DNA from: an uncultured delta proteobacterium
GTDB taxonomy: Bacteria; Desulfobacterota; Binatia; UBA9968
Direction of reading: 5' to 3'
Assembly (NCBI GenBank): GCA_963737905.1
Contig: CAVTUQ010000005.1
Span: forward strand, 114,742 to 178,741
DNA length: 64,000 bases
The position numbers and the translations under genes were made by a program. Below are positions 1-64,000 of this stretch, one piece after another (within the stretch, counting starts at the first letter, position 1; every line of letters begins with the position of its first letter). The notes beneath the pieces are model-generated. The model was not told where the DNA came from and did not search any database. It saw only the letters and a list, made by a program, of their open reading frames with translations.

Positions 1-34
1 TGTAGGCCACCAGATAACGCTTTTAGTTAATCAT

Positions 35-77
35 AAAAAAAGCACCGTCGCCAGTCGCTTATTCCCATTGGCGATGG
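35..77 (-). terminator. Probable intrinsic terminator for the SCO/Cox11-like operon
   Basis: Stem CCGTCGCCA(45-53)/TGGCGATGG(69-77) next to A7 (35-41), which is a U-tract on the minus strand, ~60 nt past the SCO stop. Confidence 0.5.
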
Positions 78-92
78 CCTCGCGGTGAGACC

Positions 93-125
93 TTGAACTG
101 TTTGAACGGCTTGAACGTTTTGAAC
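93..125. repeat. 9-bp-period tandem array (TTGAACnnn x4)
   Basis: TTGAAC at 93, 102, 111, 120. Confidence 0.85.
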
Positions 126-137
126 TTCTAGTTCGCC

Positions 138-746
138 TTAATGAGCGAGTTTCGGTTTCTCTTCCAACAGCGCGGAAGTATCGCGCACCAGATCCTTGAA
201 CTGCCACTTCTCGCCGAAGAAATTAAATCGGCGAATCCCCTGGCGGTCGATCACCGTAGTCAGGCTGGTGTGCTGGACGAGGCCGCGCCCTTTTTTGATC
301 ACTCTGACATCGAAGCCCTTCCATACCTGTTTCAGTTGTGACTCGCTGCCGGTTAAGAAGGCCCAATTTTGAAAATCTGCGCCGTATCGTTGCGCATAGG
401 ATTTAAGAACTTTCGCTGAGTCCACCTCGGGATCGGTGGTGATGCTGACCAAAAACAGGTTGCCGGCATGTTCATTCTTGAGGGTGCGCTGGAGCTGGGC
501 AAAGTTGGCGGTAAACAAGGGGCAGACATCCGTACAGGTGGTGAAAATGAAATTGAGCACGATCACCTTGCCGCGCAAGGTCGTTGAATCAAAGCGATTG
601 CCCTCTTGGTTTAGCAGGACAAAGGCCGGAGCCTTGGTGTTTGGCGTTGCCGAAGTCGGCGGAACTTCTCGTGGAGCGCCGGGCAAATGAGCATGAAGGT
701 CTAATGGAAACAGGACTAGAAATAGCACTGCAAGCAGGGTGCGCAT
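138..746 (-). CDS. SCO1/SenC family copper chaperone
   Basis: FTTCTDVCP (CxxxC) motif, ITTDPEVD, conserved His in VQHTS; signal peptide; start taken at MRTLL. Confidence 0.9.
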   Translation of the reverse strand: MRTLLAVLFLVLFPLDLHAHLPGAPREVPPTSATPNTKAPAFVLLNQEGNRFDSTTLRGKVIVLNFIFTTCTDVCPLFTANFAQLQRTLKNEHAGNLFLVSITTDPEVDSAKVLKSYAQRYGADFQNWAFLTGSESQLKQVWKGFDVRVIKKGRGLVQHTSLTTVIDRQGIRRFNFFGEKWQFKDLVRDTSALLEEKPKLAH

Positions 747-747
747 T

Positions 748-1614
748 TTATTTAAGCAGTCTAAAATCATAGGTCAGGTTTAACTGGTGCACGCCTTCGG
801 GCAAGCCCCCTCTTAAGAGATACCTGGCAAAATATTCTTGCTCTTTTCCCGGCTGCAGGGTGATCGGCAGAAGAAAGCCGCATTCAACGAAATCTAGAAA
901 ATCAGCAACGTCCTGAGGCTCCACCAGATGGCCGATACGAGCGACGACCGGTTGATGGGCGCGATTTTTGACCCTAAGAAGAATTTCAAATAGGTCTCCA
1001 GGTTGGACCACCACTTCGCTCTTGGATAAAGCTACGTCCAAATCCGCCGCATCGGCGAGCTCAAGCCGCAAGGGTATTTTAACGCCGGACGACCAATTGA
1101 GAAAAATCCGCCACTCATTGCCTTCTTTGACTAGTTCGAGTTTTTCCTCAAGTTCGATCATCTCGAAAGATCCGTCCCGTTTCTTTTTCTCCCAAGACTC
1201 GATCAGCTGCCTGCGCTCATCGACGGATATTGCGTTCAACCGCCGGGGATCCAAATTAAAAAGTTGCGCGGGCTCGGGAATGCCAATCTTGGTGACTGCC
1301 TCGATCCGGTCGGGCGCCAGTTGTTTTTGAGCCGGCTTGGTTTCGATGAAACTAGCCAGTTTTCTTGACGCTTCCAGGGCGAAACCCATAAAAGCGCCCC
1401 GTTGCTGCGCGTATCGACTCAAATCTCTGACACGCTGGTCGGCGGTGGAAATGTAACGGTAAGCCTCGATGTAATCGCGGGCGTAAGTCGCGCGCAAATA
1501 GCTTTGGATGACCAGCGCGGGATCGCCGAGGTTGGCTTGCTGCTCGGCGGCTTTTAATTTTGGACCGGCTGCGACGACCAGAAAGATTGTGACGATGGCT
1601 GCCAGCAGTTTCAT
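748..1614 (-). CDS. Exported protein, NTF2-like N-terminal domain plus CtaG/Cox11-like C-terminal domain
   Basis: C-terminus (VKNRAHQPVVARIGHLVEP...VECGFLLPITLQPGKEQE) follows the Cox11 pattern but has one Cys where Cox11 has CFC; paralog of the next gene. Confidence 0.6.
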   Translation of the reverse strand: MKLLAAIVTIFLVVAAGPKLKAAEQQANLGDPALVIQSYLRATYARDYIEAYRYISTADQRVRDLSRYAQQRGAFMGFALEASRKLASFIETKPAQKQLAPDRIEAVTKIGIPEPAQLFNLDPRRLNAISVDERRQLIESWEKKKRDGSFEMIELEEKLELVKEGNEWRIFLNWSSGVKIPLRLELADAADLDVALSKSEVVVQPGDLFEILLRVKNRAHQPVVARIGHLVEPQDVADFLDFVECGFLLPITLQPGKEQEYFARYLLRGGLPEGVHQLNLTYDFRLLK

Positions 1615-2612
1615 TATAAGTTGTCGCGTGTTGTGGAGGTTGTTGCTTTTGCGGCATTCCGTCGTGGCGTAGTTGTCTTGGAATATGCGCTAGGGGGCGT
1701 CGGGAAGGGCTCGAGCTTGAATTCATAGCTAATGCCGATCGTGCTACCGGTTGCCAATCCGTCTTTGATCAAATAAGCGCTTGAGATCTCTTGAACGTCG
1801 CCGGGTTGAAGCTCAAGTGGTCGAAGGGCGCCGCAGGCGATCATGTCAATATTATTTTCCATGTCCTGCGGCTCTATGTGATGGACAATCCGCGCCACAA
1901 TCGGCTGTTTACTCCGGTTCTTGATCTTGAGATCGACCTGGAAGGGCTCGTCTTTTTTCACGATGAGCTCACTTTGGACGAATCGAGCTTGTACTTCGCT
2001 CGACGCCGCCGAATCGACTTTGAACGTGACTTTGATTCCCGACGCCCAATCGAGAAATACCTTCCAACCACCCTTATCCGAGATCAGATCAAATGTCTCC
2101 TGGCCCTCGATCATGATCATCTTGCCATCTTTCTTTACTTTCCCCAAGGTTTGGAGCAGCTGTTCTTGGCGCGGCCGTGAAAGCGCATTGAGCTTCTCCG
2201 GATCCCAATCGAACAGAAGGGAAGACAGCTCATCGGCGGTGGGGACTTTGTAACCAACCTTGTAGTGAGCGAGGTCGGGGCTTAGCTGCTTCTCGATAAC
2301 CCAGACCTCCATGCTCGCGGCGAGCGTTTGCGCTAGCTCAAGAGCAAAGCCGGTAAAGCCCCCGGACTGTGAAGCATAACTCTTTTCATTCCACGCAAGT
2401 TGGTCCCGGGAGGAAATGTATCGATAGGCGGTTTGGTAATCGCGAGCGTAGCTTGCCTTGAGATAAGCTTTGACGACGTCAAAAGGTTTTTCCTGAGGAG
2501 GCTTTGCGCCGGCCGGATTGAAGTAAAGGATCGCTCCGATCAGGAATGTGAAAACCGCAGCACCGGCGAGAAGAACCGACGGCCGGGAAACTTTGCGCTT
2601 TGTCTCAATCAT
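1614..2612 (-). CDS. Membrane-anchored paralog, NTF2-like plus CtaG/Cox11-like domain
   Basis: Shares YL(K/R)A(S/T)YARDY..AYRYIS..D and KNR..QP(I/V)VARI.H..EP with 748..1614; IACGAL at the Cys site; start taken at MIETKRK before the TM helix. Confidence 0.6.
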   Translation of the reverse strand: MIETKRKVSRPSVLLAGAAVFTFLIGAILYFNPAGAKPPQEKPFDVVKAYLKASYARDYQTAYRYISSRDQLAWNEKSYASQSGGFTGFALELAQTLAASMEVWVIEKQLSPDLAHYKVGYKVPTADELSSLLFDWDPEKLNALSRPRQEQLLQTLGKVKKDGKMIMIEGQETFDLISDKGGWKVFLDWASGIKVTFKVDSAASSEVQARFVQSELIVKKDEPFQVDLKIKNRSKQPIVARIVHHIEPQDMENNIDMIACGALRPLELQPGDVQEISSAYLIKDGLATGSTIGISYEFKLEPFPTPPSAYSKTTTPRRNAAKATTSTTRDNL

Positions 2613-2836
2613 TTTTTGATGAGGGTTGACGTAGAGTTCAGTATTAGAATTATATCGCAACGCGATTCTACCCATTCTCCCCGGCTCAAACAACACCGGG
2701 TCAAAGTGTCTTTGGCGGCGATTGGTCATTCCAGAAGACAAAGACAGGCAAGGCTAGCAAACGCCGGAAATTTTCAACCATGATATAATGCCAACAGAAC
2801 TGCCCCTGCTTAAGGGCATAAAGATACCTGAAAAAA

Positions 2837-3049
2837 ATGGTCAATGCTTGCGCAAAAATCGCCTTTTTACTTGTTCTTCTGGTGTGCGTGCTATCGGCTT
2901 GCGCACAAATCAAAGAGGCGGGTCGAACCATTGGTCACACGACTCGGGATGTCACGAGAGAAATAGGTCATGGTACCCGTGACGCGGCGAAAGCTGTTGG
3001 CGAGGGAGTAAAAAAGGTCGTGAAATCAGCGACTGGCGACGAGGACTAG
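2837..3049 (+). CDS. Small lipoprotein with 11-residue amphipathic repeats
   Basis: Lipobox LSAC; IGHTTRDVTRE/IGHGTRDAAKA repeats. Confidence 0.7.
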   Translation: MVNACAKIAFLLVLLVCVLSACAQIKEAGRTIGHTTRDVTREIGHGTRDAAKAVGEGVKKVVKSATGDED

Positions 3050-3200
3050 ATCTCCAGTCACTGAATAGACGCATGTCATTGCCACAATGAAGTCAGATAC
3101 CGAGTGGTTTATGATTTTGAGGCCGCCGTTGAACGGCAGGGCCCGACCGCTCGCCATGCGAACGGCCGGGTGCTCGAGGTCAGGCTGCGACGTGAGAGAA

Positions 3201-3668
3201 CTATCTCTTGCGCAGATCTTGATGAAGCTCGCGACGGGCTGATTCCAGCTGCGTTTGGTCTTGCCGAAGGTCGCTTCGGTCGCTGCGGATCTCTCTTAAG
3301 TCACCGCGGATCTCTTCTCTGCTGGCGCCATTGCGTCGGTCTTTTCTCAGCTCCTGATAATCCCCGCGCAACTCCTGGCGGCCCTGTTTGACTTCATTGC
3401 GGGCATTGCGAATATCTTTGAAATCCTGTCGAATCTCAGGCTTATTATGATGCCCACGGTTGTCATGACGAACATCGCGCCGGTAGTGATTGTCATATCG
3501 TCCGCGATGATCCCGTCCGTGGTAGCCGTCGCGCCTCCCGTGATCACCTTTCCACTTGCTGTGAGAATATTCCTTTCCGTCCTTAGTGTCGGCGGTCGCA
3601 GATACTGCTGGGATAACTAGAACCCCCGTAACCATTGCGCTCAAAATGATCGTTCGTAGATTTTTCAT
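3201..3668 (-). CDS. Secreted His/Arg/Asp-rich protein with heptad coiled-coil repeats
   Basis: AGGAGA SD before MKNLR; signal peptide; DHRGRYD/HDNRGHH region, then (E/D)LRxDxx heptads. Confidence 0.75.
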   Translation of the reverse strand: MKNLRTIILSAMVTGVLVIPAVSATADTKDGKEYSHSKWKGDHGRRDGYHGRDHRGRYDNHYRRDVRHDNRGHHNKPEIRQDFKDIRNARNEVKQGRQELRGDYQELRKDRRNGASREEIRGDLREIRSDRSDLRQDQTQLESARRELHQDLRKR

Positions 3669-3711
3669 ATCCATTCTCCTTTTCTTGTTAGGGCCGTAGT
3701 TAAGTAAACCC

Positions 3712-3987
3712 CTAGCGTCGGTAATCGTCGTCTTCTTGACCTTGGATGTAGTTACCAATCAGCGCGCCTGCCCCCAGGCCAACCGCCCCGCCGATGGCTG
3801 CGCCGGCTCCGGGATGACCTTTGGCGCTGCCGATAGCTCCGCCAACGGCTGCGCCGCCGAGAGCGCCGATGCCTGCGCCTTTTTCCCGTGCGGTCAGGGG
3901 TCCGCCGGCACAGCCGGCAGCGGCCATGGCGGTCAGACCGATGGCAACGATCGAGGTCGAGAAGTTGAGTCTCTTTTTGTTGTTCAT
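3712..3987 (-). CDS. Glycine-zipper lipoprotein
   Basis: AGGAGA SD; lipobox AAGC; GAGIGALGGAAVGGAIG...GAAIGGAVGLGAGALIG. Confidence 0.85.
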   Translation of the reverse strand: MNNKKRLNFSTSIVAIGLTAMAAAGCAGGPLTAREKGAGIGALGGAAVGGAIGSAKGHPGAGAAIGGAVGLGAGALIGNYIQGQEDDDYRR

Positions 3988-4035
3988 GTTTTCTCCTTTC
4001 GTATTTTTTGAACGTTTCATTTGGATCGCGAGCAG

Positions 4036-4051
4036 AGCAACGCAAATGCCA
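4036..4051 (-). promoter_or_regulatory. Sigma54 (-24/-12) promoter
   Basis: Minus strand TGGCATTTGCGTTGCT, exact GG-N10-GC spacing, ~50 nt upstream of the 3987 start. Confidence 0.7.
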
Positions 4052-4190
4052 CCGCGCCGAAAGGGGCTAACTCACTGATCTTGCCCAGGTCACACTGGAA
4101 CCGGCTTAAAAACCGCTCAGTAAAAATTACCTGTCACAAGTGAAAATGTGAGGATTAAGTGGTGGGTTCCCTGGACTGACTTAGAATCCA

Positions 4191-4229
4191 GACCGTAAAA
4201 TTAAATGACACCCTAACAATTTTACCGTC
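4191..4229. promoter_or_regulatory. Inverted repeat, candidate enhancer (bEBP UAS) between divergent sigma54 promoters
   Basis: GACcGTAAAATT-N15-AATTTTACcGTC. Confidence 0.45.
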
Positions 4230-4301
4230 CTAGCTGGCCTTTACAGGCACGAGAAAAACCGAAACCCTCCATTTTCTTACCTGATTGGTAAATCTTTGCT
4301 T

Positions 4302-4317
4302 TGGCTTAGAAATTGCC
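4302..4317 (+). promoter_or_regulatory. Sigma54 (-24/-12) promoter
   Basis: TGGCTTAGAAATTGCC, GG-N10-GC. Confidence 0.55.
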
Positions 4318-4331
4318 TTGACACTTGCCAT

Positions 4332-4760
4332 ATGAAACCAGAGAGAAGTCGGCTTAATCTTTTTTTGGTTGTTTGTTTGCTGCCCTTGCTAACCGGTTGC
4401 GCGGCCGTAGGGTTGACTCTCTTTGGTGTCGGCGCCGGAGTCGCCACAGGCACCACGGTTTCCTATACGCTGGACGGGATTGCTTACCGTACGTTCACTG
4501 TGCCCTTGCCCAAAGTCGAGAACGCCACACGCACAGCTCTAAATCAAATGGGCATAAAGGTTGATGCGACAGCGAAGACCGAGCAAGGAAAAGCCATCTC
4601 AGCCAGCGCAAACGATCGACAGATCGAGATCGAATTTGAAGCGGTCAGTTCCAAGACGACGAGAATGCGCACGGTTGCTAAACAAGGATTATTTTTTAAA
4701 GACAGGGCCACAGCGGCGGAGATTATCATGCAAACAGAAAAGGTGTTGGGTCTGAGCTGA
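4332..4760 (+). CDS. DUF3568-like lipoprotein
   Basis: Lipobox LTGC, Gly/Ala-rich linker, C-terminal alpha/beta domain ending FFKDRATAAEII. Confidence 0.7.
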   Translation: MKPERSRLNLFLVVCLLPLLTGCAAVGLTLFGVGAGVATGTTVSYTLDGIAYRTFTVPLPKVENATRTALNQMGIKVDATAKTEQGKAISASANDRQIEIEFEAVSSKTTRMRTVAKQGLFFKDRATAAEIIMQTEKVLGLS

Positions 4761-4890
4761 ACGTGCTCACGCAAAATCATAATGAAAATAAAAGCTCCAT
4801 TCGTTACAGCTGCTACAGCCTAAGTTCTGAAATCTTTACTGATGCTGCCTCCACGTTGAATAGACAGAGCAATTAGAGGGTAAGAAAACT

Positions 4891-5331
4891 ATGAAAATTT
4901 TTAAGAATTCGTTGATTACCATGCAAGCTACGCTTTTGTTCGTGGCTTTCCTTTGGATTCATTTGTTCGGGGTCGCGGCGGCGTTGGCGTCGGACAAGGA
5001 CCGGCCGGCGCACTTTCTTCCGGAAGAGAGGACGATAATTTACGAGTACTATCACCGAGGGTCGCCGTCGAAGGGTCTGCCGCCAGGATTGGCGAAGAAA
5101 GGCAAGCTGCCACCTGGGTTACAGAAACACTTGGACAAAAATGGGAAGCTCCCGCCAGGACTACAGAAACGGCTAGAGCCTCTTCCACGGGATCTGGAAG
5201 TGCGGCTACCGCGCTTACCCGATTATTGGGAAAGAGTCATTCTTCAGGAACATGTCGTTCTGATCGACCGCCGCACCCAGCGAATATTAGACATCATTGA
5301 GAACGTGATTGGGCTAGCGACGGGAAGTTAG
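4891..5331 (+). CDS. Exported PPGLAKK-repeat protein (RcnB/CigR-like)
   Basis: Three LPPGL(A/Q)K repeats, then an RcnB-like tail (PLPRDLEVRLP...VVLIDRRTQRILDII). Confidence 0.7.
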   Translation: MKIFKNSLITMQATLLFVAFLWIHLFGVAAALASDKDRPAHFLPEERTIIYEYYHRGSPSKGLPPGLAKKGKLPPGLQKHLDKNGKLPPGLQKRLEPLPRDLEVRLPRLPDYWERVILQEHVVLIDRRTQRILDIIENVIGLATGS

Positions 5332-5437
5332 ATATTCTACTTCCGAGGCAGCGGCTAACCTACCCGTGGTCTGTTTTTTTGTCCCACTCGGTGATCCTAG
5401 CGACACTGCACCAAGTCCAAAAGGGCGGACTGTTTCT

Positions 5438-6007
5438 TCATAGAGGCGCTCCGGCTTTTTTCAGCCCTTCACGGGCGCGCTCTGAAGTCATCGGCCCGAT
5501 GACGACATCGCGGATCGTGCCCTGGGCGTCAATGAAAAATGTCGCAGGCGGGCCGAAGATACGATAGGCCCGCTTGACCGTGCTATTCAGGTCCAAGGCG
5601 ATGGGAAAGACGAGTCCGGCTTCTATGGCATATTCCGTCACGGCGGCGCGAGTGTCTTCGACGGCAATGCCCAGCACCGCGTAACCGTCCTTGCTCGCCT
5701 TGGATGCGAGCCCGTTTATCAGCGGCATTTCCTCCCGGCAGGGATCGCACCAGCTTGCGAAGAAGTTCATCATCAGGGGTCTGCCGCGAAGCGTATCGAG
5801 CCCAATGGGTTTACCATCGAGAGTTCTCAACTCAAAACCGATGGCGGTGCTGCCAACGGTAGGTGCAGATTTTTGGCCGACTTGGGGGATACCTTGCGTC
5901 CAACCGGCGCTCGGATGCAGCGCAAGATCCATCGGAAAACATAACAACGCAAACCATCCGGCGATGGAGATCAAACGCTTCGTCATTTCCCGCACCGATG
6001 GCATCAT
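5438..6007 (-). CDS. TlpA/ResA-family thiol-disulfide oxidoreductase
   Basis: NFFASWCDPCREEMP; GPPATFFID; ATGA overlap with the upstream gene. Confidence 0.9.
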   Translation of the reverse strand: MMPSVREMTKRLISIAGWFALLCFPMDLALHPSAGWTQGIPQVGQKSAPTVGSTAIGFELRTLDGKPIGLDTLRGRPLMMNFFASWCDPCREEMPLINGLASKASKDGYAVLGIAVEDTRAAVTEYAIEAGLVFPIALDLNSTVKRAYRIFGPPATFFIDAQGTIRDVVIGPMTSERAREGLKKAGAPL

Positions 6008-7350
6008 TGTTTCTCTACTCTCGCGTTTTTTAGGACTACCCATGAGTCTTCTCCATCGGTTTCTGTCCAGGCGACATGGAGTTGATGATTGGAAAGCGCC
6101 AACGCCGGCCGGTTGGCATTACCTTTCGCCTGGCTGATTTGCTGGACCGGACTCCACGTCTTGCCGTCCGGAGCGAGACTGCGGACGAAAATCTGCGACT
6201 TGCTCGCTCCATCCAAGTTATCCCATGCAAAATAGACCCGACCGTCTTCGGCTACCGCCATCGTCGTGTGGAGTATCTCAGCGGCCGTGTTGGCATGAAT
6301 CAGTTGCCGCGGCGCGAAGCTTCGACCGCCGTCTTTCGAGACGGTGTAGTAAAGGCCGGCCTCGCTGACCGAACGGCCCAGGGTAAACCAAGTCACGTGG
6401 AGATAGCCACGGGCGTCCCGACCGATGGTGGGACCGGAGTGTGGACAAGACGGGACCTGCCAGCCATCGTCGCTGATCTCAACCGGCGCGCCGAAGGTCG
6501 CGCCGCCATCGGTTGATTGCCGCAAAACGTGGTTGCGAATTTGATTTTTGTCAACCTGGCGATCCACCATATATACGGTCTTGCCGGCATCGGCGAAGGC
6601 GATGCCCAGCCGGCAGCATTCGCACAACCCTTCGCCTACCTTGTAGCTTGCCGTCAGGCGTTGGCCCGTGGCGCCGATGCGCATCAAATAAAGCGAGCGA
6701 GGAATCGGGTTGTCGACTCGGCGATCGATCCAAGCCACCAACAACGTATTATCCGGCGCAACTTCGACGATCGGAAAGCGCGCTGTGTCTTTGATTTCGT
6801 TGAGAGTCTCGGCTGGCGTGAAGCCGCCCTTTCCGTCTTCCATTGCGAAACGAATATTGGCGCGTGTCTTGTCGCCTTTTTCGTTGGGGATCGACCACAC
6901 CACATAAGCTTTGTTGTCGGGTCCGAAAGCGACCCTGGGCCCGCCTTCCTCTCCCTCGATCGCTTCCAAGAGGCCGTTGATTTGTCTGGGACGCGACCAA
7001 GTCTTGCCGTTATCGGCGGAAGAAGCCAGCAAAGCCATGCGCATCGGTGAGGCAGGCCTTTTCATGCGGGAGTCGTGCTGATGAGCGGGCGATAGCTTGG
7101 CTTGAGGCTGCGGCCGGTCGTCGTCTTCCGTCCAGACGGCGAACAATCGGCCGTCGGGCGCATACCGCAGGAAAGGCGTCGATGGATTCTGCTCGTTTTT
7201 CCCGAGCCGTTGCTCCGGTCCGAAGCTGCTTTCGATGGGTTGACGAGCATTGCCCGGCACGACGAGATCCGAGCCGCAGCCAAAGAGCATCAGACTGAAT
7301 ATAAGCGGACCTGCAATAATGGCAAGAATTCGGGTGAATTGTGTGTGCAT
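6004..7350 (-). CDS. BNR/Asp-box (sialidase-like) beta-propeller lipoprotein with CECC and CPHSGP motifs
   Basis: Asp-boxes SADNGKTW, STDGGATF, SKDGGRSF; GLCECCR; SCPHSGP; lipobox LFGC. Confidence 0.8.
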   Translation of the reverse strand: MHTQFTRILAIIAGPLIFSLMLFGCGSDLVVPGNARQPIESSFGPEQRLGKNEQNPSTPFLRYAPDGRLFAVWTEDDDRPQPQAKLSPAHQHDSRMKRPASPMRMALLASSADNGKTWSRPRQINGLLEAIEGEEGGPRVAFGPDNKAYVVWSIPNEKGDKTRANIRFAMEDGKGGFTPAETLNEIKDTARFPIVEVAPDNTLLVAWIDRRVDNPIPRSLYLMRIGATGQRLTASYKVGEGLCECCRLGIAFADAGKTVYMVDRQVDKNQIRNHVLRQSTDGGATFGAPVEISDDGWQVPSCPHSGPTIGRDARGYLHVTWFTLGRSVSEAGLYYTVSKDGGRSFAPRQLIHANTAAEILHTTMAVAEDGRVYFAWDNLDGASKSQIFVRSLAPDGKTWSPVQQISQAKGNANRPALALSNHQLHVAWTETDGEDSWVVLKNARVEKQ

Positions 7351-7377
7351 GATTAGCCTCCTAGTTTCGGCGAATTG

Positions 7378-7794
7378 TCACTTGGTTGTGAAAGTGACTT
7401 TGTCCGTAGCGGCGAGCTCCGTCTTATGATCCTCTGTGGCGACCCTTAGTTCAAGCGTATGTTGACCCGGTTTGATCCCATTTAAGGTCCCTTTCTCGGT
7501 TTGGAACATGCCCATCATCTCCCCGTCGACATAGGCATGCACATGCTCGCCCCGTTTACCTTTAGTGAGCTTGAATTCAAGCGGTACCTTATCGCCCGTG
7601 ATCATTTGGCCAGCTTTAGGTGAGATGATCTTTACGCTGGCACCTTCCGCCGGCTGGAGGGTGGATTTATCCGGCATTTTATCGGCGTGCTTCATCGGCA
7701 TATCCATGCCTTTCATGTGGTCTTGAGCCACTGTTGCGATGGGAGTGGAAAAAATCCATGCCGTCGCGACGATTGTAATAAGTGAGTTTTTCAT
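7378..7794 (-). CDS. Periplasmic His/Met-rich protein (HVHAYVDG Ig-like domain, DUF4399/DUF6130-like)
   Basis: Signal peptide; DHMKGMDMPMKH linker; domain 67/93 identical by manual count to the C-terminus of the upstream CopD. Confidence 0.7.
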   Translation of the reverse strand: MKNSLITIVATAWIFSTPIATVAQDHMKGMDMPMKHADKMPDKSTLQPAEGASVKIISPKAGQMITGDKVPLEFKLTKGKRGEHVHAYVDGEMMGMFQTEKGTLNGIKPGQHTLELRVATEDHKTELAATDKVTFTTK

Positions 7795-7811
7795 TGTGTC
7801 TCCTCTTCTTT

Positions 7812-9065
7812 TTATTTGACTATGAATTCAACGCGGTCTCGTGCATCCAATTCGGTTTGATGATCTTCGGTAACCACCCGAAGCTCCAAGATATGAGACC
7901 CCGGTCCAATACCATTCAAGGTTCCTTGCTTCCCTGTGAACATGCCCATTAACTCGCCGTCGATGTAGGCGTGAACGTGATAGCCACGTTTGCCCTTGGT
8001 TAATTTGAAACGTAACGGGACTCTGTCCCCCGTAAAAACTTGCTCCGCTTTGGGAGAAATGATCTCAACACCGGCGCCTTCCGCGGGTTTTAGTAACGGG
8101 GTGCTAGGCGCGGCGCTGGATGATGCGTTCGCGAGGGCGTTCTGATGTACGGCATGAACGCCGGGTGGAAGCACGGTGAGCAGCCCAGTTACGAAAAAAA
8201 CCAGCAAGGCGAGGAAGCTTTCCGCGCCGATCCGCCTCAAAGCTCTGGGCGCCAGGGAAAGGTCATTGACATTTCCACGGGCGGCTCGAAGGAGCGCGGG
8301 ACCTGTGGCAAGAAAGTTGAGCGCGCCGAATCCGAGCATCGTGATGAATAGGACCAGCTTGAGTAAGAGCACTCGACCGTAGTCAGTGCCGAACAGCGTC
8401 CGTAGATTGCCGACCTGAATCCAACTCTGGTAGAGACCGGTAAGAACAAGAACTGCGACGCTGCCAAGGGCGAGCCGGGAAAAACGACGGATCATCTCTG
8501 CCGTCCAGGACAAAGGAAGAGTCATTTTTTTAATGCCACGATGGAGAATCCAGAAAAGCGCCAACAGGCCGCCGCCCCAAAGCCCTGTGGCAATCAGATG
8601 GGCGGCATCGGCCGCCACGACGACCATCGTATCCTCCTTCACAGCGACGGCATGACTAGTAAAGCTGCGGCCTGCTACGAGCGGGAGAGCAAGAAAGAAA
8701 ACGCAGCGTATTGCTTTTACGCTCGCCGCCTTTCTCGCGAACCAGAATAGGATAACCACCAAGGCGGCGCCGTAGACTTCCCGTAAGAGCCAGACTTTGC
8801 CGCTTTGAGTCATGAAGAGGTAGCGAGAAAGAACGTCCAGGGACGGTACAGCACCCCGTTGGAGCTTTGCGCCTTGTATCACTAGGGAGACCATGGCGAT
8901 TATTAGGAAAGCGGCGGTCATGTACGCGCCTGAGAACGTCAGCGTTTGTCTCAGTTCTTTGGGTTCTCCGCCCGGCAGCAGAAAGCCCGCTGTGACGAGA
9001 ACGCCGAGCAGAAACCCGAGGACGGCGTAGCCCATCCCTGAGACGATTGCTTCTAACGAGAGCAT
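7812..9065 (-). CDS. copD: CopD-family membrane protein fused to a C-terminal His-containing soluble domain
   Basis: SHA...AHLIATGLWGGGL...RFSRLA...TGLYQSW...TDYGRVLLLKL CopD signature. Confidence 0.85.
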   Translation of the reverse strand: MLSLEAIVSGMGYAVLGFLLGVLVTAGFLLPGGEPKELRQTLTFSGAYMTAAFLIIAMVSLVIQGAKLQRGAVPSLDVLSRYLFMTQSGKVWLLREVYGAALVVILFWFARKAASVKAIRCVFFLALPLVAGRSFTSHAVAVKEDTMVVVAADAAHLIATGLWGGGLLALFWILHRGIKKMTLPLSWTAEMIRRFSRLALGSVAVLVLTGLYQSWIQVGNLRTLFGTDYGRVLLLKLVLFITMLGFGALNFLATGPALLRAARGNVNDLSLAPRALRRIGAESFLALLVFFVTGLLTVLPPGVHAVHQNALANASSSAAPSTPLLKPAEGAGVEIISPKAEQVFTGDRVPLRFKLTKGKRGYHVHAYIDGELMGMFTGKQGTLNGIGPGSHILELRVVTEDHQTELDARDRVEFIVK

Positions 9066-9071
9066 GAGCCG

Positions 9072-9452
9072 TTACTTCCCCACCGTTCCCACCGTAAACT
9101 GCAGCAGGCCTTCAGTTACGTGAGTGTCCACCGAAAGAACCTGCCACTCGATGGTGTAAGTTCCGGGACTCACCGGTTTGAGGTCGATGGCTAGAGTGTC
9201 TTCAGCCAATTGACGCAGCTTTCCTTGGCTGACCACTTCACCGTTCGCTCCCTTGACTGCGATCTGGCTAAACGCGATCTCGACACCTTCAGTGAATTGA
9301 ATGCGCACCTCCCGCGGCGGCTCTTTGACCTTGGCGCCGTTGTTTGGGATGGAGACCGCCGGATAAGCATGCGCCCATGCAAGCCCTTCCCTGTCTTGTA
9401 GTGAAAGGATTAAGAGCGCCGAGCTAAGGGCGATTAAAAACCTGGAATACAT
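9072..9452 (-). CDS. copC: CopC-family periplasmic metal chaperone
   Basis: Mature N-terminus HAYP; W-x-V-L-S-V-D-T-H; no Met-rich loop. Confidence 0.9.
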   Translation of the reverse strand: MYSRFLIALSSALLILSLQDREGLAWAHAYPAVSIPNNGAKVKEPPREVRIQFTEGVEIAFSQIAVKGANGEVVSQGKLRQLAEDTLAIDLKPVSPGTYTIEWQVLSVDTHVTEGLLQFTVGTVGK

Positions 9453-10248
9453 AAGTTGACTCGTAACTGGTTTTGTCCTTTTGGCCGTCGGGGCGCGGGC
9501 TCTCTTGGTCGATCTTTACCCGCGCTAGATAAAAATCCGCGGGGCCGATAGCAAAGGTGACTCTTCCTTTCTCGTCCGTCGTTTGATCTTGCACCGATGC
9601 AGAACCGTCCATGCGACGAACCAGGGTGACCACCTGCCCCCTCGTGGGTTTTCCCTTTTGGCGCAGCTCCAAAGTCATGCTGCCGCCGGAGAAAACCGCG
9701 AGAGGGTTATTGACGGGGATGAATTCCACAGCGTCTTCGCCGGCGATAAGCCGGTCAAAACCCTTTAGGTTCTTTGCCGCCGCAATGGTCGGTACTTTAA
9801 ACGCTCCGAATGCCGTCTTGGCGATGCGCACCGTTACGAGCTTCGGCCCATCTCCCTGCTGCAGACTTCGCGCCTGACGAGCCACGGCCTGGTAAAGGCC
9901 TTCATCGTTTGGGACATACACCGCGAGATAAAAACCCTTGGGCCCTTTCGGGCCGACCTTTTCTTCGTCCTCCCCCAGATCGACGATGCGGTCCGTAAGC
10001 GTATTTTGTTTTCCCTTCGCGTCGACGACTGCCAGCGCAGTGTACTTGCCGTCCCACTTTCCTGCGATACGGTAGCTCTTGTGTTCATTTGAGTGATTGC
10101 CTTGGACGAGAGCGATGTTTGCTACCTGTCCTTTTTCAATGATCGTCGGAGTCACCTCGACCCAGCCGTCGTGGCTTAAGGCTGAGAATGGATGGAGAAA
10201 AAGCAAGGCGACAAAGAGTGATAAACTTGCTTTACTCATTCGGATCAT
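9424..10248 (-). CDS. DUF4198-family periplasmic protein
   Basis: Mature N-terminus HDGW; GNHSNEH; AKT...EFIPVNNP...TDEKGRVTF pattern. Confidence 0.75.
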   Translation of the reverse strand: MIRMSKASLSLFVALLFLHPFSALSHDGWVEVTPTIIEKGQVANIALVQGNHSNEHKSYRIAGKWDGKYTALAVVDAKGKQNTLTDRIVDLGEDEEKVGPKGPKGFYLAVYVPNDEGLYQAVARQARSLQQGDGPKLVTVRIAKTAFGAFKVPTIAAAKNLKGFDRLIAGEDAVEFIPVNNPLAVFSGGSMTLELRQKGKPTRGQVVTLVRRMDGSASVQDQTTDEKGRVTFAIGPADFYLARVKIDQESPRPDGQKDKTSYESTYVFQVFNRP

Positions 10249-10338
10249 TTATTTCTCCTCTAAAAATAGCCGTCCCTTTAGCGCGAGGATGGTTTCGTTT
10301 GGCGACTCCTGAGACTCAAAACCAACAAGTCGCTCCTG

Positions 10339-10722
10339 TTATTTTTTCGCTATGGCGAAGGTAAAATCCCCCTCTGTTACATGCGTGTCTTTCGCTAATG
10401 CCTTCCAGTAAACGTGATAGGTACCGGACGCCAAGGGTTGAAGATCGACTTCAAGTACACTGGCGTCCGGACCGTTTACGCGGCTGTTACCTTTATCGAC
10501 TTGCTGTTTCATCGAATTGAAGACTGTGATGCTGCTGAAGGCCGGTTCCAGCTCCCCGTCAAACCAGATCGTCACTTTTGGCGGCGCAACAGGGATCGTC
10601 CAGCCAACTCTCGGGTCCGAACGCACCGGAAAAGCGTGCGCCTGGGCGAGGGTTTGAAACGCGGTTATGCCGAGTATCAAAGCCAATGACAAGCTCAGAA
10701 CCATTTTTTCTAGCGGTCTCAT
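10339..10722 (-). CDS. copC: CopC-family periplasmic metal chaperone (second copy)
   Basis: HAFPVRSDP; WKALAKDTHVTEG; ATGA overlap with the upstream barrel gene. Confidence 0.9.
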   Translation of the reverse strand: MRPLEKMVLSLSLALILGITAFQTLAQAHAFPVRSDPRVGWTIPVAPPKVTIWFDGELEPAFSSITVFNSMKQQVDKGNSRVNGPDASVLEVDLQPLASGTYHVYWKALAKDTHVTEGDFTFAIAKK

Positions 10723-11663
10723 CTCGGTATCGGCGTCGGGCCGATCACTCCCCATGGCGTCCACGTGAAAATATTGGGCCAGAGATCGTCGATGAAAAGA
10801 TGGATTAAAGCATTTACGCCGGCGTTTTTGCCTGCAACGTTGTTCAACGGTAGCTTCGCTTCCAAGCCAAGTTCGACGTATCTTCCCACCCATATTAGAC
10901 CCGGATTAGCGAAAGCAGCGGTCTGGCCGCGATCAGGTTTGGAGGCGTTCGTAGTGAAGTTAAATTCAACGACCGGAAACATGCGGTCAAACGGCGCACC
11001 GAGCCCAACATCCTTAACAAATGATTGCAAATAGGGAACGCTGTAGATCACGGCGACTCCATAATCGAGCGTGGTTGGATTGTGCTCCTTATCATCGCCG
11101 CTGCCGGTTGTCCGGTTAGCTGGATTATTGACGTTAAACTGGCCGTTGATCGAGAAAGGCTTCAGGTAGGCCAAGGAGTCAGGCAAGTCGCCGAAACCTT
11201 TCCCAAAAAAAAGGGCCGGAGAAATGGTAGTGACTCTTTCCGCCACCCTTTGGGGGCCGACCCCACCAGGCTCTACCCCTAAGCCGACACTAAAGATACC
11301 CTCATGCTCAGGACTTGTCAGAGAAACATATTTGAAGCCGAATTCAGGGTTGCCTGCTCCCGAGGTACTAGATTCGCCTGCCTCTCTTGGATTGAAAAAC
11401 AGATAGTCCCATCCGACGGTTACGGCGAAGTCGGGCGTCAGACGCTTCGAGAACTCAAAACCGACACTGCTCTCTCTTCCTTCTTTGTTGTTGCTTCCCC
11501 ATTCGACTTTCAGGAGATCCAATTCGTCGGACGCGAAAGGGTCATCTACGACCAGGGTTGTCGGAATAAACCGCTTTCCTATGACCCCGTGACCGTACGT
11601 CGATCTGACGGCGAAGAATAAACTCACCAGTAAAGACAAACTTATGACGACACATTTTTTCAT
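10719..11663 (-). CDS. Putative outer-membrane beta-barrel metal-uptake protein
   Basis: Signal peptide; mature N-terminus HGVIGKRFIPTTLVVDDPF; alternating amphipathic strands; GGGAGG SD. Confidence 0.65.
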   Translation of the reverse strand: MKKCVVISLSLLVSLFFAVRSTYGHGVIGKRFIPTTLVVDDPFASDELDLLKVEWGSNNKEGRESSVGFEFSKRLTPDFAVTVGWDYLFFNPREAGESSTSGAGNPEFGFKYVSLTSPEHEGIFSVGLGVEPGGVGPQRVAERVTTISPALFFGKGFGDLPDSLAYLKPFSINGQFNVNNPANRTTGSGDDKEHNPTTLDYGVAVIYSVPYLQSFVKDVGLGAPFDRMFPVVEFNFTTNASKPDRGQTAAFANPGLIWVGRYVELGLEAKLPLNNVAGKNAGVNALIHLFIDDLWPNIFTWTPWGVIGPTPIPR

Positions 11664-11741
11664 CGAGTCCTCCCATAGAACGAGTCATCAGAGCTGGGTT
11701 GTTACCCGGCCCTAACCAATATTAGGAGAGTGATTCGATAA

Positions 11742-12125
11742 CTAGTAGAGAAGTGTGTCTTTAGGAGGCGCTCTCTGGAAAAAAAGGAAGGCAGTGAATA
11801 AATCGACCCACTGTCTTGTCTGTGGGCGAAATGATTCTAATTGCGCTTCAACGAAAGGCAGTTCAACCAGTGCGGCCTGGCCTAGATGGCAGCTCTGGGC
11901 GACGGATTGAATTGCGCAGTCGGTTTGAGCGGGCTTGGTTGGGTTCTGACCATGTTCGTGGCTTTCTGGATCAACTTGAGTTTCATCGTGTGCGTGGCCA
12001 AGCCCCTCAAAAAAATGATGCACCCGATGTGGCTGGGAAACACTCAGGAAGAGCAAAAACAGCGACCCTATGGCAAGGGCAGTGCAACGACGCAACGCCG
12101 AAACTCTTTCAGGCGATTTCTTCAT
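11742..12125 (-). CDS. DUF2946-like His-rich leader protein with C-terminal RAPP motif
   Basis: TM/signal segment, HRVHH...HAHD...HEH, C-x8-C-H, FQRAPP six codons before the stop. Confidence 0.7.
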   Translation of the reverse strand: MKKSPERVSALRRCTALAIGSLFLLFLSVSQPHRVHHFFEGLGHAHDETQVDPESHEHGQNPTKPAQTDCAIQSVAQSCHLGQAALVELPFVEAQLESFRPQTRQWVDLFTAFLFFQRAPPKDTLLY

Positions 12126-12162
12126 CGGTTGCTTAGGCTTTTATCCGAATTCGTTCGCCGGA

Positions 12163-13005
12163 TCAACCTGAAAAGCGCGGCGATCGTGTACGTTGTTGCC
12201 GGCGAAACCAGAACACGATCTCAAGAACAAAGAATAGAGCCGCGGCGGTCAATACGATGGTAGCGGCCGAAGATATGTCCAGATAGAAACTCAAATACAT
12301 TCCGGTTGCACCGCATACGATCCCGATGAGAGGAGAAAGAATCAACAGCCGTTGAAATCGATTGGTTAGGTAACGGGCAATGACCGGAGGGATCACCATG
12401 GCGGCGGCGACCAAGGTGACGCCGAGAATTTGGGTCGAGGCCAATACCGTGACCGCAAGCAGGGTAATGAAAATCAGATCGATTTTGCCGGTGGAGACAC
12501 CGTAGGCAGAAGCAACTTCCGGATCGAAGGTGGCGAACAGTAGTTGCCGGCGCATGATAATAAGCGCACAGAAAACGATTAGAGATATGACGATGACGAT
12601 CCAGAGATCCTTTTGAGTGATGCCGAGGATGTTGCCGAAGAGCGCGACCTCGATGTTGCGGGTAAAGCTCCGATAGGTCGAGACGATGGCTACGCCGAGG
12701 GCAAAACTGGAAGTCGTAACGACACCGATGGCGGCATCGGCCCCGACCCAGCGCCGGTGGCTGATCAGGTGGATGAGAAAACCGGCAAATAGCGCCCACA
12801 GCCCGGCGCCAACAAAGAAATTGACGTTCATCACGTAGCTCAGGACAGCGCCGCCGAAGATGGCGTGGGAGAGGCCATGGCCTATGTAGCTCATCCGGCG
12901 CAGAACGACGTAGACGCCGATAAAGCCGCAAAGCGCGCCGACGACGACGGCGGCTAGAAAGCCGTTGCGAAAAAATTCGTATTCAAATGGGACTAACAAG
13001 GACAT
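12163..13005 (-). CDS. Metal ABC transporter permease (ZnuB/MntB family)
   Basis: GVYVVLRRMSYIGHGLSHA; DAAIG; LFGNILG; TFDPEVA. Confidence 0.92.
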   Translation of the reverse strand: MSLLVPFEYEFFRNGFLAAVVVGALCGFIGVYVVLRRMSYIGHGLSHAIFGGAVLSYVMNVNFFVGAGLWALFAGFLIHLISHRRWVGADAAIGVVTTSSFALGVAIVSTYRSFTRNIEVALFGNILGITQKDLWIVIVISLIVFCALIIMRRQLLFATFDPEVASAYGVSTGKIDLIFITLLAVTVLASTQILGVTLVAAAMVIPPVIARYLTNRFQRLLILSPLIGIVCGATGMYLSFYLDISSAATIVLTAAALFFVLEIVFWFRRQQRTRSPRFSG

Positions 13006-13007
13006 GA

Positions 13008-13089
13008 GTTCAAATCGTTCAAAATGTTCAAGCCGTTCAATCCGTGTTTGGACGTTTTGAACTTTTTGAACGGCTGGAACGATTTGAAC
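13008..13089. repeat. Inverted pair of 9-bp-period arrays
   Basis: GTTCAA at 13008, 13017, 13026, 13035; TTGAAC-like at 13048, 13057, 13066, 13075, 13084. Confidence 0.85.
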
Positions 13090-13099
13090 GCGTCTTCAT

Positions 13100-13963
13100 T
13101 TATGTGTGCGGCGCGTGGGGTCGCTCGCCGATCATGACCATGCCGTCGTGGTGGAAGACGACCATTTCGCCTCGGTAGGTTTCCTTGAGGACGGAGGCGT
13201 TGAGTACTTCTTGAGGACGTCCTTCGGCAATCAACCGGCGATTGAGGCAGGCAACCCACGGCAGATGCGCTGCCACCCAGTTGAGATCGTGGGCGGTAAT
13301 AATGATGGCCACTCCTTGATGGTTGATCTCGTGAAGAAAATGGATCACGTCGTCCCGCGAACGAATATCGAGTCCTGCGGTTGGCTCATCGAGCAGGATC
13401 AATTCCGGATCGCCCAGCAGCGCGCGCCCAAGAAAAACCGCTTGTTGTTGGCCGCCGGAAAGCTCGCGGATATGACGATCACCGAGACCGCTCAAGTTTA
13501 AGCGTGCTATGATGTCCTGGAGCTTGCGCCGCTCGTCGTCGCGGATGCCGCGAAACCAGCGGTTCTTGCCAAAAAATCCCATGGAGATGACTTCCTCCAC
13601 GGTGATCGGGAAATTCCAGTCGATGGTTTCAAGCTGGGGCACGTAACCGATACGTTCCAACAAAGATCGTTGCGGGTCTTTGCCTCGCAGCAATACCTTG
13701 CCCTGTTGCACCGGTACCGTGCCGAGAATAGTGCGCAACAACGTCGTTTTCCCTCCGCCGTTGGGCCCGACGATAGCCAGGAACTGACCGGGCCAGATCT
13801 TGAGGGAAACATCTTGGAGCGCGGGGGTGGGTCCATAACTGTTACTGACGTTGCCAAGCTCGACGAGCGGTACACCGGAGAGGCCGGAGACCGGCGGTTC
13901 CTCAATTCCGTGGGGATGGAGACTGCCGCGGGCGTTCCCATGTGGATGATCGTGTGTGTTCAT
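13100..13963 (-). CDS. Metal ABC transporter ATPase (ZnuC/MntA family), His-rich N-terminus
   Basis: GPNGGGKT, LSGGQQQ, LLDEPT, AHDL. Confidence 0.92.
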   Translation of the reverse strand: MNTHDHPHGNARGSLHPHGIEEPPVSGLSGVPLVELGNVSNSYGPTPALQDVSLKIWPGQFLAIVGPNGGGKTTLLRTILGTVPVQQGKVLLRGKDPQRSLLERIGYVPQLETIDWNFPITVEEVISMGFFGKNRWFRGIRDDERRKLQDIIARLNLSGLGDRHIRELSGGQQQAVFLGRALLGDPELILLDEPTAGLDIRSRDDVIHFLHEINHQGVAIIITAHDLNWVAAHLPWVACLNRRLIAEGRPQEVLNASVLKETYRGEMVVFHHDGMVMIGERPHAPHT

Positions 13964-13982
13964 ATGTAGTTAAAGGTCTAGT

Positions 13983-14141
13983 CTAGCAGGTTGCTGAAAC
14001 ACTCTGATTGCAGGCTGCTCAAAAGGACCTCAGATGCGAGGCGCATGAAGGATGGATGAGCGGAGGCGTACTCTTCTGTACGTTGACGCGAAATCGGTCG
14101 AGTGCAACAAAGCATATGGGTCTTTTTCAGCAGCCTGCTAG
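13983..14141. mobile_element. Non-autonomous MITE-like element with CTAG flanks
   Basis: CTAG-CAGGTTGCTGAAA ... TTTTTCAGCAGCCTG-CTAG; extra internal end copy CAGGCTGCTCAAAA at 14011; no transposase. Confidence 0.7.
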
Positions 14142-15155
14142 TCTCTTCTCCGGTAGTCGGCATAAGCCCCCGCCACCGGCGCGGGATCGACCTGCCTCAA
14201 CGCCTCCGTTGAGCCTCCCAACGCTTCGACCATGATTGTCATATTGTCAACCATCATGCCAGGATAGGAATGCTGGGGATCGCCGGGTTTGCCGGGCAGC
14301 TCATCGTCCCTGAGCTTGTCAATATAGCGGCTTTTTGCTTCCCGGGCGATCTGTTCCAACACCGGGCTGGGAAAAACTTCCGACCCAAACACCGCCGGGA
14401 CCTTTTCCTTTCTAATTTGCTCGATGAGCCGCACCACCTCGCGGGGGCTCGGATCGGTAAAATCGGACGGTTGGACGGCGCCGATCACTTGGAAACCATA
14501 GCGGCGCGCGAAATAGGGCCAGGAATCGTGATAGGTGAGCAAGCGACGATTGTTTTGCGGTATTGTTTGAACCGCTTCCTTGATCGCTTGATCCAGGGCT
14601 TCGAGTTTTTTGAGAAATTGCGCGGTGTTTTGTTCGTAGACTGCTTTGTTCTTGGGGTCGAGACGAATCAGCTCGTCGCGGACCAACGTCGCATAACGCA
14701 TCACGTATTCGGGATTGAGCCACAAGTGAGGATTGGGATGACCCTGTTCCTTGGGAAAGCTAAAGTCATAGATATATTCGGTTTCTTTAACGGTCTTGTT
14801 GCCGAGAGAATAGATGGAGCGCTCCTGTTTTGAGATTGGCTTGGGCGAGATTCACGGTGGGTGTTTCGAGATCGAGGCCATTGATAATGATCAAATCAGC
14901 ACGGGAGAGAAGCTTGCTATCCGACGGAATGGGCTCGAAAGTATGCGAATTGATCCCTTCAGGGATGATGCCGGTCAGCTGAATTCTGTCACCGCCGATG
15001 TTTTCCACGATGCTCGTGATCGGTGCGACGGTGGTGACGACGCTGAGTTTCTTCTCCGCCGTGGCGTCCGGCTTTTGTTCCTGGCGTCCACAGGCAGCAA
15101 GAAGAAATGCGGCGGCCAAAATAACCGACCGTGTTGTGACGGTTGCAAATTTCAT
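14138..15155 (-). CDS. Metal ABC substrate-binding lipoprotein (ZnuA/MntC family), split by a +1 frameshift near 14820
   Basis: LAAC lipobox, NSHTFEP, then in the shifted frame YDFSFPKEQGHPNPHLW, TYHDSW, FGSE; removing one C joins the two ORFs. Confidence 0.85.
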
Positions 15156-15338
15156 TTGGTAAAAGGCGCGTGCTTTTTCTTTTCGTCCAGACGGAAGTTG
15201 CCCAACGTCACGAAGGCCTGAGGGCTAGCCTATTGGCAAAAATCTAATTCCTGGGTAGGGAGGAGAGGAAGTCGCTCTTTCCGTACTCGGGTTACCAACG
15301 AATTGGCGGCCTAACAAGTTTCAGTCTGGGCGACCCCG

Positions 15339-15377
15339 ACCTTATCAGGAGTAATATGAATTGACAAATCGTGCTAC
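15339..15377 (-). promoter_or_regulatory. Sigma70-type promoter overlapped by a candidate NikR operator
   Basis: Minus strand TTGTCA-17-TAAGGT; operator GTAGCAC-N13-ATATTAC (15351-15377) straddles the -35. Confidence 0.6.
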
Positions 15378-15493
15378 ACGCGGCTGCGGCGCTTCCTTAT
15401 GTAAAGTTATGTAAAGTAAAGATTTATCCAAGAATGAGCTTAATCTAGGGGAATGCTCCGGTTTAGCAGCGCAGCGTCTGCCGCGACAGATGA

Positions 15494-16609
15494 TTACAGG
15501 GCAAGACCGCGTCTTTGTCGCGTCGTCTGCACGTGAGCCACTGACGCATCGACAACGTAAGGCACAGCAGATTCGGGATACGGCGCAACACTGCTAACGT
15601 TGATTTCGCAAAGAGCATAGGTGTCTTCGCCGTTGTTTCCCTTCGGACCGAGCAGGAAATCGCAATCCCAGAGAATCGGAAGACTTTCGGTCTCAATTTC
15701 CAACAATCGCTGCACTGCCGGCACCCACTCGTGCTCGAGCTTGCGTTTAAGGGTCTGGAATTCCGGCATGGACGGCGGATGATACAAACGGGGCCCGGGT
15801 GGGGGCGCTTCCGTTGCAGGTGCGCCTAGGCGCGCGGGAAACAGTGCATTGATAGCCTGATGTCCAAATCCGACTACCCTGTCATCCACGAGATAACACC
15901 GAATCATGCCCTCCGGAAGCCGCTTTTGATATTCTTGATCGATCATCAGGCCGTTGGAGGAAAAGTAAGGCTCACAGCGGCGATAGAATTCGCCCAGCGT
16001 GATTTGCTCTTCGTTGCAACCACGCTGGGCGTGTCGGACACAAACGATGGTTTCAGGCTCCGGCAGCACAGCGAGGCTGCGGCCTTCGCTGTTCGCAAAG
16101 GCCTCTACCGGCAGCTGGACTTTCCACACACCGTTTCCGCCATTGCCGCGATTCTGCTTGAGTACTCGCGCCTTGCCAGCTGCTAGTCGCAAAGGGAGCT
16201 CCTGAACCATTTGAGCCATACTGCAGTAAAGATGCGTGTCGCAGCCCCATCCAATGTCACGCGTGCGATACAGAACTTCTTTTGTACCCAACTTCAAAAT
16301 GACGTCGGGGTGCGTGCTCACAAAAACGCCAGTGGCTGCGACATCACGAAGCATAGAATCGAGAACGGACCTGTCCCTTCCGCCTTCGATCGGATTGACC
16401 CATACCAGCACGCCGTCAACCCGCATGAGCTGTTCTCGAACGTCCTCGCAAAAGTCATCGTGATATATCGCAGGCTCGACGTAAATGCGCTTGGCGGCGA
16501 AGGCCCCGAACAAATCTGAGAATCGGCTATTCTCGGCGGTTGTATTCCTTCTCGCCTCACGATTGCCAGAGCAAAGAATTGCCACTCGCGCGTAACTATC
16601 TTGTTCCAT
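15494..16609 (-). CDS. Cj0069-family (ATP-grasp-like) protein
   Basis: VLVWVNP, HPDVILKLGTKEVL, VLKQNRGNGGNGVW, WDCDF, CEINVSSV. Confidence 0.75.
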   Translation of the reverse strand: MEQDSYARVAILCSGNREARRNTTAENSRFSDLFGAFAAKRIYVEPAIYHDDFCEDVREQLMRVDGVLVWVNPIEGGRDRSVLDSMLRDVAATGVFVSTHPDVILKLGTKEVLYRTRDIGWGCDTHLYCSMAQMVQELPLRLAAGKARVLKQNRGNGGNGVWKVQLPVEAFANSEGRSLAVLPEPETIVCVRHAQRGCNEEQITLGEFYRRCEPYFSSNGLMIDQEYQKRLPEGMIRCYLVDDRVVGFGHQAINALFPARLGAPATEAPPPGPRLYHPPSMPEFQTLKRKLEHEWVPAVQRLLEIETESLPILWDCDFLLGPKGNNGEDTYALCEINVSSVAPYPESAVPYVVDASVAHVQTTRQRRGLAL

Positions 16610-16762
16610 CGAAAATTCTATTTTTCTGGAATCGCTGTCTCGTCTCCGTAACCACAAAACAGAGTCGCCAGGGAAAGCGGATAAAAGTTAATTGGCTTAT
16701 TTCCTGTGACGCGTCAGAAAGTAGAGTAAGTGCCAGACAAAAATATTGTCGAAACTTTTTCA

Positions 16763-17734
16763 CTAGCTTTTTCTTCTGAAGTACTCATAAAGGTCGTTGA
16801 AAACCGCGCACCCTCGCTCCAAGCGGGCCTCGTCATCTTTGTGAGTCATTGCGATGCCGGCGATGAGCCTCTCGATCCCAATCGTGTCCGGCCGCCCGAA
16901 CTTCGAATCCTTGAGATCGATGTCGTGAACAATCTCAGCGATCGGGATAAGCGCCGAGTCATCGAGACATACACGCTGAATCAAGACCTCCAGTGTGCAG
17001 CGATCACCTTCATGCGTGAACTCTGCCTCGAACATGTCGAAGCGTAGCTCACCGGGCAGAGGCTTGTAGCCTTTCGGAGGAACAAACTTGAAGCGAGCAT
17101 CCGGATCGATAAAACGACGAATAAGCCAGGCGCTTGCCATGCGGTCGACGTAAATGCCCTTACGGGTAACCCAGGTTTTACCGAGGAAGTCTTCCCGCCG
17201 GAACCTGCGAGCATTGTCGGATCCAAACATCGAATTCTTACCAGTCATGCGTGCCTCAACCCCGGAAACCAATCCCTCTGCTACCTCCCGTCCGGGAGCG
17301 CCAAAAAAGTCTATGGCGACAACCTCAGCGAGGCGCCGTTTAAGTCGGGTGAGATCGATCTCCAGTTGTGTACTTGGTGTTTCCTCCGTTTGTCTCGACA
17401 AATGACTCGCCGCAAGACGGCGAGTCTCCTCAGCTATCTTGTCGTACTCAGCGCCGCGGGCCGCTTGGAACAAAGTTTCCACTTGCTCGTCGGAAAGACC
17501 CTCGACGAAGCGCGCCTCACATAAGGACGCTTCTCCGCGACCTTCAACAATTTCCCGCAACACCCACTGAAAATCCTCCTGCGTCTCGTCGTTCTTGGGC
17601 AGGACATACACCGAGTTCTTAATGGCAACAGCGCCAATACGCTGAAGCCGTCGCCCAATCTTTACCCGGAAGTAATCTGGCTTCGGCGGGATTTGATGAA
17701 TAAGGAGTAACCATCGTCCTTCTGACTCCTGCAT
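16763..17734 (-). CDS. chrB: Chromate resistance regulator ChrB
   Basis: WLLLIHQIPPKP..RV; IDFFGAPG; WVTR..IYVDRMASAWLIRRFIDPDA; FTHEGDRCT. Confidence 0.92.
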   Translation of the reverse strand: MQESEGRWLLLIHQIPPKPDYFRVKIGRRLQRIGAVAIKNSVYVLPKNDETQEDFQWVLREIVEGRGEASLCEARFVEGLSDEQVETLFQAARGAEYDKIAEETRRLAASHLSRQTEETPSTQLEIDLTRLKRRLAEVVAIDFFGAPGREVAEGLVSGVEARMTGKNSMFGSDNARRFRREDFLGKTWVTRKGIYVDRMASAWLIRRFIDPDARFKFVPPKGYKPLPGELRFDMFEAEFTHEGDRCTLEVLIQRVCLDDSALIPIAEIVHDIDLKDSKFGRPDTIGIERLIAGIAMTHKDDEARLERGCAVFNDLYEYFRRKS

Positions 17735-17830
17735 ACGCCCTTCCTTTGACTTAAAAGTACAACTGTTATATTCAAGATTCAACTGCGCTATTTAAAACTA
17801 CTTGTGAACGCCCTGTGAAGGGAACCACAG

Positions 17831-19046
17831 ATGAAATCTCCACGTCCTGAAATGACCGAAATCATGGCGCCAGCCGCGATTGGTCTATGGTCACTCGTTG
17901 GCTATTTCCTGAAGCTCGGCACGATCGGCTTCGGCGGTCCGGCGGCGCTGGTCGGTTTCATGCACAGAGACCTGGTCGAGCAGCGCCGTTGGATCACTGA
18001 GGATACTTACAAACTATCCCTAGCGCTCGCTCAGATCATGCCGGGACCACTCGCAGCACAAACGGCCATCGCCATTGGTTACTTCGAGGGCGGGGTTCTC
18101 GGTGCGACCCTCGTCGGTCTCGGTTTCATTGTTCCTTCTTTTCTGATGGTGGTCGCCATCTCGCTAGCTTATGTCGCCTACGGCGGGTTGTGGTGGATGC
18201 AAGCACTTTTCTACACCATCGGCGCAACGGTTATCGCAATCATCGCGATTGCTGCGTACAAGCTGGCGCGCGGCACCAACAAGCGTAATCCGCTGCTCTG
18301 GGGCATCTTTGTTTGCCTCACGATCGTAACCGTATGGTCGCAGAGCGAGTTGGCAGAGTTCTTCATTCCTGCCGGACTCATCGTCCTGGTTTTTCAGGCT
18401 TGGCCAGGTTGGAACCCCGGCATCCTAATGACACTCAGTGCCGCGGTCCTCGGTGTGGCCGTTTGGTTGCTGGAGGTGTGGCTCGCGCAGGCCGGTACAG
18501 GAGGCAACACTGGCAACATATTGACTGAGATCCTCTTATTCTTTACCAAGGCTGGCGCGTTTGTGTTCGGCAGCGGCCTGGCAATCATTCCGTTCTTGCA
18601 CCAGGAGTTGTACAGCATTCGGCTGGCTGAATGAGCATCAGTTTTTGGACGCCGTCGCCGTCGCGATGATCACTCCCGGGCCCGTGGTCATAACCGTCGC
18701 TCTAATCGGGTTTCTTGTTGCCGGCCTGGCGGGAGCGGTTATGGCATCAATTGGTATCTTCTTGCCGGTATATGTATTTACGATCGTGCCAGCACCGTGG
18801 TTCAAACGCCACCGCGACAATCCCCAGTTTAAAGCGTTCGTTGACGGCGCTACCGCAGCTGCGACCGGCGCAATTACAGGCGCAGTGATTGTCTTAGGCG
18901 CACGAGCAATCACCGATTTGCTCACTGCAATTATCGCGCTCGTCAGCTTGGGTGTTTTATGGCGCTATAAGATTTCGGAACCGATTATCGTCACCATCTC
19001 CGGACTGGTCGGATTGATACTCTGGCCCCTGGTCCGTGGAGGGTGA
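17831..19046 (+). CDS. chrA: Chromate efflux transporter ChrA (long chain), frameshifted near 18610-18620
   Basis: GFGGPAAL, PGPLAAQ, VFGSGLAI, then FLDAVAVAMITPGP in another frame. Confidence 0.88.
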
Positions 19047-19140
19047 TGACCAACTCGATCTTGATGAGACTCGACGAACGGATATAACGGATGTACTGGA
19101 GAATCTCCGACCGGCTCCGTCGCGACTTTGGCCCGGGGTG

Positions 19141-19752
19141 TTATTTCTTGAAGCCGCCGAAGAGCGCCCGGGTTTCGCCTGTCCAGAAGCGTTGCACGTC
19201 CTGAAAACCGGCGTCCCTTAGCCACTTAAATTGATCTTCCAAAGGTGGTCGCTCACGGTCGAAATTGATGAAACAACCGCCACTCTTGACCAGGGGAAAG
19301 ATATCTCCATAGATGCGCTCGATGATTTTTGGGCTACGGACGTTATGGATCGCGATGGCAGAGACAACCGCTTCGAAGGGACCGGTGAGCTTTTGGCTCC
19401 AGCCGGGCTTGGAAAAATCGCAGAGGACGTAGTCAAAGCGTCCTTTGAGGTGCTGCATGCGCTCTTGCCCGAGCTTTTCCATCTGCTCGGACCCGTCCTG
19501 GCAGACAGCGGTAGCGTTTGAAAAATGACCTAGGAGGAATTGGGTCAGGGCGCCGTACCCGGCGCCGACATCAAGAATTCTAATGGGGGAATTCTTGTCG
19601 TAGGGGATCGTTTCCGCCAGCACGCGGAAGGGTTCCTGTCGGGCGGTCTCTTTTTGGTCCTGTCCCGATGCCCAATCGGAAACATAGTTGGGAGAATCCC
19701 AATCGTGATGATCGTGACGGTGCTCATGTGAGGAGTGCGATGTGGTAGCCAT
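19141..19752 (-). CDS. Class I SAM-dependent methyltransferase with His-rich N-terminus
   Basis: ILDVGAGYG motif I; N-terminus SHSSHEHRHDHHD. Confidence 0.85.
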   Translation of the reverse strand: MATTSHSSHEHRHDHHDWDSPNYVSDWASGQDQKETARQEPFRVLAETIPYDKNSPIRILDVGAGYGALTQFLLGHFSNATAVCQDGSEQMEKLGQERMQHLKGRFDYVLCDFSKPGWSQKLTGPFEAVVSAIAIHNVRSPKIIERIYGDIFPLVKSGGCFINFDRERPPLEDQFKWLRDAGFQDVQRFWTGETRALFGGFKK

Positions 19753-19814
19753 ATGAAATCCGCCTTTCTTTGCTGTTTAGAGATTATCAAACATTGTATT
19801 GCCTGTCATTCCCC

Positions 19815-20648
19815 CTATTTCTGCAACCGGAAACGATAGATATAAGTAAATTCCGCCGGGACATTCTTACCGTCTCTTTGGGCCGGCTCGAAGCGGGATA
19901 GTTTCACTGCTTTCAGCGCTTCTTCATCGAAACCGGGGCCGCCGCTCTTGGTGATTTCCGCCTTTGTAACTTTTCCTTCAGTGTCGATCTCGATTCTCAA
20001 AGTAACGTCGCCTTCCATACCCATGCGCAAAGCTATTGGAGGATAGACCGCCCGGACAGTTTGTACTGGTTTGGCTTCGCGGTTGGTTCTCAGGGGCGTC
20101 GTCGGCGCCGGAAGGCCGGGAGCACCCGACCCTCTGCCCAAACCAGAGCTAGCGGTGCCTCCGCCGCCACCGGACGTCCCCGAGCCCGGCACAACGGCTA
20201 CGTCGCCTTTGCCGAAAAGATTTCCGGCGCCGGCTTCGCTGCCGCCGCCTTCGACTCGCGCGGTAGGGGCCAATTCGGGAGTGGGTTCAGGTTTAGTTGT
20301 TTCTGCGGGTTTTGTTTCGACGGGCTTGACCGGCTCCTCTTTGGGCGGAGCAGCCGGCGGTGGTGTCGGTTTGGGTTGGATAATTTCCCTTTTGGCCAAC
20401 GGCTTTGGCTCTTTGGTTTTTTCGACTTTCGGAGGTGGAGGCAGCGGCTTTTTGATCTCGGGAGGCGTCTCTATTTTTTGGATCGGTTTGGGTTGTTCCT
20501 GGCGCGGCACGTCGACAAGACTGATGGGCAGGAAATCTTGACGGCGCAAATTGACAGTGTGCTTTAAGATGATGGACGCCAGGACAATCACTGCGCCGTG
20601 AATGAAGCAGGAGGCGATTAAAGATAAGCTCAGCGAGTCATCTCTCAC
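19815..20648 (-). CDS. tonB: TonB energy transducer
   Basis: N-terminal TM with SxxxH, Pro/Lys-rich linker, YPPIALRMGMEGDV...FEPA C-terminal domain. Confidence 0.92.
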   Translation of the reverse strand: MRDDSLSLSLIASCFIHGAVIVLASIILKHTVNLRRQDFLPISLVDVPRQEQPKPIQKIETPPEIKKPLPPPPKVEKTKEPKPLAKREIIQPKPTPPPAAPPKEEPVKPVETKPAETTKPEPTPELAPTARVEGGGSEAGAGNLFGKGDVAVVPGSGTSGGGGGTASSGLGRGSGAPGLPAPTTPLRTNREAKPVQTVRAVYPPIALRMGMEGDVTLRIEIDTEGKVTKAEITKSGGPGFDEEALKAVKLSRFEPAQRDGKNVPAEFTYIYRFRLQK

Positions 20649-21058
20649 TGGCGGAGGTCCTTGGGTTTCACGGCGATGGCCATCTTAGCGACGCCCGCCT
20701 GGCGAGCATCGTCCATCACATCGACCACCCGTCCGTGCTCGACCCGCTCATCTGCGTTGATCAGTATGAGTAGATCGGGATTCACTGCAAGCCGCTGTTG
20801 GAGTACGGTGCGGATGCTTTCGCGCGGGACTTCCTGCTTATCGATGAAGACCTTGCCGTCCGGAGTGATGGTGACGGCGGCGCTTTCACTGGCGGGCTGT
20901 TGTCCCGTGGCGGCCTTCGGCAGGTTGACCGGTAGCCCGCTGTAGCGGGCCATCGATAAGGTCGAGATCATGAAAAAGACCAGCAGGAAAAAGATCGTGT
21001 CGATCATCGGAATGATCTCGATGCGGGCCTTCTTGATGGTTCTGCGCGAAAGCCGCAT
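20645..21058 (-). CDS. exbD: Biopolymer transport protein ExbD
   Basis: IIPMIDTIFFLLVFFM; VNLPKA; INAD..V.HG.VV.VMD. Confidence 0.92.
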   Translation of the reverse strand: MRLSRRTIKKARIEIIPMIDTIFFLLVFFMISTLSMARYSGLPVNLPKAATGQQPASESAAVTITPDGKVFIDKQEVPRESIRTVLQQRLAVNPDLLILINADERVEHGRVVDVMDDARQAGVAKMAIAVKPKDLRQ

Positions 21059-21666
21059 TAGCTTTTCCCCTCCTGTTCGGCCAGCAACAGCTCCAGGCGC
21101 GAGCCGTAATACTCAATCTCTTCGAGCTCCCGTTCTGCACGGTTCGTGAAATAGTTGTACGGAACGAGGGTGAGAATAGCGATCAAAAGCCCCGCGGCGG
21201 TGGCGATCAGGGCCTCGGCTACACCGCCGGTGACCGCATGGGGCTGCCCGAGGCCGGCCTCCGACATGATGCCGAAAGAACTGATCATGCCGGTGATGGT
21301 TCCCAGTAACCCCAAAAGGGGTGCCAGAGTGATAATGGTGTCGAGAATGGTCAGGCGCTTTTTCAAAACCGGGATCTCGGCCTGGGCCGCTACTTCTAGG
21401 GCTTTGGCAAGCGAAGGGTTTCGGTGTTCGAGACCGGCGGTTAAGACTCGGGCGGCGGGCAAATCGACCCTCTGGCCCAGTTCGGTGGCTTTGGCAAACT
21501 CCCGTTGTTCCACCAGTTGCAGCAGCTCTTCTACCGGCTGCCGGGAGCGCGTTTTGCGCCAAAAGATGAATCGCTCGATAACAACGGCCAAAGAAATGAT
21601 CGAGCAGGCCAACAGCGGGACCATGACCGGCCCGCCCTTGATGATGATCCCAATAAAATCAAACAC
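21058..21666 (-). CDS. exbB: MotA/TolQ/ExbB proton channel
   Basis: APLLGLLGTITGMI; GVAEALIATAAGL. Confidence 0.92.
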   Translation of the reverse strand: MFDFIGIIIKGGPVMVPLLACSIISLAVVIERFIFWRKTRSRQPVEELLQLVEQREFAKATELGQRVDLPAARVLTAGLEHRNPSLAKALEVAAQAEIPVLKKRLTILDTIITLAPLLGLLGTITGMISSFGIMSEAGLGQPHAVTGGVAEALIATAAGLLIAILTLVPYNYFTNRAERELEEIEYYGSRLELLLAEQEGKS

Positions 21667-21778
21667 GGTGGTTGCTCTTTCTCAAATATACCATGGGTAG
21701 TTCGTTCATTTATTAACCGATGCAGCCACATTGCAGGGTTTCACAGGATCGGCTCCCAATTGAAATTTTAGCGCGCCG

Positions 21779-22535
21779 CTATTCCACGGGAAAAACCAAG
21801 ACCGCTTTGAGCACGTGGAGATCATAGTCCGTCTCTGCCACCGTCATTCTTCTCTCAACACGAACCAACCATGCGCCGGGATGGGTAATCTTTACCCGAG
21901 CGATGCCGTCGCGTGACTCAGTCGCGTAGGCGTAAGTGTTGTAGTACCGGCTGAAGCCGTCATAGGTGGCAAAAACATTGGCCTGCAGTGGGTTACTGTC
22001 AAAAAGAATCCTGAAAACCAGTTCGTCTCCAACTCGCGCTGCGGTGGGATCGGTGGTAGGGACGATTTCCAACCGATGGCCCAGAACTTTCTCATAATTT
22101 CTATCGGAAGCTTCCACAACAATCAAAGTCTTGGAGAACTTCTCAAACCTTGCCCTTTGCGGCTTGGCCGTATCCTGTGCTGCCAAGGTTTCAATCGGCT
22201 CCAACAAATGGCCGGCAATTACAGCCGTGCCTTTAGTGTGGACGGCCGCCGTTCCATCTAAGGTTTGCAGAATATTATTTTCTTTCGGCGGCAGATCCAC
22301 TGATTTATTGCCTTCAAGCAACGATGCTTTGACGGTGTTGGCGGGAAGTAACTCTTCTCCGCTCATGAAAACGTGGGTCGAAAGAACGCTCCAAAGGCAC
22401 TTTATCACGGGCATTAACGCGCAACGACGCCGGTTTGATGATGAATTCGTGGGCATGAACGGTTGAAATCAACGACCACGTTCCCATTGCAAGTAGCAGC
22501 AGCACTACCGCAAGCAGCTTGGTTAATCCTTTCAT
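21779..22535 (-). CDS. DUF4198-family periplasmic protein, frameshifted near 22392
   Basis: Signal peptide plus HAHEFII in ORF 22314..22535 continues as STHVFMSGEE...EKFSKT...GHRLEIVP in ORF 21779..22456. Confidence 0.75.
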
Positions 22536-22550
22536 TGATTTTCTCCGTGC

Positions 22551-24575
22551 TTACCAGACGTGAATCGTGACTCCAGCCTTCGCCGTAAACGGGTCGCCGG
22601 GAGTGAAGTTAGAGCCGAGCACTCCCTCCGGTGGCTCATCTCGCAGTCGCGATACGAACGCGTGTTCCGCGCTGCGCCATTTTGTGTTGGCCAGATTTTG
22701 GAACACGACGAAGAACTCATAGCGCTGCCAAATGTATTTTAGAAACAGATCAAAGATTGCGGACTGAGGCACTGTGATGGTGCGGTCTTCGATCGCATAG
22801 CGGGTGCCGATGTAGCGCATTTGAAGTCTCGCCTGGAGGCCCGAATCATGGCGGGCCGTCAAGCCGGTGAAGGCGAGGGCGCGCGGCGCCAGCGGCACTG
22901 CGTCGCCGTTGAGAAATCTTGCCCAGGTGTAGGAGGCGTCGATGTCATAAGTTAACCAGGGCAGGATGTCGTAGCGGAATTCGGCTTCCAGGCCGTGACG
23001 CCGGCTTGCTCCTTGGGGCTCGAAAGTTCCCGTGTCGCCTTCAAACACCAACTCGCTCGATAGATAGGATCTCCAATAGGCGGCGCTGAATTCCATTTTT
23101 TCCAACAATCGTGTCCTCATGCCGAGCTCGCCACCCCAGAAACGGGCCAGCGGCCTGGTGGAATCTTGAACGATTACACGGGCATCGTTGCTATGGAAAC
23201 CGCCGCCGAGGTTCACAAACAAGTTCGTCCTTTGAGCGAATTGATTGTCGGTGAATGGACTGAAAATCAAGTTCAATTTTGGACTGGCGATGGATCCGGA
23301 AGCGGTGCCGGCGATGGGTTGGGTTGCCGGTCCGGCCTGGCTCACGCCCCACCAGAAGTTGTCTAGTCGAGCGCCGAGCTGACCTCGAAACCAATTAGTC
23401 GGCCGGATTTCCTGCTGGGCAAACCAGCTCAAGTTGGTTATCTGAATGTCGTTGTCGTTGGTAGTGCTCAGCCGGTGGCGCTTCTCCTGATTGAAGAGGC
23501 CGACCGTGATGCGATCGAACCGGCTCTGAAAGCCAAGAAGCGTTTCTGTGGGTATATCCCCAAACAAATAGTTACGCCGGTATGTGACGTTGTTACCGGC
23601 AAGAAAACGCTTGTCATCCTGCTCGATGCCGTCACCCTGGACCGGGTTGTTGAGAAACAAGGTGAAGTTTGACCACAGCTGGAGCCGGTACCACGACATC
23701 CAGGTTTGAGCCCTCAGAGATTGATTGGCGTCGGCAAAGTTGTAGATGAGGCTCAAGTTTTGCCTCGCGGAATTTCCTCCCTCGCTTGAGTCTTCGGAGC
23801 CAAAACGGCCGAGAGTTCCGTCTCTAACCGCGCGGGAAGGAATCTCGCCGGAGGCATTCCAGTTGGTTGAGAAGTAAGTGGCAAGGAAATCCAACGTCGA
23901 TCGCGCGTTGGAAATGATGTTGAAATTGCTGAAGAAATTATAGCGGTTATATTCGCTCGGATTCTTGAACGGACCATCGCTATGGTAATACTCAAACGCC
24001 ATATAAGGCCTCAAAGAGGTCCCTTCAGGGGCCGAGAGGATACCGAGAAACCGCGCGGTCTCATAGCTGCCGCCCATCACGGTGGCAGTCGAATCTTTGT
24101 CGAAGCGTTTCGTGACGATGTTGATAGCGCCCGACGTGGCGAAATCTCCGAGATGAGGGAAATATGAACCCTTGTAGATTTCCACCCGGTCGATCATTTC
24201 AGGAATCAGCCAGTGCAGGTCAGCGTATCCCTGGCCATGGGCATTGCTGGGCATGTTGACCGGAATACCGTCGACGCTAACCTGGAAGTCGGTTCCGTGA
24301 TCGGAATCGAAACCGCGGAAAAGGATCTGATCCGCTTTTCCACCTCCGTGGTGCTGGCTGATGGTCAGGCCCGGCACCAGCCGCATGACGTCGCTGGGTG
24401 TGTTGGAAGGTCGAAGCTCCAAATCCTTTGACCACCGAGTTTGCTCCGTTGCTGCCGATGTCGGCAGCTCGCCCCACGTGTAAACCTCAATCGGATCGGC
24501 TTCGCCGCCGTTGGCGACCAGCGCCCGCGCCAAAAAAACAACAATTGCCAAGATGAGGATAGATAAGAGGCGCAT
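22551..24575 (-). CDS. TonB-dependent receptor, probable Ni/Co-type
   Basis: Plug QHHGGGKADQILFRGFDSDHGTD...HGQGYADL; C-terminal aromatic W; GGAGGT SD before MRLLS; lies next to nikR. Confidence 0.88.
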   Translation of the reverse strand: MRLLSILILAIVVFLARALVANGGEADPIEVYTWGELPTSAATEQTRWSKDLELRPSNTPSDVMRLVPGLTISQHHGGGKADQILFRGFDSDHGTDFQVSVDGIPVNMPSNAHGQGYADLHWLIPEMIDRVEIYKGSYFPHLGDFATSGAINIVTKRFDKDSTATVMGGSYETARFLGILSAPEGTSLRPYMAFEYYHSDGPFKNPSEYNRYNFFSNFNIISNARSTLDFLATYFSTNWNASGEIPSRAVRDGTLGRFGSEDSSEGGNSARQNLSLIYNFADANQSLRAQTWMSWYRLQLWSNFTLFLNNPVQGDGIEQDDKRFLAGNNVTYRRNYLFGDIPTETLLGFQSRFDRITVGLFNQEKRHRLSTTNDNDIQITNLSWFAQQEIRPTNWFRGQLGARLDNFWWGVSQAGPATQPIAGTASGSIASPKLNLIFSPFTDNQFAQRTNLFVNLGGGFHSNDARVIVQDSTRPLARFWGGELGMRTRLLEKMEFSAAYWRSYLSSELVFEGDTGTFEPQGASRRHGLEAEFRYDILPWLTYDIDASYTWARFLNGDAVPLAPRALAFTGLTARHDSGLQARLQMRYIGTRYAIEDRTITVPQSAIFDLFLKYIWQRYEFFVVFQNLANTKWRSAEHAFVSRLRDEPPEGVLGSNFTPGDPFTAKAGVTIHVW

Positions 24576-24588
24576 GTTACCTCCCGGA

Positions 24589-24615
24589 GTAGTACGTATT
24601 TTCATTCCGTAATAT
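24589..24615. promoter_or_regulatory. Candidate NikR operator at the TBDR promoter
   Basis: GTAGTAC-N13-GTAATAT, just inside a minus-strand TTGACT (24620-24625). Confidence 0.6.
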
Positions 24616-24735
24616 CCCAAGTCAAAAAATTTTTGCTGCGATTCTGCGAGCCGGTTGACCGAGTGTGGTTGTGGTAAAGGCCTTGTGCTGGTGATCATGT
24701 TCATGAACCTGGTCTGTTCGCGGATCCGCGAGACT

Positions 24736-24762
24736 ATGTTATCAATCCCATTTTCGTGCTAT
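24736..24762. promoter_or_regulatory. Second candidate NikR operator upstream of the TBDR
   Basis: ATGTTAT-N13-GTGCTAT (minus strand ATAGCAC-N13-ATAACAT). Confidence 0.55.
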
Positions 24763-24778
24763 TCAACCCCAAAAAATT

Positions 24779-25195
24779 TTAGTTCTCTATTTCGGGGGTA
24801 GTCGTTACCAGCTTGCCATTCTGGACCCCCTTGGTGGCGATCAGTTTGCCGGCGATCTCGTGCACTTTGTCGCCGCGCCCCCGGATGACGATGACCTCAA
24901 GACAATTGTGCTCGTCCAAATGAATGTGCAGGCTGGCATTGACGGCCACATGAGCCTTATGCTGCATGTCCGCCAAGAGATCGCTCAGGTGATGCACCCG
25001 ATGGTCATAGACGAGAGTGACAACGCCGATGACTTCGGTATCTGCCAGTCCTATCTTCTTTTGAATGAGGTGGTCGCGAATGAGATCTCGGATGGCTTCC
25101 GACCGGTTTTGATAGCCTTGACCGCCGATGCTTCTGTCAAACGCTTGCAGCAGATCATCTTCGAGCGACACGCCGAATCTGGAAAGGTGGTGCAT
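24779..25195 (-). CDS. nikR: Nickel-responsive regulator NikR
   Basis: RFGVSL...NRSEAIRDLIR ribbon-helix-helix; YDH; QH...HIHLDEHNCLE Ni-binding ligands. Confidence 0.95.
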   Translation of the reverse strand: MHHLSRFGVSLEDDLLQAFDRSIGGQGYQNRSEAIRDLIRDHLIQKKIGLADTEVIGVVTLVYDHRVHHLSDLLADMQHKAHVAVNASLHIHLDEHNCLEVIVIRGRGDKVHEIAGKLIATKGVQNGKLVTTTPEIEN

Positions 25196-25218
25196 AGTCC
25201 GCCTCAGGCAAATGTTGC

Positions 25219-25245
25219 GTAGCACGAACTTTAATGCCGTGTCAA
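25219..25245 (-). promoter_or_regulatory. nikR promoter with candidate autoregulatory operator
   Basis: GTAGCAC-N13-GTGTCAA; the second half-site contains the minus-strand TTGACA -35. Confidence 0.55.
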
Positions 25246-25322
25246 ACCACGATTTCTGTCCAATTTTACTAACTAATCCCGAGGGAGGAGAACTTTATAT
25301 TGTAGCTGCGGTGCGCGGGGTA

Positions 25323-26450
25323 CTAATCCGGCCAGCGCAGTAAGGTGATGAACTGGAGTGCACCCGGACTGCCTGTTTTCGCTGTGTCGTTGTCGTAAAC
25401 CAAGGCCAGGCGGGCTCTCCGCACCTGGCTGCCACTGGAAGCAGCCTCTTCGGAAAGGACACACACGCCCTCCGCCTTACCATCATGGCCGAAAAGCCAG
25501 ACCTTCTGAGGCTCGACGAGTCGTAGATCGCCAAGCTTTATCCTATCGGGTGGCACCTGAGCGGGACGGGACGTCGAGATTTTCTCGTCGGACAGAAACC
25601 ATAGTGTGTTGCCATGATAACGGTTGGTCCTATCCTCAGTGGACGTGAGAATGAAAAAGCCATTCCACGCGGGCATGTAGTCGATAGACGACAATCCTGA
25701 GAGGTTTCCTTGGCGTTCACCCGCATTGAATCTGAAGAGGGGGCTCAATGCGAGCTTGGCGTTTGGGAGGGGTAATTGGGTGATATCAGCGGCGTAAACA
25801 CGGATAGGATTATGCGGCTCCCGCAGGCCGACGACCAGTTCACGTAGTGTTAGCTGCCCCGCGTTGTCGCGCAACGTTCGCACTGTCAGCCCTTCTATAT
25901 TCACTTCGTTTTTCCTAGGATCACGGTGGTATCCTTCCGCCGCCAACGCGTCTCCTATATCCCATTCAATGATCGATTCTGAGTCAATGACGAATGGTTT
26001 TTCGCCCGCGCCATCGCTTCGCAAACGGAAACGCAACAAACGCGGAACGGCCATAGGTCTCTTTTGGGCTCCCTCTTCAGTCGGCTGCTCAACGAAACGT
26101 GAGCCAATGACGTAGTAAGCTCCTTCATCGTCGTGTGCCAGGTCCTCCCACTTGGGCCTATTGTCAAAGACGCCCACGCTAAATGACTGCTTGATCCGTC
26201 CGGTGGCCGCTTCGACTACGCTGAGACATGCGTTTTTATCGCAGGCCACTAGAAGCATACTGCCATCCCCAATCGTCGCCACTCCCGATGGCTCAATTTT
26301 TTTATCTTCCTTCCCCGTATCAGCGGTTAAGAAAGGGATCGGAAGTTGTGCAATCTCGACTTGTACCTCCTGTGCTCTCACGGCGAGAGTCGGATGCAGT
26401 AGAACCAACCCAAGAAACGTCACACACGCCGCCGGCAGAAGTCGCCACAT
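25323..26450 (-). CDS. Exported beta-propeller-like protein (DUF3616-like)
   Basis: Signal peptide; EPSG, WEDLA, YVIGS, NIEGL, VGLREP, KAEGV repeats. Confidence 0.6.
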   Translation of the reverse strand: MWRLLPAACVTFLGLVLLHPTLAVRAQEVQVEIAQLPIPFLTADTGKEDKKIEPSGVATIGDGSMLLVACDKNACLSVVEAATGRIKQSFSVGVFDNRPKWEDLAHDDEGAYYVIGSRFVEQPTEEGAQKRPMAVPRLLRFRLRSDGAGEKPFVIDSESIIEWDIGDALAAEGYHRDPRKNEVNIEGLTVRTLRDNAGQLTLRELVVGLREPHNPIRVYAADITQLPLPNAKLALSPLFRFNAGERQGNLSGLSSIDYMPAWNGFFILTSTEDRTNRYHGNTLWFLSDEKISTSRPAQVPPDRIKLGDLRLVEPQKVWLFGHDGKAEGVCVLSEEAASSGSQVRRARLALVYDNDTAKTGSPGALQFITLLRWPD

Positions 26451-26754
26451 TTTCTTGTCCTTTCTCGCAGGCCATTTGGGAACCGAATATCGCCGGTCGC
26501 CTTTTTTGGTTGTATCGACCTTGGATCCTTACATAAAGTGTTTCGACCCATTAAGCGAGAGCGATCATGAGTTTTTGCATGCATTTTGCGGTCAATTCGA
26601 TGCCACTTTCACGTTTTGAGCGTGTGTGAGAATGGCTATTGGAATTAATTTCGTTTGAACGGACAAGTGTAAAATCAACGTCTCTTCTTCACAGTGAGAA
26701 CGATGTCGTTCACCGGGGGTTTGTGCTTGACCCGAGGGCTTAGTACATGATAGC

Positions 26755-26767
26755 TGACATAATGTCA
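26755..26767. promoter_or_regulatory. Palindrome, candidate operator of the mod regulator
   Basis: TGACAT-A-ATGTCA, 7 nt before the ATG; TTGACC at 26727. Confidence 0.5.
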
Positions 26768-26774
26768 AATATAG

Positions 26775-27959
26775 ATGGAGTCAGTGAACCAAGAAAATCC
26801 AATCGAAACTGAAAACAGGGTGCGAGAAAAGCGCCAAACGCTGCACCTTTCGCAAAAGCAACTAGCCGAACTGGCGGGGATCACGCGTCAAGCGATTTGC
26901 GCAGTCGAGGCCAATCAATACTCGCCTTCGACTTCGGTGGCTTTGAAGCTTGCTCAGGTATTGCGCTGCAGAGTCGAGGATCTCTTTTATCTGAAAAGCA
27001 ATGGCGAGGTCGTGGAAGGGGAGCTGATCGGCCCTCTACCGAAAGGTTTCAACAAGGTCCGTGCCCAGGTCAGTCGAGTAGGGGCGCGGATACTGGTTCG
27101 TCCTCTGGTCGGTCTGGGAGAGCTTGCCACGCTTTCGACAACCGCCGACGGTCTGATTCTCGAACCTGGATCCGACGCCCAACACGTGAAGGTTCAGCTC
27201 CTTGAAAATCGTCAGGCTCTGAGCCGCAACATTGTTATCGCAGGATGTGACCCGGCAATGTTTCTTGCGTCCGAACACCTCAAACAGCGAACCGAGGATA
27301 ATCTAGTGCCTTGTCTCATGGGGAGCAGCTCCGCAATTGGCGCGCTGAAACGAGGCGAGGTGCACGTCGCCGGGGTTCACTTGATCGATGAGCGTTCGGG
27401 AGCCTGGAACCTTCCCTATCTGGACCGTAATCTCAACGGGATGGATTGCCTGGTTGTTACCTTTGCTCATTGGGAAGAGGGATTGATTGTCAGACAAGGA
27501 AATCCCAAGAAGATACGCGGCGTTCAGGATTTGGCTCGTCGAGGGATAACAATCGTCAACCGGGAAAACGGCTCCGGAGCGCGTCGCCTGCTCGATCGTC
27601 AACTGGAAAGCTGTGGAATAGAGCCGGCCAAGGTCAAAGGGTATGACAAGGAGGTTCTCTCACACCTGGAGGTTGCCGCGCGAGTCAAAGCCAGTTTGGC
27701 GGACGCCGGGTTCGGGATAGAAGCGGCAGCCTCGATCTGCGGTCTTGATTTCGTCGCTTTGCAGCGTGAGCGTTACGACTTGGTTATTCCCAAAGCCCAT
27801 TACGACCTTTTGCCAGGTTTGAGAAGGCTCCTCGATATGATAGTCAGCAAAAATTTCCGGGATGAGCTGGATGGACTAGGCGGATACGATACGCGCGAGA
27901 TCGGCAAAGTCGTGGAACGAGCAATTAGCAAAGCAGTGCGAAACAATCCAGGAAGCTAG
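26775..27959 (+). CDS. XRE-HTH plus PBP (molybdate-binding) domain transcriptional regulator
   Basis: SQKQLAELAGITRQAI...YSPS HTH; GCDPA, GSS.A...GEVHVAGVHL, NRENGSGAR, ERYDL, LGGYD. Confidence 0.85.
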   Translation: MESVNQENPIETENRVREKRQTLHLSQKQLAELAGITRQAICAVEANQYSPSTSVALKLAQVLRCRVEDLFYLKSNGEVVEGELIGPLPKGFNKVRAQVSRVGARILVRPLVGLGELATLSTTADGLILEPGSDAQHVKVQLLENRQALSRNIVIAGCDPAMFLASEHLKQRTEDNLVPCLMGSSSAIGALKRGEVHVAGVHLIDERSGAWNLPYLDRNLNGMDCLVVTFAHWEEGLIVRQGNPKKIRGVQDLARRGITIVNRENGSGARRLLDRQLESCGIEPAKVKGYDKEVLSHLEVAARVKASLADAGFGIEAAASICGLDFVALQRERYDLVIPKAHYDLLPGLRRLLDMIVSKNFRDELDGLGGYDTREIGKVVERAISKAVRNNPGS

Positions 27960-28736
27960 GTGAAGATGTTGCAATATGTGCGCAAATCACTATCCGTGGT
28001 CGCGGTATTCATCGCGTTGGCCTGGACCCAGACCAATGCATGGGCAGATGAAATTTTAGTTTCGGCGGCGGCGAGCCTCACCGACGTACTGAACGAGATC
28101 AGCAAGGGTTATCAGTCGAAATCGAAAAATACGGTCAAATTCAATTACGGCCCGTCCAGCGGCCTGGCGCGGCAAATCGAGGAAGGCGCGCCGGCGGATA
28201 TCTTTTTTTCTGCCGATCTCCCGCAGATGGATAATCTGGATAAAAAAGGCAGGCTCGAACCCGGCACGCGCAAAAACCTGCTTTCAAATCAGTTCGTGAT
28301 CATCGTGCCGATGGATTCCAAGCTCGCCATATCGTCACCAAAGGACTTAGTGAAAGCCGACGTCAAAAGGATCGCGCTTGCCGAGCCGTCCTCCGTCCCG
28401 GCGGGCGTCTACAGCAAAAAATACCTTGTCGACGAAGGGTTGTGGAATAAGGTCGAAGCCAAGGTTGTACCCGTGCAAGATGTGCGCGCGACACTGGCTT
28501 CGGTGGAATCCGGCAATGTCGAAGCCGGATTCGTCTACAAGACTGATGCCGCCGTCTCCAAGAAAGTGAAGATCGTCTACGAGGTGCCGATTGATAAAGG
28601 TCCGAGGATCACCTATCCCGTAGCGATCGTGAAAGAATCAAAGCATAAGGATGCCGCCCGTGATTTTCTGAACTACGTTTCTAGTCCGGCAGCCAAGGAT
28701 GTTTTCAAAAAATTCGGCTTTGTCGTGATAGACTGA
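27960..28736 (+). CDS. modA: Molybdate ABC substrate-binding protein
   Basis: SAAASLTD, SSG.LARQIEEGAPADIFFSA, VPAG.Y, DVRA.L, VYKTDA. Confidence 0.93.
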   Translation: MKMLQYVRKSLSVVAVFIALAWTQTNAWADEILVSAAASLTDVLNEISKGYQSKSKNTVKFNYGPSSGLARQIEEGAPADIFFSADLPQMDNLDKKGRLEPGTRKNLLSNQFVIIVPMDSKLAISSPKDLVKADVKRIALAEPSSVPAGVYSKKYLVDEGLWNKVEAKVVPVQDVRATLASVESGNVEAGFVYKTDAAVSKKVKIVYEVPIDKGPRITYPVAIVKESKHKDAARDFLNYVSSPAAKDVFKKFGFVVID

Positions 28737-28758
28737 GCCGACGAAGCCTCATCGTTTC

Positions 28759-29434
28759 GTGATCCCTTCCTTTGAAACCTGGCAGATCACCCTCTTTTCC
28801 ATTGCCGTCGGACTTGCTAGCACGCTCCTGATTCTGCCGTTTGGTATCGCGCTGGCGTGGCTCTTCGCGCGCAAAGAGTGGCCGCTAAAGAGTGTCGTCG
28901 AAACCGTCGTGCTTCTGCCGCTGGTGATGCCGCCGGTTTCGACCGGGCTGATCCTGCTCAAAATCTTCGGCCGGCGTAGCCCGTTGGGTCATTGGCTCTA
29001 CGAGCGCGGCATAGAAATCGTTTTCAACTGGAAAGGGGTACTGATCGCCATGTCGGTGATGTCCTTTCCTCTGCTCGTCCGATCGGTCCGGACGTCTTTT
29101 GCCGAGGTCAATCTCCGGCTCGAGCAAATTGCCGCAACCCTCGGCGCTTCGCCCGTGAAAATTTTCTTCGTCATCACCATCCCGCTCGCTTACAAAGGCA
29201 TCGTTGCCGGGCGCTCTGCTGGCGTTTTCGCGCGCTTTGGGAGAATTCGGAGCGACAATCCTGTTGGCAGGCAACATCCCAGGCAAGACGCAAACGCTGT
29301 CCTTGGCAATCTATAATTTCGTGCAATTGGGCAAGGATCCCGAAGCCTATACCTTGCTAGGCATCACCGTCGCCTTGGCATTCCTTTTCGTCTGGTCCTC
29401 CGAATGGCTGTTACGGTCAGAAAAGAAGGCGTAA
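28759..29434 (+). CDS. modB: Molybdate ABC permease, +1 frameshift near 29210
   Basis: LPLVMPPVSTG; then LAFSRALGEFGATILLAGNIPGKTQT in the shifted frame. Confidence 0.9.
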
Positions 29435-30508
29435 ATGTTGCTCCGGTGTCGCCTACCGCTAGCTCACTTCGAATTAGATATTGACGTATCCTTCGATGCT
29501 CGGCTGGCGTCGATTTTTGGACCCTCAGGTTCAGGGAAAACTACCCTCCTTGACGCCATCGCCGGTTTGCGGGACATAACGGCGGGAGAAATCGAAATCG
29601 ATGGCAGCACGCTTTTCTCTTCCGCGCGCGGCATTAATCGACCGCCGCGAGAACGCGGCATCGGCTACGTCCCGCAAGAGGGTGCGCTTTTCCCGCATCT
29701 TTCGGTGCGGAAAAATATCCTTTTCGGTTCCGGCCGCACCGCCGACATCAGCCAGTCAAAGAGCCTCAGTATGGAACATGTGTTGAGTGTCCTTGAAATC
29801 GGCAGTTTATTGGACCGTCCAGTGACGAAGCTTTCCGGAGGAGAAGCGCAGAGAGTGGCATTGGCCAGAGCGATATTGTCCCAACCACGATTGCTTTTGC
29901 TGGATGAGCCTTTGGCGTCCTTGGATATCGGCCTCAAGGAGAAGATTTTGCCTTATCTTGCCCGCGTTCGTGACGAATTTGAAATTCCGATGATTTACGT
30001 AACCCATAATTTGACCGAGGTTCTGACTTTAGCCGATTGGGTGTTGATGATCCGGCAGGGACGATTGGTGACCCAGGGAGTTCCGAAAGAAGCGCTCAGG
30101 TCCATGCATGCGATCATGCACTTTCCGGAAGAGCAGTTCGAAAACGTTTTTACTGTCACTTTTATCGAGTCAGATCCCGAAGCCGGTAGAACCAAAGTGC
30201 GTTTGCAAGGCGGGCAGGAGCTTTTCATTCCCTATCTGCCGCGACCAGAAAGCCAAACTGTCCAGATTCGTATCAGCGCTGATGATATCCTCGTCTCTAT
30301 AAGACGGCCTGAGGGAATCTCAGCCGGCAATGTCCTGCCGGGAACTGTTCGACGAGTCGATGAAATCGAGGGGCAGGCGATGGTCACGGTCGCCGCCGGA
30401 GACGAGTTTTACGCGCGGCTCACCGTCGCTGCGATCAAACGGCTCGGTCTCGTCGAGGAAACTCCCGTGTTTCTCATCATGAAAACCCGTTCCTTTCGTT
30501 CACTCTGA
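29435..30508 (+). CDS. modC: Molybdate ABC ATPase with TOBE domain
   Basis: GPSGSGKT, LFPHLSV, LSGGEAQR, LDEPLASLD, SAGNVLPG. Confidence 0.93.
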   Translation: MLLRCRLPLAHFELDIDVSFDARLASIFGPSGSGKTTLLDAIAGLRDITAGEIEIDGSTLFSSARGINRPPRERGIGYVPQEGALFPHLSVRKNILFGSGRTADISQSKSLSMEHVLSVLEIGSLLDRPVTKLSGGEAQRVALARAILSQPRLLLLDEPLASLDIGLKEKILPYLARVRDEFEIPMIYVTHNLTEVLTLADWVLMIRQGRLVTQGVPKEALRSMHAIMHFPEEQFENVFTVTFIESDPEAGRTKVRLQGGQELFIPYLPRPESQTVQIRISADDILVSIRRPEGISAGNVLPGTVRRVDEIEGQAMVTVAAGDEFYARLTVAAIKRLGLVEETPVFLIMKTRSFRSL

Positions 30509-30654
30509 TCTGCTTCACCTAAAGATTTTCGTTCACGAAAAATCCATTCTTGCGGCTTGCGAAGCGATATCGAGCGGGTGCCAGAACTTGCTAGAACTTA
30601 TAAATCGTTTGCGTTAGCGGTAGACTTGTTGCGGGCGTGTTGAGCGAACGGTCA

Positions 30655-31086
30655 ATGACTGGTAAACATGCGGGGCTTTTGATCTTTTTTTGCCTTCTTT
30701 GGATCGGCTGCGGGCGCAACGAGCGGATGGATTTGCTTTACGCCCAGCGCTGCATGGGTTGTCATGGCCTGTCGGGGCGGGGCGACGGGCCCGTGGCGGC
30801 TTCACTGCCCGTCCGTGTGCCTGACTTCCGGGAGACCGTGGAAAAGAAAAGCACCCCGCAGATCCGGCGAGCGATTGCTGAAGGACGTGGCATCATGCCG
30901 GCCTTTGGTCCGGCGTTACGTCCTGCCGAAATTACGGACATGGTTCAAATGGTGCGCTTCTTGAGCCGCGAAGGTCGGAACATCAGTTGGTGGGAAAAAT
31001 ACGACACCCTAGTTGTGGCTCACTGCAATGTGCCATGGGAGCTGGTGTTGGGTTACGACGAGCCGGAGGAGGAGAAACAGCCTTGA
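30655..31086 (+). CDS. Monoheme c-type cytochrome lipoprotein
   Basis: CMGCH heme motif, GDGP, MPAF distal Met. Confidence 0.85.
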   Translation: MTGKHAGLLIFFCLLWIGCGRNERMDLLYAQRCMGCHGLSGRGDGPVAASLPVRVPDFRETVEKKSTPQIRRAIAEGRGIMPAFGPALRPAEITDMVQMVRFLSREGRNISWWEKYDTLVVAHCNVPWELVLGYDEPEEEKQP

Positions 31087-31158
31087 GACAGTCCGACTGA
31101 AAATTCAGGCCTGTGCCTTTCGTGCGCGTTTGAGGTTGTTGAACGGCGAAACGTCGGC

Positions 31159-31187
31159 TTGACAAGGCATGAGCTTAAAACTAAACT
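31159..31187 (+). promoter_or_regulatory. Sigma70 promoter of the zapB-zapA unit
   Basis: TTGACA-17-TAAACT. Confidence 0.7.
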
Positions 31188-31217
31188 CAAACCTGAGATT
31201 TTGTGGTGCAAGGTTCT

Positions 31218-31448
31218 ATGGCGCTCGATCATATCGAACAGCTCGAAGCGAAGGTCATGCGGCTCGTTGAGAAGCACGAAAGAATTAAAAAGGAAAAGGA
31301 ATCGTTCGAAAAAAGATTGCAGCAAAAGGAAAGCGAGTGGCACAACCTGAAGGGGCAGATCCGACAATACGAGCGTGAGCGGACTGAACTCCGGGAAAAA
31401 TTGGACAAGATTCTCGGTCAATTCGCGAGTCTGGACCTGCCTGACTGA
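31218..31448 (+). CDS. zapB: ZapB-like coiled-coil cell division protein
   Basis: Short all-coiled-coil ORF immediately upstream of zapA. Confidence 0.7.
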   Translation: MALDHIEQLEAKVMRLVEKHERIKKEKESFEKRLQQKESEWHNLKGQIRQYERERTELREKLDKILGQFASLDLPD

Positions 31449-31457
31449 CGTGAGGGC

Positions 31458-31739
31458 ATGATGAAAAAGGCACTCGACGTTGAAATTCTGGGTCAAAAGC
31501 TGACGATCAGTAGCGATGCTGAGGAGAGTTACATGCTGAAGGTGGCCGGCTATGTCGATGACAAGATGCAGGCGCTTTCGAGGGCACAGAAACCGGCCAA
31601 CAAGTCCAACATCGCGATGCTGGCTGCGCTTAATATTGCCGACGAATATCATCGACTCAAGGAATCACACGAAACAATTCTCAACCGGTTGAGCCAATTG
31701 TCCAAAAAACTTTCAACGATGTTAACTGAGGAGGGTTAG
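31458..31739 (+). CDS. zapA: Cell division protein ZapA
   Basis: VEILGQ...VAGYVDDKM...AMLAALNIADE. Confidence 0.9.
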   Translation: MMKKALDVEILGQKLTISSDAEESYMLKVAGYVDDKMQALSRAQKPANKSNIAMLAALNIADEYHRLKESHETILNRLSQLSKKLSTMLTEEG

Positions 31740-31755
31740 AAGCTTTAAGGTGATC

Positions 31756-32098
31756 GATTTTCTCTGCTGTACTTGGAGAGAGAGCTAGGACAAATGCGGG
31801 GAAACATTTAAAGGATGTGGCGTGGAAAGATGAGGGAACGGGGAAAACATATTCTAATGGACCTGATCTGTTGGTTTCTGGCATTCGTAAATTGGACGAG
31901 CGTTCGGCGGCCCCTTGGGGAAAGCCGGCATATTTGGACGGAAATCCCACTAGTAAACGAAAGCCTACTGGCGGCTGTTTCTGTGCGTGGAAATCGGCTG
32001 TCAAGGGGACCCACTCTTGCGACTCGTAGATCAGACCTCTAGAGATAACTTTTCCGCTTAATTGTATCTCTCGTCTCTCTACCCACTGTCTGGGAGTC
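31756..32098 (+). ncRNA. ssrS: Probable 6S RNA (boundaries uncertain)
   Basis: Conserved zapA-ssrS-ygfA position; end-to-end complementarity (GAGAGAGAG..ACAA..GCGGGGAA with TTTTCCGC..TTGT..CTCTCGTCTCTC; CTGATCT with AGATCAG). Confidence 0.55.
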
Positions 32099-32116
32099 CG
32101 GCATGTGGGGCTTTCA

Positions 32117-32716
32117 ATGAGAGAGAAAAAACATTCTTTGCGTGCCGCTGCGTTGACCCAGCGCCGCCTGCTGTCACGATCAGAATCCCTTGCCCGGAGC
32201 CGCTTGATTCAAGCGCGGGTGCTGCAGTTTCCCCCCTATCTCCTTAGTCGTTCAGCGGCACTTTATAATCCGATACAAAACGAGGTTGAAACGGGGGCAA
32301 TCCGGGATCATGCGCTGGCGACGGGAAAGAATGTTTTCTTCCCGCGATCTGGGCCAGAAGACTCGCTGGGATTGATCAAGATCGAGTCGGCGATTGATTT
32401 TAGCCCGGGTCGTTTTGGAATCCTGGAGCCAACAGGCGAAGGGCGACTGGCCGCCCGGGATCGAGGGGAACTGATGGTCTTTGTGCCCGGGGTTGCCTTC
32501 GATTTGCGCGGCAACCGTCTGGGGCGAGGCAAGGGTTGGTATGACCGCCTGATAAAGGAGTTGGGCGGGGCGATTTTGGTTGCTTTAGCCTACGATTTTC
32601 AGATCGTAGACGAAGTGCCCGAAGAAGAATGGGATCAAAGAGTTCATTACGTGATTACAGAAAGGAGTGTTGTCGACTGCCGGTCCGTGCCGGTGCAGTC
32701 GAGGCAGGTTTCATAA
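32117..32716 (+). CDS. ygfA: 5-formyltetrahydrofolate cyclo-ligase
   Basis: GRFGILEP; VPGVAFDLRGNRLGRGKGWYDR. Confidence 0.93.
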   Translation: MREKKHSLRAAALTQRRLLSRSESLARSRLIQARVLQFPPYLLSRSAALYNPIQNEVETGAIRDHALATGKNVFFPRSGPEDSLGLIKIESAIDFSPGRFGILEPTGEGRLAARDRGELMVFVPGVAFDLRGNRLGRGKGWYDRLIKELGGAILVALAYDFQIVDEVPEEEWDQRVHYVITERSVVDCRSVPVQSRQVS

Positions 32717-32737
32717 GTTCATTGATTACGAAAGGGG

Positions 32738-34312
32738 GTGTTGGCGTTGGATCAGAATATCTGGTTCGGCATTGCAGGTTTACTGCTGGGTGTGTTGTTC
32801 GCGCTGTCGATTGTTTGGGTGCGGCGCAAGCAACAGCGCAAAGAAATTGAGCTTGCCGAGAACGCAGCCGCCCGCATTGTTGAAGAAGCGAAAAAGGACG
32901 CGGGCGCAATCAAAAAAGAGGCCGAGATACAGGCCAAGGACAGTCTGGTAAAAGAAAAATTGGATTTCGAGAAGGAGGTGCGAGAGACCCGGCGAGAGCT
33001 TCAAACGTCCGAAAAGCGATTGGTCGGCAAAGAAGAAGCTTTGGATAAGAGGATCGATTCCGTCGAGAAACGAGATAGTGACATGGGCCGGCGAGAGGCC
33101 GCACTCAAGTCTCGAGAAAAAAGCATCGAGGACAAATCCGCGGAGTACGAGCGCCAAGTCGATGAGGCGAGAAAGCAGTTGGAACAAGTCGCGGGGATGA
33201 CCCGTGAGGAGGCGAAAAGGAATCTCATCGATCAAATGGTCGAAGAGGCGAAACACGACTCCGCCAAACGGATTCGTGTGGTCGAGGAAGGAGCCAAAGA
33301 AGAAGCGGTTCGCAAGAGCCAAAAAATTATCGCTTTGGCTATCGAGAGGCTTGCCGGCGATTTTGTCGCGGAGCGGTCGGTGACGGTGGTGCCGTTGCCC
33401 AACGACGAGCTGAAGGGAAAAATCATCGGCCGGGAGGGTCGCAACATTAGAGCTCTCGAGGCGGCGACCGGAATCGACCTGATTGTCGATGATACACCGG
33501 AAACCGTAGTGATTTCGGGTCACAATCCGATTCGGCGAGAGATCGCGCGCTTGTCCTTAGAGAAGCTCATTTCGGACGGGCGCATTCATCCCGGAAGGAT
33601 CGAAGAGGTGGTCCGCAAATCCGAGCAAGAGTTAGACGAAGCGATTCGTGAGGCCGGACAGAAGGCCATTTTCGACGTGGGAGTTCATGGAGTTCACCCG
33701 GAGATTATCAAGCTTCTGGGGCGGCTCAAATATCGTTATAGTTATGCGCAAAACGTGTTGCTGCATTCCATCGAGGCCGCGTTTATCTGTGGCATGATGG
33801 CGTCGGAGCTGGGCTTGAATGAAAAACAAGCTCGGCGCGCGGCGCTGCTCCACGATATCGGTAAGGCGGTGGACCATGAGGTGGAGGGATCCCATGCGAT
33901 CATCGGCGCCGAACTCGCGCGCAAGTACGGCGAGTCGCCCAAAATCGTCAATGCGATAGCCGCGCACCATGAAGACGTGAAAGCGGAAACGATTCTGGCG
34001 CCTTTGGTGGATGCGGCGGACGCGCTGTCGGGAGCGCGACCTGGGGCTCGCCGCGAAATGATGGAATCCTACGTGCGGCGTCTCGAAGAGCTGGAGCGCA
34101 TTACGAACTCGTTTAAAGGGGTGGAAAAATCCTACGCGGTTCAAGCGGGGAGAGAGATCCGCATAATGGTCCAGCATGACATCGTTTCGGACGACGAAGC
34201 CTCACGTATGGCGCGGGAGATCGCGCGCAAGATTGAAACTGAAATGACTTACCCCGGACAGATCAAGGTTACGGTCATTCGCGAGGTGCGCTCGGTGGAT
34301 TACGCCAAGTGA
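32738..34312 (+). CDS. rny: Ribonuclease Y
   Basis: N-terminal TM and coiled coil, [15 protein letters not shown] domain, LLHDIGK HD domain, [12 protein letters not shown]. Confidence 0.97.
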
Positions 34313-34327
34313 AAAGATGGGTTCGCC

Positions 34328-35122
34328 ATGCGCATACTGATTCTCGGCGATGTGATGGGTCGCCCTGCCCGGAGGGCGGTGAGGGAACTTGTCCCGGCTC
34401 TGATCAGGGAAGAGAAGATCGACCTTGCCATCGCGAACGCGGAGAACGCCGCCGGCGGAATGGGGGTCGACATCAAGAGCGCGGCAGAGCTTTTCTCGGC
34501 CGGTATCCACGTGCTGACATCGGGCAATCACATCTGGAAAAAGAAGGAGATCTACGCCTTTCTGGATGAACAATCCTATTTGCTTCGCCCGGCGAACTTT
34601 CCTGAGGGAGCGCCGGGACGGGGTTGGTGCGAGTGGCGGAATCCGGATGACTTAAAGGCGCTGGTCATTAATGTCCAGGGACGAGTTTTTATGCCGAACC
34701 ATGTCGATGACCCTTTCCGTTGTGTCGACATGATTCTGAAGGAGCATGGTCATCACTCCCGGGTCATTGTTGTAGACATGCATGCGGAAGCAACTTCGGA
34801 AAAAAATGCGATGGGTTGGTATCTTGATGGTCGTGCTTCCGCCGTGTACGGGACACACACGCACATTCAGACCTCCGATGAGCGGATCTTTCCGAGCGGG
34901 ACAGCTTATATTACGGATGTGGGAATGTGCGGTCCCTTCGATTCGGTGATCGGCATGGAAAAAGAGACGGTCATCCATGGGTTCATCAGTCAGCTACCGC
35001 GGAAGTTTGAGGTTGCGCAGGGAAATGTGGTGCTCCAGGGAGTCATTGTTGATGTCGACCCTGCTAACGGTAAAGCGCGCGAAATCCGCCGGCTGCGGCT
35101 TCATCATGAGCCGTTGTCTTGA
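34328..35122 (+). CDS. ymdB: YmdB/TIGR00282 metallophosphoesterase
   Basis: GDVMG, NAENAAGG, TSGNH, DMHAEATSEK, GTHTH. Confidence 0.93.
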   Translation: MRILILGDVMGRPARRAVRELVPALIREEKIDLAIANAENAAGGMGVDIKSAAELFSAGIHVLTSGNHIWKKKEIYAFLDEQSYLLRPANFPEGAPGRGWCEWRNPDDLKALVINVQGRVFMPNHVDDPFRCVDMILKEHGHHSRVIVVDMHAEATSEKNAMGWYLDGRASAVYGTHTHIQTSDERIFPSGTAYITDVGMCGPFDSVIGMEKETVIHGFISQLPRKFEVAQGNVVLQGVIVDVDPANGKAREIRRLRLHHEPLS

Positions 35123-35125
35123 ATC

Positions 35126-36322
35126 ATGGACGACATTCATACACAGCTCGAGCTCATCAAGCGGGGTGCCGTCGAGGTCTTGCCGGAGGAAGAACTCCTC
35201 ACTAAGCTCAAACGAGGCCGGCCACTTAAAATCAAGGCCGGCTTCGATCCCACGGCTCCAGATCTGCACCTGGGGCACACGGTCTTGATCCAAAAGATGA
35301 AACAGTTTCAGGATCTGGGGCATGAGGTGATTTTTCTGATCGGTGACTTCACCGGCATGATCGGGGATCCCTCCGGCAAGTCGGAGACACGCAAGCAACT
35401 TACACGCGAGGAAGTCGTAACCAACGCCGAGACCTATAAAGAGCAGATCTTCAAGATTCTTGACCCGAAAAAAACTATTATCGAGTTCAATCATCGCTGG
35501 ATGGAACAATTGGATGCCGTCGGGCTCATCGAATTGGCCGCGAAATATACGGTGGCGCGGATGTTGGAGCGTGAAGACTTCAAGCAGCGTTATCAAAACC
35601 AGCAGCCCATCAGCATTCACGAATTCCTCTATCCTCTGGTTCAGGGGTACGATTCTGTCGTGCTCAAAGCCGACATCGAGTTGGGTGGAACAGACCAGCG
35701 GTTCAACTTGCTCATGGGTCGCGAATTGCAGCGGGAGTATGGCCATGAGCCGCAGGTGGTTTTGACTATGCCTTTGCTAGAAGGCACCGACGGCGTTCAG
35801 AAGATGAGCAAGTCCCTGGGCAACTATATCGGCATCAATGAAGCGCCCGAAGAGATCTTCGGCAAGCTCATGTCGATCTCCGACGAGTTGATGTGGCGCT
35901 ATTACGAATTGCTCAGCGACAAAGACCTCCGGGAAATTCAAACTCTGCGCTCCCGAGTGGAGGAGGGGAAGCTGCATCCGATGGAAATCAAGAAACAACT
36001 CGCCAAGGAATTGGTTTTGCGATTTCACGGATCCGCTGCAGCACAATTTGCACTTGACTATTTTGAAAGCCGTTACCAAAAGAGGTCGGTGCCCGAGGGC
36101 ATTCGAAAACAGTTTTCTCCGCCGGAATCCGTCTGGATTTGTGAGCTGATTGCCGACTACCTCCAGTTCGCCAAGTCTCGAAGCGAAGCCCGGCGCTTGG
36201 TCACTCAAGGAGCCGTTAAAGTGGATGGCAAGGTTATAACGGATATTAATTTTCAGTTTCAAGGCAGGACCCACCAGGTCATAGAAGTAGGGAAGAATCG
36301 CATTGCTCAAGCCGCAAAGTAA
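35126..36322 (+). CDS. tyrS: Tyrosine--tRNA ligase
   Basis: [19 protein letters not shown]-terminal S4 domain. Confidence 0.97.
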
Positions 36323-36346
36323 TGTGCGTTTGTTGGATCGGAGGAG

Positions 36347-36375
36347 TTGAATTAGCCGGTCACGATGGGTAAACT
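36347..36375 (+). promoter_or_regulatory. Sigma70 promoter for greA
   Basis: TTGAAT-17-TAAACT. Confidence 0.65.
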
Positions 36376-36434
36376 AAGCGGGTGAGCTGATCTCACAGGC
36401 TGAGAAAGAAAGCGTGAGGCCAGCCGCCGAGTTA

Positions 36435-36473
36435 AGAGCCTCTCAGGAGAGATTCCCGAGGGGTTTTTATTTT
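36435..36473 (+). terminator. Intrinsic terminator in the greA leader
   Basis: AGAGCCTCTC..GAGGGGTTTT stem followed by a T-rich tract, 18 nt before the greA ATG. Confidence 0.65.
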
Positions 36474-36491
36474 CTATAGGAGTGGAAACAT

Positions 36492-36980
36492 ATGGCAACT
36501 GAGGACGCGCGGGTTCCGATGACCCATCGAGGTTACCAGTTTTTACTGGAGGAGTTAAAGCGCTTAAAAGGCGTGGAAAGACCGAAAATCGTTCGCGAAA
36601 TTGAAGAGGCTAGGGACCATGGCGATCTGTCCGAGAATGCCGAGTTTCACGCGGCTAAAGAAAGGCAATCGTTATTGGACGTCCAGATCCGCGAGATCGA
36701 CGACCGGCTTGCGCGCGCACAGGTAATCGAGGTGTCCAAACTCTCGGGGGACAAAGTGGTATTCGGCGCCACGGTGTCCTTGGCCGATGGTGATACCGGC
36801 GATAAGGTGGTATATCAAATCGTGGGTGATCACGAGGCAGAGCCGAAGAACGGAAAGATTTCGATTAGTTCTCCCGTCGCCCGTGCTTTGATCGGTAAGA
36901 GCGAGGGAGACGAGGTTCAGGTCCGCACCCCCACGGGCGTCCGTTCATTTGAGATTCTTAGTGTAGAGTACATCGACTAG
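36492..36980 (+). CDS. greA: Transcription elongation factor GreA
   Basis: GDLSENAEFHAAKE; FGATV; IS..SPVARALIGK. Confidence 0.96.
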   Translation: MATEDARVPMTHRGYQFLLEELKRLKGVERPKIVREIEEARDHGDLSENAEFHAAKERQSLLDVQIREIDDRLARAQVIEVSKLSGDKVVFGATVSLADGDTGDKVVYQIVGDHEAEPKNGKISISSPVARALIGKSEGDEVQVRTPTGVRSFEILSVEYID

Positions 36981-37167
36981 ATCTCTCCTCTGCAGTGACG
37001 CGGGCCTGACGGGGAAAGGAATCATGTCCTTTTCAGTCAACACGCCAGGTCGCGATCCTTCTCCAATTCCTTCGTTAAACTTGCGCGCGGGTCCGAGTCT
37101 ACATCGTCGTCAGTCTTGCTGCCAGAAATTCACCGGCTGGAAAGAGCTAACTTACGGACCCGGCGGG

Positions 37168-39068
37168 ATGTTTTTATTCCTCTTCGTCTTTCTCTTTCCA
37201 TCTTTTTGCGGCGCGGAAATCTTCATGGAGCCGCGCATCGGCTTTCATGGTGTTTTCCAACTCGGCCGCCCCTTCCCCCTCGAGATCGAACTCAGCAACT
37301 CGGGCCGGCCAGCCGAAGGAACCCTAGAAATCGCAGTTTGGAAAGGGGGAGCAACGAAGGGCGGTGCTCCTTATCCTCTCTATTACCGGAGGGAACTTTT
37401 TCTCTCGCCCCAATCCCGGAAAACCGTGCAGCTGACTGTCGATCCCGATTTTATCAGCCGACCCCTGAAAATCATGTTTTCAAGCCCGGCCGGTACGGCA
37501 TCGCGCGAGATCGATCTGCGGCGTTACTTCTCACCCTCTCCGGTGATTTTGCTTGTGAGCGAAGGGAACACGATTCCGGCGGTTTCTCTCGGTTCTTCTT
37601 TGACGAATCGTCTGGTGGCCCTCACTTTGGCCGAGTTGCCGCCCGATCCGAGAGCATTGCTCGGCGTCTCGCATTTGATTCTCTACGACCAGTCGTTGCG
37701 CGATCTTTCTCGGTCGCAACTCCTTGCGCTTGACACCTGGCTGACGGCCGGCGGAAGAATGTTGATTCTCGGCAGCCTCAATTATTCTCTCTACCAGGAG
37801 CCGGCGATCAGCCGTTTGCTGCCGGTCCGTGTCACGGGAACCAAAAGAATTTCCTTTCATCCAACTTTCGGTGAGAGCGATCGAGCGTCACCCATCGCCG
37901 ATGTCTGGGCGCAGGCATCGACGGTTATCAGCGGAAAAGTGCTGGCGGATGCACAGGGTCTGCCGGTGCTTGTCGAAACGAGCCGAGGAAAAGGTAGGAT
38001 TACCTATTTGTCCGTCGATGTCGGGCGGCCGCCGCTTTCCCAATGGGACGGGCTGCCGCGATTTCTGCAACACCTTTTGACACCTGCCGGCGGTGACGAA
38101 CTCGCGCCGCGCACGAGGTGGGACGATGCGGTTTTCTCACAGCTCATTGTCAGCCCGTCGTTTATATCCACCTACCTTCCCACGGCTCTTTGTTTGTCGC
38201 CATACTCGGTTATCTAATCAGTATCGGTCTGTTCTCGTGGCTTTGGCAACGCCAGCGCTTTAACAGACGCGCCTTGGGGGCCACTTTCCTTTGCTTTCTC
38301 GTTCTTTCAACCGGCGGGGGCTATCTCTTATTCAGCCGCGGCGGTAATATCCCGGACGGCGTACTGCTTTCTTCCAATGTTATGGAAAGCAGCGGGGATG
38401 GTTATGTGGACGTCCAGTCGAACCTGGCCATGTTTTCTACCCAGATCCGCCGCTATGGCCTACAGATGGAACGGGGCTGGATGGAGTTCGTTCCCGTGGC
38501 CGCGCCTTCCCGGGATCGACCGGAACCGGCCGTGGTTTTCCAGGACGGCGACGGTTCGAGCCGCTTTCAGTTGCCGTTGCGCGAATGGGATTATAGACTT
38601 TTTCGTATCCGTTTTGTCGACCGTTTCCCGCTGCGTACCGAATTTGAGCAACAAGCGGGAAAATTGCGTATGCGATTGAATAACCAGAGCGCCAAAGAGC
38701 TCGTGGATTGCTGGTTGGTGGTGCCGGGTCAGCGCTATCCTATCGGCGATATCCCCCGGGGTGCGAGTTGGACCAAAGAGTTTCCTCTAGTCACGGACGA
38801 AGGCCAAGAACGAAGCGGTGGCCGCCGGTCTGATTCGGTAGACTTCCGTGATATTTCCTTCAAAGACAAAACGCGCGAGATCTTGTTCCACTCCTCGTTT
38901 TTTCCCCGGGACGAAGGCTCCGTCCGTTGGAGCACGGGGGCGGCCGTGTTCTTTGGCTGGGTGAAAAATCCGGACCGGCGCGTGTCGGTGGACGACCGGG
39001 GGATTCGTAACTACGACTATACATTGTTTCGCACGATTTTTCCTTTGGCCGGTCCGGAGGATGAATGA
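37168..39068 (+). CDS. Large exported/membrane protein with a GATase1-like domain, -1 frameshift near 38183
   Basis: ORF 37024..38217 (signal peptide, WLTAGGRMLILG) continues into ORF 38118..39068 (two TM helices) after adding one G. Confidence 0.6.
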
Positions 39069-39811
39069 AGGATAATCCAGTGCTCCGCGAGAGTCTCGAT
39101 ATCTTTTTCGGCGAGGGCCACGGGTTTGCCGTCTATTTTTACCTTTTGATTATTCTCGCGCCGGTGGAGTTCTTTTCGCTTTATTTGCCGTCCTTGGACG
39201 CCCAGATGTGGAGCGGCTCCGCGAATCTCTTTAAGGTTTGTGCCGTGACGGCATTGTTACTGACGGTCTATCTTGCTTTACGCGTCGCGAATCAGGAGTT
39301 TGCACCCTGGAGATTCAAACCGATTAAGCATTGGGTGCGCGAGAACGGGCTGGCGATCTCCGCCGTGGGTCAAGGCCAATTGGCGTTTCTTTCTTTGCAT
39401 GTGGCCCTTTCGATTCTTCTCTGCACCCCGCTTCTGATCTGGGCGGGGGCCATCGCCCGAACTCCCTTCCCACGGGTAGCCGGCACTTTTTTGCTGCTTT
39501 TATTTTATGCTCTTAGTTATGGCGTCTGGGGACTGGTAACCTTGGCTTTGTGGGAGCGGCGGGCCGAGAGCCGCCAGGTTTTTATCCGCTGCTTCTTTTT
39601 TTTCCTGGTTATCTTGTCGGCTCTGTTCTATTTACCCGTTAACCCCGTGGCCTTTCTGCTCGCCTATCTCAGCCGACAGGAGTTGCCGCCGCTCAGCCTT
39701 GGCGGATGGAAGGCACCCGCAACTGCCGTCCATTTTACATTTCACCTGCTAATTGGCAGCATCGGTTTAGCAGCCTACCGTTTGGCGCTGAGGAAGGATT
39801 TAACCGTTTGA
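39065..39811 (+). CDS. Polytopic membrane protein (ABC-2 permease-like)
   Basis: NPVLRE start, ~6 TM helices, late NP motif. Confidence 0.65.
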   Translation: MKDNPVLRESLDIFFGEGHGFAVYFYLLIILAPVEFFSLYLPSLDAQMWSGSANLFKVCAVTALLLTVYLALRVANQEFAPWRFKPIKHWVRENGLAISAVGQGQLAFLSLHVALSILLCTPLLIWAGAIARTPFPRVAGTFLLLLFYALSYGVWGLVTLALWERRAESRQVFIRCFFFFLVILSALFYLPVNPVAFLLAYLSRQELPPLSLGGWKAPATAVHFTFHLLIGSIGLAAYRLALRKDLTV

Positions 39812-41235
39812 GTTCCGAACCAGAAACCCTCCGTAAAAAACTCACCGAGGTGCTGAGCTGGGAACGGAGAAAACGGCGCGAGCAGATTCTCGCCACGATT
39901 TTCTGTTATGCGCTGCTAGCCGCGCTGTTCACGCTCCCGTTTCATGGTTTGTTGCAGACGCTGATCAGCCGCTGGTTCATTCCGATTTCATTTTTCGGGT
40001 TGATGGCTCCGTTTTTCCTTGTCAGAGGGCGTTGGCGGGTGTCAGATTCCGCGCGCGCGCTGGCGCGTGTTGACAAGACTCTCTGCCTGGATGAGCGCGC
40101 TCTCACCGCGTGGGAGGTATTGGAGCGCAACGAGACGCGAGCGGCGGCGCTCTTGGTTTTAAAGCAGGCGGGGGAGAAGCTCTCGAACCTCGATCCTGGG
40201 ACGCTGTTTCGAAGAAGTTGGAGCTGGCAGGCCTATTGCGCTCTGCCGCTTCTTTTCCTCTGGCTTGGAGTCCTATGGTTCGACATCAGTCTTCGATTCG
40301 ATAGCGATTTGCAGCTTTCAGGTCCGAAGAGCGTGGCGCAGAAGCTGCGAGAGTTTTCTCGAGAACTCCAGGAGAAGGCGAAGAGCGAGGGGTTGGAGGA
40401 AAGCCTTCGCATGGGTCGAGAGTTGGAGCAGGTGGCTCAGAAAGGTATCGAAGCAAAAACAGGCGACGAAAAGTTCCAAGCCGAGCTGGGCGGAATGCAA
40501 AAGAAGATCGCAACGATGGGAAAATCGGCGGCCGAACAACAGCCCTTGTCAGTTACCGAGAGCCAGCAAGATCTTAGGGATCTCAAAGCTGAATTGGAAG
40601 CGGCGCGGGATCTCCTGAATCTTGCCGATGCGTCCAAGGGGAACCAGGAGTTGGGCAAACAGTGGCTTGATCGGTTGGCGACCTTGCCCCAGCTCAGGAA
40701 ACAATTCGAAGAAGCTCAAGCGGGACAGAATCTGGATAGCAACGATCTGAAGTCTTTCCTCGACAGATTGGAAAAGCAGGCCACCGGAGAACTGGACCGG
40801 CGGACCTTGTTAGATGCCCAGCAGTTTCTCGAGCAACTGATGAAGCAAGGCCAAGGGGAGAAGGGTGATAGCGATGTACAGATGGCCGGTCAAGGAGAGC
40901 GAGATTCAGCCGACGACGGTGAAAAGATGAACAACAGGAGTCTTTTGCCGGGGAAGGAACCGGGCAAAAAAGAAGCGGGATCTCAATCTCTCCCGGAATT
41001 ACAGCCAGGAGCGGCGGCCCACGTGAAGGGTTTGCTCGGTGAGGGTAAGAGTAGCGGCCTGGTATTGAAGGCAAAACCGTCCGCCGGCAAGACCGAAGTG
41101 TCGCAGGACGAAGTTATAGCCTCCTATCGCCGGCAGGCGGAGGCAGAGCTCAACACGGAGCGGGTTCCTGAGGCCTTGAAAGAGACGATTAAGAATTATT
41201 TTCTTTCTCTCGGTTTGGGTGAGGGGAACAAGTAA
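39808..41235 (+). CDS. Membrane-anchored coiled-coil protein
   Basis: TTG overlapping the upstream TGA; TM hairpin, LDERALTAWE, Q/E/K-rich coil, VP..LKETIKNYF end. Confidence 0.7.
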   Translation: MSSEPETLRKKLTEVLSWERRKRREQILATIFCYALLAALFTLPFHGLLQTLISRWFIPISFFGLMAPFFLVRGRWRVSDSARALARVDKTLCLDERALTAWEVLERNETRAAALLVLKQAGEKLSNLDPGTLFRRSWSWQAYCALPLLFLWLGVLWFDISLRFDSDLQLSGPKSVAQKLREFSRELQEKAKSEGLEESLRMGRELEQVAQKGIEAKTGDEKFQAELGGMQKKIATMGKSAAEQQPLSVTESQQDLRDLKAELEAARDLLNLADASKGNQELGKQWLDRLATLPQLRKQFEEAQAGQNLDSNDLKSFLDRLEKQATGELDRRTLLDAQQFLEQLMKQGQGEKGDSDVQMAGQGERDSADDGEKMNNRSLLPGKEPGKKEAGSQSLPELQPGAAAHVKGLLGEGKSSGLVLKAKPSAGKTEVSQDEVIASYRRQAEAELNTERVPEALKETIKNYFLSLGLGEGNK

Positions 41236-41270
41236 GATAACACCGGACCCCTAAAGGAGAATTGTACTTC

Positions 41271-42278
41271 ATGGAAGCGGTGGCAGAAATCGAAGAGCGA
41301 ATGCAGCGCGCGCGTCGTTCTTTCGATGATCTAAAGGCGGAGATGGCGCGCATGATCGTCGGTCACGAGGAGCTCATCGAACAGGTTTTCATCGCGCTTG
41401 TTTGCGGCGGTCACTGCCTGCTGGAGGGGGTGCCGGGATTGGGAAAAACGCTCATGGTGCGTAGCCTCGGTGAGCTCCTAAATCTTAGTTTCTCGCGCAT
41501 CCAGTTTACACCCGATCTGATGCCGGCGGATATCACGGGCACCAACGTGCTTACCGACGATCCGTCCGGGAGAAAGATCTTCGAGTTTCAGCGGGGTCCC
41601 GTGTTTGCCCATATCGTGCTGGCCGACGAGATCAATCGGGCGACGCCGAAGACTCAATCCGCCCTGTTGGAAGCCATGCAGGAGCAGAGTGTAACCGTTA
41701 GCGGGAAAGCACACCGTCTGGAGAATCCGTTTATGGTGCTGGCCACACAGAACCCCATCGAGATGGAAGGAACCTATCCGCTTCCCGAAGCCCAGGTGGA
41801 TCGCTTCTTCTTCAAACTTTTACTCCAATATCCGACTCGCGATGAATTGGCTCGCATTGCCGATTTCACAACGGCGGGACCCCCGGCGGCGCTGCGCGAA
41901 GTCCTGGACGGAGCGGACATTCTGCAGATGAGACAGTGGGTGCGCGATGTGCCTCTCGCCGACATCGTAAAAGACTATGCGGTTCGGCTGGTGATGGGCA
42001 CGCATCCCCAGCGAGAGCAAGGTAACGAGGCTTCCCCGTTGGCGCAGAAGTTTGTGCTCTACGGCTCCAGTCCGAGAGGACTGCAAAGCCTGATTCTTGC
42101 GGCCAAAGCTCGCGCGCTTGTCGCGGGGCGGCCGAATGTTTCGTTCGAAGACATTCGGCTAATGTTGCCGCCGAGCTTGCGCCATCGGCTGATTCTCAAT
42201 CTCGAGGCCGATGCCGAAGGGATCGGCGCGGAGAAGATTCTTAGCGAAGTCGTGGAACGGGTTCCCGAGGTTTCATAG
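41271..42278 (+). CDS. moxR: MoxR-family AAA+ ATPase
   Basis: EGVPGLGKT, RIQFTPDLMPADITG, DEINRATPKTQSALLEAMQE, ATQNPIEMEGTYPLPEAQ. Confidence 0.95.
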   Translation: MEAVAEIEERMQRARRSFDDLKAEMARMIVGHEELIEQVFIALVCGGHCLLEGVPGLGKTLMVRSLGELLNLSFSRIQFTPDLMPADITGTNVLTDDPSGRKIFEFQRGPVFAHIVLADEINRATPKTQSALLEAMQEQSVTVSGKAHRLENPFMVLATQNPIEMEGTYPLPEAQVDRFFFKLLLQYPTRDELARIADFTTAGPPAALREVLDGADILQMRQWVRDVPLADIVKDYAVRLVMGTHPQREQGNEASPLAQKFVLYGSSPRGLQSLILAAKARALVAGRPNVSFEDIRLMLPPSLRHRLILNLEADAEGIGAEKILSEVVERVPEVS

Positions 42279-42282
42279 GACG

Positions 42283-42447
42283 GAGTTTTATGAGTTTCGA
42301 GTTTCGGGTACGCGGTCTTTTATCCGAGCGTTGGAGAAAGATGCTTCGCTTCGGTCTGGATGACAAAAGTACCCAGAATAACCAGACGACGGACGCTCAA
42401 CAATTGAGTACGGCCGCACCCGAAACCCGAAACTCGAAGCCCGAAAC
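42283..42447. repeat. Inverted heptamer arrays (GAGTTTC / CCGAAAC) overlapping the 5' end of the DUF58 gene
   Basis: GAGTTTCGAGTTTCGGGT (42292) pairs with ACCCGAAACCCGAAACTC (42418); REP-like AGATGCTTCGCTTCGGTCTGGATGACA lies between. Confidence 0.75.
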
Positions 42448-43318
42448 TTTCTTTGACCCAGAGTTTTTGAAAAAGCTCGAGCGACTGCGGCTGATCGCCA
42501 AGCGGTTAAGCTGGGCCAACGCCAAAGGCGAGCATCCGTCATCCAGAAGAGGCTTCAGCCTCGAGTTCTCCGACTACCGGAGATACCAGCAGGGCGATGA
42601 CCTGCGCTACGTCGACTGGAATATTTACCGGCGGCTCGATCGGCTGCTGCTGAAAGTTTTTACCGCCGACGAGGAGATGAACGTTTACCTGTTGGTTGAT
42701 ACAAGCCGGTCCATGGCCGAAGGGGCGCCGCCAAAGATTGACTATGCCAAAAAAGTTGCCGCGGCGTTGGGCTACATCGGCCTCAAGAATCTGGACCGGG
42801 TGGGCGGCGCTTCGTTTTCATCCGCCTTGCAAGCTCCTCTTGCCTTGGGGAGGGGACGCAAACAGGTACTCAGTCTGTTTAGCTTTCTCAGCAAGCTGTC
42901 CTGCCACGGCGAGACTAACCTCAAATCGGCGGCTCATTCGTTCACCAATCTCTTCCCCCATCCCGGATTGGTCGTCATCGTCAGCGATTTGTTCGACCCC
43001 GTTGGCTGGCGCGCCGCCCTCGAGGAGCTCGCGATAAAAAAATATCAGCTCCTGGTGGTTCATATCTTGGACGATCAAGAGATCAATCCGAAGCCCTGGG
43101 GCGATGTGGCGCTGAACGATGTGGAAAGCAGACGGGAACGCCGATTGTTTTTGGACGCGGATCTGGTTCGTCGCTTCCAGCACGAAATGACGGACTATTT
43201 CAAGGAGATTGAAACGGTCTGTTCCGGTCGTCGGATCGACTACCTGCGCACGACGACTCAAATCCCCTTTGACGAGTTTGTGCTAAAGACGCTACGGCAA
43301 GTGAGCAGCGTGACGTAA
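42290..43318 (+). CDS. DUF58 protein (start uncertain: 42290, 42341 or 42404)
   Basis: GFSLEFSDYRRYQQGDDLRYVDWN; LVDTSRSM; IVSDLFD. Confidence 0.9.
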   Translation: MSFEFRVRGLLSERWRKMLRFGLDDKSTQNNQTTDAQQLSTAAPETRNSKPETFFDPEFLKKLERLRLIAKRLSWANAKGEHPSSRRGFSLEFSDYRRYQQGDDLRYVDWNIYRRLDRLLLKVFTADEEMNVYLLVDTSRSMAEGAPPKIDYAKKVAAALGYIGLKNLDRVGGASFSSALQAPLALGRGRKQVLSLFSFLSKLSCHGETNLKSAAHSFTNLFPHPGLVVIVSDLFDPVGWRAALEELAIKKYQLLVVHILDDQEINPKPWGDVALNDVESRRERRLFLDADLVRRFQHEMTDYFKEIETVCSGRRIDYLRTTTQIPFDEFVLKTLRQVSSVT

Positions 43319-43321
43319 CCT

Positions 43322-46300
43322 ATGGTCTGGGGTGTTCCATACGCACTCTTATTTGCATTCGGGGCGATCCCTCTCATTCTGTTTCTCCATAGCCTCAAGC
43401 CCAAGGGATTCAAAGTAAGTACCACGGCGCTCTTTTTGTGGGAGCGGGTGCTGAAGCAGCGGCCGCTGGCGACCCGGCTCGGCTGGCTCTTCAGAAAGAA
43501 TCTGCTGCTGATTCTGCAAATTCTAGCAGCCTGCCTTCTCATTGCAGCGCTGGCGGACCCGTCGCTGCTTCATTTCGGCGCGACCTCAGGCGACATGGTG
43601 GTGGTGGTCGACCTGAGCGCCAGCATGAAGGCGAGGGGTCCGTCGGGAACCCGTTTCGAGGCGGCACGAAAAGAGTTTCTGTCATTGGTTGATGAATTGT
43701 CGTCGGGTCAGAAGATGATGCTCATCGGCGCCGGCGCCCAGACGCGTCTCATCGTTCCTTTCACCGCTGACAAGCAAAGGCTCCGTGAGGCCGGACGAAA
43801 TATGGTCGCGACGGACGTGTCCGGGCGGATGAAAGACGCCATTCTTTTTGCCCATGCGTTTCTAAAACGGGGAAGCCCGGACCATGTGGTCGTGATCAGC
43901 GACGGGGCTTTCGCGGGGGCTGAAGATTTCGCCCGCCAAGCCGCGCAGCTGCGGTTCATCAAGGTCGACGGCGGACGCGACAACGTGGGCATCGTCGGCT
44001 TCGAGGTGCGGCGGTATCCCGATCGTCCATCCCAATACGAAGTCATGGTCCACGTGAGAAATTTCACCGCCACTGCGGTTCGCGTGCCCTTGACCGTGAC
44101 CTTAGGAGAGACGACGCTCGTGCGCGAGTCCATCGATATCGAAGCCGACGGTCGGCGGGTTTTGATCTATCCGTTTAAGGGAACTGTGGTGGGAATCCTG
44201 GCCGCGCGTCTGGAAATCGACGATGATTTTGCGACAGACAATCGAGCCTACTTGGCCGTGAGCGATGCGCCGCCCGTGCGTCTTCTTTACATCGGTCCGG
44301 GCAACCCGTTTCTGAGCAATCTCTTGCGTTTTTTTCCCAATGTTGAAGTGACCGCCGCGCAGCCGGGCGAGCCTGATGCCTCGCACTTCGAGAACCAGTA
44401 TGATCTGGTGATCTTCGATCGCGTCCCGGTACCTCCGCTGGTCCAGGGCAATTTCATTCTCATCAACACCGTCGCGCCGAATTTACCCTTGCAGGTCCAA
44501 GGGAAGAGTCGAAATCCTCGGATCGTCGGCCCTATGACCCAGCACCCGATCACCGATGGATTGAGTCTCGCGGATCTTCAAGTACGGGAATCCTTGCGGG
44601 TAGCGGTGACGGGGGACGGCGTCGTTTTGGCTCGCTCGCCGGAGAGTCCAATGCTTTTTGCCCTCGAGCGGGGCAAGCTGCGCTTGCTGTTCATCGCTTT
44701 TGACCTCATGGCTTCGGACCTGCCGCTCAGAGTCGCTTTTCCTATTTTGTTTCACAATACCATCGAGTGGCTCCAACCTCAGCGAGTCGAATTCCCAGCC
44801 CATAACGTTTTGGCGGGAAACCCATTCGCGCTGCGTTTGCCGGTGGGGGATGGTGATTTGGAGATCACGACCCCTGCGGGGAAAAAAGAGCAACTAAAGG
44901 TCGTTACCAATCCCCTGGTTTTTGCCGATACTGTGGAAGCGGGTCTCTACACCTACCGGAGCGCAAGCAGAGAGGGGCGCTTCGCGGTCAATCTCTTTGA
45001 TGAGGGTGAATCGCAGATAACTTCGCGCTTGAATATGAGTGCGGCCAATGCCGGCGGAAAGAGTCAGGAAAGCCCCGGAGCGGCGGCCGCCGGATTTTCT
45101 CTCTGGCCCCTGCTGCTGGTCGGCGTACTTGCGGTACTCGCTCTGGAGCTTTTCCTGGCTTTTCGTTCGGGAGTTTCACTCTATCCTATTGTCGCTCGGG
45201 GGGTGGCGCTGGCGGCGCTTGTTCTGGCGCTGGTGAACCCGAGGATTTTCAAAACGACCAACGCTTTGGACGTCGTGCTGGGGGTCGACCTTTCGCGCAG
45301 CGTCGGACAAGAAGGGCGAGAGAAAGCGCGCGAGGTTCTTGAAGCGGCGAGCCGTATCCGAGAGCCGGAAACGCGGACGGGGCTCTTGATGTTTGGCCGC
45401 TCGCCGGAATGGGAATTTCTTCCGCGCCAGGACTTTCCCGTGGCGGATTTCGCCTCGCGCCTGGACCGCGAAGAGACCGATATCCAGGCGGCGTTGCAAG
45501 CCGCGCTTGCGCAATTGGGCGACGATCGTCAGGGTAAAATTCTTTTGCTCTCCGACGGCAACGAAAATCGCGGCGAAACCGCGCGTGTCATTCCTCTGCT
45601 GCGGTCGCAAGGAGCTCAGGTCTGGACGCTTCCCGTGAGTTTGTCCCGCGGTAGAAACGAAGTCTATCTGAGCGATCTCACCCTGCCCCGACGTGTGGAC
45701 AGTGCTGAGGGATTCGAAATCAAAGGCAAGATCGAGAGCCTTCGTGATGCGCCCGCTCGAGTCAAGCTACTGCGCGACGGCGTCTTGGCGAGAGAGCAAG
45801 AGATTCAGTTGAAGAGCGGAGCCAACCAGGTGAATTTCAGGGAGAGCCTAAAGGAGCGCGGCAGCCATACATACGAACTTCTGGTCGAGGCTCAGGATGA
45901 TACGCTCGCCGAAAACAATCTGTTGCAGGGGGTTGTCGAGGTCCAGGGGCCGCCCCGGGTTCTGCTACTTTCGGGGCAAAAAGAAGGTCAGCGCGTTCTC
46001 TCGCGGGTGTTGCAAGTTCAGGGCTATGCCGTTGTGGAATCTCAGCCGGAGGCAAACCCGCTCACGCTCCCGGAACTTTCGTCCTTTGACTTGTTGGTCC
46101 TCGATAATGTCCCTGCTTTTCAGCTCTCCTACGCCAAGATGGAAAACATTGAAAAGTATGTCCGGGATCTCGGCGGCGGGATGCTTGTCATCGGCGGTTC
46201 CCAGAGCTACGGAGCGGGAGGTTATTACCGTACCCCGCTGGAACGTATCCTCCCCGTAGACATGCGACCGCCCGCGCGACTCGACCTGCCGCATGTCGCG

Positions 46301-47659
46301 CTGCTATTCGTTCTCGATAAATCAGGCAGCATGGGTGCGGGGCCGGAAGGAAGCACCAAGCTGGACTTGGCCAAGGCGGCGGCTATCGCGGCGGCGGACG
46401 TCATGAACCCCACGGATCAAGTCGGGATTCTGAGCTTCGACGCGGCGTGGGACTGGACTTTGCCTTTTCGACCCGTAGGCAAAGGCGAGTGGATCTCCGA
46501 AGGGCTTGCATCGCTGCAATCTGACGGCGGCACGGATCTCTTCAAAGCGATGAGCGAAGCTTATCGCGGGATCGCGACGAAGCAAGCGGCAATCAAGCAC
46601 GTGATCGTGCTCTCGGACGGACTCACCGACAAGGCGGATTTTCGCGGGCTGGTCCAGCGCATGGCGCGCGACGGGGTTACCGTCTCGACGGTTTCGGTGG
46701 GCAACGATGCCGATGTCCAACTGATGGCCGATATCGCCAAGGATGGAAAAGGAAGAGGCTATGTGGCTCTGGATCCACGTACGATTCCGCAAATTTTTAC
46801 CACTGAAACACTGCTCATCTCTCGCGATCTTTTGGTGGAAAAGTTGGTTACGCCCAGCGTCGTAGCCTCGGTGGGCCCGCTTAAAGGAATCGCTCAAGGC
46901 ACTCTACCATCGCTGCGCGGCTATGTTCTCACGTACCCCAAGCCGCGTGCCGAACTTCTGATGAAGGCGGACACCGATCCCCTGCTGGTCTCCTGGCGTT
47001 ACGGGCTGGGGCGGGTCATGGCCTTTACTTCGGACCTGAGCGGCCGCTGGGGGAAAGAGTGGGTAGCCTGGCAGGGTTTTCCGCAGTGGGCCAGTCAACT
47101 GGCGCGGGATACGCTGCGCAAAATTTTAGAAACGAGAAACCGGACGGAATTCCAGCCGGAAGGGGAATCCGTCAAGGTCGTGGCAGATTTCGTTTCCAGG
47201 GATGGCAACTTTCTGAATCACCTGAAGCTCAAGGGTAATATCACCGCGCCGAATCAAACCACTCAGGACTATACCTTTCAGCAGACCGCGCCGGGCCGCT
47301 ACGAAGGAAAGTTCACTCCGACACAGAGAGGGATTCATTTCTTAACATTATACGCCGAGGGGAAGGCGGGTGAAGCGCCCCTACCGGTGACGACGATTCC
47401 TTACGTGGCGCCGTATCCCAAAGAATACCGGGAGCTGAAGCCGAACATGGCGCTCCTCAGCCGTCTGGCGGAAGAGACCGGCGGCGAAATGCTCGATCCC
47501 GACAAGATCGAAGAGGGTATAAAGCGGCTTTACTCGCCGACGCCGGGAAAAGGGCGGCGCGGACAGGAAACCTGGTGGCCGCTCGCGGGTTTCGGATTGT
47601 TCTTGTTCCTCGGTGACCTGGTGCTGAGGAGTTGGCCGCGCAAGACCGCCGTACAATGA
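43322..47659 (+). CDS. BatA-N plus three VWA domains plus GATase1-like fusion protein
   Basis: N-terminal BatA-like IPLILFLH..STTALFLW; MIDAS-like DLSAS, DLSRS, DKSGS with SDG motifs; SYGAGGY; C-terminal TM. Confidence 0.85.
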   Translation: MVWGVPYALLFAFGAIPLILFLHSLKPKGFKVSTTALFLWERVLKQRPLATRLGWLFRKNLLLILQILAACLLIAALADPSLLHFGATSGDMVVVVDLSASMKARGPSGTRFEAARKEFLSLVDELSSGQKMMLIGAGAQTRLIVPFTADKQRLREAGRNMVATDVSGRMKDAILFAHAFLKRGSPDHVVVISDGAFAGAEDFARQAAQLRFIKVDGGRDNVGIVGFEVRRYPDRPSQYEVMVHVRNFTATAVRVPLTVTLGETTLVRESIDIEADGRRVLIYPFKGTVVGILAARLEIDDDFATDNRAYLAVSDAPPVRLLYIGPGNPFLSNLLRFFPNVEVTAAQPGEPDASHFENQYDLVIFDRVPVPPLVQGNFILINTVAPNLPLQVQGKSRNPRIVGPMTQHPITDGLSLADLQVRESLRVAVTGDGVVLARSPESPMLFALERGKLRLLFIAFDLMASDLPLRVAFPILFHNTIEWLQPQRVEFPAHNVLAGNPFALRLPVGDGDLEITTPAGKKEQLKVVTNPLVFADTVEAGLYTYRSASREGRFAVNLFDEGESQITSRLNMSAANAGGKSQESPGAAAAGFSLWPLLLVGVLAVLALELFLAFRSGVSLYPIVARGVALAALVLALVNPRIFKTTNALDVVLGVDLSRSVGQEGREKAREVLEAASRIREPETRTGLLMFGRSPEWEFLPRQDFPVADFASRLDREETDIQAALQAALAQLGDDRQGKILLLSDGNENRGETARVIPLLRSQGAQVWTLPVSLSRGRNEVYLSDLTLPRRVDSAEGFEIKGKIESLRDAPARVKLLRDGVLAREQEIQLKSGANQVNFRESLKERGSHTYELLVEAQDDTLAENNLLQGVVEVQGPPRVLLLSGQKEGQRVLSRVLQVQGYAVVESQPEANPLTLPELSSFDLLVLDNVPAFQLSYAKMENIEKYVRDLGGGMLVIGGSQSYGAGGYYRTPLERILPVDMRPPARLDLPHVALLFVLDKSGSMGAGPEGSTKLDLAKAAAIAAADVMNPTDQVGILSFDAAWDWTLPFRPVGKGEWISEGLASLQSDGGTDLFKAMSEAYRGIATKQAAIKHVIVLSDGLTDKADFRGLVQRMARDGVTVSTVSVGNDADVQLMADIAKDGKGRGYVALDPRTIPQIFTTETLLISRDLLVEKLVTPSVVASVGPLKGIAQGTLPSLRGYVLTYPKPRAELLMKADTDPLLVSWRYGLGRVMAFTSDLSGRWGKEWVAWQGFPQWASQLARDTLRKILETRNRTEFQPEGESVKVVADFVSRDGNFLNHLKLKGNITAPNQTTQDYTFQQTAPGRYEGKFTPTQRGIHFLTLYAEGKAGEAPLPVTTIPYVAPYPKEYRELKPNMALLSRLAEETGGEMLDPDKIEEGIKRLYSPTPGKGRRGQETWWPLAGFGLFLFLGDLVLRSWPRKTAVQ

Positions 47660-47663
47660 ACGG

Positions 47664-47885
47664 TTGCTCCAACTTGTCGCCGTGAGTGGAATCGTACCGA
47701 TAACTTGTGCCATTTGCGGTGCTCAATTCCATGAATTGGGTGGTGCGGTGTGCAAGCAGTGTAGGAGAATCCTCTGCCGGAAACATTTCTTTAGGGGATT
47801 TTTTAAGGGACGAGGGACACTTTGTTCGGAGTGTGTCAAAAAAAACCCTTTGGCGAATCCAAGCCTTAAGGAGTCCTCTGAATGA
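47664..47885 (+). CDS. Small zinc-finger protein
   Basis: CAIC-x10-CKQC-x4-CRKH-x12-CSEC. Confidence 0.55.
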   Translation: MLQLVAVSGIVPITCAICGAQFHELGGAVCKQCRRILCRKHFFRGFFKGRGTLCSECVKKNPLANPSLKESSE

Positions 47886-48150
47886 TTTTTGTTTTCGGGC
47901 CGTGACCGCGACAAATGATCTGCGAGGCTGATGGATGCCTATTGTCATTAAACTTTGTCGGGCGATCTGACGACGAGCAATATTGGCAGCGTCCGCCAAT
48001 GGGCTTGAAACGTAGAGGCCTGGCTTCTGTTCATGCACTAGGCAGAGGCTGATTATCGCTTAGGCAATGTTCTCGGTAGGATATTCGGTGAGTAAGAATA
48101 TTCCGCACTCCCGGCGGATGAAAAGCTGAAAAAGCGATAAATTTCGTAAA

Positions 48151-62637: not shown

Positions 62638-63924
62638 TTAGTCCAAAAGCTCTAATGCGTGGATCGCCAAGCCTTCGGCAACCGAAGTAAACTCCTGGCC
62701 GGCGCGGATCGGTGTTTTTCCGCCGAACTTTTGCGCGAACAGTTTTCGGACTGCCGGGACGAAGGACGAGCCGCCGGTCATGAAGATGGCGTCGACGTCT
62801 TGTGGCGCGACGCCGCACGTCGTAAGCAAACGATCCACACAGTGGCCGATCTGCGAGACTTCCGGTTCAATCCAGCCTTCAAATTGAAGGCGTGAGATGG
62901 GCCTTTCGACGACCACTGCCGCTTCGTCGAAACGGAGCTCGGTTTGAGTGTCGTCGGACAAGGCGCACTTCGTGCGCTCGATGGACTGATAGAGCCGATA
63001 GCCGAGATCGTGATCGACGAGGTCGATGAGCGCGTCGATTTTCTGCGGCTCAAGCGCCTGGACGCGAATCCGCCGCAGTAGATCCATATTCTTCCGGGTT
63101 TTAAGAAAGGACAGGTAGTGCCAGCGTTCGAGATGCTCGTAGAGCCAGTTCGGCACGGGTAACACTTTTCCGAACTGGCTCTTGTATTTGGAGCCCAGAC
63201 CCAGCATCGGCGCAACCAAGTTGCGCACCAGTTTGCTATCGAAAGTGTCGCCGGCAATGCCGACGCCGTCGGTCCCGATGACCGAGCTTTGCGCTTTTCC
63301 TACGGGGGAAGGTTGGGCTTGCAGTTGAACTAAAGAAAAATCGCTTGTGCCGCCGCCGAAGTCGGCAACCAGCACGAGCTCATCGTGATCGAGATGATGC
63401 TGGTACTTGTAAGCCGCAGCTACGGGCTCCGGCAAAAAGCGCACCTGTTCGAAACCGGCGTTGCCGAAGGCGGCGCGCAGTCGGTTGACAGCGAACTCGT
63501 CGTCAGCTTCATCTTGCGTACCGCTAAAATGTACCGGTCGGCCAACGACTAGCGTGGCACCCAGGTCGCCGAACTCTACTTCGGCGGACTGCCGTAGATA
63601 GCGGAGCAAGATGCCGATCAATTCCTCGAGCGAATACGTTTCACCCATAATCTGAGTTTGCTTGAACAAGCGGCTGGCGAGGTAGGACTTCATCGACTGT
63701 ATCAACCGGCCCGGCGTCTTCGCGTTCAGATAACTTTGGATCGCGTCGGGCCCGGCGACCACGCGGAGCTTGCCGGTTCGAGCGCTGTCATGTTCGTCGA
63801 AATAAAGGATGGATCGAAAAGTCGCTTCGCCCTTGAATCGCGCCAGTTGCACAGTCCCGCCGGGCCTGGCGAGCGCGAGAGCGCTATTGGTTGTGCCAAA
63901 GTCGAGTCCGATTGCTTTCCCCAA
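62638..63924 (-). CDS. Hsp70-family protein (YegD-like)
   Basis: GLDFGTTNS, GRPVHF, EPVAAA, DFGGGTSDF, TGGSS; lacks the substrate-binding domain. Confidence 0.9.
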   Translation of the reverse strand: MGKAIGLDFGTTNSALALARPGGTVQLARFKGEATFRSILYFDEHDSARTGKLRVVAGPDAIQSYLNAKTPGRLIQSMKSYLASRLFKQTQIMGETYSLEELIGILLRYLRQSAEVEFGDLGATLVVGRPVHFSGTQDEADDEFAVNRLRAAFGNAGFEQVRFLPEPVAAAYKYQHHLDHDELVLVADFGGGTSDFSLVQLQAQPSPVGKAQSSVIGTDGVGIAGDTFDSKLVRNLVAPMLGLGSKYKSQFGKVLPVPNWLYEHLERWHYLSFLKTRKNMDLLRRIRVQALEPQKIDALIDLVDHDLGYRLYQSIERTKCALSDDTQTELRFDEAAVVVERPISRLQFEGWIEPEVSQIGHCVDRLLTTCGVAPQDVDAIFMTGGSSFVPAVRKLFAQKFGGKTPIRAGQEFTSVAEGLAIHALELLD

Positions 63925-64000
63925 GGCTGTTTCCTTATACAAGAGAAGCGGTGGCTCCCTCCGAGCCATCGCTGTGGTGAACCGAAATTTGCAGTTTAAC

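Follow-up and report, generated by a model that had tools for sequence, protein, structure and literature searches.

Gene content of the locus

The window considered in this work (the whole stretch of 64,000 nucleotides that was analysed) carries on its minus strand a small open reading frame, hereafter the leader ORF, surrounded by genes related to metal handling. The leader ORF extends from 12125 to 11742, starts with ATG, ends with TAG and encodes 127 aa that combine a signal anchor, a PHRVHH motif, a His-rich loop, an invariant cysteine (Cys70), an RAPP motif and a six-codon tail. The ORF list and the sequence agree with the preliminary description of this DNA on its position, and the ORF is conserved. 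All the other features located below lie on the same strand.

Upstream are found genes assigned by Pfam to a ZnuA-like protein, an ABC ATPase and an ABC-3 permease (12163..15155), the stop codon of the permease gene being 37 nt before the leader ORF. A ZnuABC-like importer directly precedes the leader in many related loci, and the leader follows an ABC-3 permease in 30 of the 64 RAPP-ORF matches that have at least 400 nt of upstream DNA. Downstream, after an intergenic gap of 78 nt and in the same orientation, lies a gene (10719..11663) encoding a protein of 314 aa. Its earlier identification as a barrel agrees with the AlphaFold2 model of an outer-membrane beta-barrel, which has 12 predicted strands (pLDDT 73.8) and FapF barrels as best PDB matches (TM 0.52-0.67). 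This barrel protein matches no Pfam family, and none of the 120 matches listed among its 1917 homologues has a recorded Pfam domain; PF13557 is an atlas lead for it. A CopC, DUF4198, CopC, CopD block follows (7812..10893; Pfam and ORF list). From a reading of the sequence, the first CopC would begin at M58 of its listed ORF, and this start would share an ATGA (10719-10722) with the stop codon of the barrel gene. Overall, the metal-related genes of the neighbourhood encode CopC, CopD, DUF4198, ZnuABC-like, TlpA-like, SCO1 and Cox11-like proteins.

A promoter-like element (TTGATC-N15-GATAAA, 12140..12166) precedes the leader ORF. The TGA that terminates the permease gene falls within the -35 box of this element, and 14 nt separate the end of its -10-like hexamer from the leader ATG, with no Shine-Dalgarno (SD) sequence in that interval. 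A sigma-70 scan detected a promoter in two related loci (L028 and L031) and none in the window, because the -10-like hexamer of the latter lacks the final T. The window element is read as a promoter by comparison with the family: of 35 distinct upstream regions, 26 have their best -35/-10 match ending 12-17 nt ahead of the ATG (in shuffles, mean 3.5 and maximum 9 of 35). The leader ORF therefore probably heads its own transcription unit, and its description as a mid-operon gene is true of the gene order, which is conserved. Between the -35 and -10-like boxes, a palindrome (ATCCG-N11-CGGAT) that is 84% complementary in 14 sequences was rejected, since 57 of 500 shuffles reach this value. In the window, no intrinsic terminator was found between the leader and the barrel gene; two matches inside the ORF are not above shuffles. 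The proposal that this block is also under NikR control was not upheld: nikR is 12.7 kb away, at the head of another operon, and a search for inverted repeats in the regions upstream of nikR and the ZnuA-like gene gave no operator-like palindrome at the settings used.

The leader peptide and its family

The leader peptide begins with a charged n-region followed by a hydrophobic stretch. AlphaFold2, run on 114 family sequences, predicts a signal-anchor helix at codons 10-29 (12039..12098; pLDDT >90) and a mostly disordered remainder (pTM 0.31). No folded domain is predicted in the peptide by AlphaFold, and a single anchor helix followed by a disordered chain fits the idea of a nascent-chain sensor better than that of a folded protein. 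The PHRVHH motif (codons 32-37, 12015..12032) comes just past the anchor. All the His clusters reported earlier are there (HRVHH at 33-37, HAHDE and HEH) and the cysteines are arranged as C70-x8-C79-H80. The RAPP codons (AGA GCG CCU CCU, 11763..11774) specify residues 118-121 of 127. The sequence FQRAPP is thus present but not terminal as had been claimed, six codons (KDTLLY) separating it from the TAG stop. Toeprints of other RAPP peptides and of CruR indicate a stall with the third codon of the motif in the P site (PMC10987492, PMC12992588; these papers, like the others cited here, are referred to for the accessible parts of their text). At the predicted stall, Pro120 (11768-11766) is therefore expected to occupy the P site and Pro121 the A site.

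Fifty-nine homologues of the leader ORF were found, with R118, A119 and P120 invariant in 32 of 32. The family amounts to 219 representatives at E <= 0.001, of which 114, picked for full-length matches, were aligned; RAPP is present in 111 of these full-length-matching representatives. Conservation of RAPP in orthologues, on which the preliminary description made its reading depend, is therefore observed. P32, H33, V35, H36 and H37 are invariant across the 114 sequences, and PHRVHH occurs in 103 of the 111 RAPP-bearing representatives. The invariant cysteine (codon 70, 11916..11918) is 47 residues ahead of R118. This spacing is 47 residues in 88 representatives, 48 in 22 and 46 in one (n = 111), while the distance from PHRVHH to the cysteine ranges from 26 to 121 residues in the same set. 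The C-x8-C arrangement highlighted earlier does exist in the window ORF but is not a feature of the family, since C70 alone is invariant and a counterpart of C79 is found in only 38 of the 111 representatives. RAPP is followed by just two codons in 86 of the 111. Furthermore, as many as three leader copies occur within 10 kb (locus L002), each directly ahead of a different gene module.

From these sequence comparisons, the leader ORF is a member of a small, distinct family characterized by a signal anchor, PHRVHH, a variable His-rich loop, one invariant cysteine and RAPP. The papers listed by a literature search for HRVHH were unrelated, for example on desaturases, and HRVHH, CopC, CopD and DUF4198 have no match in two small supplementary files of PMC9973294.

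The preliminary description called the leader a DUF2946-type protein. Comparison with the DUF2946 profile (PF11162) gives the window ORF 13.8 bits (E = 0.099) for a Pfam gathering score of 23.7 bits, and a Pfam search with this ORF returned nothing at E <= 0.01. However weak, the alignment stops exactly at RAPP. Among 17 distant family members, 10 likewise show a weak DUF2946 match whose alignment ends at RAPP (E 0.002-0.23, all <23.7 bits), and DUF2946 is the top match for most distant members. At E <= 0.01, DUF2946 is matched by 17 of the 114 representatives (best E = 1.4e-5). These results point weakly to the proposed relationship. CXXC is the hallmark of the DUF2946/CruR family (PMC9426467); the window ORF is devoid of it and carries the C-proximal RAPP, and the Cys-RAPP spacing resembles that of the CruR family in length and is equally rigid without being identical. 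Taken as a whole, the peptide data support the earlier view of a CruR/CutF-type RAPP peptide that bears His and Cys residues and is putatively exported.

Predicted RNA structure over the start of the barrel gene

In the folded ensemble of the window mRNA, RNA running on from the end of the leader ORF is predicted to mask both the start codon of the barrel gene and its SD, which supports one of the main claims made before. In the dominant predicted structure, the 17 nt past the leader stop pair with the SD and the AUG. The 5′ arm of this helix (P2), UUAUCGAAUCACUCUCC (11725..11741), begins right after TAG and constitutes both an anti-start and an anti-SD strand. Its 3′ arm, GGGAGGACUCGAUGA (11660..11674), includes the barrel SD and the start codon (ATG at 11663), and its pair probabilities with the post-stop arm are 0.77-0.999. 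In particular, the UUAU located just past TAG is predicted to cover the barrel AUG. The pairing of a post-stop segment over the SD and start codon, noted earlier as a secondary possibility, is thus the one that dominates the prediction, and it belongs to a rod conserved in 14 related leaders. This rod contains an inner leader hairpin (P3, 11687..11716; 79% paired, four pairs changed on both sides) and is enclosed by a helix (P1) predicted between tail codons 123-124 of the leader (GACACA, 11754..11759) and codons 4-5 of the barrel gene (UGUGUC, 11649..11654), thereby giving a nested structure. P1 appears in the minimum free energy fold, in the 14-leader comparison (90.3% paired, five compensatory pairs) and in the RNAalifold consensus, which recovers it unaided; in the window itself, folding with a longer context leaves it weak. 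Its 5′ arm would lie within the footprint of a RAPP-stalled ribosome.

The nested structure as a whole is 83.8% paired in the 14 leaders versus 41-51% when slid, and includes 11 pairs with changes on both sides. On four of five measures, no more than 0-1 of 500 shuffles attain what is observed, and this count overstates the support since the leader sequences are related and not independent; the fifth measure, further pair types, is unremarkable in the same 14 leaders (441 of 500 shuffles reach it). It should also be emphasized that the single-sequence fold energy of the window leader is unexceptional (z = -1.46, 15 of 200 shuffles folding as well). It is therefore conservation, and not energy, that supports the structure. 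The last sense codon and the stop (UCAUAA) pair with the start region (AUGA) in most of the 14 leaders, the window, whose last codon is UAC, being an exception. A permissive Rfam search gave no match over positions 5000-18000.

Modelled effect of a ribosome on the leader

The results of single-footprint equilibrium modelling vary with the amount of upstream RNA included, and are given here with this context. Opening the binding site (-14..+16) costs a median of 17.8 kcal/mol in 16 leaders. This cost drops by a median of 2.8 with a ribosome footprint at RAPP and of 3.0 with a footprint at the last sense codon, the corresponding value for a control footprint placed 30 nt upstream being -0.2 (same 16 leaders). 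With 90 nt of upstream context, a single RAPP footprint changes the SD/AUG cost by a median of just 0.5 kcal/mol in 43 leaders (range -3.6 to +4.6). When all the upstream RNA is covered by ribosomes, the cost (-14..+3) goes from about 11.6 to 8.7 or 7.7, values not far from 6.6, the median obtained with 24 starts of the window. The opening cost of the barrel start, 9.2 kcal/mol, is high, not extreme (rank 19 of 24 among the window genes).

Proposed mechanism and alternatives

We consider that the leader ORF is most likely a new branch of the CruR/CutF-type metal-sensing translational switches. More precisely, it would act in cis as a CruR/CutF-like ribosome-arrest leader that senses metal, belonging to a separate PHRVHH...Cys-47/48-RAPP branch, a reading to which we give a probability slightly better than even (about 0.55). 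The analysis shows the ORF and how it is conserved, the spacing of the ruler, the synteny and a conserved RNA structure; the arrest itself, the identity of the metal and the sign of its effect (prolonging or relieving the arrest) are what we infer. RAPP alone is no guarantee of arrest, and other points weigh against this reading: the DUF2946 score under the Pfam cut-off and the lack of CXXC, the small modelled effect of a RAPP footprint with 90 nt of upstream context, an anti-SD proper out of reach of a RAPP-stalled ribosome in the window, an opening cost of the barrel start that is not extreme, an ordinary fold energy, and the weakness of P1 in the window.

In the proposed sequence of events, the leader peptide would be inserted co-translationally via its N-terminal anchor and the ribosome would pause at RAPP while its P and A sites hold the first and the second Pro codon, respectively. 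During this pause, the invariant cysteine, 47 residues back, would be about at the exit of the tunnel/translocon and PHRVHH at the outer face of the membrane. Metal bound by the cysteine, PHRVHH and the His-rich loop would then alter the duration of the arrest, copper being the likeliest candidate for the sensed metal. In free mRNA, the ribosome-binding site of the barrel gene would be locked in the nested rod. A ribosome detained at the 3′ end of the leader would strip the 5′ strand of this rod and cheapen the opening of the binding site, and the synthesis of the barrel block would thus follow the dwell time of ribosomes at the leader end.

A coupling of the opposite sign appears unlikely, despite several features of the window that agree with it. 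In that scheme, only ribosomes that get past RAPP and reach the stop codon would unwind the post-stop arm, and arrest would mean "off". In the subgroup with a six-codon tail, to which the window belongs, the strand masking the AUG and SD starts at the stop codon, 21-43 nt past the P site of the stall, and so would lie under a terminating ribosome, not a stalled one; the anti-SD proper of the window (CUCUCC) is beyond the reach of a RAPP-stalled ribosome. The modelled gain in the window is larger at the stop than at RAPP, both with 90 nt of upstream context (2.4 versus 1.7) and in the 16-leader model for -14..+16 (3.7 versus 2.2). The pairing of UCAUAA with the AUGA region in most of the 14 leaders, replaced in the window by that of the UUAU after TAG, goes in the same direction. 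However, the 86 of 111 representatives that have just two codons after RAPP would place the stalled and terminating ribosomes at nearly coincident positions, and such a scheme therefore cannot be general. The family-wide complementarity of the stall codons to the SD (see below) also argues that occupancy of the stall site means "on", and CutF stalling switches the downstream gene on (bioRxiv 10.1101/2025.02.05.636593, accessible parts).

The mechanism put forward in the preliminary description is a rival in which the Pro codons themselves are the operative anti-SD and the RAPP-stalled ribosome frees the SD from them. Taken literally in the window, it is rather improbable. The complementarity is real: CCUCCUA (CCTCCTA, 11768-11762) pairs 7/7, with one G-U, to UGGGAGG (TGGGAGG, 11675-11669), four of these seven pairs being inherent to any Pro-Pro (CCNCCN) facing any GGAGG. 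Furthermore, only 10 of the 64 synonymous versions of the Ala-Pro-Pro codons of the window are better partners of the SD region (lineage rank fraction 0.18), and CCU is a minority codon there, accounting for 60 of the 346 Pro codons counted in 14 genes of the window. Nevertheless, each pair of this helix has a probability of only 0.0006-0.0007 in the mRNA ensemble of the window, because the post-stop arm outcompetes it, and this arm still holds the SD when the Pro codons are covered. The helix is also incompatible with P1, since the two would cross. It shows no covariation in the 14 leaders (132 of 500 shuffles reach its percentage paired), changes at wobble positions break it among them, and three leaders, L031 (CCG CCG), L023 and L024, lose it yet keep the rod. 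By contrast, as a tendency of the family the idea holds from sequence comparison. When the 64 synonymous versions are ranked by pairing with the SD region, 24 of 35 leader lineages have Ala-Pro-Pro codons that fall in the best quarter (binomial p = 7e-8). Furthermore, 28 of 42 leaders use CCU as first Pro codon, and the Pro codons are the predicted main SD partner (0.85-1.0) in L013, L016, L051, L053, the second leader of L012 and the first leader of L002. The CCU preference could, however, serve the arrest via the choice of tRNA. Among the top matches of literature searches combining RAPP with anti-SD or anti-Shine-Dalgarno, no report of arrest codons acting as anti-SD was found, and the terms "anti-SD", "Shine-Dalgarno" and "stem-loop" are absent from the accessible text of PMC12992588.

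Just as improbable, in our opinion, is a polarity of the kind found in CruR, in which arrest would protect the nascent RNA and release would let Rho or an attenuator hairpin terminate transcription before the barrel gene. This is the mechanism of the RAPP prototype itself, which likewise precedes metal-uptake genes (PMC9426467, accessible parts), and the scan flagged as terminator-like a U-rich run that comes after the inner hairpin region of L028. However, the 78 nt of intergenic RNA in the window are predicted to be almost wholly base-paired and would thus leave little free RNA for Rho, the window has no terminator-like site between the leader and the barrel gene, and the conserved feature is the SD/AUG pairing, which is irrelevant to Rho loading. 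Lastly, it is very unlikely that the leader is no switch at all but a small membrane-tethered His/Cys metal chaperone or buffer, the RNA structure setting a fixed translation ratio: long His-rich loops in some members (up to 121 residues from PHRVHH to the cysteine), as in metal-storage or metal-binding proteins, and a constant location beside metal-handling genes would suit this role, but the invariant RAPP, a motif counter-selected in proteomes save in arrest peptides (PMC12992588, accessible parts), the ruler fixed at 47-48 residues next to a freely varying loop, the lack of any predicted folded domain and the cis-element pattern of up to three copies in 10 kb (L002), each before a different module, argue against it.

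Beyond the metal-sensing arrest leader that we favor, we put forward more tentatively that this undescribed branch splits one long metal-acquisition cluster into separately gated modules, with a His cluster at the face of the membrane and one cysteine kept exactly 47-48 residues away from the stall site as sensor, and with stall and tail codons that double as the mask of the next ribosome-binding site. If so, (i) the modules would be barrel-CopC, DUF4198-CopC-CopD, a Met-rich 138-aa protein, a 445-aa lipoprotein with TlpA, and TonB receptors, (ii) a separate near-leaderless promoter and a separate PHRVHH-Cys-RAPP leader could serve each of them, (iii) a metal bridge formed in the translocon between the His cluster and the cysteine would set the length of the arrest, and (iv) about 30 nt would serve together as arrest motif, parking place of the ribosome and anti-RBS.

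Metal-sensing arrest leaders are a recent discovery with two proteobacterial examples, CruR and CutF, and these prototypes even appear to act with opposite signs. The PHRVHH family would add to them a CXXC-free sensor chemistry, and its strict Cys-to-stall ruler makes metal sensing by a nascent chain at the translocon exit directly testable. It also adds a compact RNA design whose compensatory changes span two coding regions, and statistical evidence that stall codons are chosen to pair with the SD of the next gene. Moreover, it hints that the modules of a long uptake cluster can be regulated one by one through their translation. About 200 "hypothetical protein" clusters of soil bacteria, and the adjoining barrel family, thus gain a testable role in the acquisition of copper or other metals.

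Comparison with known systems

SecM-secA and MifM-yidC2 are the classical cases of arrest-controlled unmasking of a ribosome-binding site. As proposed here, a ribosome stalled on an upstream ORF disrupts an RBS-hiding hairpin and the arrest is tuned at an exported nascent chain. They monitor the export machinery, whereas the input is presumably a metal and the outputs are metal-handling proteins in the present case.

Among RAPP peptides, ApdA, ApdP, the RQH family and the small secretory RAPP ORFs found before TonB receptors, YcnI and PCu(A)C (PMC10987492, PMC12992588) share with the window leader a C-proximal RAPP and metal-related downstream genes. Unlike the present family, defined by its own sequence features, the ORFs of these RAPP/RGPP surveys are grouped by motif and downstream annotation, and the accessible parts of both papers do not describe the PHRVHH/Cys-ruler family nor the RNA rod.

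Four filters have been used to recognize CutF-like proteins (PMC9973294, accessible parts): fewer than 150 aa, PP in the last 15 residues, an N-terminal signal, and a downstream gene of the same orientation after an intergenic region of <1000 nt. The window leader agrees with all four, with 127 aa, P120/P121 at 7-8 residues from the end, a hydrophobic N-terminus and the barrel gene 78 nt downstream. As in CutF of Rhodobacter capsulatus, whose stalling is proposed to melt a stem-loop that shields the SD of the downstream gene (PMC9973294; bioRxiv 10.1101/2025.02.05.636593), such a shielding stem-loop is predicted here, with compensatory changes in 14 leaders. Besides, His-only and mixed Cys/His clusters were already noted in CutF-like proteins by the same two sources. 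The differences are that (i) CutF has a PPP stall with involvement of EF-P and a CXXXC motif, compared to RAPP here, (ii) a multicopper oxidase gene lies downstream of CutF, compared to an outer-membrane barrel and CopC/CopD, and (iii) the masking strand includes, through P1, coding codons of both genes in the window.

CruR (Bp2923 of Bordetella pertussis, the DUF2946 prototype; PMC9426467), whose arrest at RAPP was demonstrated in vitro (PMC12992588), is the other close relative. It differs from the window leader in several respects: the window family has no CXXC, its candidate sensors being PHRVHH and the single invariant cysteine; the window ORF scores under the Pfam cut-off; CruR acts through a long intergenic region and Rho-dependent termination, compared to a short (78 nt), structured region that masks the SD and AUG; and CruR homologues are described, in the accessible text, as always first in operons, whereas the window leader follows an ABC importer in the gene order. 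However, both are small proteins, exported for CruR and putatively so here, with RAPP a few residues from the C-terminus and a cysteine sensor at a fixed distance from it (45 residues in CruR, 47-48 here), both precede metal-uptake genes, CopC being among the partners of the CruR family, and the profile similarity between them, although weak, is consistent and ends at RAPP.

A distinct family of proposed RAPP leaders

The ORF located upstream of the barrel gene on the minus strand (12125..11742; ATG start, 127 aa, TAG stop) is, from sequence comparisons, a real gene and a member of a distinct family. Its product starts with basic residues, then turns hydrophobic and continues with SQPHRVHHFFE, a His/Asp/Glu-rich stretch, C70-x8-C79-H80 and, later, FQ-RAPP, RAPP being residues 118-121. 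The preliminary description located the motifs exactly (CCUCCUA at 11768-11762, UGGGAGG at 11675-11669 and the ATG of the next gene at 11663), but FQRAPP is not terminal as it proposed: six codons (KDTLLY) separate RAPP from the TAG. A word-indexed search retrieved 59 homologues, mostly of 127 aa. RAPP is conserved in orthologues: in an alignment of 32 sequences, R118, A119 and P120 are invariant, as are Q31, P32, H33, R34, V35, H36, H37 and C70, and P121 is present in at least 90% of them.

A profile built from 29 members detected 219 proteins at E <= 0.001 among 1.84 billion representatives. We aligned 113 of the 150 profile matches listed with the window ORF (n = 114), excluding matches that were split or stopped before the C-terminal region of the profile, along with a few sequences collected previously; the counts on these representatives are conditional on near full-length matches. 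RAPP is found in 111 of the 114. In these 111 proteins, the invariant Cys and the Arg of RAPP are separated by 47 residues (n = 88), 48 residues (n = 22) or 46 residues (n = 1), and the distance from PHRVHH to this Cys ranges from 26 to 121 residues among representatives. The C-x8-C motif previously noticed does exist in the window ORF, but the second Cys is present in only 38 of 111 representatives. The tail following RAPP consists of two residues in 86 of 111 representatives, the six-residue form of the window being a minority (n = 6). AlphaFold2, run on the 114-sequence alignment, predicted one confident helix (residues 10-29) and a short one (71-81), the remainder being a low-confidence, unfolded chain (pTM 0.31).

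The genome of the window carries one copy of the leader. Matches were found in 13 of 41 sampled relatives (including the unpublished genome G012) and, class-wide, in 16 of 301 sampled genomes, almost all from one family (14 of 25 genomes in the main family, 1 of 3 in a second one and none in the other 18 families sampled). Matches with named records belong to Candidatus Binatia and 'delta proteobacterium' MAGs.

A conserved predicted RNA rod over the barrel start

In the predicted fold of 11800-11640, the 17 nt after the TAG (UUAUCGAAUCACUCUCC) pair with GGGAGGACUCGAUGA, which carries the SD and AUG of the barrel gene, and an inner hairpin lies between the two strands. The tail codons contribute GACACA, which pairs with UGUGUC in codons 4-5 of the barrel gene. 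The pairing of the SD/AUG with the post-stop arm, already proposed as a second segment in the preliminary description, has an ensemble probability of 0.77-0.999. Taken alone, the fold energy of the window leader is unremarkable (z = -1.46). Related loci were gathered (57, and later 32 more from same-class genomes), and the folds of 14 distinct leaders upstream of the same barrel gene, each computed separately, share this nested rod. P1, the outer helix of the rod, is recovered by RNAalifold, and two loci (L023 and L024) show double changes from A-U to G-C in it. The counts that follow call for caution on two points: the structure was derived from one member sequence, and the 14 sequences are related to each other. 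In this comparison, 83.8% of cells are paired compared to 41-51% with slid partners, 11 pairs are changed on both sides compared to 3-9 when slid, and 0-1 of 500 shuffles equal the rod on four of five measures; the fifth, further pair types, is not exceptional (441 of 500 shuffles reach the observed value). Both arms of P1 are coding, and they still pair where the tail reads I-D-A-L instead of K-D-T-L and the barrel N-terminus KRRAA instead of KKCVV. In L028 (4429-4451), and likewise in L023, a U-rich run flagged as terminator-like by the scan follows the inner hairpin, and an attenuation component is conceivable in this lineage; the window leader has no similar run.

The main helix of the preliminary description, in which the Pro codons act as the operative anti-SD, did not survive in the window. 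Its ensemble probability is 0.0006-0.0007; it is 88.8% paired in the 14 leaders, a value reached by 132 of 500 shuffles, and pairing is lost where wobble bases differ. Furthermore, this helix and P1 would cross and are mutually exclusive. Given this crossing and the lack of significant conservation of pairing, the Pro-codon helix is predicted not to be the operative structure in the window.

Several other lineages differ: there, the SD is predicted to pair mainly with the Ala-Pro-Pro codons. The duplex energy of the native triplet with the downstream SD region was compared with that of 64 synonymous versions in 61 distinct leaders, grouped in 35 lineages (<70% leader identity; one of them, L061, comes from G012). 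The native triplet lies in the best quarter in 24 of 35 lineages (binomial p = 7e-8), in the best tenth in 12 and in the worst quarter in 3; the lineage of the window has a rank of 0.18. Of 42 leaders, 28 have CCU as first Pro codon, compared to only 60 CCT among the 346 Pro codons of 14 window genes. Alternatively, this preference could reflect an effect of CCU on the arrest.

Modelled ribosome occupancy and proposed direction of control

In published toeprints (PMC10987492; PMC12992588 for CruR), the P site holds the third codon of RAPP-like motifs. The ribosome footprint was modelled as -12..+15 around the third RAPP codon. Among 16 barrel-type leaders, the median cost of opening the binding site (-14..+16) is 17.8 kcal/mol; this cost is lowered by a median of 2.8 with the ribosome at RAPP and 3.0 with the ribosome at the last sense codon, compared to a change of -0.2 for a control footprint placed 30 nt upstream. 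In the window, the gains are 2.2, 3.7 and 0.7, respectively. For the SD and AUG alone, the effect of a single footprint is small and variable (median 0.5 in 43 leaders). Covering all upstream RNA reduces the cost from about 11.6 to 8.7 when the edge is at RAPP and to 7.7 when it is at the stop, values near the median of 6.6 for 24 starts in the window, among which the barrel gene ranks 19th (9.2). Given the gains relative to the control, a ribosome on the 3' end of the leader ORF is predicted to specifically loosen the barrel binding site.

This modelling alone does not choose between a stalled and a terminating ribosome. We favour the stalled ribosome as the on state because the stall codons complement the SD family-wide, because most members have two-codon tails and because CutF offers a precedent. 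For the subgroup with six-codon tails, the opposite sign, with the terminating ribosome as the on state, is a serious rival.

Position in the cluster and putative promoter

The conserved gene order is ZnuA-like, ABC ATPase, ABC-3 permease, leader and then module. For 64 RAPP-ORF matches with at least 400 nt of upstream DNA (not de-duplicated, one from G012), the nearest same-strand upstream gene within 500 nt is the permease in 30 (gaps of 40-124 nt in 27 and of 296 nt in three), CopD or a 138-aa-type gene in 10, TlpA in 5 and the ABC ATPase in 2. By following importer genes, the leader contrasts with DUF2946 genes, which PMC9426467 describes as always first in operons. The modules vary (barrel, DUF4198, 445-aa lipoprotein, 138-aa protein or TonB receptors). 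In L002, three PHRVHH-RAPP leaders within 10 kb (759-1124, 3711-4106 and 6676-7260) each precede a different module: DUF4198-CopC-CopD, 445-aa lipoprotein and TlpA, and a 704-aa TonB-receptor-like gene. Two other loci (L012 and L054) also carry several such leaders in one cluster, again with a different module after each.

In the window, the permease-leader gap holds a promoter-like TTGATC-N15-GATAAA, with the permease TGA inside the -35 box and the -10-like box ending 14 nt before the leader ATG; its counterpart in L023, L024 and L028 is TTGACG-N15-TATAAT with a TG extension. The best promoter match stops 12-17 nt short of the ATG in 26 of 35 distinct upstream regions, whereas shuffles give a mean of 3.5 and a maximum of 9 such regions; the mean best score is 8.2 compared to 7.06 +/- 0.14 for shuffles. 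The promoter scan detects the site in L028 and L031, the latter with a terminator-like hairpin upstream, and none in the window. No SD lies between the promoter-like element and the leader ATG. Because this element is conserved in a short gap, the leader is probably the first gene of a unit of its own with a very short 5' leader, and transcription may also read through from the importer genes. The mid-operon location initially proposed thus holds for gene order but probably not for transcription. An inverted repeat, ATCCG-N11-CGGAT (12146-12164, minus strand), lies between the -35 and -10-like boxes and becomes ATCGG...CCGAT in other loci, a covariation that 57 of 500 shuffles reach and that is not significant. 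The repeat may act as an operator or form a small hairpin.

Proposed controlled genes and metal

The barrel gene (10719-11663, minus strand) has no Pfam family match and 1917 homologues; its model has 12 strands, with FapF and other outer-membrane barrels as best PDB matches. It is followed by genes encoding CopC, DUF4198, CopC, CopD, a Met-rich 138-aa protein, a BNR-like lipoprotein and a TlpA-like redoxin. Its TGA overlaps the probable CopC start, placed at M58 of the listed ORF directly ahead of the signal peptide, as ATGA (10719-10722, minus strand), which suggests translational coupling that would extend the control by the leader to CopC. The last ~90 residues of CopD (7812-9065, minus strand) are homologous to the 138-aa protein (7378-7794, minus strand), in which a Met-rich segment (MKGMDMPMKH) and a weak BiPBP_C-like match occur and whose gene has its own RAPP leader in L022, L025 and L053.

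The neighbour genes point to copper acquisition, in which CopCD would have a role, and SCO1/SenC and two Cox11/CtaG-like genes on the same strand at the far end (141-2741, minus) fit a copper-delivery theme for the region. Zinc or nickel is also conceivable, given the ZnuABC-like importer and the His-rich sensor. The NikR control put forward initially is unsupported: nikR (24782-25225, minus strand) is 12.7 kb away and heads a separate operon (19144-25225, minus strand; NikR, TonB-dependent receptor, second DUF4198, ExbB, ExbD, TonB and methyltransferase). In L001, NikR and a TonB receptor are again neighbours of family leaders; in L034, NikR is. Between the NikR operon and the ZnuABC-leader cluster are a ChrB-like regulator and a chromate transporter (16763-19043), the transporter being divided between two overlapping ORFs (17831-18634 and 18561-19043). 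The ZnuA-like binding-protein gene is split at 14726-14830 (minus strand) into ORFs in different frames (14787-15155 and 14138-14725), which are in one frame in related loci. The C-terminal frame extends upstream across the junction without a stop, which indicates one frameshift near 14790-14815, due to a sequencing error or marking a pseudogene.

Comparison with DUF2946, CruR and CutF

The window ORF has no Pfam match at E <= 0.01. At a permissive threshold, DUF2946, the family of CruR, is its sole match (E 0.099), and the alignment stops at the last profile position, on RAPP; the DUF2946-type assignment first made is therefore echoed by this match, but at 13.8 bits, below the cut-off of 23.7. 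Weak DUF2946 matches also occur in 10 of 17 distant members from related loci (E 0.002-0.23, none past the cut-off), and 17 of 114 representatives have E <= 0.01 (best 1.4e-5). From these matches, the PHRVHH family appears to be a divergent DUF2946 relative that Pfam does not capture.

In the literature searched, we found no published description of the PHRVHH/Cys-47 family, of a helix with both arms coding and spanning two genes, of codon-choice statistics for such stall codons or of a modular multi-leader layout with near-leaderless promoters. The principle itself is already published for CruR, for CutF and, in a 2025 survey, for small secretory RAPP ORFs preceding metal genes (PMC12992588). 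According to PMC9973294, the CutF-like set already includes clusters with His-only or mixed sites and non-copper contexts, and the window ORF falls within every operational filter given there. In contrast to CruR and DUF2946 proteins, the PHRVHH family is devoid of CXXC, whereas its ruler of 47-48 residues is equally rigid.

Follow-up and report, generated by a model that had tools for sequence, protein, structure and literature searches.

Genes of the locus

The analysed window, 64,000 nucleotides in length, comes from a Candidatus Binatia MAG, an uncultured soil bacterium. A regulator of 138 aa is encoded at 24779-25195 on the minus strand, which also carries the genes below unless stated otherwise. 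Its product carries the Pfam domains RHH_1 and NikR_C, scored 180.4 bits against the NCBIfam equivalog NF003381 (cut-off 105) and had 2bj1 as its best PDB match (E 1.7e-35); its LHIHLDEHNCLEV stretch and the LHVHMDEHNCLEV stretch of P. horikoshii NikR aligned in every column. Domains, equivalog and alignment agree with the first-pass annotation, which had named the protein NikR, and by sequence the regulator is classed as a true NikR. That the Binatia regulator could be a NikR fold sensing a non-nickel signal, its regulon answering to another cue, is highly improbable, since the protein lies above the NikR equivalog cut-off and, in its HxH-x5-C stretch, aligns with solved NikRs that bind nickel.

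The gene following nikR encodes a TonB-dependent outer-membrane receptor (TBDR; 22551-24575, 674 aa, Pfam Plug and TonB_dep_Rec_b-barrel), for which no NCBIfam equivalog was found at or above its cut-off. It is followed by genes for a DUF4198 periplasmic protein (21779-22535), ExbB (21058-21666, Pfam MotA_ExbB), ExbD (20645-21058, Pfam ExbD), TonB (19815-20648, Pfam TonB_C) and a SAM methyltransferase with a His-rich N-terminus (19141-19752, Pfam Methyltransf_25/12/11). The DUF4198 gene occupies two frames in this assembly: the Pfam domain lies on 21779-22456, and a different frame, at about 22457-22535, encodes the signal peptide and the N-terminus of the mature protein (HEFIIKP).

A block at 15494-19046, assigned by Pfam to DUF6815 (15494-16657, minus), chrB (16763-17782, minus) and chrA (two ORFs, 17831-19046, plus), parts these genes from a second group. 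The latter begins with a ZnuA/TroA-type (cluster A-I) substrate-binding lipoprotein (SBP; 14138-15155), present as two ORFs (14787-15155 and 14138-14725) that both match Pfam ZnuA. The SBP is 72-75% identical to intact orthologues and its frame shifts near 14818, where one DNA contig of run X1 lacks a base; an assembly error is the probable cause of the frameshift. A dispersed repeat element (13964-14137; 31 further blastn matches genome-wide at 73-92% identity) separates the SBP gene from the ATPase gene and might interrupt transcription; at this position the related locus L021 has only about 20 nt. Next are genes for an ABC ATPase with a His-rich N-terminus (13100-13963, Pfam ABC_tran), an ABC-3 family permease (12163-13005, Pfam ABC-3, 222 bits) and a His-rich protein of 127 aa (11742-12125), which had no Pfam or NCBIfam match and keeps its synteny in relatives. 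An exported protein of 314 aa (10719-11663, mature N-terminus HGVIG) had no Pfam match and an Atlas lead to PF13557 (score 0.95, in 39% of cluster members); it is possibly an outer-membrane channel. Two CopC-domain proteins (10339-10722, mature N-terminus HAFP; 9072-9452, HAYP; both Pfam CopC) flank a second DUF4198 protein (9424-10248, Pfam DUF4198, mature N-terminus HDGW). A CopD-family membrane protein (7812-9065, Pfam CopD) has a C-terminal domain resembling the product of the last gene, a 138-aa exported protein (7378-7794) with a weak BiPBP_C match below cut-off and nearest Atlas clusters that are mostly Binatota. No copper regulator was seen near the CopC and CopD genes. The genes of each group are predicted to be co-transcribed.

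Candidate operator sites and genome scan

Four sites composed of two 7-nt halves around a 13-nt spacer had been listed in the first-pass annotation and placed on or beside the promoters of the ABC/CopC/CopD operon, the TBDR operon (two copies) and nikR itself; sequences, coordinates and placement all agreed. S1 (15351-15377, minus, GTAGCAC-N13-ATATTAC) lies 196-222 nt upstream of the ZnuA-type gene. S4 (25219-25245, minus) reads GTAGCAC-N13-GTGTCAA on the plus strand and TTGACAC-N13-GTGCTAC in gene direction, 24-50 nt upstream of the nikR ATG. The remaining two both fall inside the 202-bp nikR-TBDR spacer. S3 (24736-24762, minus, ATAGCAC-N13-ATAACAT), preceded by AAAATTTTTT, is found directly past the nikR stop codon, and S2 (24589-24615, minus; plus strand GTAGTAC-N13-GTAATAT, gene direction ATATTAC-N13-GTACTAC), preceded by AAAAATTTTTT, covers a putative TBDR promoter and ends 13 nt from the TBDR ATG. 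This promoter-like sequence is TTGACT-16-GAAAAT (24625-24598), of which 0.9 matches are expected by chance. A consensus scan gave no sigma-70 promoter at S1; by eye, a candidate below the scan threshold may be read at 15339-15367 on the minus strand (-35 TTGTCA at 15367-15362, 17-nt spacer ending TGA, -10 TAAGGT at 15344-15339).

The 8-mer RTAGYACG, noted earlier as shared by the sites, is not rare, with 238 copies genome-wide (2.27 per 64 kb) and 11 in the window. The second half-site is absent from the seven other window copies, two of which (55065 and 55486) lie within the rRNA operon. By itself the 8-mer is too common to carry the case for operators; the part of the claim that stands is the complete 7-13-7 site, which is far beyond chance. 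A 29-nt NikR matrix was constructed using 32 nikR-flanking sites, all from relatives, the genome itself being left out, and was run over the entire 6.7 Mb genome (13.4 million positions), with three simulated second-order Markov genomes of equal size as a chance control. A genome scan had been suggested in the first-pass annotation, and this one ranked S1 first (32.1 bits) and S4 second (29.5 bits), above everything in the simulated genomes, where top scores were 22.1, 17.7 and 18.8 bits. Matches of at least 18 bits numbered 8 in the real genome vs 1, 0 and 1 in the simulated ones, and those of at least 16 bits 11 vs 4, 2 and 2. On genome-wide score S3 (18.0 bits, rank 7 among distinct places) and S2 (16.6/15.9 bits, rank 9 with 16.6) are marginal.

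Conservation of the sites

In 15 of 20 loci pattern matching placed an S4-equivalent site 38-54 nt ahead of nikR, and in 19 of 20 a site past nikR, of which S3 is the positional counterpart; the relatives are kin, and such counts across loci or genomes overstate independence. In gene direction the GTGTCAA half of S4 corresponds to a conserved TTGACAC half in relatives, which is similar to a -35 element, and its GTGCTAC half to a conserved GTGTTAC. S1 is identical in L021 (SBP 91% identical), where it falls in a 39-nt invariant block of a region with 75% identity overall, and contigs of runs X1 and X2 span it with zero differing letters. The boxes at nikR and S1 are kept in relatives. That all four sites are functionless chance matches has practically nothing left to recommend it: the abundance of RTAGYACG alone speaks for it, but S1 and S4 exceed the top simulated-genome match by 7-10 bits and are conserved, and the matrix scan, the simulated genomes and S1 conservation contradict it.

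A narrower doubt concerns the TBDR spacer. Only S1, S4 and perhaps S3 might be functional, S2 and possibly S3 being decayed or chance look-alikes that arose when the segment behind nikR was duplicated locally. Scores of 16.6 and 18.0 bits are met 0-4 times per simulated genome, nikR and the gene after it are separated by just one box in most relatives, and the identical A/T tract before S2 and S3 suggests duplication. This explanation is nevertheless considered unlikely, since S3 stands exactly where the post-nikR box was matched in the 19 loci, S2 lies against the ribosome-binding site like the single box of L009 and L012, and a chance match of this level in a given 200-bp spacer was estimated from the simulated-genome counts at about 1 in 10,000.

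Cluster organisation in Binatia relatives

In relatives nikR, the boxes, the TBDR, exbBD-tonB, methyltransferase, ZnuA-type ABC and CopC/DUF4198/CopD genes form one co-directional cluster, with the methyltransferase gene between tonB and the SBP gene. Most relatives lack the chromate-resistance insertion between the methyltransferase and SBP genes; L021 has it. These arrangements suggest that both operons derive from a single ancestral Binatia cluster with nikR at its head, which the chrBA/DUF6815 insertion split into two halves. In an alternative layout nikR and its box stand straight before the ZnuA-type gene; the gene in this slot varies, being a TBDR, a His-rich MFS transporter, a NicO-like protein (23.5 bits, under the cut-off of 27.7) or, in six loci (L015-L020), the SBP.

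Linkage of the SBP gene to nikR was established across loci. Where the SBP was at least 73% identical, nikR was found upstream on the same strand in 26 of 42 loci; another 12 showed a TBDR, tonB or methyltransferase gene up to the end of the available flank, and 4 had no upstream flank. By comparison, nikR was found in 0 of 38 more distant SBP loci. Among 37 close loci, 10 had a box of at least 18 bits no more than 330 nt from the SBP start; none of 38 distant loci did, their maximum being 6.4 bits, and the 99.9th percentile of 2000 random windows was 11.0 bits. For the 27 close loci with no box directly before the SBP gene, NikR control would need presumed read-through from the cluster head, about 5 kb or more. 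Among 41 relatives, nikR was present in 17 of the 18 genomes with the nikR-linked SBP clade (16 on the same contig, within 11 kb); of 19 genomes lacking nikR, a single one had the clade. Neither nikR nor a box accompanies a paralogous SBP clade, and in a quick tree one branch (SH-aLRT 93) separated the nikR-linked SBPs from these unlinked paralogues. The best box of the genome before it and linkage to nikR across Binatia support the earlier proposal, as regards membership, that the operon of zinc- and copper-like appearance belongs to the NikR regulon.

Comparison with known NikR systems

The TonB-dependent receptors FrpB4 and FecA3 and exbB-exbD-tonB belong to the Helicobacter pylori NikR regulon. 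As in that regulon (PMC3177205, PMC5385501), a nickel-responsive NikR is predicted here to govern nikR itself, a receptor in the outer membrane and the complex that energises TonB. The operators differ in sequence, and a ZnuA-type ABC importer or CopC/CopD genes are not known to belong to the H. pylori regulon.

For delta-proteobacteria, Rodionov et al. 2004 (PMC545781) give the NikR box as GTGTTAC-[N13/14]-GTAACAC and, for Desulfotalea, its reversed form GTAACAC-N13-GTGTTAC; the 13-nt-spaced half-sites that the first-pass annotation had mentioned are therefore in print. Like the published box, the present sites have two 7-nt halves, a 13-nt spacer and a GTnnnAC core, stand ahead of transporter genes, here putatively for nickel, beside nikR and occur in both half-site orientations (PMC545781). 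They agree with the reversed consensus at 7, 9, 11 and 11 of 14 positions, with G or T at half-site position 4 and A for G at position 1 as mismatches (PMC545781). In family f2 the post-nikR site is a near-direct repeat, GTAACAC-N13-ATAACAC, unlike the published box, and the delta-proteobacterial targets described in PMC545781 are Nik(MN)QO-type importers, as opposed to the TBDR and ZnuA-type systems found here.

A DUF4198 protein of Ideonella sakaiensis with an N-terminal His binds Ni with a Kd of 18 nM, and TonB receptors and NikR_C regulators are reported in the neighbourhoods of such genes (PMC12537917). The present locus is similar in having a DUF4198 gene beside a TBDR and nikR and a mature protein beginning with histidine; it differs in the extra copy flanked by two CopC genes, and metal binding of the copies is putative.

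Proposed nickel uptake route

The four sites are most probably NikR operators, of the GTnnnAC-N13-GTnnnAC class known from delta-proteobacteria, with S1 placing the ABC/CopCD operon and S2 and S3 the TBDR operon under nickel control, and the whole route serving nickel uptake. A Ni-bound NikR tetramer on S4 would overlap the -35-like TTGACA of the nikR promoter, and others would sit on S3 and S2, ahead of the TBDR-DUF4198-exbB-exbD-tonB-methyltransferase genes, and on S1, ahead of those for the ZnuA-type SBP, ATPase, ABC-3 permease, CopC, DUF4198, CopC and CopD. The regulator is expected to act by repression rather than activation. A complete cell-envelope nickel uptake route would then be shut off in nickel-replete cells, and both operons would be transcribed when nickel is scarce. 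The chrBA/DUF6815 insertion, in which chrA runs the other way, would have cut the cluster, the distal half having its own NikR-controlled promoter. The genome encodes a [NiFe]-hydrogenase large subunit and hence needs nickel.

NikR might instead control an operon whose ABC importer and CopC/CopD proteins carry Zn, Mn, Co or Cu, nickel repression being a cross-regulation that closes promiscuous entry in nickel excess. The families (ZnuA, ABC-3, and the copper families CopC and CopD) and the best NCBIfam names (zinc AztABC, manganese MntABC) agree with this, as does the binding of zinc by Zcp, another DUF4198 member (PMC12663993). The four candidate ligand motifs of the SBP are the same in nikR-linked and unlinked clades, so that the sequence gives no specific pointer to nickel. 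In SBP, ATPase and ABC-3 permease and in gene order the system resembles the cluster A-I SBP-dependent Zn/Mn/Fe importers ZnuABC, AztABC, MntABC and TroABC, but its ABC genes are under all Zn or Mn equivalog cut-offs (the ATPase under those of AztA, MntA and ZnuC; the permease with AztB 178 vs 280 and ZnuB 108 vs 284), a NikR box replaces the Zur or MntR site, and the genes are part of a fused cluster that also holds TBDR, TonB and CopCD genes. Similarly, the CopC and CopD domains and the mature N-terminal His of both CopC copies recall copper uptake or resistance proteins, whereas CopD is below its equivalog cut-off (115 vs 195) and a NikR box precedes the genes. Transport of another metal is also made improbable by a separate ZnuA-ABC-ABC3-ZIP locus elsewhere in the genome, which has no NikR box, by the SBP gene of L015-L020 holding the slot that elsewhere goes to TBDR, MFS or NicO-like transporters, and by the separate branching of the nikR-linked SBPs. 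Nickel is the favoured, though predicted, substrate of the ABC and CopCD proteins. A literature search at the level of titles and abstract openings found no description of a nickel-specific cluster A-I SBP. The NikR sites on the TBDR operon and on the zinc- and copper-type transporter operon suggest that these transporter families can carry nickel.

The regulator and its candidate operators

The nikR gene (24779-25195, minus strand) encodes a protein with Pfam RHH_1 (residues 6-44) and NikR_C (residues 56-132) domains, which scored 180.4 bits against the NCBIfam equivalog NF003381 (cut-off 105). The segments MQH and LHIHLDEHNCLEV match LQH and LHVHMDEHNCLEV of the Pyrococcus protein (P. horikoshii NikR, 2bj1) column for column. 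The high-affinity nickel site of NikR has His, HxH and Cys as ligands, and these aligned columns are taken by us to be that site. By its domains, equivalog score and putative nickel-site residues, the product is classed as NikR, the nickel-responsive ribbon-helix-helix repressor, and is predicted to bind its operator in response to Ni(II).

Four sites with 7-nt halves were re-read from the window, and the sequences and positions in the first-pass annotation were found to be correct: S1 (15351-15377, minus strand, GTAGCAC-N13-ATATTAC) before the ZnuA-type ABC/CopCD operon, S4 (25219-25245, GTAGCAC-N13-GTGTCAA) before nikR, and S3 (24736-24762, minus strand, ATAGCAC-N13-ATAACAT) and S2 (24589-24615, GTAGTAC-N13-GTAATAT) between nikR and the gene for a TonB-dependent outer-membrane receptor (TBDR). 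The spacer is exactly 13 nt in all four. The 8-mer RTAGYACG by itself is not convincing as evidence of a NikR site; the genome contains 238 copies and the window 11, and the second half-site is absent at all seven further copies in the window. Two of the extra copies (55065 and 55486) fall inside a complete rRNA operon (53822-59341; 16S rRNA, 53822-55379; two tRNAs, 55584-55657 and 55850-55922; 23S rRNA, 56090-59094; 5S rRNA, 59226-59341).

Half-sites with a 13-nt spacer are in print for deltaproteobacterial NikR. Rodionov et al. 2004 (PMC545781) give GTGTTAC-[N13/14]-GTAACAC as the delta-proteobacterial box and a reversed form, GTAACAC-N13-GTGTTAC, for Desulfotalea. Counted by eye in the better orientation, S1 and S4 match the consensus as given there at 11 of 14 positions each, S2 at 10/14 and S3 at 8/14; the T2, A6, C7 core is retained in most of their half-sites.

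A nikR match was present in 22 of the genomes of 41 relatives (that of G006 to a nikR fragment only), and 20 nikR loci were taken for comparison. The pattern TTGACAC-N13-GTGTTAC, read in gene direction, precedes the nikR start codon by 38-54 nt and was matched at 15 of these loci, with no match in L011, L016 and L018-L020. A second pattern, GTARCAC-GAATTT...-RTAnnAC, stands 18-31 nt past the nikR stop codon, preceded by a TAAATTTTTTT tract (19/20 loci); in L010 the half-sites of the post-nikR box are 12 nt apart. S4 is the window copy of the first of these sites, and S3 that of the second.

Both S3 and S2 have an A4-5 T6 tract 8-9 nt upstream (24589-24778), and the pair has the appearance of a post-nikR segment duplicated in place. 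The centre-to-centre distance of 147 bp, about 14 helical turns, could permit looping. In family f2 (L016-L020) the post-nikR box is a near-direct repeat, GTAACAC-N13-ATAACAC (6/7 positions), rather than an inverted one, an unexpected form given the symmetry of the NikR tetramer; T2, A6 and C7 are the sole positions that never vary among the halves.

Other transporter genes can follow nikR and its box in relatives, one type encoding a His-rich MFS protein and another a NicO-like one. The gene in this position opens with a His-rich stretch in L002-L004, and most of those in L006, L008, L010, L011 and L014 have a conserved N-terminal motif in common. The L002 gene, the one of this group scanned against Pfam, is an MFS_1 member; that of L013 encodes a NicO-like protein at 23.5 bits, under the cut-off of 27.7.

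Genome-wide search for NikR boxes

A 29-nt weight matrix was built from 32 nikR-flanking sites of relatives, leaving out the genome under study, and was run over all 6,715,063 bases on both strands. One relative, G012 (locus L004), contributed two of the 32 training sites, one of the 20 nikR loci and one of the 17 genomes in the co-occurrence count given below; both of its site sequences are also present in the public record behind L041. Among distinct places in the genome, S1 ranked first (32.1 bits), S4 second (29.5 bits), S3 seventh (18.0 bits) and S2 ninth (16.6 bits). The maxima in three genomes simulated by a second-order Markov model were 22.1, 17.7 and 18.8 bits, and eight matches of at least 18 bits were found in the real genome versus 1, 0 and 1 in the simulated ones. 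S1 and S4 exceed every simulated maximum; S3 and S2, both in the nikR-TBDR spacer, are marginal on the scale of the genome. As S1 ranks first, the Zn/Cu-looking operon is preceded by the best NikR-box match of the genome, one located with a matrix that had not included it. S1 was also the only strong regulatory site that the NikR-matrix scan found upstream of the ABC/CopCD operon.

Six other high matches (C38:138350, C2:227522, C8:134693, C7:431330, C27:125545 and C28:149438) were set aside as having no nickel link; they lie inside ORFs or adjoin NMT1-like substrate-binding proteins, an ABC exporter or a haem peroxidase. The candidate operators adjoin nikR or predicted nickel genes, are kept in relatives and are rare genome-wide.

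Gene content of the two operons

All genes of both predicted operons lie on the minus strand, with families assigned by Pfam. The first operon follows nikR and consists of genes for the TBDR (22551-24575), a DUF4198 protein (21779 to about 22535), exbB, exbD and tonB (19815-21666) and a SAM methyltransferase (19141-19752). The methyltransferase has a His-rich N-terminus (MATTSHSSHEHRHDHHD) and in most Binatia loci lies between tonB and the gene for the ZnuA-family substrate-binding lipoprotein (SBP). This latter gene (14138-15155) opens the second operon and is followed by those for an ABC ATPase (13100-13963), an ABC-3 permease (12163-13005), two proteins with no family match (11742-12125 and 10719-11663), CopC (10339-10722), a second DUF4198 protein (9424-10248), a second CopC (9072-9452), CopD (7812-9065) and an exported protein of 138 aa (7378-7794).

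No riboswitch or leader was found by Rfam in positions 7000-27000. Promoter and terminator scans gave counts at the level of shuffled sequence, and so do not bear on the operon models either way. A gene for a regulator with HTH_3 and PBP_like domains (26775-27959) is divergent from the nickel cluster; the ORFs after it may encode an ABC transporter.

The SBP gene is read as two ORFs, the frame shifting near 14818. A DNA contig from sequencing run X1 (depth 3.4; the run possibly comes from the same sample as the window) spans 14576-15107 and is identical but for one missing base at 14818, a deletion that would bring the two ORFs into one frame. More genes are split across frames, namely the first DUF4198 gene (22457-22535), a second ZnuA gene (C2:185177-185993) and perhaps chrA (18561-18634), so that indel errors in the assembly are likely and apparent pseudogenes need care. 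The SBP gene is probably intact. Portions of the ATPase gene and the 5' end of the SBP gene are matched at 92-99% identity by contigs from RNA libraries of a single study (X15 and X19); such contigs are blind to start site, strand and regulation, and such libraries can contain DNA.

Between the SBP and ATPase genes lies a dispersed repeat (13964-14137) of roughly 130-155 nt with terminal inverted repeats of about 20 nt, at the edges of which short-read contigs stop. It has 31 further blastn matches on many contigs (73-92% identity); the closest relative, L021, has about 20 nt only at this position.

Conservation of the nikR linkage

Eighty SBP loci were examined and divided by SBP identity into 42 close (at least 73%) and 38 distant (55-68%) loci. 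Upstream of the SBP gene, nikR was found on the same strand at 26 of the close loci; a further 12 showed TBDR, tonB or methyltransferase genes up to the end of the flank, and four were without an upstream flank. The genes recur in the arrangement [box] nikR [box] TBDR (DUF4198) exbB exbD tonB methyltransferase SBP ATPase permease ... CopC DUF4198 CopC CopD, and in L044, L049 and L055-L061 nikR and a box stand immediately before the SBP gene. At the distant loci, where gene order differs, nikR was found in none of the 38.

A box of at least 18 bits within 330 nt of the SBP start was present at 10 of 37 close loci versus none of 38 distant ones (best score 6.4; the 99.9th percentile in 2000 random windows was 11.0), though many of the boxes adjoining nikR are training sequences and hence not independent of the matrix. 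The independent evidence is the synteny together with the boxes lying away from nikR, in the window genome, L021, L026, L028 and L037. The SBP clade is present in 18 genomes among the 41 relatives, and 17 of these also carry nikR, in 16 cases no more than 11 kb away on the same contig; of the 19 nikR-less genomes, just one (G024, 83% complete) has the clade. In a quick tree the 42 close SBPs fell on one side of a branch with SH-aLRT 93, apart from a clade of Binatia paralogues with support 99, a separation that is partly circular because the close group was chosen by identity rank.

Together, the first-ranking box and the nikR synteny in Binatia uphold the proposal that the ABC/CopCD operon is a predicted member of the NikR regulon. 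NikR control of both operons, with binding to S1-S4, is a prediction supported at the sequence level.

Distant SBP homologs from Dehalococcoidia (L085, L087 and L090) carry words resembling GTTGCAAT and GTTGCGAC (TTGCAAT...TTGCAA) 67-93 nt upstream, possibly the operator of some other metal regulator.

The chromate-resistance insertion and a possible S1 promoter

The two operons are separated by a foreign chromate-resistance block with genes for DUF6815, chrB and chrA (15494-19046), chrA being on the opposite strand. This block lies between the methyltransferase and SBP genes in the window genome and in L021, whose SBP is 91% identical, and was found at that position in none of the other Binatia loci examined. 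The box preceding the SBP gene is identical in the two genomes; S1 with the following CTCCTGATA forms an invariant block of 39 nt in a region that is 75% identical overall. The cut-off half of the cluster split by the chr genes carries its own predicted operator, which points to repair of the regulon after the insertion.

Inspected by eye, the 39-nt block contains a possible -35 element, TTGTCA (15367-15362), and, beyond a 17-nt spacer with TG-A at its end, a possible -10 element, TAAGGT (15344-15339), which suggests a promoter within the S1 block. NikR on S1 would overlie both this spacer and the -35 element. The half-site TTGACAC that is conserved at nikR includes a perfect -35 hexamer, and for the TBDR gene a promoter scan reports TTGACT-16-GAAAAT (24625-24598) under S2. 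All three promoters are putative; the scans are at chance level.

Which metal is transported

Compared with the ZnuABC and AztABC zinc importers and the MntABC manganese importer, the window ATPase and permease miss every equivalog cut-off (permease: AztB 178 versus 280, ZnuB 108 versus 284; ATPase: MntA 186 versus 400, AztA 174 versus 220, ZnuC 124 versus 306). The SBP scored 115 against AztC (cut-off 350), which is not a fair test since only a C-terminal piece of 195 aa was scanned. As for the CopC/CopD copper proteins, the Pfam domains are present, and CopD reached 115 against the NCBIfam equivalog cut-off of 195.

The candidate SBP ligand motifs SHTFEP, NPHLW, YHDSW and YIDKL do not separate the nikR-linked from the unlinked paralogues. 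The sole difference is E versus R in SHTF[E/R]P, with R in many unlinked SBPs; these motifs, otherwise shared by both clades, permit no call of specificity.

Both DUF4198 proteins have His as the first residue after a signal-peptide-like stretch (HEFIIKP and HDGWVEV, cleavage sites judged by eye), as do both CopC proteins and the 314-aa protein of the second operon. According to PMC12537917, a characterized DUF4198 member binds nickel via its N-terminal histidine (Kd 18 nM), and its gene neighborhoods contain TonB receptors and NikR_C regulators. Zinc is bound by another DUF4198 member (PMC12663993).

The large subunit of a [NiFe]-hydrogenase is encoded in the genome, as is a second ZnuA-ABC-ABC3 locus, which has a ZIP transporter behind it and no box. 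There are also a weak NicO match and a HupE-like match, neither near any listed matrix match. CbiM and urease were not found in the assembly, which is 87% complete.

A possible nickel uptake route in Binatia

These data support a predicted NikR regulon of a known general kind, comprising transporter families not previously tied to nickel. We regard it as a real possibility, somewhat short of probable, that Binatia have a nickel uptake route built from families not known for nickel, in which the cluster A-I (ZnuA/TroA-type) SBP and ABC-3 permease would be an inner-membrane Ni(II) importer and the two CopC proteins, CopD, the two DUF4198 proteins and the 314-aa protein would relay nickel from the TBDR.

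No account of NikR control over a ZnuA-type or CopCD system turned up in a limited literature search, which does not establish its absence from print. Among the papers listed on NikR, ZnuA and nickel, judged by titles and the starts of abstracts, not one dealt with such control of a ZnuA-type system, and those on cluster A-I SBPs and nickel concerned, by title, Zn or Mn throughout. A Chem Rev review of 2024 (PMC11672702) yielded no helpful passage on nickel uptake.

The metal specificity of ZnuA/TroA-type SBPs and of CopC/CopD is usually read off family names. Here nickel is indicated by the regulator and not by the family name: the best predicted NikR operator of a 6.7-Mb genome precedes the operon, and the linkage to nikR holds throughout an uncultured class. 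Should nickel be what the proteins carry, their zinc and copper labels from annotation pipelines are wrong, and a new type would join the known nickel importers NikABCDE, Nik/CbiMNQO, NiCoT, HupE/UreJ and NiuBDE. On this reading the ZnuA/ABC-3 and CopC/CopD families would have their first members dedicated to nickel, and the nikR-linked SBPs and their unlinked paralogues, at about 65% identity, would form a natural pair for the study of Ni versus Zn/Mn selectivity.
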